NCBI GenBank assembly: GCA_023267315.1
Contig: JAHFNN010000008.1
Coordinates: 1-38,670 of the forward strand
Length of the DNA stretch: 38,670 nucleotides
Direction: 5' to 3'
Source of the DNA: Candidatus Nomurabacteria bacterium
GTDB taxonomy: Bacteria; Patescibacteriota; Minisyncoccia; Phycocordibacterales; UBA9973
Shown: piece by piece, positions 1-38,670 of the stretch
How positions within the stretch are numbered: the first letter of the stretch is position 1
Layout: each line of letters opens with the position of its first letter
Notes under the pieces: generated by a model
What the model saw: only the letters and a program-made list of their open reading frames with translations
Databases searched by the model: none
Told to the model about the DNA's origin: nothing
Made by a program: the position numbers and the translations under genes

Positions 1-1
1 C

Positions 2-1672
2 CAGCTTACTACAACATTAAATCTTCATGGCAACCAGCTCATTAATGGGCAAGATCTAAATGAAAACCTTACCGCGATATTTGATGCATTAATGAACAAA
101 CTCTTCAGTATGGGTGTAAATGCACTGTCGACTGATACCAAGGACACAACAGATCAATCAACTGGTGGACCAGGAGAAAATTCCAGCCAACTACCAACGA
201 CACCAGACGTGCAAAATGATTGGAGTACTTTGGGTGGTCAATATAAAGATTTTGACATCTTCCATGACATCGATAATTGTATTCCAAGCGACACGAATCT
301 AGCCCACATCAAAGCAAAAACAATAAATAATAGTACTGATGACTGTATGTTAAACCCACAACTCACTAGTGACACAGATACAAACCCCGACCGTATTGGT
401 GGTATATATGTACTCAACACAAATAATCAAAACAACAATAACGGGGGGCTTGATGAAGATGCAAACAATCCCCTCAATAAGCCAGGGCCAATTGAACTAT
501 CAATCAAATTTATAAACGCTATTGGTGATCCAAACAAAGGATACCGATCAACAACATTCCCTGGTACAAAATTTGATATCGGTAAACCATATGGAACAGT
601 GGTGCGAACAGGCGCAGGGCACGAAGCAAGTGATTTTAACGCAGCAAAAGGATTTGATGCATCAACAAACGACAGCACCCTTACAAAAACAGCATATGAC
701 CTTATCTACGAGTTGAAGCAACTTGATTACTGTATTCCAGGACCATCACAGGGATATGGTCAACCACTTCAAGAAAAAGTTCAAAAGCAAGAACAAGAGT
801 GGGAGAAGTACGTAGCTGAAAATAGCGGGATGTTCGATAGTATAAAATATCACTTTACATTCCCATTTATGGCAATCTTAGGTGGTACTATGTGCGTCCC
901 TGGAGGAGTATGGGATGGAGATCAGGCGTTACAACGTCTCGATAATCTAGTGAATCAATTCAACAACACAATCGCAACAACATATGATGTGAGAAGTGGG
1001 AACCTTCCATACATTACCAGTACAGCACTGGATAAAGTTTCTCAAATAGACCAATTGAATCTCCAAATAACAGATAACAACAACCAGGTTCAAGATTCAA
1101 AGAACAATCTAAATACCCTAAAATATTTGTCGAAGAATCTGGTAACACTACAAACAAGCTATCCAGATAAATATAAAAATATAACGAATGTAAATGATCC
1201 AAATTATTCACAAAGCCAACAAAATCCTGATTATGCAAAGAAGTTGAATGCATTGAAGGGAATGTTTCTCCGTATAAATCCAAACCTACCAACCAGTGCA
1301 GCTATCGATGACATTGTGGGTAACATAGAAATTCTGGGAAGTGATTTAAGTGTTGTAGCTGATAAAGATATAGGTATGATTAAGCAGTGCATTGAACAAG
1401 TGCGTGCAATTCCAACAGCATTACACGGACGTCAACCTTATCCAGGAATCAGTCCGATATACACGGACAAAAACCAGACTGGTATCGATGAAACAGGGGC
1501 AGGCTACGACAACACAAGCTTCCTTGAAACAACACGCCCAACTGATGGATTTGATATGACATATTACCCAACAGCAACAGGAGCGGTAAGTGATGATGGA
1601 GACGGCTGCCCAAGTGGCCCTCAAATTCAAACGAATTTCAACGGATTTGAACACTACTTTGGAATTTACTAG
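2..1672 (+). CDS. C-terminal part of a large N/T/D/Q-rich extracellular protein (5' end lies left of the window)
   Basis: The frame of ORF 92..1672 stays open back to nt 2 (cag ctt act aca ... with no stop), so the ATG at 92 is probably internal. No TM helix or catalytic motif was recognised. It has N-rich low complexity (NTNNQNNNNGG). It is co-directional with, and directly upstream of, the T4SS-like genes. Confidence 0.6.
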   Translation, partial: QLTTTLNLHGNQLINGQDLNENLTAIFDALMNKLFSMGVNALSTDTKDTTDQSTGGPGENSSQLPTTPDVQNDWSTLGGQYKDFDIFHDIDNCIPSDTNLAHIKAKTINNSTDDCMLNPQLTSDTDTNPDRIGGIYVLNTNNQNNNNGGLDEDANNPLNKPGPIELSIKFINAIGDPNKGYRSTTFPGTKFDIGKPYGTVVRTGAGHEASDFNAAKGFDASTNDSTLTKTAYDLIYELKQLDYCIPGPSQGYGQPLQEKVQKQEQEWEKYVAENSGMFDSIKYHFTFPFMAILGGTMCVPGGVWDGDQALQRLDNLVNQFNNTIATTYDVRSGNLPYITSTALDKVSQIDQLNLQITDNNNQVQDSKNNLNTLKYLSKNLVTLQTSYPDKYKNITNVNDPNYSQSQQNPDYAKKLNALKGMFLRINPNLPTSAAIDDIVGNIEILGSDLSVVADKDIGMIKQCIEQVRAIPTALHGRQPYPGISPIYTDKNQTGIDETGAGYDNTSFLETTRPTDGFDMTYYPTATGAVSDDGDGCPSGPQIQTNFNGFEHYFGIY

Positions 1673-1705
1673 TAGTGTGTAGAAAAAAAATAAATAATAA
1701 ATTGA

Positions 1706-1747
1706 GATATCCCCTCGCATCACTATAGTAGTGTGCGAGGGGATATC
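1706..1747. other. Near-perfect 19-bp inverted repeat (hairpin) in the gap before the VirB6-like gene
   Basis: GATATCCCCTCGCA(T)CACTA-TAG-TAGTGTGCGAGGGGATATC, with one bulged T. An A-rich run (1683-1700) lies on its left and there is no T-run on its right. TATAAT at 1749-1754 follows immediately. Confidence 0.7.
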
Positions 1748-1781
1748 GTATAATGGAAGTGCAACAGATAGCCACGCGGGT

Positions 1782-4217
1782 ATGTTCAAAAAGTTTATAC
1801 TCATCATCATCATACTGACAATGTGCTTCTCTCCCGTTATCGGGCCTATTGGACATGCAAAGGCTGCTCAAACAACTACTAATGATGCGCTGCGACAAGA
1901 AGCGGGATGTACAGACTTCAATTCCTCCAGCGTTTCGAACTGTTTAGTTGTTGTGGCGTATTATGCAATGTATGTTTTTCCTTCATGGTTGATGGGGATC
2001 ACTGCAAATTTATTTAACGGATTGATCGGTATTGCACTCAGTAGTCAGATGTACTCCAATTCCAAATTCATTGAGAATGCCTGGTCTATTGTTCGTGATT
2101 TTGCCAATTTGTTCCTCATTTTTATCCTCTTATTTATCGGAATCTCTATTATTCTGGGCCTACATATCGGAGGAGAAAGCCCAAAAAAAATGCTGGTATC
2201 CCTCATTATAATGGGGCTTTTAATAAACTTCAGTCTATTTTTCACCGAAGTGGTTATTGATACTTCAAATGTGTTAGGTCTCCTGTTTTACAACCAAATA
2301 ACAGCCACTGCAAACTATGAGCCTATTATCCAAAACAGCATCACGGGTATAGATGAAAAGGATGTGTCAGGATCAATGATCCAAGCATTTAAGCCGCAAG
2401 CATTTAACGATCCTACTTTTTATGCGAGCTTGCGCACTCTCGATAGCAAGGGGAACAACACCGTTGACCCATCTATTACATTTACCTTTATCATCATCGT
2501 GGGTATCATACTTTTAGTGGCAGCATGGACTTTTTTTGTTGCAGGTTTAAGTTTCTTAGGAAGATTAGTTGGTCTATGGATTGCTATTATATTTGCACCG
2601 TTTGCATTTGTTACCTATATAGTTCCGAGTCTTCGACATATTGAAGGTATTGGTTTTGATAATTGGTTATCCACATTGATTGAAACAGCTTTTGCCGCAC
2701 CAATTTTTATGTTTTTCATATACCTCATTAGTTTGATAACCAAAAACTCTTTCATAAGCAACTTTGATCCAACAAAGGAGACTACAATTTCTTTAAAAAT
2801 ATTATTCATCGTGATACCAATGATGATAATCATGATACTCCTTCTACAAGCACGAAAGTACGTCGAAAAAGCTTCTGGTCAACTCGGACAACTTGCAATT
2901 GCTGGTGGAAAATTAGCACTCGGTGCTGCTGGGGCGGTTGCATTTGGAACAGTTGCAAAGGCTGGAGTTCAGGGTATTGGAAGAATTGGTTCAAACATTG
3001 CCAATCGTCCTGCAATGGATAAACGTGATGGCGAAAGTAGAGCTGGATACTTCCTACGACGACAAGCCTCGTTATTGGGATACTACAAACCAGGAGGAAA
3101 TAAAGAGAAAGGTAGTGGTGCAGGAGACAAGGCAAGTACCCCACCTGCTGCTGGTGAAAAAACAAATACCGCACCAGAAGGCGAACACCAGATACCAATC
3201 AACGATGCAGCAATCCGCAATCTATACGGTCCGGCATCCTCAACCGCCGCTCCAGGTACTGCACTTAATTACTCATTTACTCCAGCACAACGTGCTCTAT
3301 TAATGGCAGATGGCAGACAGGTAACAGAGCCAGGAAGTTCAAGAGCAGGAGGCGGGCTTGGATCTGAAGCTGAAGCTATACGCCAGAGAAAACTTGCTGG
3401 TACAACCACCACAAATAATGCTGGGGCTCCACTACCAGGAACAGCATCTAACACAGGAGCACCTGGAGCCGCGGCACCAACAACAGCTGGCACAGCAGGA
3501 GGTGGTCATGGAGAGACAGGAGGCCATGGTGCTGGTACTACGAGTACAGGTAATCTCTCACTTAAAGACCGTGCAGCAATGGACAAAGGTCTTGCCATAC
3601 CTAAAATTAAGGCAATGCAGTGGCTATCAAAAAGTAGTTTTGATGTTCGCAATACCAAACTAATGGGCCTTCTATCAAAAGCAATGGGTGTGAATTTTGG
3701 TAAGGGAACTGCCGGCGGCTATGAGGCATGGAGAAACCGACAGGTAGCAAAGAAACAAAAATTTGCTGACTCGCTCAAGATGTCTCATGCCGAAAAAGCA
3801 TTACTTGATCGCACTAGACAAGAACTCAAAGACGAAGAAGAGAAAATCAGGCACGATATACAACACGCAGGAGATGTGGCAGGTAGAGATCAAAAGGATA
3901 TCGACAAAGATATTCGACGAGAACTTGCTACTAATAGTAAGGTTGTTGGTTTAAGGGGACAAGTCCACTCACAAGAAAAAGTGGAAAAAAACAGAGCAAG
4001 AAATTACGCAAATATTGTAGATGGTGGCTGGGGGGCAGGAAAATGGGCTCGATCTGCTGGATTTTATCAAGAACATCACCTTGAAGCTGGTAATAAAATA
4101 CGCTCTGGCGCACCAATTGATGCTGAGGCCTTGAAAAAAGTATTAGTGGGTGGTAGTAGTGGTGGAGGGGGTGGTCACGGAGGAGGCGGACATGGTGGCG
4201 GAGGAGGACATCACTAA
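1782..4217 (+). CDS. Polytopic membrane protein, VirB6/TrbL-like by architecture and context, with a long low-complexity tail ending in a Gly/His tract
   Basis: ATG 1782 gives the signal-like N-terminus MFKKFILIIIILTMCFSPVIGPIGHAKA. The ORF-track start at 1731 lies inside the 1706-1747 hairpin. At least six long hydrophobic helices occur in aa ~70-390 (FANLFLIFILLFIGISIILGL, WIAIIFAPFAFVTYIV, LKILFIVIPMMIIMILLL). The following ~430 aa are G/A/T/P-rich plus a charged segment and end GGGGGHGGGGHGGGGGHH. The family call rests on topology and neighbourhood, not on a diagnostic motif. Confidence 0.5.
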   Translation: MFKKFILIIIILTMCFSPVIGPIGHAKAAQTTTNDALRQEAGCTDFNSSSVSNCLVVVAYYAMYVFPSWLMGITANLFNGLIGIALSSQMYSNSKFIENAWSIVRDFANLFLIFILLFIGISIILGLHIGGESPKKMLVSLIIMGLLINFSLFFTEVVIDTSNVLGLLFYNQITATANYEPIIQNSITGIDEKDVSGSMIQAFKPQAFNDPTFYASLRTLDSKGNNTVDPSITFTFIIIVGIILLVAAWTFFVAGLSFLGRLVGLWIAIIFAPFAFVTYIVPSLRHIEGIGFDNWLSTLIETAFAAPIFMFFIYLISLITKNSFISNFDPTKETTISLKILFIVIPMMIIMILLLQARKYVEKASGQLGQLAIAGGKLALGAAGAVAFGTVAKAGVQGIGRIGSNIANRPAMDKRDGESRAGYFLRRQASLLGYYKPGGNKEKGSGAGDKASTPPAAGEKTNTAPEGEHQIPINDAAIRNLYGPASSTAAPGTALNYSFTPAQRALLMADGRQVTEPGSSRAGGGLGSEAEAIRQRKLAGTTTTNNAGAPLPGTASNTGAPGAAAPTTAGTAGGGHGETGGHGAGTTSTGNLSLKDRAAMDKGLAIPKIKAMQWLSKSSFDVRNTKLMGLLSKAMGVNFGKGTAGGYEAWRNRQVAKKQKFADSLKMSHAEKALLDRTRQELKDEEEKIRHDIQHAGDVAGRDQKDIDKDIRRELATNSKVVGLRGQVHSQEKVEKNRARNYANIVDGGWGAGKWARSAGFYQEHHLEAGNKIRSGAPIDAEALKKVLVGGSSGGGGGHGGGGHGGGGGHH

Positions 4218-4248
4218 TAGATAAGTAAGTGGTACACTTATATAACAC

Positions 4249-5316
4249 ATGGATGAAGAAACAAAAAAAATAATAGAAGAGCAATTCGAAAATATGCCTG
4301 AGGATGTTCGACAAGCACTTATCTCCACAAATTGGACAATTGAACTTTCGAATATCATCAAAAAGTATGGCTTACATGCCGATCAAGCGGATATTCTTTT
4401 TAAAGAAACCGTATTGATACTTTTCGGATTAGCTCATCCCGGTGACTATCAAACAGAACTCGAAGAGCGGCTAAAAATCCCATCAGAGCGCGCAATCGCT
4501 ATTGTAAATGATGTTAATGAACACATTATTTCCAAAATGCGACAATATTTAAAAGACGAGGAAGATGATGAAGAAGGAGAGAAAGTAGACCTCACCAACC
4601 AGAATCTCACTGACGAAGAAAAAGATGTGCTTGGACAATACAACGTGCTTCCCAAAAAAGTGCAGGATGCAATTAAATCAGAAAGCTTACCAAAAAAAAT
4701 TCAAGATGCAGGGATAAAAAATCAGATTCCATCATCACAATTTGGTGATATTGAAACAGAAGTATCCATGGTACTTTTAGGACTCGAAGTTCCCGATAAT
4801 CTTTATGTGAAGCTTATGGAGCGTATGAAAATACCTGAGGATAAAGCTCGCGCCCTCGCAAATGATTTGAGTGCAAGCATATTCGATCCAATCAAAGATT
4901 CTTTGAGTATTGCCACCTCACGAGAAAATGTTGTTTTTGAAAAAGAAGAAAATAAAGTGTTTGAAGACTCAGGTATTAGCATCATTAATGAGCAAGCGCC
5001 TGCACCACTTCCTCCAGAAAAACCAACTACACCACTACGATCGGGGATGGAGAAAACAATTCGAGATGATTTATTGGAAAAAATCGAACATCCACCAGCG
5101 ACACCTACATCAGGTATATCAATTATTCAAGCAAAATTACAAGGAAATTTTTCTCTCCCCTCCGAAAAACGCGAGTATGTTCTCAAAAACTTATCGCGCG
5201 GTGGAGCAAAGCCAGCAAGCACCCCTATACCACCGAGTCCTCAAGCGGCACCAGCACCTGCGCCGAATGCAGCACGATCATCAGATCCATACCACGAACA
5301 AATCATACCTGAATAA
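4249..5316 (+). CDS. Acidic cytoplasmic protein with an internally duplicated ~80-aa module and a Pro-rich C-terminus; function unknown
   Basis: No signal peptide or TM helix. Two modules share the pattern V(R/Q)xAI.S...E..(L/V)(L/I)L.GL..P.....L.ER(L/M)KIP...A.A..ND. A DEEDDEEGE linker lies between them. The C-terminus is PAPLPPEKP...PPSPQAAPAPAPN. Confidence 0.6.
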   Translation: MDEETKKIIEEQFENMPEDVRQALISTNWTIELSNIIKKYGLHADQADILFKETVLILFGLAHPGDYQTELEERLKIPSERAIAIVNDVNEHIISKMRQYLKDEEDDEEGEKVDLTNQNLTDEEKDVLGQYNVLPKKVQDAIKSESLPKKIQDAGIKNQIPSSQFGDIETEVSMVLLGLEVPDNLYVKLMERMKIPEDKARALANDLSASIFDPIKDSLSIATSRENVVFEKEENKVFEDSGISIINEQAPAPLPPEKPTTPLRSGMEKTIRDDLLEKIEHPPATPTSGISIIQAKLQGNFSLPSEKREYVLKNLSRGGAKPASTPIPPSPQAAPAPAPNAARSSDPYHEQIIPE

Positions 5317-5326
5317 TCTACATAAA

Positions 5327-5356
5327 ATACCATCAATACACATTGGTGGTATTTTG
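5327..5356 (+). terminator. Intrinsic terminator after the acidic-protein gene
   Basis: ATACCATCAAT-ACAC-ATTGGTGGTAT forms an 11-bp stem. Its single U-G pair is valid only on the plus strand. TTTT follows. Confidence 0.55.
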
Positions 5357-5392
5357 CTACAAGGTATTTTATTTATCGTGTATAATTAAAAC

Positions 5393-5800
5393 ATGCAGGC
5401 TCGTGTGCCACAATTTATCGACATACCCGATAAAATATTCGGTCCCTTCACATTCAAGCAATTCATCTATCTTGCTGGTGGTGGTGGTATTGCCTTTGTA
5501 TTATATAAAGCATTCCCATTTGTTGTCGCGGTAATTCCAATACTTATTGTTCTTACACTTTCAATAATGCTCACGTTCTATAAGATAAACAATCAATCAT
5601 TCATTGAAATACTTCAGGCTGCAATAAAATTTCAAACTCAAGGGAAACTCTATATTTGGAAAAAAAGTGGCAAGAAAAAAGCTCCAGTCACCGTCACTGC
5701 AAAAAAAGATGAGTCTATTGTTATACCACGACTTACCTCCAATAAACTTGATGATCTTTCATGGAGTTTGAACATTTTGGATTCGAATAGGGAACTATAA
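5393..5800 (+). CDS. PrgI-family (VirB3-like) small membrane protein of Gram-positive-type T4SS
   Basis: The N-terminus MQARVPQFIDIPDKIFGPFTFKQFIYLAGGGG is followed by two adjacent TM helices, which matches the PrgI family signature as I recall it. It sits immediately upstream of the VirB4-type genes. TATAAT 5381-5386 lies 6 nt before the ATG. Confidence 0.7.
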   Translation: MQARVPQFIDIPDKIFGPFTFKQFIYLAGGGGIAFVLYKAFPFVVAVIPILIVLTLSIMLTFYKINNQSFIEILQAAIKFQTQGKLYIWKKSGKKKAPVTVTAKKDESIVIPRLTSNKLDDLSWSLNILDSNREL

Positions 5801-5803
5801 TAT

Positions 5804-6484
5804 ATGTCAGTAAATGCAAAATCAACTCAAGAATTCGTGCCAATCAAGGAAGTACGCGACGGTGTCATACTTTTGAAAGATGGTGGCCTCCGTGCGGTAC
5901 TTCTTGCTACATCAATCAACTTGTCACTCAAGGCGTATGATGAACAGAAGGCGATCATTATGAATTTTGAATCGTTTTTAAATACACTCGATTTTTCAAC
6001 ACAAATTGTAATTCAGTCTCGTCGTCTTGATATTCGTCCGTACATTCAAGTTCTTGAAAACAGAAAGCGCGAACAGTTTGAGCCACTTTTAAAAATACAA
6101 ACACAGGAATATATTAATTTCATTAAGAAATTTACTGAGGATGTACACATTATGACGAAGAATTTCTATATTGTTGTTCCATATACTCAGGCGACACTTT
6201 CAACAAAAAAAGGGTTCATGAGTAGTATTTTCCCATTTCTCGGAAAGAAAAATGAAGCAGAAGCAAAACAAGAAGCAAAAGCTGATTTTGAAGAGAAGCG
6301 AATGGAATTGGAACAACGTATCTCTGTCATCTCACAAGGATTAAATCCAATTGGTGTTAAAATGAGAAAGCTTAAGTCTGATGAAGTGATCGAGCTCTTC
6401 TATAAGACATTCAATCCTGGAGAAATTAATACGCACATCAAACTTGAAGGGGAGCTCAATCAAGACAAAAAGACTGAGGGATAA
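5804..6484 (+). CDS. VirB4 N-terminal-domain-like protein (probable detached N-terminal segment of a PrgJ/TcpF/Orf16-type ATPase)
   Basis: STQEFVPIKEVRDGVILLKDGGLRAVLLATSINLSLKAYDEQKAIIMNFESFLNTLDF resembles the extreme N-terminus of Gram-positive VirB4 ATPases. There is no Walker motif. Its stop codon is 5 nt from the next ATG. Confidence 0.5.
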   Translation: MSVNAKSTQEFVPIKEVRDGVILLKDGGLRAVLLATSINLSLKAYDEQKAIIMNFESFLNTLDFSTQIVIQSRRLDIRPYIQVLENRKREQFEPLLKIQTQEYINFIKKFTEDVHIMTKNFYIVVPYTQATLSTKKGFMSSIFPFLGKKNEAEAKQEAKADFEEKRMELEQRISVISQGLNPIGVKMRKLKSDEVIELFYKTFNPGEINTHIKLEGELNQDKKTEG

Positions 6485-6489
6485 TATAT

Positions 6490-8442
6490 ATGAGTATTGT
6501 TGATACACTATTAGGAAAAAATAAAAAGGGTACGGCAAAAAATCCAATGATGCCAGTATTGCCGCAGGAAATTTACGATGCGGCAAATATGGAGCTCGTG
6601 GATGTTATCGCGCCATCTGCGCTAAAAGTAGAGCCGAAATCACTCAATCTGGGAGATAAAATTGCCCGCACGTTTTTTGTTATTTCATATCCATCGACCC
6701 TTACTGACAACTGGTTTTCACCGATTGTTAATCTCGATAAAGTCTTTGATGTATCAATATTTATTCATCCAATTGAAACAGCAAAGATACTCCGACAATT
6801 CCAGAAGAAAGTGGCTGAGGTACAAAGCCAGATCAGCACTCGTGAATCACGTGGACTCGTACGCGATCCGATGTTGGATAGTGCGTATCGAGACCTTGAA
6901 TCTCTTCGTGACAGCTTGATGCAGGTTCAACAGCGAATGTTTGATGTTGGACTCTATATCACCATCTATGCAGACCAGTCAAAAGATCTCTTTGAGACCG
7001 AAAATGAAATAAAGTCGATTCTTGAAGCAAAACAAGTATTCTTAAAACCAGCACTCTTCCAACAAGAAGAGGGTTTGAAAAGTGTCATTCCGACGGGAAC
7101 AGATATGTTGAATATCCATACAAAGATGAATTCAGAGCCACTATCACTCATTTTCCCATTCATCTCGTTTGACCTTACTTCGAATGACGGAATCCTCTAC
7201 GGAATCAATCGTCACAACTCAAGTCTAATTATCTTCGATCGTTTCTCACTTGAAAACTACAACTCAATTATCTTTGCAAAATCTGGATCGGGAAAATCAT
7301 ACACAACCAAATTAGAAATTATTCGTACACTCATGTTCGATACGGAAGTTATTGTGATCGACCCAGAACGCGAATATGAATACTTGGCAGAGGCTATTGG
7401 AGGGCGTTACTTCAATATTTCTCTTTCATCAGATAACCATATCAATCCATTTGACCTACCTCCACCAGCCGAAGATGAAACAGCCCAGGATGTATTGCGA
7501 TCAAAAATTATTACCTTGGTGGGACTCTTCCGTGTGCTTTTAGGTGGTCTCACTCCAGAAGAAGATGCAATTATCGACCGCGCCCTCTCAGAAACATATG
7601 CGATCAAAGACATCACTCCTGAATCTGATTTCACTAACATTGAGCCACCACTACTTTCAGATTTCGAAATGGTACTCTCTGGAATGGAGAACTCAGAATC
7701 ATTAATACAACGCCTATCGAAATTCACCCATGGATCATGGGCATCATTCATCAACCAGCCTTCGAATGTAGATATCAATCGAAAATTCGTCGTGTTTTCT
7801 ATTCGAGACATGGAAGAAGAGTTGAAGCCTGCTGCAATGTATATCATCACAAACTTCATCTGGACTGTCGTACGCAAGGACAGACGAAAGCGCCTGCTTG
7901 TTGTGGATGAGGCATGGTGGATGATGAAATCAGATGACACTGCGCAATTCCTTTACTCTATCGCAAAACGTGGCCGAAAATATTTCTTGGGACTCTGTAC
8001 GGTGACTCAAGACGTGGCAGACTTCATGAAAAACCAGTACGGTGCGGCAATCGTCACCAACTCATCACTCCAACTTCTATTAAAACAATCACCGGCCTCT
8101 ATCGACCTCCTGCAAAAGACGTTCAATCTCACTGATGAAGAAAAATATCTCCTATTGGAATGTGATCGAGGGGAGGGGATATTCTTTGCAGGACTAAAGC
8201 ACGTAGCGATACGCGTCGTCGCATCATACACCGAGGACCAAATCGTCACTTCAGACCCAGGTCAAATCCTCGCAAACAAAAAAGAAAAGGAAGCTTTTGC
8301 AAACGCGGAACAAATGCAGCGTAGTAAAGAAGGCTCACTTATTGAGGCTGGAAACACTCAACCCGTAGCACCTCAAAACACACCCAATCAAAATATCCCA
8401 GCACCAACAACACAAGAAAATCCTCCAGTGCAAGCTATATAG
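6490..8442 (+). CDS. virB4: VirB4/TrsE-family type IV secretion ATPase
   Basis: Walker A is FAKSGSGKSYTTK and Walker B is RLLVVDEAWWMM. The upstream VirB4-type segment is VIAPSALKVEPKSLNLGDKIARTFFVISYPSTLTDNWFSPI. Length is 650 aa. Confidence 0.9.
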   Translation: MSIVDTLLGKNKKGTAKNPMMPVLPQEIYDAANMELVDVIAPSALKVEPKSLNLGDKIARTFFVISYPSTLTDNWFSPIVNLDKVFDVSIFIHPIETAKILRQFQKKVAEVQSQISTRESRGLVRDPMLDSAYRDLESLRDSLMQVQQRMFDVGLYITIYADQSKDLFETENEIKSILEAKQVFLKPALFQQEEGLKSVIPTGTDMLNIHTKMNSEPLSLIFPFISFDLTSNDGILYGINRHNSSLIIFDRFSLENYNSIIFAKSGSGKSYTTKLEIIRTLMFDTEVIVIDPEREYEYLAEAIGGRYFNISLSSDNHINPFDLPPPAEDETAQDVLRSKIITLVGLFRVLLGGLTPEEDAIIDRALSETYAIKDITPESDFTNIEPPLLSDFEMVLSGMENSESLIQRLSKFTHGSWASFINQPSNVDINRKFVVFSIRDMEEELKPAAMYIITNFIWTVVRKDRRKRLLVVDEAWWMMKSDDTAQFLYSIAKRGRKYFLGLCTVTQDVADFMKNQYGAAIVTNSSLQLLLKQSPASIDLLQKTFNLTDEEKYLLLECDRGEGIFFAGLKHVAIRVVASYTEDQIVTSDPGQILANKKEKEAFANAEQMQRSKEGSLIEAGNTQPVAPQNTPNQNIPAPTTQENPPVQAI

Positions 8443-8492
8443 AATACCGCCTTTGGTATTCCCCACGATACTCAATTAAATTTTTTGTTGCG

Positions 8493-8501
8493 TGATATAA
8501 T
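8493..8501 (+). promoter_or_regulatory. Extended -10 promoter element (TGaTATAAT), 7 nt upstream of ATG 8509
   Basis: The sequence tgatataat spans 8493-8501, followed by atactca and then the ATG. No SD is present. Confidence 0.45.
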
Positions 8502-8508
8502 ATACTCA

Positions 8509-9519
8509 ATGAATCGACGGATTCGAGTCTATGGTTTTAGAGTGTTTTTTTTACTTCTACTTATTGGTGGATCCTTTTTTGTTTCAAATGTCCGTGCTGC
8601 AGATATAATTAATGACAGTAATATAACGATACAACTAGACCCAAGTGCACCGGGACCATTTCAAGAAACAACCATTACATTGGTGAGCTACCTCGCTGAT
8701 TTGAATCAAGCTAAAATCACCTGGCAACAGGACGGGAAAAAAGTACTATCTAATATCGGGGCAAAAAGCTTCTCTTTTACTACTAAAGATGTGGGAAGCA
8801 CCACATCAATAACCGTTTTTATTGATATCTTAGGAAGCCCACTCATCACCAAACAACTTTCTGTAACACCAAATAACATCGACTTGTTGTGGGAGGCGAC
8901 GGATTCATACGTGCCGCCGTTTTACGAAGGGAAGGCGCTTCCGACATCTCAAAGTAAAGTACGAGTTGTTGCTATCCCAAATACTAATATAGGTAGTGGG
9001 GGTATTTCACCAGGAAATTTTGTGTACCAGTGGAAACTAAACTTCGACCCTGATCAAGATCAGTCAGGTTATTCAAAAAATGCATTCATATATGCTAACA
9101 GCTTCCTGAATAAATCAGATACGATATCGGTAACAGCATCATCTACAAGCGGAGGGGGAAGCGCTGATGCTTCAATTGATATTCCAATAAACAATCCATT
9201 GATACTTTTTTATGAAAATAACCCTCTTTTGGGCCTCGATTTTTCAAAAGCGCTCAACAATGGCTTTGATGTTACCGGTCGTGATGCACGAATTGTCGCG
9301 GAACCATTCTTCTTCTCACCGAAAGACCCAACATCAAATGAATTAACATACACATGGACAATGAACAACAATCCTATTAATACACCATCGACACCGAACC
9401 AGATTGCATTCTCTCGTACAGCTGACCAAACCGGCCAAAGTCGGATCTCATTATCAATTGATAGTGTTACCAAGCTTTATTTGAGTGCACAATCATTCTT
9501 CTTGATTAATCTAAAATAA
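8509..9519 (+). CDS. Secreted protein made of three ~100-aa beta/Ig-like modules; function unknown
   Basis: ATG 8509 gives MNRRIRVYGFRVFFLLLLIGGSFFVSNVRA, a signal peptide. The track start at 8485 is TTG and lies upstream of the -10 element. The three modules each carry an x(T/Y)xW strand (KITWQQD, FVYQWKLN, LTYTWTMN). The stop overlaps the next start (TAATG at 9517-9521). Confidence 0.65.
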   Translation: MNRRIRVYGFRVFFLLLLIGGSFFVSNVRAADIINDSNITIQLDPSAPGPFQETTITLVSYLADLNQAKITWQQDGKKVLSNIGAKSFSFTTKDVGSTTSITVFIDILGSPLITKQLSVTPNNIDLLWEATDSYVPPFYEGKALPTSQSKVRVVAIPNTNIGSGGISPGNFVYQWKLNFDPDQDQSGYSKNAFIYANSFLNKSDTISVTASSTSGGGSADASIDIPINNPLILFYENNPLLGLDFSKALNNGFDVTGRDARIVAEPFFFSPKDPTSNELTYTWTMNNNPINTPSTPNQIAFSRTADQTGQSRISLSIDSVTKLYLSAQSFFLINLK

Positions 9520-11138
9520 TGAATAAATTATTTAAAACAATATTCATAGTAATACTTTTATCTTTTTCTTTTGGAATTTCAGCGACTACTCATGCCGCGT
9601 CAGAAGAACATGCGGGATCGCTTAATCCAAAGGGGGATGTCAACTCAGAACAAGAAGCAAGAACTAATTACAGAACGGATTTTCTTTATTGTGATATTAC
9701 CAATTACAGCATATCTCCAAATGGCGATTCAAAAACAGATCCTCTGAACCCTCATATCGATGGTTCAATAGACTTTGACGGCGATACCTGGTATAGAGAT
9801 CGTGACACACTATACAAAAACGGTGATCAGCCAAAAGTCCATATCCAGCTCACAGCCGATAAATGTAAAGGTCTCAACATATATATTGCCGTACACTCTC
9901 TTGTAGTTAGCGCGGGTCCATTAGGAAATCCTTTGGCACTCATATGGGGACCGATAAAGGTTGACTCCGATCATAGAGTTTTTGACTTATATGCGCAGGC
10001 GGGGGCAATGCAGGGTATTTTTGCAAATAGAAACTGCTTAAAAGAAGTATGGGGTGTATGGGATTGTAAATTTGACGTGCAGGTGCTTGCTGCAAATTAT
10101 CAGTTTAGTAGCACTCATACTTCTTTAGTAATCTACGAGCCAGGAGTATTAGGGGAACCAAACTATCCGTCTCTTAATTATGATTGTAACGGGAGTTTCG
10201 CGGATATAGAATGTAAAGACGTCCCATGGAAAAAAATCACTCAAGATAGCCAGCTCTCGAGTGATACAATTATTCCTCTCGACCCCTCAAATCCCAACGG
10301 AAGTACAATCACTTATACCTACCTTCAACCATTACCAAATCCTGAAGGGGGTGGGAGTCTGAAAACATTCGATACATCAGACACATCATCTTTTGGTCAT
10401 TATGTGACAATCATAGTTGAATTTATTATTGGGATCAGTGCTGTCCTCGCAGTACTTATGATTATTATTGGAGGTATTCAATACATGACCAGTGAACTCA
10501 TTAGTAATAAAGAAGAGGCCAAAAGCCATATGACGGGTGCCATATTGGGACTTTTGATTGTTCTAGCTACTGTTGTGATCCTACAGACCATCAATCCAGA
10601 TATATTGAATTTAAATTTACAAAAAAGCTTTCCACCAGACTCAGTACTAGACACTGGGGGTGACACACCTCCACCGCCAGCAAATGATAATAATAAAACG
10701 ATGGTGTGTAAAAATCCTTCATATGAATCAGGGTCTACCTGGTTTGATGATAGCTCAACGAGACAACAGATTATTGCCCTCTTAAAAGATCCAAATATCA
10801 TCAATAAAAGTAATTGTGCAACAGTAGGTCAAAGTAACTGCACAAGTGTCTATAACCTTGATTATTCTGGATTTGCAGCCTTAATAACCAAGGGTAATTT
10901 TAAGGCTGGTGATTTAATCATAACCGGAGGAACAGAGTGCTGGCTTCATCAAACCCATAAACCAGGAACTGGAATTATGGATTTAAGTGTAACTCCTGCG
11001 TTAAAGGCATATGTTGAGAAGGGTTTATTGACTCAAAAAGACTGGGATGGTGGCAAGGCTCCGATGTACACAGTCGGCACTACTCAATTTATATACGAAA
11101 CAAAAGGTGGGCCTCACTATCACGTACGAAGATGGTAA
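9519..11138 (+). CDS. Secreted fusion protein: Cys-rich N-domain, embedded double-TM T4SS-pilin (VirB2/TrbC-like) motif, Cys-containing C-domain with a possible LAS-type peptidase signature
   Basis: The signal peptide is MNKLFKTIFIVILLSFSFGISATTHA. The pilin-like hairpin (nt ~10391-10600) reads VTIIVEFIIGISAVLAVLMIIIGGIQYMTSELISNKEEAKSHMTGAILGLLIVLATVVILQTINP. The C-domain contains LIITGGTECWLHQTHKPGTGIMDLS and a terminal GGPHYHVRRW. Confidence 0.6.
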   Translation: MNKLFKTIFIVILLSFSFGISATTHAASEEHAGSLNPKGDVNSEQEARTNYRTDFLYCDITNYSISPNGDSKTDPLNPHIDGSIDFDGDTWYRDRDTLYKNGDQPKVHIQLTADKCKGLNIYIAVHSLVVSAGPLGNPLALIWGPIKVDSDHRVFDLYAQAGAMQGIFANRNCLKEVWGVWDCKFDVQVLAANYQFSSTHTSLVIYEPGVLGEPNYPSLNYDCNGSFADIECKDVPWKKITQDSQLSSDTIIPLDPSNPNGSTITYTYLQPLPNPEGGGSLKTFDTSDTSSFGHYVTIIVEFIIGISAVLAVLMIIIGGIQYMTSELISNKEEAKSHMTGAILGLLIVLATVVILQTINPDILNLNLQKSFPPDSVLDTGGDTPPPPANDNNKTMVCKNPSYESGSTWFDDSSTRQQIIALLKDPNIINKSNCATVGQSNCTSVYNLDYSGFAALITKGNFKAGDLIITGGTECWLHQTHKPGTGIMDLSVTPALKAYVEKGLLTQKDWDGGKAPMYTVGTTQFIYETKGGPHYHVRRW

Positions 11139-11149
11139 TATAGCACTAT

Positions 11150-12517
11150 ATGTCACGCGCAAAAATAATTACAATCATTATTCTCATAATTTTCGTCCTC
11201 TTCGGAGTTTATTTCTTCTTCAGTAATAAAGGAGGGAATGGAGGCTCTTCCACCGATTCTGGATTTAAGAGTTTCTTCCCATTTGGAAAACAAACTACAA
11301 ATACAAACAACCAAACTACTCCATCAGATAGCACAACACCATCAGACACTACTCCGGTTGAAAATCCTCCTGTCGTACTTTCTTCTACAAGTAAACTACA
11401 ACAACTCACCAATCGCTCGGTTGCGGGAATGCTCCCTGTTGAAGAAACACGTCTCTCAAAAGACCAACCAGTCGTTGATCCAAATGCACCAAAAGTATTC
11501 GGAGTAAAACCACCCGCACCAAAAACGGAAGTCGCAACAGCGGTACGATATATGGAGCGGGGGACTGCACATATTTTTGATATATTCCCCGACACCAAAC
11601 AGGAGCTCCGCGTTTCCAATACCACCATTCCACGCATTCACGATGCCACGTTTGGCAAAGATGGCGCATCTGTCATCTTCCGATTCTTAGACACTGATAA
11701 TACGACGATAAAGACCTACAGCGCACAAATAACTACCGCAAAAGATCTCACTCAAGGTACCGGGACACTAGATCTGCCACCACTTAAAGGAGCTTTTCTG
11801 GCAGATGACATACCGAATATAACAATATCAACCGACGGCACAAAAATGTTTTATCTATCCAAGTTCAATACTGGTGTTGTGGGAAACCTATCACTGCTCG
11901 ATGGCACAAAAAAAACTACTGTGTTCGACTCAGCCTTTACTGATTGGTTGCCGCGCTTTGCCAATAGTCGCCAAGTACTCCTTGTATCAAAAGCATCAGG
12001 ACTTGCTCTCGGCTCAGCGTATATTCTTGATACTCAGACAAAAACCTACGGAAATATTCTCTCGGGTGTCACTGGACTTACGGGGCTTCTCTCTCCTGAC
12101 AACAAACTGTTCCTATATGCGGTAGGAGGAACAGGGAAAATGGATTTGAATTTAATTACTGTAAGTTCAAAAACAAATACAGGTTTAAATATATCTACTC
12201 TTCCAGAAAAGTGTGTGTGGACAAAAGACAGTAAAACAATCTACTGCGCGGTACCAAAACAATTACTTCAAAATTCTATTTACCCAGATGCGTGGTATCA
12301 AGGTCTTGAATCATGGAGTGACTCACTATATAAAATCGATGTAAAAAGTGGCCAAGTGCAGATGATCGAGCCACTCTCGGTAGGGGACGGAATTGATGCG
12401 ACAAACCTCGAATTGAATGTGAAAGAAAACTATCTTGTATTTATCAATAAAAAGGATTCAACACTGTGGAGTTTCGATCTTACTCCAGCAGCAACCGGTA
12501 CAGGAAAAACACAATAA
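11150..12517 (+). CDS. N-terminally membrane-anchored protein with a probable beta-propeller (TolB/PD40-like) ectodomain; function unknown
   Basis: The TM anchor is IITIIILIIFVLFGVYFFF, followed by a T/S/P-rich linker. Repetitive beta-strand-like segments follow (KMFYLSKF..., KLFLYAVGG..., KTIYCAVP..., NYLVFINKKDSTLWSFD). This is the last gene before the terminator. Confidence 0.5.
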   Translation: MSRAKIITIIILIIFVLFGVYFFFSNKGGNGGSSTDSGFKSFFPFGKQTTNTNNQTTPSDSTTPSDTTPVENPPVVLSSTSKLQQLTNRSVAGMLPVEETRLSKDQPVVDPNAPKVFGVKPPAPKTEVATAVRYMERGTAHIFDIFPDTKQELRVSNTTIPRIHDATFGKDGASVIFRFLDTDNTTIKTYSAQITTAKDLTQGTGTLDLPPLKGAFLADDIPNITISTDGTKMFYLSKFNTGVVGNLSLLDGTKKTTVFDSAFTDWLPRFANSRQVLLVSKASGLALGSAYILDTQTKTYGNILSGVTGLTGLLSPDNKLFLYAVGGTGKMDLNLITVSSKTNTGLNISTLPEKCVWTKDSKTIYCAVPKQLLQNSIYPDAWYQGLESWSDSLYKIDVKSGQVQMIEPLSVGDGIDATNLELNVKENYLVFINKKDSTLWSFDLTPAATGTGKTQ

Positions 12518-12531
12518 ATGAAAAGCTAAAT

Positions 12532-12565
12532 AAAAAATACCCTGCTTATGGCAGGGTATTTTTTA
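12532..12565. terminator. Bidirectional intrinsic terminator between the T4SS-like cluster and jag
   Basis: AAAAAATACCCTGC-TTATG-GCAGGGTATTTTTT. It has an A-run on one side and a T-run on the other. The T-run overlaps the jag stop codon. Confidence 0.8.
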
Positions 12566-13030
12566 TTGTTCAATGTATTTCACCACAACTCGTCGATCTC
12601 TTCCTTCTCCGACTGATTCTGTTTTGATATTAGGGACATTTTGTAAAAATGTATGCACAACCTTTCGTTCATAGGCACTCATTGGATCAATTTCAACACT
12701 TGATTTGAAAAATTTTGCTCGTTCAGCCATCATATGGGCGATCGTCTTTAAATTATCATTCTTCTTTTTTTGATACTCATTTACATCAATCGTAACATCA
12801 GGCATCACTTCACCTTCTACTGCAGCGCCATCAATGAGCTTTTTAGCGAGGTGATTGAGTGCCATGAGCGATTCACCCTCTCGTCCCAAAAAGAGGTGTG
12901 GTTCATTGGTTTTAACACTAAACCACATACTGCCGTCATCAGCATTAAAAACACTCGAAACCTCTTCCACATGGAAGCTCGTCTTTTCAAGAAGTTCTTT
13001 GACTATGGTATTTATTTTATCTGTTTGCAT
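12563..13030 (-). CDS. jag: Jag/KhpB-type R3H-domain RNA-binding protein
   Basis: The C-terminal R3H region is MSAYERKVVHTFLQNVPNIKTESVGEGRDRRVVV. It occupies the canonical position downstream of yidC. Confidence 0.85.
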   Translation of the reverse strand: MQTDKINTIVKELLEKTSFHVEEVSSVFNADDGSMWFSVKTNEPHLFLGREGESLMALNHLAKKLIDGAAVEGEVMPDVTIDVNEYQKKKNDNLKTIAHMMAERAKFFKSSVEIDPMSAYERKVVHTFLQNVPNIKTESVGEGRDRRVVVKYIEQ

Positions 13031-13036
13031 ATTAGT

Positions 13037-13777
13037 TTATATCTTAGTTACATTCGCAAGCATCTTTCTACGAACTACGCGCTCTTGAATGATGCTAAAC
13101 ATATTACTCGTGATCAAATAAAGTGCAACTGCAGCTTTATATTGGTAGGCGATGTATGTGATGAGGAGGGGAATTGTATATTGCATTTGCTTCGTCATAT
13201 TCTTACCAAGCTCTTCACCAAATGAAGTTTTCTTTTCTGTAACTACAATTTCTTTTGGTTTTGGTACGATATTTTTATTCATCATCCACAACTGAAAGGC
13301 CTGTACACCACCAGCAATAACCGCAAGGAAAATATTTTTTGCATCAAGATTTATAAAACCAAACAAGTGCATACTGAAATTTGAAGGGAAGTGCACAAAT
13401 GAGTAGAGCGGATCGGTATGCGCGGCAAGCGAACGAAATACAAAATACAATGCAACAATGATCGGAAATTGAAGCAGGGTAGGGAGGCATCCAGAAAATG
13501 GGCTAACTCCATGCTCTTTGTAGAGTGCCATGGTTTGGTTTGCCTGTTCTTTTTTGTCAGGATACTTGGCTTTTATTTTTTCAATCTCTGGTTCAAGCTT
13601 CTTGAGCTCAGTCTGACTTTTGATTGATTTCTGAGAAAGAGGGAAGATAATAAACTTCACGAGAACAGTGAGAATGATGACCGCGAGGCCAACATCACCT
13701 CCCGGCATTATCCCCGTAATAAAAATAAGCGCATTGTATAATGGCTTATAAAAAATAGTGATCCAAAGTGCGTGCAT
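13037..13777 (-). CDS. yidC: Membrane protein insertase YidC (short, Gram-positive/Oxa1-like form)
   Basis: A multi-TM protein containing KLEPEIEKIKAKYPDKKEQANQTMALYKEHGVSPFSGCLPTLLQFPI. It sits in the rnpA-yidD-yidC-jag context. Confidence 0.9.
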   Translation of the reverse strand: MHALWITIFYKPLYNALIFITGIMPGGDVGLAVIILTVLVKFIIFPLSQKSIKSQTELKKLEPEIEKIKAKYPDKKEQANQTMALYKEHGVSPFSGCLPTLLQFPIIVALYFVFRSLAAHTDPLYSFVHFPSNFSMHLFGFINLDAKNIFLAVIAGGVQAFQLWMMNKNIVPKPKEIVVTEKKTSFGEELGKNMTKQMQYTIPLLITYIAYQYKAAVALYLITSNMFSIIQERVVRRKMLANVTKI

Positions 13778-13840
13778 TCGCTCATTCTATCTCGCTTAGC
13801 ACAATAAATCAACGTTGCCGTAAAATTATTAAATGGTCTG

Positions 13841-14080
13841 TTATAAAAGAGGGTCGTAATGATTTTTCTGCCATGGATGACATCGAGAAATTCGGCGTAA
13901 TCCAAGCCCCACCCCTTTGATTGAGCCGTATTTTTGAATAGCTAAAATCATATATTCTGAGCACCTTGGGGTGAAAACACAGCTCGTTCCACGGGTCAGA
14001 CCTAGTTTCCGGGGAAGACCCTGATCTGGAGAGAGGATTTTTTGATATACCTTTATAAGGAAAATGAGTATTTGCTTCAT
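13841..14080 (-). CDS. yidD: Membrane protein insertion efficiency factor YidD
   Basis: KVYQKILSP...CVFTPRCSEYMILAIQKYGSIKGVGLGLRRISRCHPW is the typical YidD sequence. Confidence 0.9.
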   Translation of the reverse strand: MKQILIFLIKVYQKILSPDQGLPRKLGLTRGTSCVFTPRCSEYMILAIQKYGSIKGVGLGLRRISRCHPWQKNHYDPLL

Positions 14081-14100
14081 TTTTAAGTGTTTTTTGTTTA

Positions 14101-14436
14101 TTACTTCAAAAGTCGGGCAGAGGTAAGGAGTTGTTTTATTTCTCCTTGAATTTCAAGGAATGTAAGTTTTTCAGCCCCTTTTTTAAAGAAAAAGAGCGCT
14201 TTGACTGGGGGGAGAGCCCCCACATAGGACTCTATAGCAGAATAGCCTTTCCTTCTAAGGGTATTTCTAGAAATAGCGCTCTTGGATACCGCCTTTGGTA
14301 CCACAAAGGAGAAGGTGGGGATATCCTTGGGGATAAAGGTATATCTTAGAGATATGTGTTGATTTGTAAGGCTTTTTCCAGCTTGAAGTGCCTCGGTGAA
14401 TGAGGTTTTAGTGTTTCTATTTTTTTTGGGCAACAT
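14101..14436 (-). CDS. rnpA: Ribonuclease P protein component
   Basis: A basic 111-aa protein immediately downstream of rpmH, with a FVVPKAVSKSAISRNTLRRK-type RNR-like motif. Confidence 0.85.
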   Translation of the reverse strand: MLPKKNRNTKTSFTEALQAGKSLTNQHISLRYTFIPKDIPTFSFVVPKAVSKSAISRNTLRRKGYSAIESYVGALPPVKALFFFKKGAEKLTFLEIQGEIKQLLTSARLLK

Positions 14437-14439
14437 AGC

Positions 14440-14574
14440 CTAGACAGTGAGCTTTTTTCGGCCCTTTTGGCGACGGCGCTTGAGAGTATTTCGGCCGTTC
14501 TTAGATCGGCTGCGGACGAGAAATCCGTGTGTAGTCTTTCTTTTTCGCTTTTTTGGTTTATATGTTTGAGACAT
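14440..14574 (-). CDS. rpmH: 50S ribosomal protein L34 (below the ORF-track size cut-off)
   Basis: Manual translation of the minus strand gives [44 protein letters not shown] followed by a stop, which fits the L34 consensus. Confidence 0.92.
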
Positions 14575-14721
14575 AGTATTTTATAAATCGAAATATGACG
14601 TGTAGGCTTGCTTACTGCGTACCCACCACGTATACTGTCGGTAATTAATCTGTAGGTGGAGTGTATACTATTATTTAAAATAAATCAACTGAACTCTTGC
14701 ACAGATACGATAGCTGTGTTC

Positions 14722-14781
14722 TGGGGATAAGAAATCCCTTTATAATATAGACATATTTTCGTTTTGCACAGATTATTCACA
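14722..14781. promoter_or_regulatory. DnaA-box-like sites in the rpmH-dnaA intergenic region
   Basis: TGGGGATAA at 14722-14730 has one mismatch to TGTGGATAA. TTATTCACA at 14773-14781 fits TTATNCACA. TATAAT lies at 14825-14830. Confidence 0.5.
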
Positions 14782-14850
14782 TACTTAGACTCTTTTTTAA
14801 ATTTTATATTTAATCGGTAAAGACTATAATGGCACTATAAAATAAAACAT

Positions 14851-16200
14851 ATGGTTGACACAAAACAACTTTGGGATAATTGCCTTTCAGAAATAGAAGT
14901 CGCGGTATCAAAGCCAAACTTCAGCACGTGGTTTAAAAACACACATATATTTAAGGAAGAGGGAGGTACTGTATACGTGGGAGTTCCAAACGAATTCGTA
15001 CGCGACTGGCTTTCTAATAAATATCATAAGCTTATTCTAAAAACACTGACGGCTTTTTCTGATTCAATTCGTGGAGTTACTTTTGTAATTACCAAAAACA
15101 CCCCTCAATCTGATAAAAAGAGCAACCAAGATCAACCAGTCAGTCTCAATAAAGAACTTCCACTCCAAGATCTCTATATAAACAAAGAGGATAATTTAAA
15201 CCCTCGATATGTATTTGATACCTTTATTGTCGGTCCATTCAATGAATTAGCGTATGCGGCTTCCCAGGCTATCATTAACAAGCCTGGTGCTGTTTATAAT
15301 CCACTCTTCATCTATGGAGGCACAGGACTCGGTAAAACCCACCTAATCCAAGCAATGGGGAACGCTATTAAAAATAGGTACCCAGACAAGAAGGTGCACT
15401 ATATTACACTTGAAAAATTCGCGATTGACTATGTGAACTCAGTGCAAAGCAATAAACCAAACATCTTTAAAGAGAAATATCGTAAATATGACGTCATCAT
15501 CATGGATGATATTCAATTCCTCTCTGGAAAAGAAAGAACTCAGGAAGAATTATTCCATTTGTTTAATACCTTATATGAAAATAATAAGCAGATTATCTTC
15601 TCATCTGATAAACACCCAAACTATATTCCAGGACTCGAAGATCGTTTAAAATCTCGATTTTCCCAAGGAATGATTGTTGATATTAGTGAACCAGAGTATG
15701 AATCACGTATCGCAATCTTGCGAGCCAAACTAAGAGACGCTAATGTGTCTCTTACAGATGAAGTTGTGTCTTATATCGCATCATCAATTCAAGGCAATGT
15801 CCGTGAACTCGAGGGGAGTCTAAATGTTGTTATTATGCAGGCTCAATTGAAAAATAAGCCTTTTTCATTAGCTGAAGTAAAAGGACTTATAAAAAACAAT
15901 ATAAAACCTAAGAAAAATGTTGCTATTAAAGATGTAGTGAAGGCGATTGCTGACTTTTATAATATTGAAGAAGCAATTGTGTATGAAAAGACTCGTCGAA
16001 AAGAAATTGTGAAGGCACGACAAATGATTATGTATGTACTTCGTGAAGATTTTAATGTTTCATACCCACTCATTGGACAAAAACTAGGAGGGAAGGATCA
16101 CACAACAGTTATTCACTCATTTGAAAAAATTAAAAATGATTTAAAAAACAACCCAACACTCACTGGAGAGCTGGAACAGATTCGTGTGTTGTTTAAATGA
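14851..16200 (+). CDS. dnaA: Chromosomal replication initiator protein DnaA
   Basis: The AAA+ Walker A is GGTGLGKTHL and Walker B is IIMDDIQF. The C-terminal DNA-binding domain contains RQMIMYVLRE...GGKDHTTVIHSFEKI. Confidence 0.97.
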   Translation: MVDTKQLWDNCLSEIEVAVSKPNFSTWFKNTHIFKEEGGTVYVGVPNEFVRDWLSNKYHKLILKTLTAFSDSIRGVTFVITKNTPQSDKKSNQDQPVSLNKELPLQDLYINKEDNLNPRYVFDTFIVGPFNELAYAASQAIINKPGAVYNPLFIYGGTGLGKTHLIQAMGNAIKNRYPDKKVHYITLEKFAIDYVNSVQSNKPNIFKEKYRKYDVIIMDDIQFLSGKERTQEELFHLFNTLYENNKQIIFSSDKHPNYIPGLEDRLKSRFSQGMIVDISEPEYESRIAILRAKLRDANVSLTDEVVSYIASSIQGNVRELEGSLNVVIMQAQLKNKPFSLAEVKGLIKNNIKPKKNVAIKDVVKAIADFYNIEEAIVYEKTRRKEIVKARQMIMYVLREDFNVSYPLIGQKLGGKDHTTVIHSFEKIKNDLKNNPTLTGELEQIRVLFK

Positions 16201-16393
16201 TGTGAATAACGATGTGGATATTAATAGATAATGTGTGGGGAGATTGTGAGTTAGTGTAGTAAAAGAGGTAGTGGTAAAAATTTTTTAAAATAGTTATCCT
16301 TTGTTAAATTTTTTATTCACAGGTAGTTGATTTAAAAAACTGATTAAAACACTTACATATAAAGGATTTATAAATCTTATCCACATATCCACA
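16201..16393. promoter_or_regulatory. oriC-type DnaA-box cluster with an AT-rich tract between dnaA and dnaN
   Basis: The boxes are TGTGAATAA 16201-16209, TGTGGATAT 16213-16221, TTATTCACA 16313-16321, a perfect TTATCCACA 16377-16385 and ATATCCACA 16385-16393. An AT-rich stretch lies at 16276-16345. Confidence 0.7.
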
Positions 16394-16435
16394 CCACTAG
16401 TAATTATAGTAAGTATTTAATAAGAAAAGATACAT

Positions 16436-17530
16436 ATGAAAGTAGAATGCCTTGTTGAAAAACTAAAGAGTGCCGCAGTTATCTGTGAACGAAGTGCTGG
16501 TAAGAATTTATCATTACCAATTCTTTCATCTGTGTTAATTATTGCGAGTGGTAAATCATTGAAATTGCGAGCAACTAATTTAAGTCTTGGAGTGGAGATA
16601 GAGATACCAGCGAAGGTTACTCAAGAAGGGATTGCTGTTGTGAAGGCGGATATATTTAATAATATGCTTTCATCTATTAATTCAAATCAGAATATTGATC
16701 TTGAGCTTGTGAATGATAATCTTCTTATTAAAACAAAACAAAACACTATACTCCTTAAAAGCACTCCATCTGATGATTTTCCAACAATACCAATGGTTGA
16801 AGGTTCTCAAATAGAAATACCCGCTAAAAAAATACTAGAAGCAATTAAAAGTGTTTATTTTAGTGCTTCTATTTCTGATATTCGCCCTGAAACAAATAGT
16901 GTGTACGTGTACGGGGAAGATGATATGTTGATCTGTGTCGCAACAGATTCATTTAGACTTGCTGAAAAGCGAGTTAAGATTAAGAATATAGCTATTTCTC
17001 CAATTTTAATACCACTCAAGAATACAATTGAAATTATTCGTATTTTAGAAAACTGTTCAGGGGATATTGTATTAACAACAAACAAAAATCAACTCTCAAT
17101 TTCATATAATGGAACCTATATCACCTCACGGCTTGTTGACGGAATATTTCCTGACTATAAGCAGATTATTCCAAAAGAACACACTACAGAAGTTGTGGTA
17201 TTAAAGCAGGATATTATATCAGCACTCAAACTTGCTAATATTTTTTCTGATAAATTCAATCAAGTAAATATGACTGTGTCGCCAATAAAGAAAATTTTTG
17301 AAATAAATACAAAAAATAATGATGTTGGAGAAAATAAGACAAAAATAGATGGTGCACTTACTGGAGAAACAGTTGAAGTTAGTTTTAACTATAAATATTT
17401 GTTTGATGCATTCATACCAATCAGTCAGGATAGTGTAAATTTGGAGTTTAACGGTGCCAACAAGCCTGTTGTGATACAAGGAGGCGGGGATATGTCATTT
17501 ACCTACCTTATTATGCCTATAAACAAGTAA
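16436..17530 (+). CDS. dnaN: DNA polymerase III beta sliding clamp
   Basis: It is 364 aa with a typical N-terminus (LPILSSVLIIASGKSLKLRATNLSLGVEIEI) and lies immediately after dnaA. Confidence 0.93.
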   Translation: MKVECLVEKLKSAAVICERSAGKNLSLPILSSVLIIASGKSLKLRATNLSLGVEIEIPAKVTQEGIAVVKADIFNNMLSSINSNQNIDLELVNDNLLIKTKQNTILLKSTPSDDFPTIPMVEGSQIEIPAKKILEAIKSVYFSASISDIRPETNSVYVYGEDDMLICVATDSFRLAEKRVKIKNIAISPILIPLKNTIEIIRILENCSGDIVLTTNKNQLSISYNGTYITSRLVDGIFPDYKQIIPKEHTTEVVVLKQDIISALKLANIFSDKFNQVNMTVSPIKKIFEINTKNNDVGENKTKIDGALTGETVEVSFNYKYLFDAFIPISQDSVNLEFNGANKPVVIQGGGDMSFTYLIMPINK

Positions 17531-17564
17531 TAGGAGTTTGTATGTCTACTACAGACTATACTCT

Positions 17565-17825
17565 ATGAAAAAAATATCAGATTTTTTTGGTAAATTTCAA
17601 ATACACCTTGCTTCAAATGAAGAGGTGATCACTGTTGTTTTGCAAACTCTTAAAGAAATACTCCACAGTGATTTTACAAAAGAAGAAATTCATATAAAAA
17701 ATGGAACACTTACAGTGATTGGAAGTCCACTTATGAAAAATGAGATCTTTATGAAAAAAGATCTCATTTTACAATCTGCGAATAAATTATTGTCACCTAA
17801 AAAACAACTCAAAAATATAAACTAA
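17565..17825 (+). CDS. DUF721/DciA-like small protein
   Basis: ATG 17565 gives MKKISDFFGKF.... The segment IHIKNGTLTVIGSPLMKNEIFMKKDLILQSANKLL resembles DUF721 proteins, which are commonly found near dnaN. The track start at 17538 is TTG. Confidence 0.5.
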   Translation: MKKISDFFGKFQIHLASNEEVITVVLQTLKEILHSDFTKEEIHIKNGTLTVIGSPLMKNEIFMKKDLILQSANKLLSPKKQLKNIN

Positions 17826-20332
17826 GATGTTACGGTGAAAGTTGTCTCACTTTGGTCACTATTTAACACACTATCATACCCAACAACCTTAAGTGTATTC
17901 ACTTCTTGGATATTGGTTACATTTGCGGGGTTGAAATTAAAGATAAAGGGCGCATCTGTCTTTGTTCCCACATATTCATTATTAACAAAGACATCAAATT
18001 TTTTAAGTGGGTAATTTCCTGTCTCAGTAACTGCAACTGAAATTGTTGATTGTTTGCTAAATGTTTGGTTTTGAGTTGGGGATTGGAGAGAAACTTTCGG
18101 CATATTTTGTGCCGTGTGCACATCGTCCACTCCTTGTGGTTTATCCGCGGGAGTTATTATTGGATATTGCCCCGCGTGAGCTGCCCACCATTTCTGAACT
18201 GGGATTTCCCAACGTTCATATTGTGGATCGTCACTTGGATTTGATGGTGGTGCTCCCAGGGGATTCTTCTTATCAACCCAATAAAGGATATCGTGCACAT
18301 TTGTGATTACCTTCTCTTCCTGTGTTTCTTTTGGTGTAAGACTTGTTGCGAGTTTGCCTGAAATTTTATCAACAATAAAACTATCATTTCCTTGCCAGAG
18401 ACCACGTAGCACGGGTTTTATTGTGTCATCAATCGGTGCTGGTGGCTCAAAGGGTTCATTACTTGTATTTGCGAGTGCGAGCGTCATGAATTTATGCCAT
18501 ATTGGTGCAGCAAGTGTTGATCCTCCACCTTTTGTCGGGGTATTGTCGTTGTTACCTGCCCACACACCAGTGACGAGTGATGGTGTGAATCCAATTGTCC
18601 ACCCATCTTTAAAGTTGTTGGTGGTACCTGTTTTTGCTGCGGCGGTATGACCATCAATCACTAAATCTCCATGTGGTTTAAATGTTGGAACACGAGCTTT
18701 ATCATCTGATAGTACATCTGAGATAAGTAACGCAGTATTTTTACTCAAAACCTCCTGTCCTTCTGGTTGGTATTCTTCAAGTACTTTTCCTGTGTTGTCT
18801 TCAACACGCAATATCGATACATACGGATGATGCACACCACCTGCCGCAAAAGTTCCATAGGCTGAGGTCATATCAAGCAGGGAAACTTCTCCACCTCCGA
18901 TTACCAGTGTTAATCCATATTGATTCTGGTCACCTAAACTCTGTATTCCCATATCTCGTGCTGTTTTGATTGCATTATTGATACCGACGAGGTAAAAGAG
19001 TTTAATTGCTGGAATATTGATTGATTGTGCGAGTGCATTTCGAAGTGTCATTGGTCCACGGAATGCACTATCGAAGTTTTGTGGCATATAACAATCAGAT
19101 TGATTATATCCAGGCATTGCAACACCTTCGGGGGTACAGGTTGTTTGAAATTCTGTTGGAACATCGAATAACACCGTATCTGGTGTATATCCCATATTAA
19201 ACGCAGTGGCATAGATGAATGGTTTAAATGAAGATCCTGGTTGGCGGTGGGCGAGTGCTACATTAAAATTTCCATCAATGTTTTTATCGAAATAATTTCG
19301 TGATCCAACCATTGCAAGTATCTGCCCAGTTTTTGGGTCAATGGATACAAGTGACGCATTGCTTGCATTTGAGTTCTTTTCATTAATCAAAGCCTGATCG
19401 AGCACTGTTTTTTCTGCTTCTTGTTGGAGATTGTAATCGAGTGTTGTTGTGACTTTAAGTCCTCCAGATTCAACCATATCTTTACCATATTTTTGTTCCA
19501 AGTAGTCTTTTACAAAGAGCACAAAGTGTGGAGCTAAAATACCTGTAGATTCTTGGGGTTTAAAAACAACCTTCTCGGAGATCGCTGCTTTATATTCTTT
19601 ATCAGTGATATATCCAAGCTCCTTCATTCGTCCTAGCACAGTATTTTTACGAGCATCAAGATCGCTCTTATATTTTCCATATGGAGAGTAGTGTGTCGGA
19701 GCTTTTGGAATAGAGGCAACATAGGCAGCTTCGGCTAAGGTCATATCTTTCGGTTCTTTTCCGAAGAATACTTTTGCGGCCTCTTCAACCCCGTAAATAT
19801 TACCTCCGTATGGATTTTCGTTGAGATATATAGCTAAAATCTGGTCTTTGGTTAGTACTTGTTCAATTTTAATAGCCAACACCCACTCTTTTAATTTTCG
19901 GGTCAGTGTTTTATCACTTGTGAGTAATGTATTCTTAATGATTTGCTGGGTGATTGTTGACCCTCCTTGAGAGAGGTGACCTTTGAGAATATTAGTGAAA
20001 AATGCACGCAAAATGGCTTTAGGTTGAATTCCGCCGTGCTGATAAAATCCATCATCTTCGATTGCCACAGTTGCATTCTTTATATAGGTGCCCATATCCT
20101 CAAACGGTATATCTGTACGCTTGATGTCGTTATGAATGTCATACAAAGGCACTTGCCCGGTACGATCGTATATCTTGGTTGAATTTACAACCGTGCGTGC
20201 GTCAAAAGACTTGAAATCAGGCACCCGAATAGTCCCGAGCCAGATAATGACTCCGGCTAAGGTGAGGATTCCGATACTTATTACTAAGAGTAATGCTTTG
20301 ATAAATGTTTTTTTAGAAAATGGCAATGTCAT
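17822..20332 (-). CDS. Class A penicillin-binding protein (glycosyltransferase GT51 plus transpeptidase) with an extra C-terminal beta domain
   Basis: GT51 motifs are AIEDDGFYQHGG, GGSTITQQ and RKLKEW. Transpeptidase motifs are SSFKP and KTGTT. There is an N-terminal TM anchor. Confidence 0.93.
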   Translation of the reverse strand: MTLPFSKKTFIKALLLVISIGILTLAGVIIWLGTIRVPDFKSFDARTVVNSTKIYDRTGQVPLYDIHNDIKRTDIPFEDMGTYIKNATVAIEDDGFYQHGGIQPKAILRAFFTNILKGHLSQGGSTITQQIIKNTLLTSDKTLTRKLKEWVLAIKIEQVLTKDQILAIYLNENPYGGNIYGVEEAAKVFFGKEPKDMTLAEAAYVASIPKAPTHYSPYGKYKSDLDARKNTVLGRMKELGYITDKEYKAAISEKVVFKPQESTGILAPHFVLFVKDYLEQKYGKDMVESGGLKVTTTLDYNLQQEAEKTVLDQALINEKNSNASNASLVSIDPKTGQILAMVGSRNYFDKNIDGNFNVALAHRQPGSSFKPFIYATAFNMGYTPDTVLFDVPTEFQTTCTPEGVAMPGYNQSDCYMPQNFDSAFRGPMTLRNALAQSINIPAIKLFYLVGINNAIKTARDMGIQSLGDQNQYGLTLVIGGGEVSLLDMTSAYGTFAAGGVHHPYVSILRVEDNTGKVLEEYQPEGQEVLSKNTALLISDVLSDDKARVPTFKPHGDLVIDGHTAAAKTGTTNNFKDGWTIGFTPSLVTGVWAGNNDNTPTKGGGSTLAAPIWHKFMTLALANTSNEPFEPPAPIDDTIKPVLRGLWQGNDSFIVDKISGKLATSLTPKETQEEKVITNVHDILYWVDKKNPLGAPPSNPSDDPQYERWEIPVQKWWAAHAGQYPIITPADKPQGVDDVHTAQNMPKVSLQSPTQNQTFSKQSTISVAVTETGNYPLKKFDVFVNNEYVGTKTDAPFIFNFNPANVTNIQEVNTLKVVGYDSVLNSDQSETTFTVTS

Positions 20333-20339
20333 AAATTAA

Positions 20340-20348
20340 ATCATACCA
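20340..20348 (-). promoter_or_regulatory. Extended -10 element (TGgTATGAT on the minus strand), 7 nt upstream of the PBP ATG
   Basis: The plus strand reads atcataccа-equivalent atcatacca at 20340-20348, whose reverse complement is TGGTATGAT. It is followed by ttaattt and then the ATG at 20332. Confidence 0.4.
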
Positions 20349-20447
20349 TAAAAGACGTACCGCCAAGGACAAAATTACCAAAGTATGGTAGAGTTGTCGG
20401 TATGAATCCGTATGGTTTTATATGGATTTGTAGAGATAAACAGCAAT

Positions 20448-21854
20448 ATGAAAAATAACGATACAAACATAAAAGAACTCTTAAGTCGTGCGGTCGGCGC
20501 CTTTGTTGACCCTGAAGGACTTTTTGAAAAGAAACTCAAAGAGAACCCAGAGAAAGTTATCATAAAATTGGGTTTTGATCCAACTAAACCAGATATTCAC
20601 CTAGGTCATGCGGTCGTTCTTCGTAAACTACGTGCATTTCAAGATCTTGGGTGCAAGGTGGTATTTTTAGTAGGGGATTATACGGCGCAAATCGGTGATC
20701 CCACAGGCAAGAGTGCGGTTCGTCCTGATCTTGAACAGATGGAAGTCGACAAAAACGCAGCGACCTATATTGAACAGGTGGGTAAAATTTTACGTACTGA
20801 TCCAGGAGTGTTTTCATGGATTCGAAATTCTGATTGGTACTATGGGCCGACGGATATTGTCCCAGATCCTCGAGTAACCTCAATCAACATTGAAACAAAA
20901 AAAGAAGATGGTTTCGCTGAAAAAATAACCATTCCAACAAATTCATTTTTAGGCAAGGCTATTTTTTATGAGGAAACTCGAATGCAGAAGACACATTTAA
21001 AACTTCCCAATGTGGCAAACGTCACCTTGAAAGGATTACTTTGGACAATGAAGCATATAACCCACGCACAACTCATTGAGCGTGATATGTTCCAGGATCG
21101 GCTTCAGAATAACCAAGAACTCTACATGCATGAGATGCTCTACCCAATCCTTCAAGGTATTGATTCTTTAATGATTCACCACATCTATGGTGGCTGTGAT
21201 CTTGAAATTGGTGGTACTGATCAACACTTCAATATGTTGATGGGACGCAATGTCATGCGCGCAAACAATGTTCCACCACAGGCAGTACTCTCCTTCAAAC
21301 TTCTTGAAGGCACTGATGGAAAAGAAAAAATGTCCAAGAGTTTGGATAATTATATTGCAATCAACGACACTCCAGAAGATATGTATGGGAAAGTTATGTC
21401 GATACCAGATAGTTCTATTGCGAATTACTTTGAGCTCTGTACCTATACACCACTTGCTGATGTCGAGGATATTAAAAAGGAAATTGAAAAAAGTAAAGTA
21501 AATCCACGTGATTTAAAAATGCGTCTCGGGCGAGAAATTGTTGCAGTGTATCACGGTGATAAAAAAGCCCATGAAGCTGAAGCAGTTTTTGTGAATGTAT
21601 TTCAAAAAAAAGAATTGCCGGAAAATATTGAATCAATTACGGTAACCTCGGGCGCATCTCTCGTCGATGTTGCACTTGAGAATAATATTGTCGAATCTAA
21701 AACAGAAATACGTCGACTCATTGAAGACGGTGCAGTGAAGGAAATAGATGCCGACGGTGGTGAACAAAAAATTACCGATACTGGGTACAAGATTGAAAAA
21801 GAAATAACACTAAAAATAGGGAAGCGACGATTTGTAAAATTCTCTCCAAAATAA
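20448..21854 (+). CDS. tyrS: Tyrosyl-tRNA synthetase with a ~60-aa insertion
   Basis: The HIGH motif is DIHLGH and the KMSKS motif is present. It also has GDYTAQIGDPTGKS and a C-terminal S4 domain (SKTEIRRLIEDGAVKE...KIGKRRFVKF). ATG 20448 (MKNNDTN...) is preferred over the upstream track start. Confidence 0.9.
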   Translation: MKNNDTNIKELLSRAVGAFVDPEGLFEKKLKENPEKVIIKLGFDPTKPDIHLGHAVVLRKLRAFQDLGCKVVFLVGDYTAQIGDPTGKSAVRPDLEQMEVDKNAATYIEQVGKILRTDPGVFSWIRNSDWYYGPTDIVPDPRVTSINIETKKEDGFAEKITIPTNSFLGKAIFYEETRMQKTHLKLPNVANVTLKGLLWTMKHITHAQLIERDMFQDRLQNNQELYMHEMLYPILQGIDSLMIHHIYGGCDLEIGGTDQHFNMLMGRNVMRANNVPPQAVLSFKLLEGTDGKEKMSKSLDNYIAINDTPEDMYGKVMSIPDSSIANYFELCTYTPLADVEDIKKEIEKSKVNPRDLKMRLGREIVAVYHGDKKAHEAEAVFVNVFQKKELPENIESITVTSGASLVDVALENNIVESKTEIRRLIEDGAVKEIDADGGEQKITDTGYKIEKEITLKIGKRRFVKFSPK

Positions 21855-21887
21855 AAAAACACCCGGCATTGGCCGGGTGTTTTTTTA
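21852..21887. terminator. Bidirectional intrinsic terminator
   Basis: AAAAAAACACCCGGC-ATTG-GCCGGGTGTTTTTTT. Confidence 0.85.
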
Positions 21888-21891
21888 TTAT

Positions 21892-22059
21892 TTATATGAA
21901 ACCTTCCTCTTCACCAAATTCTTCGTCGTCATCGAAAGTTTCTCCGATATCTACATCCTCATCTTCAAGGGGATCTACATCCTCAGCATCATCAGTGCCT
22001 AGAAACAGATCATCCTCAGTATCCATAGTCATTAATTCGTCTTCGTCGGTGTAACTCAT
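21892..22059 (-). CDS. Candidate 55-aa extremely acidic small protein (not in the ORF track)
   Basis: Minus-strand translation gives MSYTDEDELMTMDTEDDLFLGTDDAEDVDPLEDEDVDIGETFDDDEEFGEEEGFI followed by a stop. It has 27 D/E residues and no K/R/H. It ends 5 nt before the terminator. The plus-strand ORF 21869..22054 is its antisense shadow and starts inside the terminator stem. Confidence 0.4.
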   Translation of the reverse strand: MSYTDEDELMTMDTEDDLFLGTDDAEDVDPLEDEDVDIGETFDDDEEFGEEEGFI

Positions 22060-22236
22060 AGTGTAAAAATAATTATTAAACGACCTTATAAAATGTGTTT
22101 TGGGTCATATTTTGAGCCCCCTGAAAACACTATATTTTTCTGGTTTTTTATTTTTATCAAAAAGCTTTTATCTTTGCAAGAGGGAGGCCTGTATTCTGGG
22201 GATAACTTGTGGGTTACTTTTTGAAAATGAAAATAA

Positions 22237-22716
22237 TTATAACGAACGTTCATGCGCGAATGCTGTCAGCCCCACTGCGATTGCATCTATTTCATCATCT
22301 ATTTGTTTTTTTTCTGGAAGTACAATCAACCGCTTTACCATTTTACGGACATCTTCTTTATCAGCACGACCATAGCTTGCCACCGCAATTTTAATCTGGA
22401 GCGGTGTAAATTCCCGAATGCCAAGATTATTGCGCGAGGCTTCATAGATAATAACCCCACGAGCCTCTGAGACACCCATGACGGTTTTCTGGTTGGTGGT
22501 CATGAAGAGTGTTTCTATTGCGAGTAGGTCAGGTTTATATTTTTTTATGAGCCGAGCAACTTCTGTTCCGATTAAAAAAATGCGCTCGGATAGCGTCAGT
22601 TTACTACTTGTTTGAAAGCAGTCTGAATACATAAGCACTTCTTTTTTGCCTTGTTCCTTTTCAAGTACAGCAACTCCAAGTCTGTCATACCCTGGGTCTA
22701 TGGCAAGTATTTTCAT
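22237..22716 (-). CDS. ruvC: Crossover junction endodeoxyribonuclease RuvC
   Basis: MKILAIDPGYDRLGVAVLE... carries the catalytic D at the start. The C-terminus has DEIDAIAVGL. ATG 22716 is preferred, since the track start at 22722 is TTG. Confidence 0.9.
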   Translation of the reverse strand: MKILAIDPGYDRLGVAVLEKEQGKKEVLMYSDCFQTSSKLTLSERIFLIGTEVARLIKKYKPDLLAIETLFMTTNQKTVMGVSEARGVIIYEASRNNLGIREFTPLQIKIAVASYGRADKEDVRKMVKRLIVLPEKKQIDDEIDAIAVGLTAFAHERSL

Positions 22717-22722
22717 ATACAA

Positions 22723-23262
22723 TTATTCTGCATTAGTGAACACATCTTGCACTTCATCATTTTCCTCAAGTTCATCAACGATACTATCTAGTTTTGCGAG
22801 ATCTTCATCAGAGAGGGGGATTGTTGTCGTTGGATTCCAGGTGAATCCGTGATCATTTTTTTCATGTGCAAATGCCCAGGCAACAGAACCAATCGCACCA
22901 AGGGTCGCATTGTTTTTTGAAAGAATATGTTTTATTTCTTGGGCTGCCTTGTTTCTGTTGTCGGTGAGCGCCTCGATAATAATACCGACGCCTCCTGGTC
23001 CGTAGGCCTCATACATTATTTTTTCCATATGAGCTCCGGGTTCAGATGCTTTTTTGATAGCTCGCTCAATCGTATCGTTCGGCATATTTGCAGCACGGGC
23101 TTTTTCAATTGCCGCACGAAGTGCTGGAGCTGTCTTATCTCCTTTTGCGAGCTTTGCTTCAGTAGCAATTTGTCGGCCAAATTTTGAAAAGATCTTACTT
23201 TTCTTAGCATCGGTAACACCCTTCTGTCGTTTTATTTGACTCCATTTATTATGTCCTGACAT
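22723..23262 (-). CDS. yebC: YebC/PmpR-family protein, compact 179-aa version
   Basis: It contains MSGHNKWSQIKRQKGVTDAKKSKIFSKFGRQI... and EAYGPGGVGIIIEALTDNRNKAAQEIK. It abuts ruvC with no gap. Confidence 0.88.
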   Translation of the reverse strand: MSGHNKWSQIKRQKGVTDAKKSKIFSKFGRQIATEAKLAKGDKTAPALRAAIEKARAANMPNDTIERAIKKASEPGAHMEKIMYEAYGPGGVGIIIEALTDNRNKAAQEIKHILSKNNATLGAIGSVAWAFAHEKNDHGFTWNPTTTIPLSDEDLAKLDSIVDELEENDEVQDVFTNAE

Positions 23263-23313
23263 AGAGACAGTTTAATGTTAAAACATGAAAGTATCAAGAG
23301 AAAGGAGGTAGTA

Positions 23314-23342
23314 TTGACTTTTATCCAATTAATAAGTATAAT
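23314..23342 (+). promoter_or_regulatory. Near-consensus sigma-70 promoter (TTGACT-17-TATAAT)
   Basis: TTGACT lies at 23314-23319, followed by a 17-nt spacer and TATAAT at 23337-23342. The ATG is 26 nt downstream. Confidence 0.7.
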
Positions 23343-23368
23343 ATAACAAACATTTTAAAACGTATTAT

Positions 23369-23788
23369 ATGAAAAAAACCTATCAGCTGATATTATTCAG
23401 CACTATTGTATTTATGTCTTCTTGTATTACAGAAAAGGAAGAACTATCAGAAATTCTAACTGAAAAAGGTGTTGTCGTGGATCTTGTCTACACCCCTAAA
23501 AATCATGGCAGTGATCTTGGTGTCGGAATCACGACCGGAGGAGACCTCTCCTTTACTCCAGTGGATGTAAATATTCCTGAAAAATATGCTGTTGTTTTTA
23601 AATGCCACGATCATAATGCTAAATTTGTGATTCAAAATAATCAACAAAAAGCCAATGAAATGTGGCATCGGCTGACAGAGCATCAAGAGGTGGTGATTTC
23701 TTACCGCAAAGTATTTAATGTTACTTATGACGGGGACAAGGAAATTAAAAGAGACCTGAAGGATTTGCAATTCGTTGATGCGAAATAG
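23369..23788 (+). CDS. Small lipoprotein, function unknown
   Basis: MKKTYQLILFSTIVFMSSC carries a lipobox-like MSSC. The gene has its own promoter and terminator. Confidence 0.65.
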   Translation: MKKTYQLILFSTIVFMSSCITEKEELSEILTEKGVVVDLVYTPKNHGSDLGVGITTGGDLSFTPVDVNIPEKYAVVFKCHDHNAKFVIQNNQQKANEMWHRLTEHQEVVISYRKVFNVTYDGDKEIKRDLKDLQFVDAK

Positions 23789-23812
23789 TTTTTTAAGTCA
23801 AATAAGTTTATT

Positions 23813-23847
23813 AACAGGGTTCGTTATTTTTAGCGAGCCCTGTTTTT
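23813..23847 (+). terminator. Intrinsic terminator of the lipoprotein gene
   Basis: AACAGGGTTCG-(10-nt loop)-CGAGCCCTGTT forms a stem with one U-G pair that is valid only on the plus strand. TTTTT follows and overlaps the ruvB stop codon. Confidence 0.6.
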
Positions 23848-24862
23848 ATATGAGTTTTTCCTGTTTTGGTTCCGGAAAATCAAAACCCAAATGTTCATAT
23901 GCTGTTCTCGTTGCAATTCTTCCACGAGGCGTTCGTTCGAGTAGCCCTCGCTGTATCAGATATGGTTCCGTTACTTCTTCGATGGTTGCTTCTTCTTCTG
24001 ATGTTGCAGCGGCGATGGTACCTAAGCCAACTGGGCCACCATTGAATTTTTCAATAATCGTTTTGAGCACATTACGATCTGATTCAGAGAGGCCAAGCTC
24101 ATCGATTCCCAAAAGTGAAAGCGCAAGGAAGACTGTCTTCTTATCCAAATCTTTTTTATGAACCTGCGCGTAGTCTCGACAGCGTTTTAAAAAGTAGTTT
24201 GCGGTACGTGGAGTGAATCGAGAACGTTTTGCAATTTCTTCGAGCGCATATTCATCTACACTGATTCCTAATATCTTTGCACTACGCGCGACGATTTTTT
24301 TTATTTCATCTTCAGAATAAAATTCCAAGCGGAACACTCCTCCACCAAATCGAGAGCGAAGTGGGGAAGAGAGGAGGGCAATGCGTGTTGTCGCTGCAAT
24401 TAATGTAAATGGAGGGAGCTCGAGTTGTATCGTTCGTGCCGATGGACCTTTTCCGATAATGATATCAAGTACACCGGATTCCATTGCGGGGTAGAGTACT
24501 TCTTCCACCATTTTATTTAACCGGTGTATCTCATCAATAAAAATAATATCACCTGGCGAGAGGTTTGTGAGGATTGAGGCAAGATCTCCCACCTTTTCAA
24601 TTGCAGGACCCGAAGTAATTTTTATCTGACGGCCCGTTTCTTTAGCAATCAAATGTGCGAGTGTTGTTTTACCCAAGCCCGGTGGGCCATAAAAAAGGAT
24701 ATGTTCCGCTGGGTGATTGCGTTCCTTGGCTGCTTGCAGGAGGATTCGTAGGTTTTCCTTGATTGTTTCTTGGCCAATGTACTCGTCCCAGGCTCCGGGG
24801 CGGAGGGTTTGGTCGAGAAATAGATCATCATTCTTTTCAGTTTTAATATCTTTTGATTCCAT
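23846..24862 (-). CDS. ruvB: Holliday junction branch migration helicase RuvB
   Basis: Walker A is [11 protein letters not shown] and Walker B is [10 protein letters not shown]. The C-terminal winged helix contains [17 protein letters not shown]. Confidence 0.96.
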
Positions 24863-24925
24863 TGTATAAAACCCTCTGAACCCTTATTTTTTAGTCTGTT
24901 TTTTGTAATTTACACCAAATGAGCA

Positions 24926-25012
24926 GTGTTTTTTAGAAAACATTACGGAGGCTGACGAGCCGAGTATAGAAAATCTAAAGCCTTAGATTATTCGCGTTTT
25001 CTAAAAGAACAC
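24926..25012. repeat. Long-range inverted repeat (16 bp with one bulge) enclosing a 7-bp hairpin, upstream of ruvB
   Basis: GTGTTTTTTAGAAAAC (24926-24941) pairs with GTTTTCTAAAAGAACAC (24996-25012). The inner hairpin AATCTAA-AGCC-TTAGATT lies at 24972-24989. A minus-strand TATACT sits at 24963-24968. Confidence 0.6.
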
Positions 25013-25023
25013 CCGAATAGCCC

Positions 25024-25052
25024 TTGACTTTATATTTAGTGTATGCTATACT
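25024..25052 (+). promoter_or_regulatory. Near-consensus sigma-70 promoter (TTGACT-17-TATACT) with no ORF downstream
   Basis: TTGACT lies at 25024-25029, followed by a 17-nt spacer and TATACT at 25047-25052. There is no ATG in the following ~100 nt. A second promoter-like element lies at 25153-25185. CTATCTGCA follows both -10 boxes. Confidence 0.6.
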
Positions 25053-25058
25053 ATCTGC

Positions 25059-25405
25059 AAATATATTTCGCCAACACTATTATAGCATTTATTTAGAGGG
25101 TTTTTTAAGTAAAAAACCTATACACAGTTTCTCCACAGGATAACCCACAGATTTGACTTGGTGTCTCTTGTGTCTTGTATATAATTCTATCTGCACGCAC
25201 TTTGAATTGAAAAGAGGGAATAAATCTCTAAGCAATCAGCCGTTCGGCTCTAGGCGCCTACTAAGGACGTTTTGGTCATGTTTACATGTACTGGTGCTAT
25301 CCTCGGTCTTCGTTTTACTTTCGGAGTTTACTTTGAAAGGATTGTTTAGAGATTTATCTTCTCTTTCTCCACAAAATAAAAAATCCCCATATGGGGATTT
25401 TTTAT
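25059..25405 (+). ncRNA. Candidate structured non-coding RNA of unknown class (orphan promoter-to-terminator unit)
   Basis: The 25-nt arm 25213-25237 pairs with 25340-25364, giving 21 Watson-Crick pairs, 3 G-U pairs and 1 mismatch. The G-U pairs work only for a plus-strand RNA. Inner small hairpins include AGCC-GTTC-GGCT at 25238-25249. The unit ends at the 25381-25400 terminator. The only long ORF here (25153..25587) starts at TTG and runs through the terminator. Confidence 0.4.
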
Positions 25406-25408
25406 TTT
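25375..25408. terminator. Bidirectional intrinsic terminator (20-nt perfect palindrome)
   Basis: AAATCCCCATATGGGGATTT at 25381-25400 is flanked by an A-run on one side and a T-run on the other. The pilB stop codon lies at 25410-25412. Confidence 0.85.
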
Positions 25409-25409
25409 T

Positions 25410-27110
25410 TTACTCTTCAGTTAATACCACTACTCCTTCGAGTTCTTCGAGTGAGGTGACACCTTTCATGACTTTAATCACCCCATCTTCTTTCATATCA
25501 AGAATTCCTTGTTTTCTCGCAACACGTTTAATCTCTCGCTCTGATGGATTTTCTGGAATTATTTTTTCAATATTCTCATCAGTATAAATTGCTTCAAATA
25601 CTCCGATCTGGCCTTTATATCCTAAGTTGTTACATTTCTCGCATCCAACTGGTCCCCACATTTCTATTTCCTGATCTTTGTTTACTCCATAAAAAGATAA
25701 ATCTTTACCATCTGCAGCTGCATCATCAAGCACCTTTTTCATGCGTGCGCGTTCTTCATCAGTCGGAACTTTTTTCTGTTTGCAATTTACGCAAAGTTTT
25801 CGCACGAGTCGTTGTGCCATTGAAAGTGAAAGTGCTGAAACAAGAATCTTTGGATTTATTTTAAGTTCAATCAATCGAGGGATCACTCCGGCCGCGTTGT
25901 TGGTATGGAGTGTTGAGAAGAAGAGGTGACCGGTGAGTGCTGATTCCACGGCAATCTTTGCTGTTTCGTCGTCGCGGATTTCTCCCACCATGATTACATC
26001 TGGATCTTGTCGTAACACTGAGCGGAGACCATCCAAGAATGTGTATCCTTTTGTTTCTTCTACTTGCGTCTGAGTAATACCTGCTAAATGATATTCGATT
26101 GGGTCTTCAATGGTGATGATTTTGATTTCTGGAGAATAAATTCGTCGTAAAAAAGCATAGAGTGTCGTGGTTTTACCAGATCCAGTCGGACCAGTCACCA
26201 AGATCATTCCATTTGGTTTCTTAATTTCTCGCTGTATCACTTCGAATAATTTTGGTTCAATACCGAGCTCTTCAAGTTTTACCTTAATTGCTTTTGGATT
26301 CAATATTCGCATGACGATTGACTCACCGTACGCTCCTGGAATGAGAGAGGTACGCATACTAATCTCATCTTCTTTTATAAAAATTGAAAAGCGGCCGTCT
26401 TGTGCATTCTTGTCGGTGGTTATTTTCATTCCTGAGAGGAGTTTGATTCGTGAATCAAGTAAGTGAAATACATCGTGACCGAAGTGCATTACATCTTGTA
26501 GATATCCATCGAGACGGAATCGTAGACGCACATCCTTCTCTTCAGGTTCAATGTGCACATCAGATGCATTGAGTGCGATTGCGCCAGCTAAAATGATTTC
26601 AAGCATACGCGAAATCTTATGCACTTTTTTATCTTGAGCCGCTGCTTCAATAACTTTTTCAACATCTTGAAATGTTTTAATCTGTTCACCGAGGGAAAGT
26701 AGTGTGTCTCCGGAAACATCAAGACCGCCGACACGTGATTGTTCTGCCTGTGAGAGTTCTTTATAACGCTCCCAAACTTTTGCCAAGCTCGCATTCGAAG
26801 CCATGAAAAGAATCGGGGTGTATCCTTTTTCAGTCAGTTCATTTTTGAGTGCCAATACTTCTGGTTGTTCTGGGGCGCGTACTGCGATGTGAATTTTTTT
26901 ACCGAGTATTTTAAATGGAGCGACACCGATTTTTTTGGCGAGTTCTTCTGGTACGACACGCAATGCTTCATTTTCGACGATGACGGTAGAGAGATCCGCG
27001 TAGGGAACACCATACTTTACTTGTGCGAGTGTTGCCACGAGTTCTTCCTCCTCTCTTTTCTTGAAATCTTCAAGTTGTTTCTGCTCTTTTTCTTCATCAA
27101 AGGGGATCAT
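25410..27110 (-). CDS. pilB: GspE/PilB-family type IV pilus or type II secretion assembly ATPase
   Basis: It has an N-terminal T2SSE_N-like domain. Walker A is GPTGSGKTTTLYA. It has Asp/His-box regions and tetracysteine motifs CVNC...CEKC. TATAGT lies 6 nt upstream of the ATG on the minus strand (27117-27122). Confidence 0.92.
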   Translation of the reverse strand: MIPFDEEKEQKQLEDFKKREEEELVATLAQVKYGVPYADLSTVIVENEALRVVPEELAKKIGVAPFKILGKKIHIAVRAPEQPEVLALKNELTEKGYTPILFMASNASLAKVWERYKELSQAEQSRVGGLDVSGDTLLSLGEQIKTFQDVEKVIEAAAQDKKVHKISRMLEIILAGAIALNASDVHIEPEEKDVRLRFRLDGYLQDVMHFGHDVFHLLDSRIKLLSGMKITTDKNAQDGRFSIFIKEDEISMRTSLIPGAYGESIVMRILNPKAIKVKLEELGIEPKLFEVIQREIKKPNGMILVTGPTGSGKTTTLYAFLRRIYSPEIKIITIEDPIEYHLAGITQTQVEETKGYTFLDGLRSVLRQDPDVIMVGEIRDDETAKIAVESALTGHLFFSTLHTNNAAGVIPRLIELKINPKILVSALSLSMAQRLVRKLCVNCKQKKVPTDEERARMKKVLDDAAADGKDLSFYGVNKDQEIEMWGPVGCEKCNNLGYKGQIGVFEAIYTDENIEKIIPENPSEREIKRVARKQGILDMKEDGVIKVMKGVTSLEELEGVVVLTEE

Positions 27111-27203
27111 ATATGCACTATAGTAACTTTTTTTGCTTCTAAAAACAATATTTTTACCTTTATTTTTATGGATTTTAGGCTCATTTGAGGTTTATTGAAG
27201 TAC

Positions 27204-27232
27204 TTGACATTTGTCTCTAAAGATGATATACT
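27204..27232 (+). promoter_or_regulatory. Consensus sigma-70 promoter (TTGACA-17-TATACT)
   Basis: TTGACA lies at 27204-27209, followed by a 17-nt spacer and TATACT at 27227-27232. This places the ORF-track start at 27195 upstream of the transcription start. Confidence 0.7.
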
Positions 27233-27314
27233 ACACACAGTTCTTAACATAATGTTATTTTCCCGGCTGCCGCCTGGAAATCTATATACTGACAAACCTT
27301 TAAACCGTAACGAA

Positions 27315-28982
27315 ATGAAAAAGTACATTATTCTGTTCATTAACATGCTCCTGCTACATGCTGGAGCTCAAGCGCAATTAACTAGAAGCGAAGCTTCAGG
27401 GGTTGCTAACTATTTACCACATGCTGACTTATCAGTGATGGGCCATGGATTTTTTGACAAGAGGGAACACTCCATCAAGGAGATCTTTACTGCCGAAGAA
27501 AAAATGCGTCTCAACAATGATGCATCAGCACTGCTTGTAGATAAAGCTGGTGTGCGTGTACCACAACGTTTGTATGAAGATGCAAATGTTGCCATTCTTA
27601 ATTTTTACTTTGATTTTTATCAAGTAAAAATGACTGATGGATCACAGTTCCATGTTACCAGCAAGAATATCTCTCGGATGACTAGTGCAAGTACTATTAA
27701 AACCTTAAATGTTGATTCAGTTCTTACTACAAGAGTAAGTCCTGACATGAACAAGGTTGAATGGTATGTACGTGCAATTCGTCCAGGTGAGAAATTCTTA
27801 GCATTAGACCTTTCGAGGCTTCCAGAAGTTTCGGGTACCTATCCGATAATTTATTGGAAATCAAATCTCTGTGTTAATCCTAATGTTCCACTCCTTCAGA
27901 GTGAACGGATAGAAGAGAAACGCAGTGATGCTGATGAAGGTGGTAGAGAAATTACCCCAGAGGAACAACCAGAAGAACAAAGGCAAGAAAAAGTTATTGA
28001 AAAAGTGTATGAATATGAATACATCAATGACTATTACACTCCTGGGTATCTTCCAATTGTTTCATACATGCCGTCCGTATCTTACGGAGTTGGTATGTAC
28101 ATGGCTCCGATGATTCAAGAATCACAACCATGCTGCTGTGGTGGTTCGACTATTGTTAACAATAATTCGTATGTAAACAATACGACGATTGTTAATCCAA
28201 GACCTGATCCAAATCCCAAACCAAAAGATGATGGTGGTCCTACAAAAGGCCCAAACGGTGACGGAGGTCCCGTAAAAGGTCCCAATGGTGGAACAAGTCT
28301 TACTGATGGAACTGGTGATAAGGGAAGCAACGGCCAAGGCGATGGTGGTCCAAACAAGGGTGGTAATCGTATGTCCGATCCATCCAAGGGAGGAAATGAT
28401 TATCGCAGTGGACGTACTGCTCAAGTACAAGGAACTACTGATGCCACTAAACAGGCACGCACAAATTCCAGTACTGATGAGTATCGTCACCCAGACCGTA
28501 CTGCGATGACTCGTGCAAACGATAAAACCCAAATGCAGCCCACTAGAAATAATGGAGCACAAGGGTCAAATCGTACCGAACAACAAAATTCTGGTACACG
28601 TAGTTATCACAGCCCCGCAAATCAGCCTGGTAGAAGTACTTCCGCAAATGGTAATCTGAACAATCAACGTCCTCAGTCAAATCGTGAATATCATGCAGCA
28701 GGAAATCGTAACCAATCGAATCCAAGTTATGGTCAACAACAACGACCACAACAGTATGATATGAACAGACAACAGAGCGGCGGAGGAAGCAGACAGCCAA
28801 ATTATGCTGGTCGTATGAATCAACCAACCCCATACAATCGTCCGTCGATGAATAATAATTCAGCGCCGCGCGTAAGCAATGTGGGTATGAGATCTCCATC
28901 TATGGGTGCTCCGTCTATGTCTCGTCCAGTAATGGCTCAGGCTATGGGTGCGCCTAGTGGTGGACAAAGAAGAGGTAGGTAA
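27315..28982 (+). CDS. Secreted protein: ~220-aa folded N-domain, acidic linker, Tyr-rich/CCC segment and ~330-aa basic N/Q/G/S/P/R-rich disordered tail
   Basis: ATG 27315 gives the signal peptide MKKYIILFINMLLLHAGAQAQ. The protein contains EEKRSDADEGGREITPEEQPEEQRQEK, YEYEYINDYYTPGY and PCCCGG. It has repeats of the form GGPTKGPNGDGGPVKGPNG...GDGGPNKGGN. The tail ends ...GAPSGGQRRGR. Confidence 0.65.
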   Translation: MKKYIILFINMLLLHAGAQAQLTRSEASGVANYLPHADLSVMGHGFFDKREHSIKEIFTAEEKMRLNNDASALLVDKAGVRVPQRLYEDANVAILNFYFDFYQVKMTDGSQFHVTSKNISRMTSASTIKTLNVDSVLTTRVSPDMNKVEWYVRAIRPGEKFLALDLSRLPEVSGTYPIIYWKSNLCVNPNVPLLQSERIEEKRSDADEGGREITPEEQPEEQRQEKVIEKVYEYEYINDYYTPGYLPIVSYMPSVSYGVGMYMAPMIQESQPCCCGGSTIVNNNSYVNNTTIVNPRPDPNPKPKDDGGPTKGPNGDGGPVKGPNGGTSLTDGTGDKGSNGQGDGGPNKGGNRMSDPSKGGNDYRSGRTAQVQGTTDATKQARTNSSTDEYRHPDRTAMTRANDKTQMQPTRNNGAQGSNRTEQQNSGTRSYHSPANQPGRSTSANGNLNNQRPQSNREYHAAGNRNQSNPSYGQQQRPQQYDMNRQQSGGGSRQPNYAGRMNQPTPYNRPSMNNNSAPRVSNVGMRSPSMGAPSMSRPVMAQAMGAPSGGQRRGR

Positions 28983-29152
28983 TTATTGCGCTTGGTAAGT
29001 AATCAACAAATATGGCGGGTTTCAGTAACAGGAATGTTACCCCCGCTATATCTTTAAAGCTCGTCATTTTAATAGAGAAGAATCGTCTACGTAAGTAGAA
29101 TGAACGATTCTCCAATGGTTGGCTTTAACGGTATAGAGTTACATAGAAGTCC

Positions 29153-29181
29153 TTGACTTATATGTCTTAGTATGATATAAT
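29153..29181 (+). promoter_or_regulatory. Near-consensus sigma-70 promoter (TTGACT-17-TATAAT)
   Basis: TTGACT lies at 29153-29158, followed by a 17-nt spacer and TATAAT at 29176-29181. The ATG is 28 nt downstream. Confidence 0.7.
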
Positions 29182-29209
29182 AGCAAAGTTAATAAATAAT
29201 CACACATAT

Positions 29210-31702
29210 ATGAAAAATACAGCAAAAATAATTATGTTCGGTGCCGCATTCTTCATCGCAAGCTTTTTTGCGTACGGAAGTCATGCACAAGCAAGCACTG
29301 TTTTTAATACGAATTCAAAAGACTATGCAACAGTCGAAGTTTCTAACTACACACAGAATCCTGGGTGTACTTCATGTTGGAGTTCTTCAGTTAATGCAAA
29401 CCCTGGAGACGTTGTCTCTGTGGAAATTTATTATCACAATACTGGAAGTGAAGCAGCACAGAATACACTCATCAAGCTTTCTCCACAATCAACCGGCCAG
29501 GTAAATTCTCAAACATTTTCAGGCGGAGTTGTTGCTAATAATGCAGGTTACGTTTCTGGATCTGCGACAATCAATCTTTCAAGTCCACAAACATTTACAT
29601 ATATTCCAGGCACCACACGTTGGTACGCTGACAATCAAAATTCTTCAGCAAGTACACTCTTGAGTGGCCAGAATGGTTCTGAGGCATTCAGTGGTGGATT
29701 GAGTCTTGGTACAATCGGATCAGTCCTCGATTGTCCAAATACAAATTCATTTTGTCATCAAGGAGTTGTTGTCTTTCGTTTCCAAGTGGGTGTTACACAA
29801 GCACCACAGCCATGTGTGATCAATAGCTTTACTGCAAATGGATCTACTGGTTCAACAACTATCTCACAGGGAAGTGCTGCAACACTTGCATGGTCAACAT
29901 CGAATTGTACCGCAGCAACTATTTCTCCATATATTGGTACGGTTGTAACGAACGGCACGGTAAGTACTGGTTCGCTTTCAAATTCTGTAACCTATATTCT
30001 TTCAGCTACTGGAAATACTGGTAGTCCAACAAGCCAGGTGACGGTATATACGAATCAAGTTCAACAACAGCCATGTGTGATCAATAGCTTTACTGCATCA
30101 CCATCATCTATTGCTCAATACTCATCATCAACACTTGCATGGTCAACATCTAATTGTACCTCTGCATCGATCTCAAATATCGGTGTTGTAAATACCAGTG
30201 GTAGTACTTCAACTGGTTCACTTTCAAACACGATGACCTACACACTGACGGCTTCTGGAAATTCTGGAAACCCATCAAGTCAGGTGACTGTATCTGTGAA
30301 TCAAATACAGCAGCAGTACTGTACTATCAATAGTTTCTACGCATCACCATCATCAATCAATCAGTATGATTCCGCTACGCTATACTGGTCTACCAATAAT
30401 TGTACTTCTGCATCAATCTCAAACATTGGTACAGTAAATACCAACGGTAGTACTTCAACTGGTTCACTTTCAAACACGATGACGTATACGCTTACTGCGT
30501 ACGGACAAAACGGTAATCCGTCTTCATCAACTACGGTATATGTAAACCAAAATCAACAGCAAAATTATTGTACAATCAATAGTTTCTACGCATCACCATC
30601 ATCACTCAGTCAGCCAGGGTACTCAACACTGTACTGGTCTACAAACAACTGTACTTCAGTTTCAATTTCAAACGTTGGTTCTGTAAATACAAATGGTAGC
30701 GTTTCAACTGGATATATTTCAAATACCACCACATTCATGTTGACTGCGTATGGTAATAACGGAACACAGAATAGTTCTACGACTGTTTCAGTAAATAATG
30801 TAAATGTTGGGAACTTGAGTGTCGCGACAACAGTTGCTACCTCAATCACCAAGTCATCTGCTCGTATTCATGGTCTTGTAACCAATTCAACAAACCAGAA
30901 TGCAACAGGATGGTTTGAATATGGAACCTCAACTGGTCTTGGTCTTACGACTAATACACAATCACTTGGCTCAACGAGTTCACTTGATATGGGGCAAAAT
31001 ATCAATGGTCTCACATCTAATACAACCTATTATTTCCGAGCAGTGGCGCAAGGATACAATGGCAGTATTGTTCGCGGAAACATTGAAAGCTTTACGACAC
31101 TTGAACCATCATCAAACATTGTGTACGTCACTAACAACAACACTACGGTAAATGGTGGGGGAGCGCAGTCACTCGTAGCGCTTACGATTACAACTCCATT
31201 CTCAACTGTTCGCCCTGGTGATAGTGTCTCTTATATTGTTACCTACACAAACATTTCAAAAACAATTCTTTCAAATACGGTGCTTAATGTGAAGTTGCCA
31301 CAGGCAGTAGATTTCACTGGTTCATCAGCTGGTCTCTTCTCAAATGATGATCATTCATTGACCTGGACGATTGGAACATTAAATCCAAAAGATACTGGTA
31401 CAGTGACTATTCAAGGAATGGTTAATAACAAAGGCGAAAATCACGACACATTAATTACTACTGCAACATTGACTTACACACTTCCTGGTGGAGCTCAAGA
31501 TACTGCAATTGCGTACGCAACTCAGACAGTAAATAATGGTAGTGTGCTTGGAGCATTTGCGCTCGGTGCTGGATTTTTCCCAGGACTACTTCTTATCTTG
31601 CTCATCATCCTCATCATTATCTTGCTCATGTACTTTACCCGACGCCGATACGCAGCAGATCAGCATCATAGTGGTCCACCGATGCCACCACCGCATCATT
31701 AA
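29210..31702 (+). CDS. Large surface protein or adhesin: signal peptide, CARDB/DUF11-like domain, four tandem two-Cys Ig-like repeats, FN3-like domain, DUF11-like domain and a C-terminal TM anchor
   Basis: The signal peptide is MKNTAKIIMFGAAFFIASFFAYGSHAQA. The repeats have the form C(V/T)INSF.A...TL.WST.NCT...ISN.G.VNT.GS.STG. The FN3-like segment is GWFEYGTSTGLG...TTYYFRAVAQ. The DUF11-like segment is VRPGDSVSYIVTYTN...LTWTIGTLNPKDTGTVT. The C-terminus is GFFPGLLLILLIILIIILLMYFTRRRY followed by HHSGPPMPPPHH. Confidence 0.75.
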   Translation: MKNTAKIIMFGAAFFIASFFAYGSHAQASTVFNTNSKDYATVEVSNYTQNPGCTSCWSSSVNANPGDVVSVEIYYHNTGSEAAQNTLIKLSPQSTGQVNSQTFSGGVVANNAGYVSGSATINLSSPQTFTYIPGTTRWYADNQNSSASTLLSGQNGSEAFSGGLSLGTIGSVLDCPNTNSFCHQGVVVFRFQVGVTQAPQPCVINSFTANGSTGSTTISQGSAATLAWSTSNCTAATISPYIGTVVTNGTVSTGSLSNSVTYILSATGNTGSPTSQVTVYTNQVQQQPCVINSFTASPSSIAQYSSSTLAWSTSNCTSASISNIGVVNTSGSTSTGSLSNTMTYTLTASGNSGNPSSQVTVSVNQIQQQYCTINSFYASPSSINQYDSATLYWSTNNCTSASISNIGTVNTNGSTSTGSLSNTMTYTLTAYGQNGNPSSSTTVYVNQNQQQNYCTINSFYASPSSLSQPGYSTLYWSTNNCTSVSISNVGSVNTNGSVSTGYISNTTTFMLTAYGNNGTQNSSTTVSVNNVNVGNLSVATTVATSITKSSARIHGLVTNSTNQNATGWFEYGTSTGLGLTTNTQSLGSTSSLDMGQNINGLTSNTTYYFRAVAQGYNGSIVRGNIESFTTLEPSSNIVYVTNNNTTVNGGGAQSLVALTITTPFSTVRPGDSVSYIVTYTNISKTILSNTVLNVKLPQAVDFTGSSAGLFSNDDHSLTWTIGTLNPKDTGTVTIQGMVNNKGENHDTLITTATLTYTLPGGAQDTAIAYATQTVNNGSVLGAFALGAGFFPGLLLILLIILIIILLMYFTRRRYAADQHHSGPPMPPPHH
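29807..30799 (+). repeat. Four tandem coding repeats of 246-261 bp (82-87 aa)
   Basis: Unit starts fall near 29807, 30068, 30314 and 30563. Shared strings include CAGCCATGTGTGATCAATAGCTTTACTGCA in units 1-2 and ATCAATAGTTTCTACGCATCACCATCATCA in units 3-4. Confidence 0.85.
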
Positions 31703-31736
31703 TTAATTACATAATGCCTATGTAGCGCAGTCGCTC

Positions 31737-31775
31737 AAAACCTCGAGACTTTAAATCTCGGGGTTTTGTTATTTT
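31737..31775 (+). terminator. Intrinsic terminator after the adhesin gene
   Basis: AAAACCTCGAGA-(7-nt loop)-TCTCGGGGTTTT forms a 12-bp stem with one U-G pair. GTTATTTTT follows. Confidence 0.7.
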
Positions 31776-31798
31776 TGAGTTTGTGATAAATTCACTCC

Positions 31799-32236
31799 AT
31801 GAGAAAAGAATTTACTCAAAAAGAAATAGAAACTGTTGCGAAAGAAGTGCTTTCGTTGATTGATTCACAAAAAACGGGTACAGGCGCAACAGTGGTTGCG
31901 CTCTCGGGAGATCTGGGGGCAGGAAAGACAACCCTAACTCAGAATATCGCAGGGTTGCTTGGGGTTGCTGAAAATGTCATTTCACCCACGTTTGTACTCA
32001 TGAAGCAATACAAAATAGAGCATATCCGATACAAAGTACTTGTGCATATTGATGCCTATCGATTTGATCATTCGAATGAATTACTTAAACTGGGGTGGAA
32101 TGAGTTACTCTCAAACCCTAAAAATTTGGTATTGATTGAGTGGCCAGAACGGGTGGCGGATATCATACCTGTTGATGCGATTCGGCTCACTCTTTCCCAT
32201 AAAGACGAAGAAACACGTTCCATTGACATTTTGTAG
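31799..32236 (+). CDS. tsaE: tRNA threonylcarbamoyladenosine biosynthesis ATPase TsaE
   Basis: The P-loop is LSGDLGAGKTTLTQ, followed by SPTFVLMKQY...HIDAYR...EWPE. Confidence 0.88.
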   Translation: MRKEFTQKEIETVAKEVLSLIDSQKTGTGATVVALSGDLGAGKTTLTQNIAGLLGVAENVISPTFVLMKQYKIEHIRYKVLVHIDAYRFDHSNELLKLGWNELLSNPKNLVLIEWPERVADIIPVDAIRLTLSHKDEETRSIDIL

Positions 32237-32282
32237 TTAAAGAGTAGAGTTTAGAAAAATTCAACCATAAAATTCTTTAAAG

Positions 32283-32507
32283 ATGAAAACTTGTATTTCA
32301 GTAATAATGAATAGGATAAAAAAATTTCCTAATCCAATTTTAGATACTCACTTTTATGCGATGCCTGTCGCTTTCATTACTTGCATATCACTTATTGCAA
32401 CACTCTTTTTCGAGGCTCAGAAAGTTTTTTGGATGAGCACGCTGTCTCTACTTATTTGTATAGTGGGCGCATTCTATATGGCAATGGCGTTTTTAGCGGA
32501 TATCTAA
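32283..32507 (+). CDS. Small two-TM membrane protein, hypothetical
   Basis: It is 74 aa with two hydrophobic helices (MPVAFITCISLIATLFF, LSLLICIVGAFYMAMAFL). A hairpin AACCGCC-N8-GGCGGTT follows at 32531-32552. Confidence 0.4.
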   Translation: MKTCISVIMNRIKKFPNPILDTHFYAMPVAFITCISLIATLFFEAQKVFWMSTLSLLICIVGAFYMAMAFLADI

Positions 32508-32567
32508 AATATTAAAATTAATTGAAAAATAACCGCCCCCTAAAAGGCGGTTTAACTTTGCCTGAGG

Positions 32568-32576
32568 TGCTATAAT
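32568..32576 (+). promoter_or_regulatory. Extended -10 element (TGcTATAAT), 7 nt upstream of the polA ATG
   Basis: tgctataat spans 32568-32576, followed by cagtcta and then ATG 32584. No SD is present. Confidence 0.45.
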
Positions 32577-32583
32577 CAGTCTA

Positions 32584-34968
32584 ATGGCTAAGGAAAAAAC
32601 CTCAAAAAATAAGCGATTAGTCTTGCTTGATTCTCACGCAATTATTCATCGGGCGTACCATGCCTTGCCGGACTTCATGTCTTCCAAAGGCGAGCCCACA
32701 GGGGCACTCTATGGCCTTTCAACGATGCTCATGAAGATTATTACCGATCTGAAGCCAGATTACATTGTGGCCTGTTATGATCTTCCACAGAAGACCTTTC
32801 GGCATGAGACATATGAAGGGTATAAAGCGGGTCGTGTAAAAGCTGACCCTGCGTTAGTGACTCAACTACAAACATCTCGCAAAATATTTGAAGTTTTTAA
32901 TATTCCGATTTATGACGCTCCTGGATTTGAAGCCGACGATATTTTGGGTACCATCGTTTCCAAGCTTTCAAAAGATAAAAGTACCGATATTGTCATTGCC
33001 TCAGGTGATATGGATACGCTCCAGCTTGTTGATAATAAGAAAGTCCAAGTATTCACATTAAAAAAAGGATTGAATGATACTGTCACATATGATGAAGAGG
33101 CTGTAGTTGCGCGGTTTGGTTTCAAGCCAGAATTTTTACCAGACTACAAAGGGCTTCGTGGGGATCCATCTGATAACATTATTGGCATCAAAGGTATTGG
33201 AGAAAAAACAGCAAGCATTTTAATTACAGAATTTGGTACGATCGAAAATTTATACAAAGCACTCAAGAAAGACAAAACACAATTTAAAAAATTGGGTATC
33301 ACTGATCGTATTGTGGGGCTTTTGGAGGAAGGGGAAGAGGAGGCACTCTTTTCAAAAACTCTAGCAACGATTCGTCGTGATGCGCCCATTGATTTTGTAT
33401 TACCCTCGAAAGAATTTCTTGAGAGTTTGGATATTAATAAAATTGAAACGCTTTTTACGGAATTAGAATTTCGAAGTTTGGGTGGCCGCCTCCGTGCGCT
33501 TCTCGGGAATAACACTACGGCAGCTATCCCTGAAATTCCTCATGAGAAAAATGATCCAATGGAGGTTAAGAAATTAGCGCTTGGTCTTTCAGTATTGAAT
33601 TCTGAAATGAGCAATCCGACAGAAGAAGACATTATTCATTTTGGCGGATCAAAGACTTTTGAAGAAGCGAAGAAAAAAATACTTGCGGAAATCAAAGAAA
33701 AAAATCTCTCATATGTGTATGAAGATATCGAGCTCGCAATATTGCCTATCATAGAATCAATGCAAAACTATGGAGTAAAAGTTGATGTTGCGTATTTAAA
33801 GAAACTCTCAACAGATTACCATCGAGAGCTTTCACTACTTGAGAAAAAAATATGGGATTTTGCTGGTAGGGAATTTAACGTTAATTCACCAAAACAATTG
33901 GGCGAGATCCTATTTGATGAAATGAAACTTTTGCCTGAAACCGGTACTCGAATGAAAAAGACAGCAGGTGGCGCACGGAGCACCAAAGAAAGCGAACTTG
34001 AGAAATTGCGCGGAGCACATCCGATTGTTGATGAACTCTTTAAGTATCGAGAACTGCAAAAACTGCTTTCGACGTATATAGATACTCTGCCAGAGCTCGT
34101 TGATGAGCATGGCCGAATCCATGCGAAGTTCAATCAGATTGGTGCGGCAACAGGACGATTTTCTTCACAAGATCCAAACCTCCAAAATATTCCAATTAAA
34201 AGTGAACTCGGTAAGAAAATTCGAGATGCTTTTGTGGCAGAAAAAGGATATAAACTTATCTCGTTTGATTACTCGCAAATCGAATTACGTGTTGCGGCGC
34301 TCATGTCTGGTGATGAATATTTGATTCGAGTGTTTGAAGAAGGGAAGGACGTGCACTCAGCCGTTGCTTCAAGAGTCTTTGGTGTGCCAGAGGACAAGGT
34401 GACACATGAAATGCGACGTCGTGCGAAAGTGATCAATTTCGGTATTCTCTATGGTATGGGCGTGACAGCGCTCCAACAAAATCTTGGTACAAATCGAAAA
34501 GAGGCTCAAGAGTTCTATGATAATTATTTTATACAATTTCCATCTATCTCCGGGTATCTTGAGGGGGAAATTGCCTTTGCTAAAAAACATGGCTACACGG
34601 AAACGCTTTTTGGCCGTCGCAGGTACTTCCCTGGGCTTCGCTCACCACTGCCATATATCCGTGCGATGGCTGAGCGCATGGCCATCAATGCGCCACTACA
34701 GGGTACCGCAGCTGATTGTATCAAGATTGCCATCCGTGAAGCTGATCAGGCTCTTCGCAATGAGCGCTTAATCGATAAGGCTCACCTGATTCTTCAGGTT
34801 CATGATGAATTGGTTTTTGAAGTCGAGGAATCTGTATTGCCACAGGTGTCGGTATTAGTTGAAAATGTAATGAAAAATGTCCTTCCTCGTGAATTTTTGA
34901 AAAACAAAAAACCAGTTCCGCTTGAGGTGCATGTGTCAGCGGGGGATAACTGGGGTGAATTAAAATAG
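32584..34968 (+). CDS. polA: DNA polymerase I (5'-3' exonuclease plus polymerase; the 3'-5' exonuclease region is vestigial)
   Basis: The 5' nuclease contains LLDSHAIIHRAYHA, GFEADDILGT and GIKGIGEKTA. Polymerase motif A is SFDYSQIELRV, motif B is RRRAKVINFGILYGM and motif C is LQVHDELVFE. Only ~120 aa lie between the nuclease and polymerase parts. Confidence 0.95.
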   Translation: MAKEKTSKNKRLVLLDSHAIIHRAYHALPDFMSSKGEPTGALYGLSTMLMKIITDLKPDYIVACYDLPQKTFRHETYEGYKAGRVKADPALVTQLQTSRKIFEVFNIPIYDAPGFEADDILGTIVSKLSKDKSTDIVIASGDMDTLQLVDNKKVQVFTLKKGLNDTVTYDEEAVVARFGFKPEFLPDYKGLRGDPSDNIIGIKGIGEKTASILITEFGTIENLYKALKKDKTQFKKLGITDRIVGLLEEGEEEALFSKTLATIRRDAPIDFVLPSKEFLESLDINKIETLFTELEFRSLGGRLRALLGNNTTAAIPEIPHEKNDPMEVKKLALGLSVLNSEMSNPTEEDIIHFGGSKTFEEAKKKILAEIKEKNLSYVYEDIELAILPIIESMQNYGVKVDVAYLKKLSTDYHRELSLLEKKIWDFAGREFNVNSPKQLGEILFDEMKLLPETGTRMKKTAGGARSTKESELEKLRGAHPIVDELFKYRELQKLLSTYIDTLPELVDEHGRIHAKFNQIGAATGRFSSQDPNLQNIPIKSELGKKIRDAFVAEKGYKLISFDYSQIELRVAALMSGDEYLIRVFEEGKDVHSAVASRVFGVPEDKVTHEMRRRAKVINFGILYGMGVTALQQNLGTNRKEAQEFYDNYFIQFPSISGYLEGEIAFAKKHGYTETLFGRRRYFPGLRSPLPYIRAMAERMAINAPLQGTAADCIKIAIREADQALRNERLIDKAHLILQVHDELVFEVEESVLPQVSVLVENVMKNVLPREFLKNKKPVPLEVHVSAGDNWGELK

Positions 34969-35003
34969 TTGCTTTTGTTAGCTAAATGCATACAATAAAA
35001 AAC

Positions 35004-35513
35004 ATGGAACAAACTAATCCTACGGACGGACAAAAAACACATACTAAATTCGATGACTTCAGAGTGCATCACGTACTCGCATATTCTTATAGTGTGTATT
35101 TCACAGCGCTTATTGTAGGGCTCCTTGCTGATATGGTAATTAAGGTGCCACATGGAATACCGTTCTCACCATTTGTTGGATTCATCTTCCTTCTTTTGGG
35201 AACTGTATTTGTCGTCTGGGCTCAGAGCACTTCACAAAAAACACACAAACCACGAACACAGGAATCAACACTTTCAATGAGTCAGTTTGCGCAAGGTCCA
35301 TATGTGATCTCGCGCAGTCCAACACATGTCGGATTATTTTTTCTTCTTTTTGGGTTAGGACTCCTTATGAATTCTCTCATTATTTTATTGGTTGCAATAC
35401 TTGCACTCTTTTTGACACGATTTATTTTTATTACAAAAGAAGAAAAGCTATTGGAAGAAAAATACGGGCAACACTATTTGGAATATAAAAATTCTAAAAA
35501 GTTCTGGCTCTAA
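35004..35513 (+). CDS. ICMT/PEMT-like membrane methyltransferase family protein
   Basis: A multi-TM protein containing GPYVISRSPTHVGLFFLLFGLGL, similar to the isoprenylcysteine carboxyl methyltransferase-like family motif. ATG 35004 is preferred, because TACAAT 34991-34996 lies 7 nt upstream of it. Confidence 0.6.
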   Translation: MEQTNPTDGQKTHTKFDDFRVHHVLAYSYSVYFTALIVGLLADMVIKVPHGIPFSPFVGFIFLLLGTVFVVWAQSTSQKTHKPRTQESTLSMSQFAQGPYVISRSPTHVGLFFLLFGLGLLMNSLIILLVAILALFLTRFIFITKEEKLLEEKYGQHYLEYKNSKKFWL

Positions 35514-35534
35514 TATATGTAGCTCTATCCCTGT

Positions 35535-36254
35535 ATGCTTTATCTCATCTACGGTTCGGATCAACAAAAAAGAAAACAGCAGTACGAAAAAATTCTCAGT
35601 GATCTTTCGCGCACCATGAATACTGGTGCACCTCTTCGTATGGATGCATCATCGTTTGATCAGGCGGTCATAGAAGAGTATGCACGCGGAACTAAATTAT
35701 TTTCTGGAACCTCAGTTTTTATTATTGATGCGGTTATTAAGAACGAAGAAATTTTTTCATTTCTTTCTAAACTATTACCCGCATGTGTTGCTTCAGATTC
35801 AGCGTTCATATTTCTTGAAGAGAAGGTGAACAAAGACGTCATAGAAAAATTTAAGAAAGCGAAAGTGGTGATTCTTGAAGAAGCTGTCCAGAGGGCTGAT
35901 AAAAAAATGGCGTTCAATATTTTTACACTCGCTGATGCTTTTGGATCTCGTGATAAAAAAAATGCATGGGTCTTGTATGAACGAGCACAAATTGAAAATC
36001 TAAGCCCAGAAGAAATTCATGGTGTTTTATTTTGGCAAGTAAAAAATATTTTGATTGCAAAAAAAGATGGTAGTGCTGGCGGGGGAGGAATGAGCCCGTT
36101 CGCATATTCAAAAGCAAAAACGTTTGCGAAGAATTTTGAAGTGGATGAGCTTGAACGAATTTCAAAAAATCTTATCAGTATAAGTCACGAAGCACATCGG
36201 GGATTGCGCGACTTTGCGGTATCACTTGAAGAGCTTATTCTCACTGAGCTTTAA
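35535..36254 (+). CDS. holA: DNA polymerase III delta subunit-like (HolA), short form
   Basis: The N-terminus is MLYLIYGSDQQKRKQQYEKI. It also has ...FTLADAFGSRDKKNAWVLYERAQIENLSPEEIHGVLFWQVKNI, typical of delta subunit domain III. This assignment rests on my recollection of the family pattern. Confidence 0.55.
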   Translation: MLYLIYGSDQQKRKQQYEKILSDLSRTMNTGAPLRMDASSFDQAVIEEYARGTKLFSGTSVFIIDAVIKNEEIFSFLSKLLPACVASDSAFIFLEEKVNKDVIEKFKKAKVVILEEAVQRADKKMAFNIFTLADAFGSRDKKNAWVLYERAQIENLSPEEIHGVLFWQVKNILIAKKDGSAGGGGMSPFAYSKAKTFAKNFEVDELERISKNLISISHEAHRGLRDFAVSLEELILTEL

Positions 36255-36275
36255 ACTGAAAATAATAGGAAATAA

Positions 36276-36329
36276 AAAAGAGCCTTCGTTTCGGTGCGCA
36301 CACTGTGTGCAACAAAACGAAGGCTCTTT
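36276..36329 (-). terminator. Strong compound hairpin whose U-tract lies on the minus strand
   Basis: AGAGCCTTCGTTT (36279-36291) pairs with AAACGAAGGCTCT (36315-36327). The inner hairpin is GCACA-CTG-TGTGC. On the minus strand the stem is followed by TTTTTTATTT. On the plus strand only TTTG follows. Confidence 0.5.
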
Positions 36330-36587
36330 GACCTTGTAGAGAGGTACATTCCAAACACCATTGTTTGGATAAATAACAGAAGGAACGAAATTAATAATTT
36401 TTTCGTATAAACTTTTTCGATGAATTTTGTGGCCCTAAGCGGGTCGCCTCAAAAAGCATATAACAATTATTCTGGTATGTATTATAGTGCTATTCAATCA
36501 ATCTGTCGCGACTTTCGTGTGGATAACTTAATTATTTTCTGAAATAGCTTTCCTGTGTAAGGGTAAAATACGTATCAGTACATAAAC

Positions 36588-36612
36588 AAAAAAAGCACCT
36601 CAGTGCTTTTTT
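36588..36612. terminator. Bidirectional terminator downstream of tRNA-Lys
   Basis: AAAAAAAGCAC-CTCA-GTGCTTTTTT. Confidence 0.6.
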
Positions 36613-36616
36613 CTAG

Positions 36617-36689
36617 TCCGCCCGGCAGGAATCGAACCTGCGACCCTCTCCTTAAAAGGGAGCTGCTCTACCGACTGAGCTACGGGCGG
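36617..36689 (-). tRNA. tRNA-Lys (anticodon UUU); CCA not encoded
   Basis: The reverse complement is CCGCCCG-TA-GCTC-AGTCGGTA-GAGC-A-GCTCC-CTTTTAA-GGAGA-GGGTC-GCAGG-TTCGATT-CCTGC-CGGGCGG-A. This gives a full cloverleaf with a T-loop TTCGATT and anticodon TTT. Confidence 0.93.
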
Positions 36690-36765
36690 GAAATGTTTTG
36701 AAGAGACGTCCTCAAAATATGGTACACTCAAAAATACCATACTAAACCATAAAAATCAATTCTTT

Positions 36766-37242
36766 ATGAAACAGCGACAATCGATTCTTATTCTTGATAA
36801 TGTGCGGAGCGTCTACAATGTTGGCGCTATTTTTAGAACCGCTGAAGCTGCTGGTATTTCAAAAATATATCTCATCGGATACACACCGACACCAGTGGAT
36901 CGATTTGGTCGTGAACGTGGTGATGTTGCAAAAGCAGCGCTCGGCGCACAAAAAATGATTCAGTGGGAAAAGAAAGAAAAAAGTATTCCATTGATTCGCG
37001 CACTTCAGAAAGACGGATTTACGGTCATTGCAATCGAGCAAGATAAAAAATCTGTTGACTACAAAAAAGTAAAACCAAAATTAAAGACCGCGTTCATTTT
37101 AGGCAATGAAGTAAGCGGTCTTTCAAAAACAGTACTTGATGAGGTTGATGTAATTTCAGAAATTCCAATGCAGGGAAGAAAGGAATCTCTCAATGTTTCA
37201 GTTTCAACTGGAATTGCTATTTTTCGAATCTTGAATATTTAA
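36766..37242 (+). CDS. SpoU/TrmH-family RNA 2'-O-methyltransferase
   Basis: The SPOUT motifs are LDNVRSVYNVGAIFRTAEAAG, ILGNEVSGLS and IPMQGRKESLNVSVSTGIAIF. Confidence 0.85.
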   Translation: MKQRQSILILDNVRSVYNVGAIFRTAEAAGISKIYLIGYTPTPVDRFGRERGDVAKAALGAQKMIQWEKKEKSIPLIRALQKDGFTVIAIEQDKKSVDYKKVKPKLKTAFILGNEVSGLSKTVLDEVDVISEIPMQGRKESLNVSVSTGIAIFRILNI

Positions 37243-37246
37243 TATT

Positions 37247-37810
37247 CTATTCAAATCGAATACTTCGAAACATTGTCACTGCGTCTATTTCTTGTTCACG
37301 AGTTAAATTAATTCCGGTGATGAGTAGTTTATTTCCGTTTGAAAGATTTGGAAAGTACACTCCAGTTGTTGTGCCATTTTTATCTCGTGGTACAACAATG
37401 ATGGCATTTTTCCCATCGATCGTTTCGTTGCGAACCATTGTGTGTGGATCAGTGCCATCACCTAATGTATTTGCAAATACTCCATATTGGAAAAATAAAT
37501 TTGTGGTGCCGTCAGTAAGCTGGCCGAGGTATAAGTTATTACTGAAAATTTTCACAAAATGCCACTCCAGCGGAATCATAATACTGAAATATTGTGTTTC
37601 TGTTTTTTTCCAATTTACTGGTGTTGGTGGTGTAGCGATTGTTCCATCCGGTCCATAAATTTCACCAGTATCGAGTGGTGCTGGTGGTTTGATAAATGGG
37701 CCACCGGTTCTTCCACTTTCTGCACCACCCATAAAAAACCAGATAAGCCAAATGACGGCGAGAATGCCGACGAGCCACTTAAAATGTCCTCCTGCTGTTG
37801 TTGGTCCCAT
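37247..37810 (-). CDS. N-terminally membrane-anchored hypothetical protein
   Basis: The TM helix is WLVGILAVIWLIWFFM, followed by a ~150-aa ectodomain. No motif was recognised. Confidence 0.5.
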   Translation of the reverse strand: MGPTTAGGHFKWLVGILAVIWLIWFFMGGAESGRTGGPFIKPPAPLDTGEIYGPDGTIATPPTPVNWKKTETQYFSIMIPLEWHFVKIFSNNLYLGQLTDGTTNLFFQYGVFANTLGDGTDPHTMVRNETIDGKNAIIVVPRDKNGTTTGVYFPNLSNGNKLLITGINLTREQEIDAVTMFRSIRFE

Positions 37811-37875
37811 ACAATTTAAAAATAATTTTTAATAAATAAATTTTAATTTTGGCAGTGTTTTATACGCAATTATTT

Positions 37876-38670
37876 TTATAGTTTTTGATGCTCTGAACAA
37901 AAATGTGCACTGCGTCCGCCAACCATCTTTCGTAGTATAACACCCTTGCAGCCGGGCTTGCCACATACTTCTCCTGTTCTTCTGTATACGTTATGGTGGT
38001 GGTGAAATTCACCACGAACGCCGTGGATGTTGCGGTAATCACTTGTTGAGTCTCCACCGAAATCGATTCCTTTTGAGAGTGTCGCTTTCATGGCGTCAAA
38101 CATTGCATCAAATTTTATTAGAGAGATATTTTTCACGCGTTCTTCGGGGTGAATACCAGAAATCCAAAGAATCTCATCGGAATAGATATTCCCGACACCA
38201 GCAATAATACTCTGATCCATAAGCACCTGTTTTATTTTTCCGGTTGGTTTTTGAGAAAGTCGTTCCATCATCTTTTGTTTGGTGAAGAGTGGGTCGAGTG
38301 GCTCAGGACCCATACCTATGAGGTGTGTACTTTGAGCGAGTTCTTTTGTTGGTACGAGTGTTATCTTTCCAAATTTGCGTGAATCACAGAATACGAGGTG
38401 GCGTATTGAATCATTGAAGGGAAGTGCGGGGTCGTTTAATGTAAATACAACGTGGATGAACCGATTGAATGGATCACGCAATGCTTCGTTTTTTTCTTCG
38501 GTATGTGGTACCCATTTGTTTTTTGTTGCATCGTAATCATAGCGACCGAACAGTAAGTGTCCGGTCATTTTCATATGTATGAGAATCGTGACGTCTTTTT
38601 CGAGGTGGATCAAGATGTTTTTCCCTCGACGGCTCACGTCGAGGATTCGCTTACCTACAACCTTATCCTT
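37876..38670 (-). CDS. mutM: Formamidopyrimidine-DNA glycosylase (Fpg/MutM); N-terminus lies right of the window
   Basis: The frame stays open to nt 38670 (KDKVVGKRILDVSRRGKN...), so the track start is an internal GTG. It has the H2TH region QSIIAGVGNIYSDEILW and a C-terminal zinc finger CGKPGCKGVILRKMVGGRSAHFCSEHQ. Confidence 0.9.
   Translation of the reverse strand, partial: KDKVVGKRILDVSRRGKNILIHLEKDVTILIHMKMTGHLLFGRYDYDATKNKWVPHTEEKNEALRDPFNRFIHVVFTLNDPALPFNDSIRHLVFCDSRKFGKITLVPTKELAQSTHLIGMGPEPLDPLFTKQKMMERLSQKPTGKIKQVLMDQSIIAGVGNIYSDEILWISGIHPEERVKNISLIKFDAMFDAMKATLSKGIDFGGDSTSDYRNIHGVRGEFHHHHNVYRRTGEVCGKPGCKGVILRKMVGGRSAHFCSEHQKL

Follow-up and report, generated by a model that had tools for sequence, protein, structure and literature searches.

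A putative chromosomal T4SS of the patescibacterial kind beside the replication origin of a Candidatus Nomurabacteria bacterium

Nine co-directional ORFs (here p1 to p9) occupy nucleotides 1-12517 of the plus strand of a Candidatus Nomurabacteria contig (JAHFNN010000008.1), next to the replication origin. The question raised by this locus is what kind of T4SS-derived apparatus it encodes. The stretch analyzed, termed the window, is 38,670 bp long and apparently constitutes the whole contig. A preliminary description took the cluster for a non-conjugative, chromosomally fixed, origin-proximal apparatus derived from a T4SS in a streamlined and possibly epibiotic organism. This reading was supported by the relatives, by synteny, by the tracking of DnaA by VirB4, by the upstream genes and by the literature. 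We estimate a probability of about 80% that the cluster is the chromosomal T4SS typical of the ultra-small Patescibacteria, in the layout of the Paceibacteria. The system is real but already known, as it was described in 2023-2025 (Wang et al., 2023; Quinonero-Coronel et al., 2025).

All ORFs of the cluster were found intact. The frame of p1 (ORF 92(2)-1672) is open to base 2, so that the gene is truncated by the left edge of the window, as had been suspected. The tight junctions reported between genes (TAA-N3-ATG at 5798-5806, TAA-N5-ATG at 6482-6492 and TAATG at 9517-9521) were all exact. The nine plus-strand ORFs and their order are real, but the cluster is incomplete in the window; relatives carry more genes upstream, namely a full-length gene of the p1 family and one further conserved gene, with ksgA/uvrD beyond these. 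A bidirectional intrinsic terminator (12529-12567, both strands) with a stem of 17-18 bp and flanking A and T runs is located between the convergent p9 and jag genes. Its folding energies on the two strands were -23.4 and -22.0 kcal/mol (z -6.6 and -7.1), in agreement with the strong terminator that was proposed to close the cluster. Of the internal terminator proposed at 5327-5356, the hairpin between p3 and prgI was found to be real (5323-5356, plus strand, 15-bp stem, dG -15.5 kcal/mol, z -5.0), but it went uncalled in a terminator consensus scan because of its short U-tract, and the distance between p3 and PrgI varies in relatives. A TATAAT-like hexamer is found after the hairpin at 5381-5386. 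The hairpin may be a weak terminator or an attenuator.

The flank at the origin was as first described. On the minus strand jag (12563-13030), yidC (13037-13777), yidD (13841-14080) and rnpA (14101-14436) were identified by Pfam, and rpmH (14440-14574) as an L34 ORF. Pfam also identified dnaA (14851-16200) and dnaN (16436-17530) on the plus strand, and a DnaA-box cluster was recognized beside dnaA (16201-16393) from the enrichment and clustering of boxes. Related genomes carry the same jag-yidC-yidD-rnpA/dnaA-dnaN flank. The nearest relatives were all Patescibacteria MAGs of the class Paceibacteria, and both the gene order p2-p9 and the position at the origin were kept in about 80 species-level Paceibacteria genomes. 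The median identity was higher for VirB4 (75%) than for DnaA (68%) and DnaN (55%), and the correlation between the similarities of VirB4 and DnaA (rho 0.54) was as strong as that between DnaA and DnaN. Vertical inheritance fits because VirB4 similarity tracks DnaA similarity, and these sequence comparisons strongly support vertical transmission of the locus at the replication origin and a housekeeping level of conservation.

These data bear on whether the cluster could be an ordinary integrated conjugative element, or the decaying remnant of one, that landed near the origin by chance. VirB4, TrsD, PrgI, VirB6 and the pilin do all derive from monoderm conjugation systems (PMC12102498). However, no relaxase, VirD4, VirB11, VirB8/9/10 or integrase domains were found among the scanned window ORFs, as claimed in the preliminary description, and no flanking repeats were found in the window. 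The region to the left of the cluster, which had been pointed out as the place to look for conjugation genes, contains ksgA/uvrD in relatives and neither a relaxase, a VirD4/coupling protein nor an integrase. About 80 species share exactly this position and gene order, the ORFs are intact, VirB4 exceeds DnaA in conservation and co-varies with it, and the GC content of the cluster matches the rest of the contig with no compositional anomaly. An origin as a conjugative element is largely refuted by the missing mobility genes, the conserved synteny and the vertical signal, and we consider it extremely improbable. Genes for a relaxase or a VirD4-like coupling protein may lie outside this single 38.7-kb contig; the 2025 survey of Patescibacteria found many VirD4 homologues far from virB4 (PMC12102498).

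VirB4 was predicted to be present in two pieces, and this was borne out. The p6 protein (6490-8442, plus strand) is a VirB4 ATPase of the monoderm MPF-FATA-like type comprising the middle and C-terminal ATPase domains. It matched NCBIfam conju_CD1110 with 378 bits (cut-off 325; model positions 183-732 of 752), the Pfam families TraG P-loop and AAA_10, and in the PDB both 4ag5, a Gram-positive VirB4 C-terminal domain (E 1e-46), and TrwK (E 2.6e-7). The translation shows a Walker A (GSGKS) and a Walker B (LLVVDEAW) motif, and Paceibacteria homologues are 70-79% identical. The preceding p5 (5804-6484, plus strand, 226 aa) is a TrsD-like, stand-alone homologue of the VirB4 N-terminal domain, with matches to NCBIfam TrsD/TraD (E 7e-9), VirB4_plasma (positions 100-234) and CD1110 (positions 2-126); it is present at 80/80 related loci with a median identity of 59%. 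The PrgI/VirB3-like assignment of the small membrane protein p4 (5393-5800, plus strand) holds with 39.3 bits to PF12666 (cut-off 27, E 9.4e-10), and its family is present at 76/80 related loci.

The VirB6-like assignment of the polytopic membrane protein p2 (1731-4217, plus strand; start probably the ATG at 1782) was only partly confirmed. Direct searches of Pfam, NCBIfam and PDB sequences gave no match, but of 38 homologues six matched PF04610 TrbL/VirB6 and one matched TrbL_4. The AF2 model (pLDDT 78.6) had chains of R388 TrwI/VirB6 as its top PDB matches in Foldseek (probability 0.98-0.99, TM 0.35-0.41), with E-values of 0.013-0.04 that are weak; the matched chains were identified through PMC9259494. 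Transitive HMM matches and weak Foldseek E-values indirectly support p2 as VirB6-like. About eight hydrophobic helices, called as eight TM-like segments, are located in aa 20-430, followed by a long, charged, low-complexity C-terminal tail that ends in a Gly/His run, i.e., an extended VirB6. That p6, p5, p4 and p2 form a membrane energy-and-assembly center is strongly supported.

The modular pilin-core protein p8 (9519-11138, plus strand, 539 aa) starts with a signal peptide and a Cys-rich ectodomain (aa about 27-260). The middle part (aa about 262-366, nucleotides 10302-10616) contains a conserved Y-x-LLAPLP motif, a VirB2-like two-helix pilin core and an NTINPxLL-type motif. The pilin-type double-TM call stands, with a score to T4SS_pilin PF18895 barely over the cut-off (27.0 versus 26.6 bits; aa 299-357); in the p8 family 38/43 members matched T4SS_pilin and 5/43 TrbC/VirB2. 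No other pilin-core ORF was found in the window, and exactly one was also found at 70/74 loci. The AF2 model shows a helical hairpin and a confident alpha/beta C-terminal domain (aa 382-539, nucleotides 10662-11135) in which GGTE-W-H, H, D, E and HxH are invariant. Searches of this domain against Pfam, PDB and Foldseek gave no match and no detectable enzyme similarity. It has 324 relatives in a representative library, nearly always C-terminal, and 32 of 46 sampled follow a T4SS_pilin domain. In 29/43 p8 orthologues the C-terminal domain was recognized as peptidoglycan-active, and the module is swapped between close relatives (NlpC/P60, VanY, YkuD, SLT and others). From the slot that it occupies in p8, we infer that the domain in the window may be wall-active. 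The N-terminal modules of p8 orthologues include TIG, Big_1, Filamin, fn3-like and CBM_10, which look adhesin-like.

Four further proteins accompany this core. Of p1 (1-1672, plus strand), a large acidic protein that is exported or anchored, the window contains at least 556 C-terminal residues; BLAST, Pfam and NCBIfam gave no match, but an HMM of the family encoded upstream in relatives did (E 3.5e-35). That family is fast-evolving, precedes VirB6, and has 700-970 aa, an N-terminal hydrophobic anchor and a pI of about 4.5. The acidic p3 (4249-5316, plus strand, pI 4.7) has no TM segments and a Pro-rich tail, and is presumably cytoplasmic. Its internal duplication was verified by profile self-comparison of the two halves (hhalign 99.9%, E 3.7e-31), it had no match in Pfam or PDB, and relatives keep a family member between VirB6 and PrgI. 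Directly downstream of virB4, p7 (8485-9519, plus strand; possible alternative start ATG at 8509) is N-terminally anchored or secreted and conserved at 77/80 loci. Its three beta-rich modules of about 100 aa are indeed mutually related (hhalign 95%, 86% and 67%); the only Pfam matches, to Ig_3 and CBM_6, were sub-threshold, and the PDB sequence search gave none. In the N-terminally anchored p9 (11150-12517, plus strand), a linker rich in Thr and Pro accompanies a conserved beta-rich domain of about 350 aa. This protein is present at 69/80 loci and has at least 598 homologues, all unannotated. Pfam and PDB searches with the window p9 gave no match. In some homologues a PG_binding_1 domain lies between anchor and core, and p9 is probably cell-wall associated. 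That the p8 pilin core shares one conserved cluster with its anchored or exported partners p1, p7 and p9 is strongly supported.

Such wall-related domains would also suit a machine directed at the cell's own surface, i.e., a host-independent housekeeping device for wall remodelling or for display of surface proteins or filaments. The locus lies among housekeeping genes, adjoining yidC/jag and the origin, and is conserved above DnaA; some p8 C-terminal modules are YkuD L,D-transpeptidases, which cross-link rather than cleave peptidoglycan, and the peptidoglycan-binding domain of some p9 homologues points the same way. However, relatives with 92-94% identical VirB4, and presumably a shared wall chemistry, carry p8 enzymes of differing bond specificity, which fits a variable external target better. 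The p8 N-terminal modules resemble adhesins, and Saccharibacteria need the system specifically in host co-culture, although the organism cannot be grown without its host. We consider a self-directed role improbable.

For the patescibacterial T4SS, we infer a function in host contact and macromolecule exchange. VirB4 and VirB3, at the base of a VirB6 platform, would pull the pilin core out of the membrane, as in R388, in the structure of which a VirB6 pentamer forms the pilus assembly platform (PMC9259494). From the pilin core, VirB4 and VirB3 would assemble a short stalk or a pilus-like conduit across the monoderm wall, with p7, p9 and the p1 family as a possible wall-spanning or surface scaffold, consistent with the peptidoglycan-binding domain in some p9 homologues. 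The adhesin-like N-terminal and the C-terminal modules of p8 could contact the partner cell and open the peptidoglycan (the role of VirB1). The machine would serve host attachment and macromolecule exchange, as effector export or import from the host, and not conjugation.

The T4SS could instead run backwards, as H. pylori ComB and archaeal Ced do, and import host or environmental DNA as a source of nucleotides or for transformation. Import of DNA or other macromolecules was suggested as a possibility in the 2025 survey (PMC12102498), nucleotide biosynthesis is lacking in the organism according to the literature, and neither relaxase nor coupling protein was found in the window or upstream in relatives. 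The p6 protein also weakly matches the CedB (E 1e-8) and CedD (E 9e-6) models. These scores (34 and 25 bits) are far below the cut-offs of 700 and 600, and therefore reflect generic VirB4-ATPase similarity; CedA or ComB-specific partners were not found. In Southlakia epibionticum competence depends on type IV pili and ComEC; epibiotic growth of this species requires the T4SS and the pilins but not comEC (PMC10633639; PMC12857230). A PilB-type ATPase is also encoded in the window. DNA import is unlikely, and is a sub-case of the host-exchange reading rather than a contradiction to it.

Compared with known systems, the cluster shares with R388 Trw, a Gram-negative VirB/D4-type system, the VirB3-VirB4 base, the VirB6 platform (R388 TrwI/VirB6 being the best PDB match of the p2 membrane-domain model) and a VirB2-type two-helix pilin. 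It differs by the extended VirB6 with its long hydrophilic tail and by the large domains fused to the pilin, and the VirB7/9/10 outer-membrane core, VirB5, VirB8, VirB11 and VirD4 were not recognized. With the Gram-positive MPF-FATA conjugative systems (pGO1 Trs, pCF10 Prg/Pcf and CTn2 CD1110-type) it has in common PrgI, a VirB4 that passes the CD1110-family cut-off, the split of TrsD and VirB4 seen in pGO1, and a membrane-tethered peptidoglycan hydrolase in the system, like PrgK, TraG or CwlT. It lacks the relaxase, the VirD4/PcfC coupling protein and the PrgB-type adhesin, possesses a VirB2-like pilin that Gram-positive systems do not have, and is chromosomal and vertically inherited whereas those systems reside on mobile elements.

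The T4SS locus SEML1_0005-0019 of S. epibionticum ML1 (Wang et al., 2023, PMC10633639) is also origin-proximal (locus tags 5-19). Its core genes come in the same succession (VirB6 ... PrgI - TrsD-like - VirB4 - ... - lysozyme-like - exported Ig-like protein), PF18895 pilins are present, and again no relaxase or coupling protein is recognizable. T4SS essentiality is known from this one Saccharibacterium only, the Paceibacteria T4SS being known from its genes. Saccharibacteria have six small pilin genes in a separate divergent array, a separate gene for the lysozyme-like protein and an NTF2-like (VirB8-like) protein, whereas the cluster in the window has a single pilin core with fused ectodomains and no recognized VirB8-like component. 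Nothing essential differs from the T4SS of Patescibacteria as known from the survey of Quinonero-Coronel et al. (2025, PMC12102498). That system has the same set of MPF-FATA-related VirB4, TrsD, PrgI/VirB3, VirB6 and PF18895 VirB2-like pilin, is often located beside dnaA, dnaN, rnpA, rpmH and ksgA (the latter here in relatives) and is likewise without a nearby relaxase or coupling protein. That survey does not spell out the modular single pilin with exchanged C-terminal modules, the conserved p3, p7, p9 and p1-family partners, or the unannotated family of the p8 C-terminal domain. The modular fusion of a pilin core with an exchanged cell-wall enzyme module in Paceibacteria p8 appears to go beyond both published T4SS papers.

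Nine consecutive ORFs on the plus strand, p1 to p9 in order, were found by ORF calling and translation over positions 1–12517, with the close junctions given in the preliminary description (TAA-N3-ATG at 5798–5806, TAA-N5-ATG at 6482–6492 and an overlapping TAATG at 9517–9521). The reading frame of p1 stays open as far as base 2, so the edge of the window cuts this gene. The window appears to comprise a whole contig of 38,670 bp. The terminator closing the cluster is an 18-bp hairpin with flanking A and T runs between p9 and the convergent jag gene (ΔG −23.4 and −22.0 kcal/mol and z −6.6 and −7.1 for the two strands). A second, internal terminator had been taken to split the genes into two units. 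The hairpin at 5323–5356 is real (15 bp, ΔG −15.5, z −5.0). Since it has a short U-tract and was missed by a consensus terminator scan, and since the spacer between p3 and prgI varies among relatives, two transcription units are only plausible, and unproven. The mechanical ORF starts at GTG 1731 and TTG 8485 are probably too far upstream; the consensus N-termini of the families suggest ATG 1782 for the VirB6-like p2 and ATG 8509 for p7. The GC content was even across the whole contig.

Five products had been assigned to type IV secretion system (T4SS) families. Curated HMMs confirmed four of the assignments (PrgI, VirB4, the VirB4 piece p5 and the pilin), while the VirB6 call for p2 failed in direct sequence tests. 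p4 belongs to PrgI/VirB3, with 39.3 bits for Pfam PF12666 (cut-off 27). The VirB4 ATPase p6 is of the monoderm FATA/CD1110-like type; it scored 378 bits against NCBIfam conju_CD1110 (cut-off 325) in an alignment spanning model positions 183–732 of 752, and its best solved relative in the PDB is the C-terminal domain of a Gram-positive VirB4 (4ag5, E 1e-46). p5 matched TrsD/TraD of NCBIfam with an E-value of 7e-9, a score that falls short of the family cut-off, and aligns to the N-terminal 100–230 residues of VirB4 models, so the reading of a VirB4 in two pieces was correct. The two pieces are the normal TrsD and VirB4 arrangement and not the result of a frameshift; the TrsD-like gene adjoins virB4 in 80 of 80 related loci.

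Neither p2 nor 28 of its orthologues matched a TrbL/VirB6 profile of Pfam or NCBIfam, and comparison of p2 with PDB sequences gave only low-complexity and coiled-coil noise from the tail. Two indirect lines of evidence point to VirB6. Among 38 more distant homologues, retrieved with the p2 membrane domain and hence providing a transitive link only, six matched PF04610 (TrbL/VirB6) and one matched TrbL_4. p2 has about eight TM helices, and an AlphaFold (AF2) model of residues 1–440 (pLDDT 78.6) had R388 TrwI/VirB6 chains as its top PDB matches in Foldseek, with a probability of 0.98–0.99 but weak by E-value (0.013–0.04) and TM score (0.35–0.41); the matched chains were identified as VirB6 by chain length according to the R388 structure paper (PMC9259494). 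In 65 of the 80 loci the VirB6-like gene keeps its place, two genes before prgI. p2 corresponds to what a 2025 FEMS review (PMC12857230) calls an "extended VirB6", its tail being long, of low complexity and Gly/His-terminated. The C-terminus of p2 (3990–4217) ends in the Gly/His run GGSSGGGGGHGGGGHGGGGGHH. The tail is conserved, since the consensus of the VirB6-like family, taken from the alignment of relatives, ends likewise in HGGGxHH, and it may bind metal.

For p1, p3, p7 and p9 no match was found in Pfam, NCBIfam or the PDB sequences, and family profiles of p3, p7 and p9 found nothing among the PDB sequences. All four are real and conserved partners in the cluster. The acidic p3 is without a TM segment and carries the internal duplication noted from the sequence (hhalign 99.9%), and p7 consists of an anchor and three modules of about 100 residues, which were found to be mutually homologous as had been proposed (hhalign 95%, 86%, and 67%). 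In p9 an anchor and a linker precede a conserved domain of some 350 residues; at least 598 homologues were found, all unannotated, with a PG_binding_1 domain in a few. p1 had no match among relatives by BLAST or phmmer. It was matched by the HMM of the relatives' upstream family (E 3.5e-35), and it represents the C-terminal part of this fast-evolving, acidic and anchored family of 700–970 residues.

A scan of species-representative genomes with p6 gave more than 568 relatives. The best 80, which were used here, are 70–79% identical to p6 and all come from Patescibacteria MAGs (Paceibacteria, Nomurabacteria or Parcubacteria). The order VirB6-like, p3-like, PrgI, TrsD, VirB4, p7, p8 and p9 was essentially invariant in these relatives, and the origin-proximal position was kept, with jag-yidC-yidD-rnpA and dnaA-dnaN following p9. 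Upstream of VirB6 the relatives carry the p1 family and, in some cases, an extra surface protein, followed by a conserved anchored protein of about 300 residues and then by ksgA and uvrD. The anchored protein is acidic and had no Pfam match; at least 33 relatives encode it between ksgA and their p1-family gene (cluster c14, for example L002:2035-2946, the L number denoting a related locus). Its gene is probably the true 5'-terminal member of the T4SS cluster, that end lying outside the present contig on the left. The extra surface protein, encoded between the p1-family gene and VirB6 in many relatives (for example L026:2932-5019 and L005:2662-4287), is anchored, acidic and Cys-rich with 500–700 residues and in some cases repeated 'DINDPQCH' motifs; the window is without a gene for it. 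Clustering merged this protein with the VirB6 family, probably via low-complexity regions.

The median identity to the window was 75% for VirB4, 68% for DnaA, 59% for TrsD, 55% for DnaN, 48% for PrgI, 36% for p7, 34% for p9, 33% for VirB6 and 29% for p3. Similarity in VirB4 followed similarity in DnaA (Spearman 0.54) as strongly as DnaA followed DnaN (0.48). The T4SS locus is thus a vertically inherited chromosomal fixture under constraint at the level of housekeeping genes, and not a mobile element. The absence of mobility genes noted earlier was upheld. No relaxase, coupling protein or integrase domain was found in the ORFs of the window, all three were absent from the flanks of the relatives, which served as the check on the upstream side, and a VirD4/TcpA-type coupling protein was found neither in the window nor within 10 kb in relatives. 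A remnant of an integrated conjugative element is essentially excluded, since it is contradicted by the synteny, the conservation and this absence of mobility genes; the housekeeping flanks were fixed in about 80 species.

The cluster is a further member of a recently published kind of system, the Patescibacteria T4SSs derived from the MPF-FATA class. According to a survey of 3,035 Patescibacteria genomes, Patescibacteria VirB4 forms a monophyletic clade nested in the monoderm MPF-FATA class, the genes for TrsD, PrgI/VirB3, VirB6 and VirB2-like pilins (PF18895) lie near virB4, and few relaxases or coupling proteins occur in the vicinity (Quinonero-Coronel et al., 2025; PMC12102498). The origin of all 80 best relatives of p6 from Patescibacteria is consistent with a place of the window VirB4 in that clade. 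The survey puts the cluster of Paceibacteria and Microgenomatia close to dnaA, dnaN, rnpA, rpmH and ksgA, and its authors suggest that this position gives an advantage in gene dosage and that the system has been repurposed for a non-conjugative role. In Southlakia epibionticum the SEML1_0006-0019 cluster and pilins are essential for epibiotic growth by Tn-seq, and the system has no recognisable coupling protein or relaxase (Wang et al., 2023; PMC10633639). The requirement for host-dependent growth has been shown only for this species. The annotation table of that study gives the same core order as the window, with VirB6, PrgI, TrsD-like, VirB4, a lysozyme-like protein and an exported Ig-like protein. 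The 2025 FEMS review notes that no other monoderm T4SSs have VirB2-like pilins, and it speculates that exchange with the host may pass through a pilus-like conduit (PMC12857230). The interpretation of the preliminary description, a non-conjugative, chromosomal and origin-proximal T4SS, was thus right in substance and not new, because these three papers already describe the system. The window adds no new system type; it shows the Paceibacteria layout in a clean form that looks complete. Few machines are known to be essential to epibiotic life in this very large, mostly uncultured bacterial radiation, and the Patescibacteria T4SS is one of them.

The analysis thus established the identities of the components, the conserved architecture, the vertical inheritance and, for the sequence at hand, the lack of mobility genes. 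The likely mechanism is inferred by analogy with the R388 structure and Gram-positive systems. VirB4, together with TrsD and PrgI, would energise extraction of the pilin core at the VirB6 platform, and a short stalk or pilus crossing the monoderm envelope would be assembled in this way. A wall-spanning or surface scaffold could be formed by p7, p9 and the p1 family, the ectodomains of p8 could supply adhesion and peptidoglycan opening, and the whole machine would serve host contact and macromolecule exchange. That it is a DNA-import machine of the Ced or ComB type is unlikely; p6 scored 34 bits against CedB (cut-off 700) and 25 against CedD (cut-off 600), and no other Ced- or ComB-specific components were found.

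The residual novelty is the single, large and modular pilin-core protein p8 together with its unannotated C-terminal family. The VirB2-like T4SS_pilin core (PF18895) of p8 was found at residues 299–357 with 27.0 bits, barely above the cut-off of 26.6. The pilin call, marginal for the window sequence, was solid at the family level, since T4SS_pilin was found in 38 and TrbC/VirB2 in five of 43 orthologues. The window has exactly one pilin-core ORF, as do 70 of 74 related loci, and this ORF is large (144–736 residues, median 437), whereas Saccharibacteria carry arrays of small pilins. From the N- to the C-terminus, the alignment of the p8 family has a signal peptide, an N-terminal ectodomain, the invariant motif Y-x-LLAPLP, the two-helix pilin core, the conserved motif NTINPxLL and a C-terminal domain. 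The ectodomain is highly variable, and various orthologues have TIG, Big_1, Filamin, CBM_10 or purple-acid-phosphatase-N (fn3-like) domains there. The C-terminal domain varies as well and was a recognised peptidoglycan-active module in 29 of the 43 orthologues (NlpC/P60 in eight, VanY in seven, YkuD in five, Amidase_5 in three, Peptidase_M15_4 and SLT_2 in two each, and SLT and Extensin-like_C in one each). By crude, motif-based classes, the C-terminal module differed in 451 of 532 locus pairs with VirB4 at least 80% identical, such as NlpC/P60 against YkuD at 94% and M15_4 against SLT-like at 93% VirB4 identity.

The C-terminal domain of p8 itself (residues 382–539) had no Pfam, PDB or profile-profile match. 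The family-invariant elements are CTS, GGTE-W-H (also written GGTECWLH), H, D, E and HxH, and 324 representatives were found in a library of 1.84 billion proteins. The domain is almost always C-terminal and stood behind a T4SS_pilin domain in 32 of 46 sampled proteins; it appears to be an undescribed family that occurs essentially only behind T4SS pilin cores. AlphaFold modelled it confidently as an alpha/beta domain (pLDDT > 90). A Foldseek search of the PDB and BFVD returned only helical-hairpin look-alikes and was uninformative for the domain because the query model included the pilin helical hairpin. Its motifs H-x7-D and HxH raised the idea of a LAS/M15 zinc peptidase. This was not supported, as profile comparison with the VanY and M15_4 domains that paralogues carry gave an hhalign probability below 1% and Pfam and PDB were without a match. 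By position only, the domain holds the slot of the wall-active enzyme (the VirB1 role) and is a putative enzyme.

We tentatively propose, with a probability of about 0.3, that the Paceibacteria pilin-core protein is a swappable tool-holder, in which the VirB2-like core bracketed by Y-x-LLAPLP and NTINPxLL would present two extracellular modules, one adhesin-like at the N-terminus and one wall-active at the C-terminus, both swapped between close relatives. The exchange may be likened to that of receptor-binding and lysin modules in phages, and the two bracketing motifs might be processing sites releasing pilin, adhesin and enzyme. The modules diverge fast while the ATPase outdoes DnaA in conservation, as would be expected of a determinant of host range. 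A function directed at the cell's own envelope is very improbable: the cross-linking YkuD domains do caution against the host envelope as target, whereas the swift exchange of wall-enzyme classes between near-identical machines would fit a variable host envelope better. If the tool-holder proposal is true, the stalk derived from the pilin would serve as a wall-breaching head specific to the host, with which the epibiont opens the envelope of its partner. The interchangeable modules offer a testable handle on T4SS function. The available sections of the survey (PMC12102498) contain no description of pilin-enzyme fusions, only an unrelated statement on a VirB3-VirB4 fusion, and no other paper addressing them turned up in a full-text literature search.

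On the right flank, jag (R3H), yidC, yidD, rnpA, rpmH (14440–14574, minus strand), dnaA and dnaN were present as described. DnaA-box-like 9-mers (TTATCCACA, at most one mismatch) occur 29 times in the window, where 12.7 would be expected. One cluster of them lies upstream of dnaA (14722–14781) and the main one in the dnaA-dnaN spacer (16201–16393), which is likely to be oriC. A PilB/T2SSE-type ATPase with an MshEN domain, of the type IV pilus assembly kind, is encoded at 25410–27110 on the minus strand, and therefore a second envelope machine (T4P) is encoded about 13 kb from the T4SS. On the plus strand follow a 595-aa ORF with no Pfam match (27195–28982) and an 830-aa DUF11-repeat surface protein (29210–31702). 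A tRNA at 36616–36689 on the minus strand, called tRNA-Stop with anticodon tta by ARAGORN and thus resembling an ochre suppressor, was rejected; it is an ordinary tRNA-Lys(UUU) with the anticodon loop CUUUUAA (Rfam tRNA alignment, 70.4 bits), and the call is a register artefact since the first anticodon-stem pair is mismatched. At the YebC/TACO1 gene (22237–23262, minus strand) there is a 179-aa ORF and, immediately after it on that strand, one of 161 aa (22237–22722); the pair could be a split or frameshifted YebC, or the second ORF a separate small gene.

Follow-up and report, generated by a model that had tools for sequence, protein, structure and literature searches.

Classical pilins of the VirB2/TrbC/TraA type have about 70-120 aa and carry no extra domains, whereas the pilin-like protein considered here has 539 aa, with an N-domain of 240 aa and a C-domain of 145 aa outside the membrane. 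The locus raises the questions of whether such a protein is a pilin of a type IV secretion system (T4SS), and what its C-terminal domain could do. The window, by which we mean the whole stretch of 38,670 nucleotides that was analysed, comes from the genome of an ultrasmall bacterium of the Patescibacteria. Descriptions of T4SS loci in the vicinity of dnaA, with pilins like VirB2, exist for this group (PMC12102498, PMC10633639). The system is conserved there and lies beside the origin of replication, it proved essential in the only species examined for this, and what it does has been called completely unknown (PMC11665869, PMC10633639). T4SSs of monoderms normally need a peptidoglycan hydrolase (PMC12102498). 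In the literature that we searched there was no description of pilins fused to enzymes.

Layout of the gene

The open reading frame at 9519..11138 on the + strand was found exactly where an earlier note, made from the letters of the window, had placed it, and the fusion that the note claimed is present in this single frame: a signal peptide, an N-domain of about 240 aa, a VirB2-type helical hairpin, a Pro-rich linker and a C-domain of about 145 aa, which we call the head. Hydropathy gives hydrophobic segments at residues 4-22, 298-316 and 340-358. The mass added to the hairpin is about 240 aa on its N-terminal and about 180 aa on its C-terminal side. The parts are as follows.

9519..9596, + strand: signal peptide, residues 1-26 (MNKLFKTIFIVILLSFSFGISATTHA; hydrophobic 4-22; model helix 2-20; predicted cleavage between THA and AS)
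9597..10310, + strand: orphan N-terminal extracytoplasmic domain, residues 27-264 (six Cys; high content of Asp, Ser, Gly and Asn)
10311..10388, + strand: conserved pre-pilin beta-hairpin, residues 265-290 (Y-x-L-x-P-L-P motif; strands 265-273 and 280-285, pLDDT 71-84)
10389..10592, + strand: VirB2/T4SS-pilin helical hairpin, residues 291-358 (two TM helices, cytoplasmic charged loop 325-337)
10593..10703, + strand: Pro-rich linker, residues 359-395 (INPDILNL...DTPPPPANDNNKTM; pLDDT 45-69)
10704..11138, + strand: conserved C-terminal head domain, residues 396-539 and the stop codon (from family alignments, including one of 154 sequences)

The cleavage site of the signal peptide is predicted from its A-x-A-like motif. 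A separate ENA contig also encodes an identical protein of 539 aa, so the fusion is no assembly artefact of the window. An origin of the N-domain by misassembly or frameshift was also ruled out, given the single reading frame with its own signal peptide, the unremarkable local GC and the identical product on another contig.

The pilin hairpin and its operon

The hairpin, which the earlier note had recognised as a T4SS pilin, is borne out by the Pfam T4SS_pilin model PF18895 (residues 299-357, E=4.7e-6, 27.0 bits, a marginal pass over the gathering cut-off of 26.6), by hydropathy and by a confident helical AlphaFold2 model (helices 291-324 and 328-358, pLDDT 83-96). The interval of about nt 10391-10600 that the note had given for it brackets the peptides quoted there (residues 304-355, nt 10428-10583). 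On the 539-aa protein the TrbC/VirB2 model PF04956 scored 11.7, below its cut-off of 27.9, and the NCBIfam Mbov_0395 pilin-like model also matched below cut-off, while a pilin HMM specific to the clade gave E=8e-34. Identity of the hairpin to many Pfam-annotated pilins is 40-60%. The alignment A5 of the pilins was too diverse for pattern scanning and a smaller one, A6, was used. In the family alignments Y266, L269 and P271 of the pre-pilin Y-x-L-x-P-L-P motif are nearly invariant.

With VirB2/TrbC/TraA pilins and with PF18895, which includes the essential pilin array of Southlakia epibionticum, the protein has in common a signal peptide and a pair of hydrophobic helices with a short, charged loop between them, here SELISNKEEAKSH (between segments 298-316 and 340-358). 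Because the helices would form a membrane hairpin with the short loop in the cytoplasm, both flanking modules are predicted to be extracytoplasmic; sequence and model thus agree with the topology proposed earlier, in which large domains lie outside the membrane on both sides of the hairpin. The Pro-rich linker was likewise found, with PPPP at residues 384-387.

Like the genes of VirB2/TrbC/TraA-type pilins, this one lies beside VirB3 and VirB4. The genes around it are the following.

1731..4217, + strand: 828-aa polytopic protein (8 TM-like segments; no Pfam match; position conserved in the orthologous loci L004 and L006)
5393..5800, + strand: PrgI/VirB3 (Pfam PrgI)
5804..6484, + strand: TraC-like N-part of VirB4, upstream in the same operon
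6490..8442, + strand: VirB4 ATPase (Pfam P-loop_TraG and AAA_10; NCBIfam VirB4_plasma and TrsD)
8485..9519, + strand: secreted 344-aa partner, directly upstream and translationally coupled to the pilin gene (no Pfam match)
11150..12517, + strand: membrane-anchored 455-aa partner, directly downstream (N-terminal TM segment 6-24; no Pfam match)

The upstream order of T4SS core genes is repeated in L004 and L006, and the 828-aa protein is a candidate VirB6 equivalent. The ATG of the pilin gene overlaps the TAA stop of the upstream gene (TAATG), and the downstream gene begins 12 nt past its own stop. Of 74 related pilin genes, 70 are preceded by a homologue of the 344-aa gene, irrespective of head type, and 67 are followed by a homologue of the 455-aa gene; homologues of these two and of VirB4 flank pilins of every head type. 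The slot of the pilin gene is therefore a fixed one, in a PrgI/VirB4 operon near the replication origin of a Paceibacteria-like genome. It is the sole pilin-like reading frame in the window, and the orthologous loci L004 and L006 also have one each. None of the other genes in the operon has a hydrolase domain recognisable by Pfam, nor did Pfam detect a maturation protease of the TraF/S26 kind there.

The head and its family

The head has the four Cys (397, 433, 441 and 474), the THKPGTGIMD motif (479-488) and the terminal HYH (533-535) that had been read from the sequence at the outset. It belongs to a large family without prior description (1,920 representative clusters at 50% identity, E<=1e-3) which is nearly always fused behind a T4SS pilin hairpin, the hairpin being present in 176 of the 180 members retrieved. 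Invariant in the family are C433, C441, T442, W475, H477, H480, D488, H533 and H535, with E473 and E527 near-invariant. The conservation of the His and Asp residues, on which the idea of an enzyme had been made to depend, holds to 100% for H480, D488, H533 and H535 across 154 members. At F461 and G464, 98% of the family has a Cys pair.

Despite its size the family had no match in the copies of Pfam, NCBIfam, PHROGs or the PDB that were searched, and the head gave none in a PHROGs search and a phage tblastn. The AlphaFold2 model of the head is confident (pLDDT 95.4, pTM 0.88), and Foldseek against the PDB and BFVD matched it to no known fold, the best TM-score being 0.25-0.30. Readings of the head as a NodB deacetylase (H-S-x-x-H), a cupin, an Amidase_3 or a beta-beta-alpha-Me nuclease, considered by their motifs only, were dropped for want of a supporting match.

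Other heads at the same slot

What occupies the position of the head in related systems is informative. We searched with Pfam 74 pilin tails from 80 related species genomes, and M15-type heads were present on 17 of the 74 (VanY 11, Peptidase_M15_4 6). Other cell wall enzymes in this position were NLPC_P60 (10), YkuD (7), SLT_2 (6), SLT_3 (4), Amidase_5 (3), Amidase_2 (1) and SLT (1), and 11 tails carry the same head type as our protein. In 63 of 75 cases the nearest neighbour by hairpin bears a different type of head. YkuD heads are cross-linking rather than lytic enzymes, so the common theme is activity on peptidoglycan and not necessarily breaching of the wall.

The suggestion that the C-domain serves a VirB1-like wall function gains strong indirect support from these orthologues with VanY/M15_4, NlpC/P60, SLT, YkuD and amidase heads, even though our head itself contains no recognisable hydrolase domain, be it SLT, CHAP/NlpC-P60, amidase or peptidase. 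By topology it would be extracytoplasmic, and its gene is inside a T4SS operon. Because of the invariant residues and the cell wall enzymes in positional orthologues, we think that the head is most likely a metal-dependent enzyme acting on peptidoglycan.

The survey also puts the fusion itself in perspective. It is an exception when compared to the small classical pilins, as had been proposed, but not within its own clade, where in 74 of 83 reading frames the hairpin is followed by 120 aa or more. The 539-aa protein is ordinary for its pilin clade, and only its orphan N-domain sets the gene apart.

Is the head an M15 peptidase?

A more specific reading makes the head a divergent LAS-type (M15/VanY-like) zinc peptidase that cleaves the peptide stems or cross-links of peptidoglycan, with H480 and D488 corresponding to the S-x-H-x-x-G-x-A-x-D motif and E527 and H533 to E-x-x-H. 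The resemblance of motifs is real. IITGGTE is collinear with (I)SGYRS, and T-x-H-x-P-G-x-x-x-V-D with S-x-H-x-x-G-x-A-x-D, each with a Gly at H+3; the family consensus E-x-x-H-W-H recalls the E-x-W-H-W of pilin-linked VanY heads. All of the motif residues are invariant or near-invariant in the head family, and the best local hhalign alignments fall exactly on the collinear motifs. The size of the head and its last His near the C-terminus also resemble small M15 enzymes, and true M15 heads are the most common occupants of the same operon slot.

Against this, neither M15, M23 nor M74 of Pfam was matched at E<=1 by any of 28 members of the head family, the NCBIfam models for the same three gave nothing with the whole 539-aa protein, and there was no match among PDB sequences. 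Profile comparison of the head by hhalign with a single MepK, with M15A sets of 5 and 82 sequences and with pilin-linked VanY/M15_4 was never significant (P=0.26 for the 82 sequences, P=0.15 for pilin-linked VanY/M15_4), and the scores of 12.0-14.6 are no better than those with YkuD (15.1) or with reversed M15 profiles (13.6-16.0). For the M15A alignment, E. coli MepK as a seed gave only relatives of at least 87% identity, and phage M15 seeds with a scan of viral contigs were used instead. No LAS structure was among the top 50 Foldseek matches in either the PDB or BFVD. The H...D spacing (H480-x7-D488) is one residue longer than in M15, the arginine of SGYR is absent, and our protein has E527-x5-H533-x-H535 where the family consensus is E-x-x-H-x-H, with all these positions invariant or at least 97% conserved.

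Compared with the LAS metallopeptidases (in M15: VanY, LdcB, VanX, MepK and phage L-Ala-D-Glu peptidases), the head thus has a similar size and collinear H...G...D and E-x-x-H / H-x-H motifs, but it shows no significant similarity by HMM, profile-profile or Foldseek comparison and has a different, Cys-rich N-terminal half. The homology to LAS/M15 that the earlier note had tentatively put forward was not supported by these searches, including the fold comparison it had called for; what is left is the collinear motifs, and we regard membership of the head in this group as possible but doubtful.

The N-terminal domain

The N-domain has six Cys (58, 116, 173, 183, 223 and 232) rather than the seven counted previously. 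Homologues of it were sought in four collections, among them the protein collection, the genomes of GTDB and the metagenomes of JGI, and none was found, nor was there a match in Pfam; the search of the protein collection did not recover the query protein itself, which makes that negative a weak one when taken alone. In the full-length AlphaFold2 model the domain has a pLDDT below 50, and a Foldseek search of the PDB with this model, low-confidence N-domain included, gave no match. Residues ~216-265 alone are weakly similar to four family members. The domain is absent from two positional orthologues, P0002 (348 aa) and P0048 (319 aa), and is a lineage-specific insertion at a hypervariable position. 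The few Pfam matches at this position in relatives are to Pur_ac_phosph_N, Big_1, Filamin, Y_Y_Y and CBM_10, and also to Big_5, fn3 and DUF5018. A role in binding to a surface or a host is plausible, if weakly suggested, since the identifiable relatives have Ig/fn3-like modules there.

Interpretation and alternatives

The explanation that we favor, with a probability of roughly 0.6, is that the gene encodes a VirB2-like pilin subunit of a Paceibacteria-like T4SS, whose head is probably a metal-dependent peptidoglycan enzyme supplying VirB1-type activity. The protein would be the pilin of a chromosomal, origin-proximal T4SS in a Paceibacteria-like (Patescibacteria/CPR) bacterium. After Sec export and cleavage of the signal peptide, the two pilin helices would form a hairpin in the membrane, their short loop facing the cytoplasm, and the head would hang outside the cell on its Pro-rich tether. 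VirB4 could then extract the hairpin from the membrane for assembly at or on the T4SS. The head, with its invariant His/His/Asp...Glu/His/His constellation, would provide wall opening of the VirB1 type, acting after assembly on the cell's own wall, the wall of a host, or both. Counting against this explanation are the marginal Pfam pilin score and a head that lacks the Cys pair present in 98% of the family; in addition, the enzyme assignment, to which sequence, profile and fold comparisons added nothing, draws on the pattern of conservation and on positional analogy. With a bulky domain on each end the protein may not fit into a canonical VirB2 filament, and polymerisation is putative.

It could be that the hairpin is a membrane anchor only, in which case the protein is a tethered wall-remodelling enzyme, or a precursor cut in the linker to yield a free pilin of ~90 aa and a soluble enzyme. 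In classical VirB2/TrbC pilins both termini are trimmed off, the model shows little order in the Pro-rich linker, and large domains on either side would probably be hard to pack into a tight VirB2 helical filament; heads of the YkuD and VanY type are typical of housekeeping wall enzymes. We consider this rather unlikely. The operon has no detectable TraF/S26-like protease for maturation, the gene has the same place, flanked by T4SS-linked genes, in no fewer than 67 of 74 loci, and if this only pilin-like reading frame of the window and of the orthologous loci were not a pilin then the system would have none.

That the head is a non-enzymatic, metal-stabilised binding module (an adhesin or receptor-binding tip for host contact) appears improbable. 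In its favor, no catalytic family matched the head, the conserved pairs of Cys hint at an extracellular module stabilised by disulfides, and in epibiotic Patescibacteria a role at the interface with the host has been proposed for the T4SS (PMC10633639). Against it, the head has seven His, Asp and Glu residues within a stretch of 60 that are invariant or nearly so, which is more typical of a catalytic than of a structural metal centre; the alternative heads that could be identified at the slot are all enzymes, with no lectin among them; and it is the hypervariable N-position, not the conserved head, that looks like the specificity module.

Relation to known systems and significance

As a pilin with a probable wall enzyme for a head, the protein is comparable to the VirB1-type hydrolases (PrgK of pCF10, TraG of pIP501, TcpG, CwlT), which are likewise encoded in T4SS operons, extracytoplasmic, membrane-tethered and modular, and whose enzyme kinds (SLT, NlpC/P60/CHAP, M23) are the same as those of the other heads in our survey (PMC12102498). 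They differ in being separate proteins with an ordinary TM anchor, whereas the anchor here is the pilin hairpin itself, and our head is outside all known hydrolase families. A structural subunit with a swappable, wall-degrading C-terminal domain is also seen in the evolved VgrG/PAAR spikes of type VI secretion (e.g. VgrG3). Those spikes belong to an unrelated machine and fold, and their fused domain is a toxin delivered into the target cell, while delivery in our case is putative.

These findings suggest that pilins of this clade carry the wall-active enzyme on their own polypeptide, which offers an explanation for the "missing VirB1". In this picture the heads are interchangeable, drawn from six or more wall-enzyme kinds recognised by Pfam and one undescribed family. 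The outer domain, for its part, is hypervariable. The undescribed family, with its ~1,900 clusters at 50% identity, is a large uncharacterised candidate enzyme family that has a confident model and no match to a known fold. The fused head offers a testable mechanism, in which the wall would be opened either at the T4SS or where the cell touches a host. A bolder picture, speculative and in our judgement unlikely, is that the paceibacterial T4SS is an armed short pilus or stalk, in which each VirB2-like subunit bears a swappable wall-enzyme head and a hypervariable binding domain and drills the wall of the host or of the cell itself, the head of our protein being a new metal-hydrolase fold. If true, this would explain why the T4SS is essential for the epibiotic lifestyle.

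Architecture and operon setting

The target ORF (9519..11138, +) encodes 539 aa, and the identical product is called on a second, separate ENA contig. Its ATG start and the stop of the gene before it overlap (TAATG), 12 nt separate its own stop from the next gene start, and it is thus one cistron of a tight operon. The window is a piece of chromosome of low GC (~39%) that surrounds the replication origin. Here jag(R3H)-yidC-rnpA diverges from dnaA-dnaN, and PBP1, tyrS, ruvB, polA and a PilB-like ATPase follow. On the same strand, besides the target, lie:

92..1672 and 4249..5316, +, two upstream genes with neither Pfam match nor TM-like segment
1731..4217, +, 828-aa protein with no Pfam match; 8 TM-like segments, all within the first ~370 residues, then a long hydrophilic rest
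upstream of the target, +, PrgI/VirB3 gene
5804..6484, +, TraC-like VirB4 N-part, 226 aa
6490..8442, +, VirB4 ATPase
8485..9519, +, secreted 344-aa protein, upstream of the target
11150..12517, +, membrane-anchored 455-aa protein (N-terminal anchor), after the target

By its position the polytopic 828-aa protein is a candidate for an extended VirB6. The same dnaA-adjacent gene order occurs in two other assemblies (loci L004 and L006), where the gene at the target's position encodes only 348 or 319 aa. This arrangement fits what has been published on T4SS loci of Patescibacteria, which are MPF-FATA-like and close to dnaA, encode VirB2-like pilins and mostly lack a relaxase (PMC12102498). Homologues carry the names Paceibacterota, Nomurabacteria, Moranbacteria, Zambryskibacteria and Wolfebacteria. 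In 3/3 loci (the window, L004 6470-8954, L006 6424-9009) VirB4 is seemingly split in two genes. The first, of 211-226 aa, matches the VirB4 N-terminal part (NCBIfam VirB4_plasma positions 100-234, TrsD), with the Pfam TraC-like match seen in orthologues, and the second is a 610-650-aa ATPase. The window also holds a PilB/T2SSE-type ATPase gene (25410..27110, -) and an 830-aa DUF11 surface-repeat protein (29210..31702, +), both of which add to the kind of envelope machinery that Patescibacteria typically have.

Two features of the target were read from hydropathy:

residues 4-22, signal peptide, THA/AS
residues 298-316 and 340-358, two strongly hydrophobic segments with a charged loop between

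The search against pilin families gave a marginal match of PF18895 (Pfam T4SS_pilin) to residues 299-357, at 27.0 bits with a gathering score of 26.6; PF04956 (TrbC/VirB2) and the NCBIfam Mbov_0395 pilin model matched below threshold only. A full-length AlphaFold2 model from a 60-sequence alignment has two long helices (291-324 and 328-358, pLDDT 83-96) behind a beta-hairpin (265-285), then a disordered linker and a C-domain with pLDDT >90; residues 19-262 are unmodelled (pLDDT <50). The fusion layout that the earlier note had read from the sequence is correct, save that the N-part has 6 Cys and not 7. A Y-x-L-L-A-P-L-P strand (residues 265-290, nt 10311-10388; Y266, L269 and P271 nearly invariant) lies ahead of the pilin helices in every member, whatever its N-domain or head, and might serve in processing or docking.

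Heads of related pilins in the same slot

A pattern scan of GTDB species genomes with the pilin-hairpin alignment gave 80 loci holding 83 pilin ORFs, and in 74/83 the hairpin is followed by a tail of at least 120 aa.

Pfam matches among the 74 tails
VanY, 11
NLPC_P60, 10
YkuD, 7
Peptidase_M15_4, 6
SLT_2, 6
SLT_3, 4
Extensin-like_C, 4 (by match description only)
Amidase_5, 3
Amidase_2, 1
SLT, 1

BLAST clustering places the VanY and Peptidase_M15_4 tails in a single cluster of 17 members, and the target's own head type is found on 11 tails. In relatives from our first search, too, the hairpin is followed on its C-terminal side by SLT_2, NlpC/P60 or Amidase_2. All head types share one operon slot, with a homologue of the 344-aa gene upstream in 70/74 loci, one of the 455-aa gene downstream in 67/74, and VirB4 farther upstream wherever the flank extends that far. 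These two envelope proteins, of no known family, flank the pilin gene in nearly all 74 loci whichever head it carries; both are probably parts of the T4SS.

Head type does not track hairpin similarity: the nearest hairpin neighbour carries another head type in 63/75 cases, and the hairpins closest to the target's bear SLT-like, NlpC/P60 and M15 heads. This points to modular shuffling. Seven pilins, including those of loci L197 and L216, bear YkuD (L,D-transpeptidase) heads. YkuD is a cross-linking enzyme and not a lytic one, so the pilin heads may remodel the wall and not simply breach it. Two loci have tandem pilin ORFs with differing tails (L235 1476-2968; L240 1069-3247), which look like small pilin arrays of the kind reported for Saccharimonadia.

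The C-domain family

With a profile built from 51 C-domains, a cut-off of E<=1e-3 brings in 1,920 representative proteins (50% identity clusters), of which 873 reach E<=1e-10. In nearly every case the domain sits at the C-terminus, and 176/180 members fetched have the pilin hairpin upstream of it, the remaining four being fragments. Among 154 full-length domains C433, C441, T442, W475, H477, H480, D488, H533 and H535 are 100% conserved, among them the four His/Asp residues (H480, D488, H533, H535) that had drawn attention earlier, and conservation of G437, S443, E473 and E527 is 97% or higher. A further Cys pair of the C-x2-C type, present in 98% of the family, is replaced in the target by F461 and G464 (nt ~10899-10910), yet all the invariant His, Asp and Glu are kept.

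Searches of Pfam-A, NCBIfam, PHROGs and PDB sequences gave no match to the family. The loose likeness to LAS/M15 peptidoglycan peptidases suggested in the earlier note stands as far as collinear motifs go: IITGGTE aligns with (I)SGYRS, T-x-H-x-P-G-x-x-x-V-D with S-x-H-x-x-G-x-A-x-D, the family consensus E-x-x-H-W-H resembles E-x-W-H-W of the VanY-type heads, and the top local hhalign alignments coincide with precisely these motifs. However, hhalign was not significant against either an M15A alignment of 82 sequences, compiled with E. coli MepK and with phage/viral loci (P 0.26), or the 17 pilin-linked VanY/M15_4 domains (P 0.15), and controls scored equally high (YkuD 15.1; reversed M15 profiles 13.6-16.0). 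A confident AlphaFold2 model of the C-domain from 28 sequences (pLDDT 95.4, pTM 0.88) likewise found no LAS/M15 match with Foldseek in PDB and BFVD, nor anything else (top TM-score 0.25-0.30). Because of these scores and controls, LAS membership is a tentative lead and not a result, and we would sooner bet against it.

The N-domain

Whole-protein homologues align to the target from residue ~265 onward only. For residues 27-264 no homologue was detected in a 5.8-billion protein collection, GTDB genomes, JGI metagenomes or the local pool; the word-indexed search with the N-domain alone gave no match at all, missing even the target protein itself, and for such a short divergent query that negative is weak alone. 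Residues ~216-265 have faint similarity to four family members. The stretch before the hairpin is between 40 and 429 aa long in the family. In relatives this position is hypervariable: 53/60 N-regions have no Pfam match and the remaining ones are Ig/fn3-like or carbohydrate-binding modules. A role in binding or specificity is plausible. The target is a typical member within its own clade, and peculiar to it are the orphan N-domain and the one lost Cys pair.

Proposed role

The protein has a pilin-type hairpin and its gene a fixed position within the T4SS operon, and by the in-out-in-out logic from Sec signal peptide and hairpin both large domains lie outside the cell. The head has its conserved His/Asp/Glu constellation, and the positional orthologues have enzyme heads, which supports a cell-wall enzyme reading independently of the LAS/M15 question. 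Pfam recognises no hydrolase domain in the other genes of the operon, and the head is therefore the best candidate for a VirB1-type function. The hairpin would be extracted by VirB4 and then assembled at or on the T4SS, the N-domain would make surface contact, and the tethered head would modify or open peptidoglycan of the own wall, the host wall or both. That the protein instead serves as an anchor only, or is a precursor that is cleaved, we regard as rather unlikely, and a head that is a non-enzymatic binding module as improbable.

VirB2-like pilins of Patescibacteria are already known (PMC10633639, PMC12102498, PMC12857230). In the literature searched we found no account in which Patescibacterial pilins are joined to peptidoglycan enzymes that replace one another, and none of the target's head family. 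One published survey draws the inference that where there is a VirB2 there is mostly no VirB1, and pilin-enzyme fusions would be a simple explanation for this.
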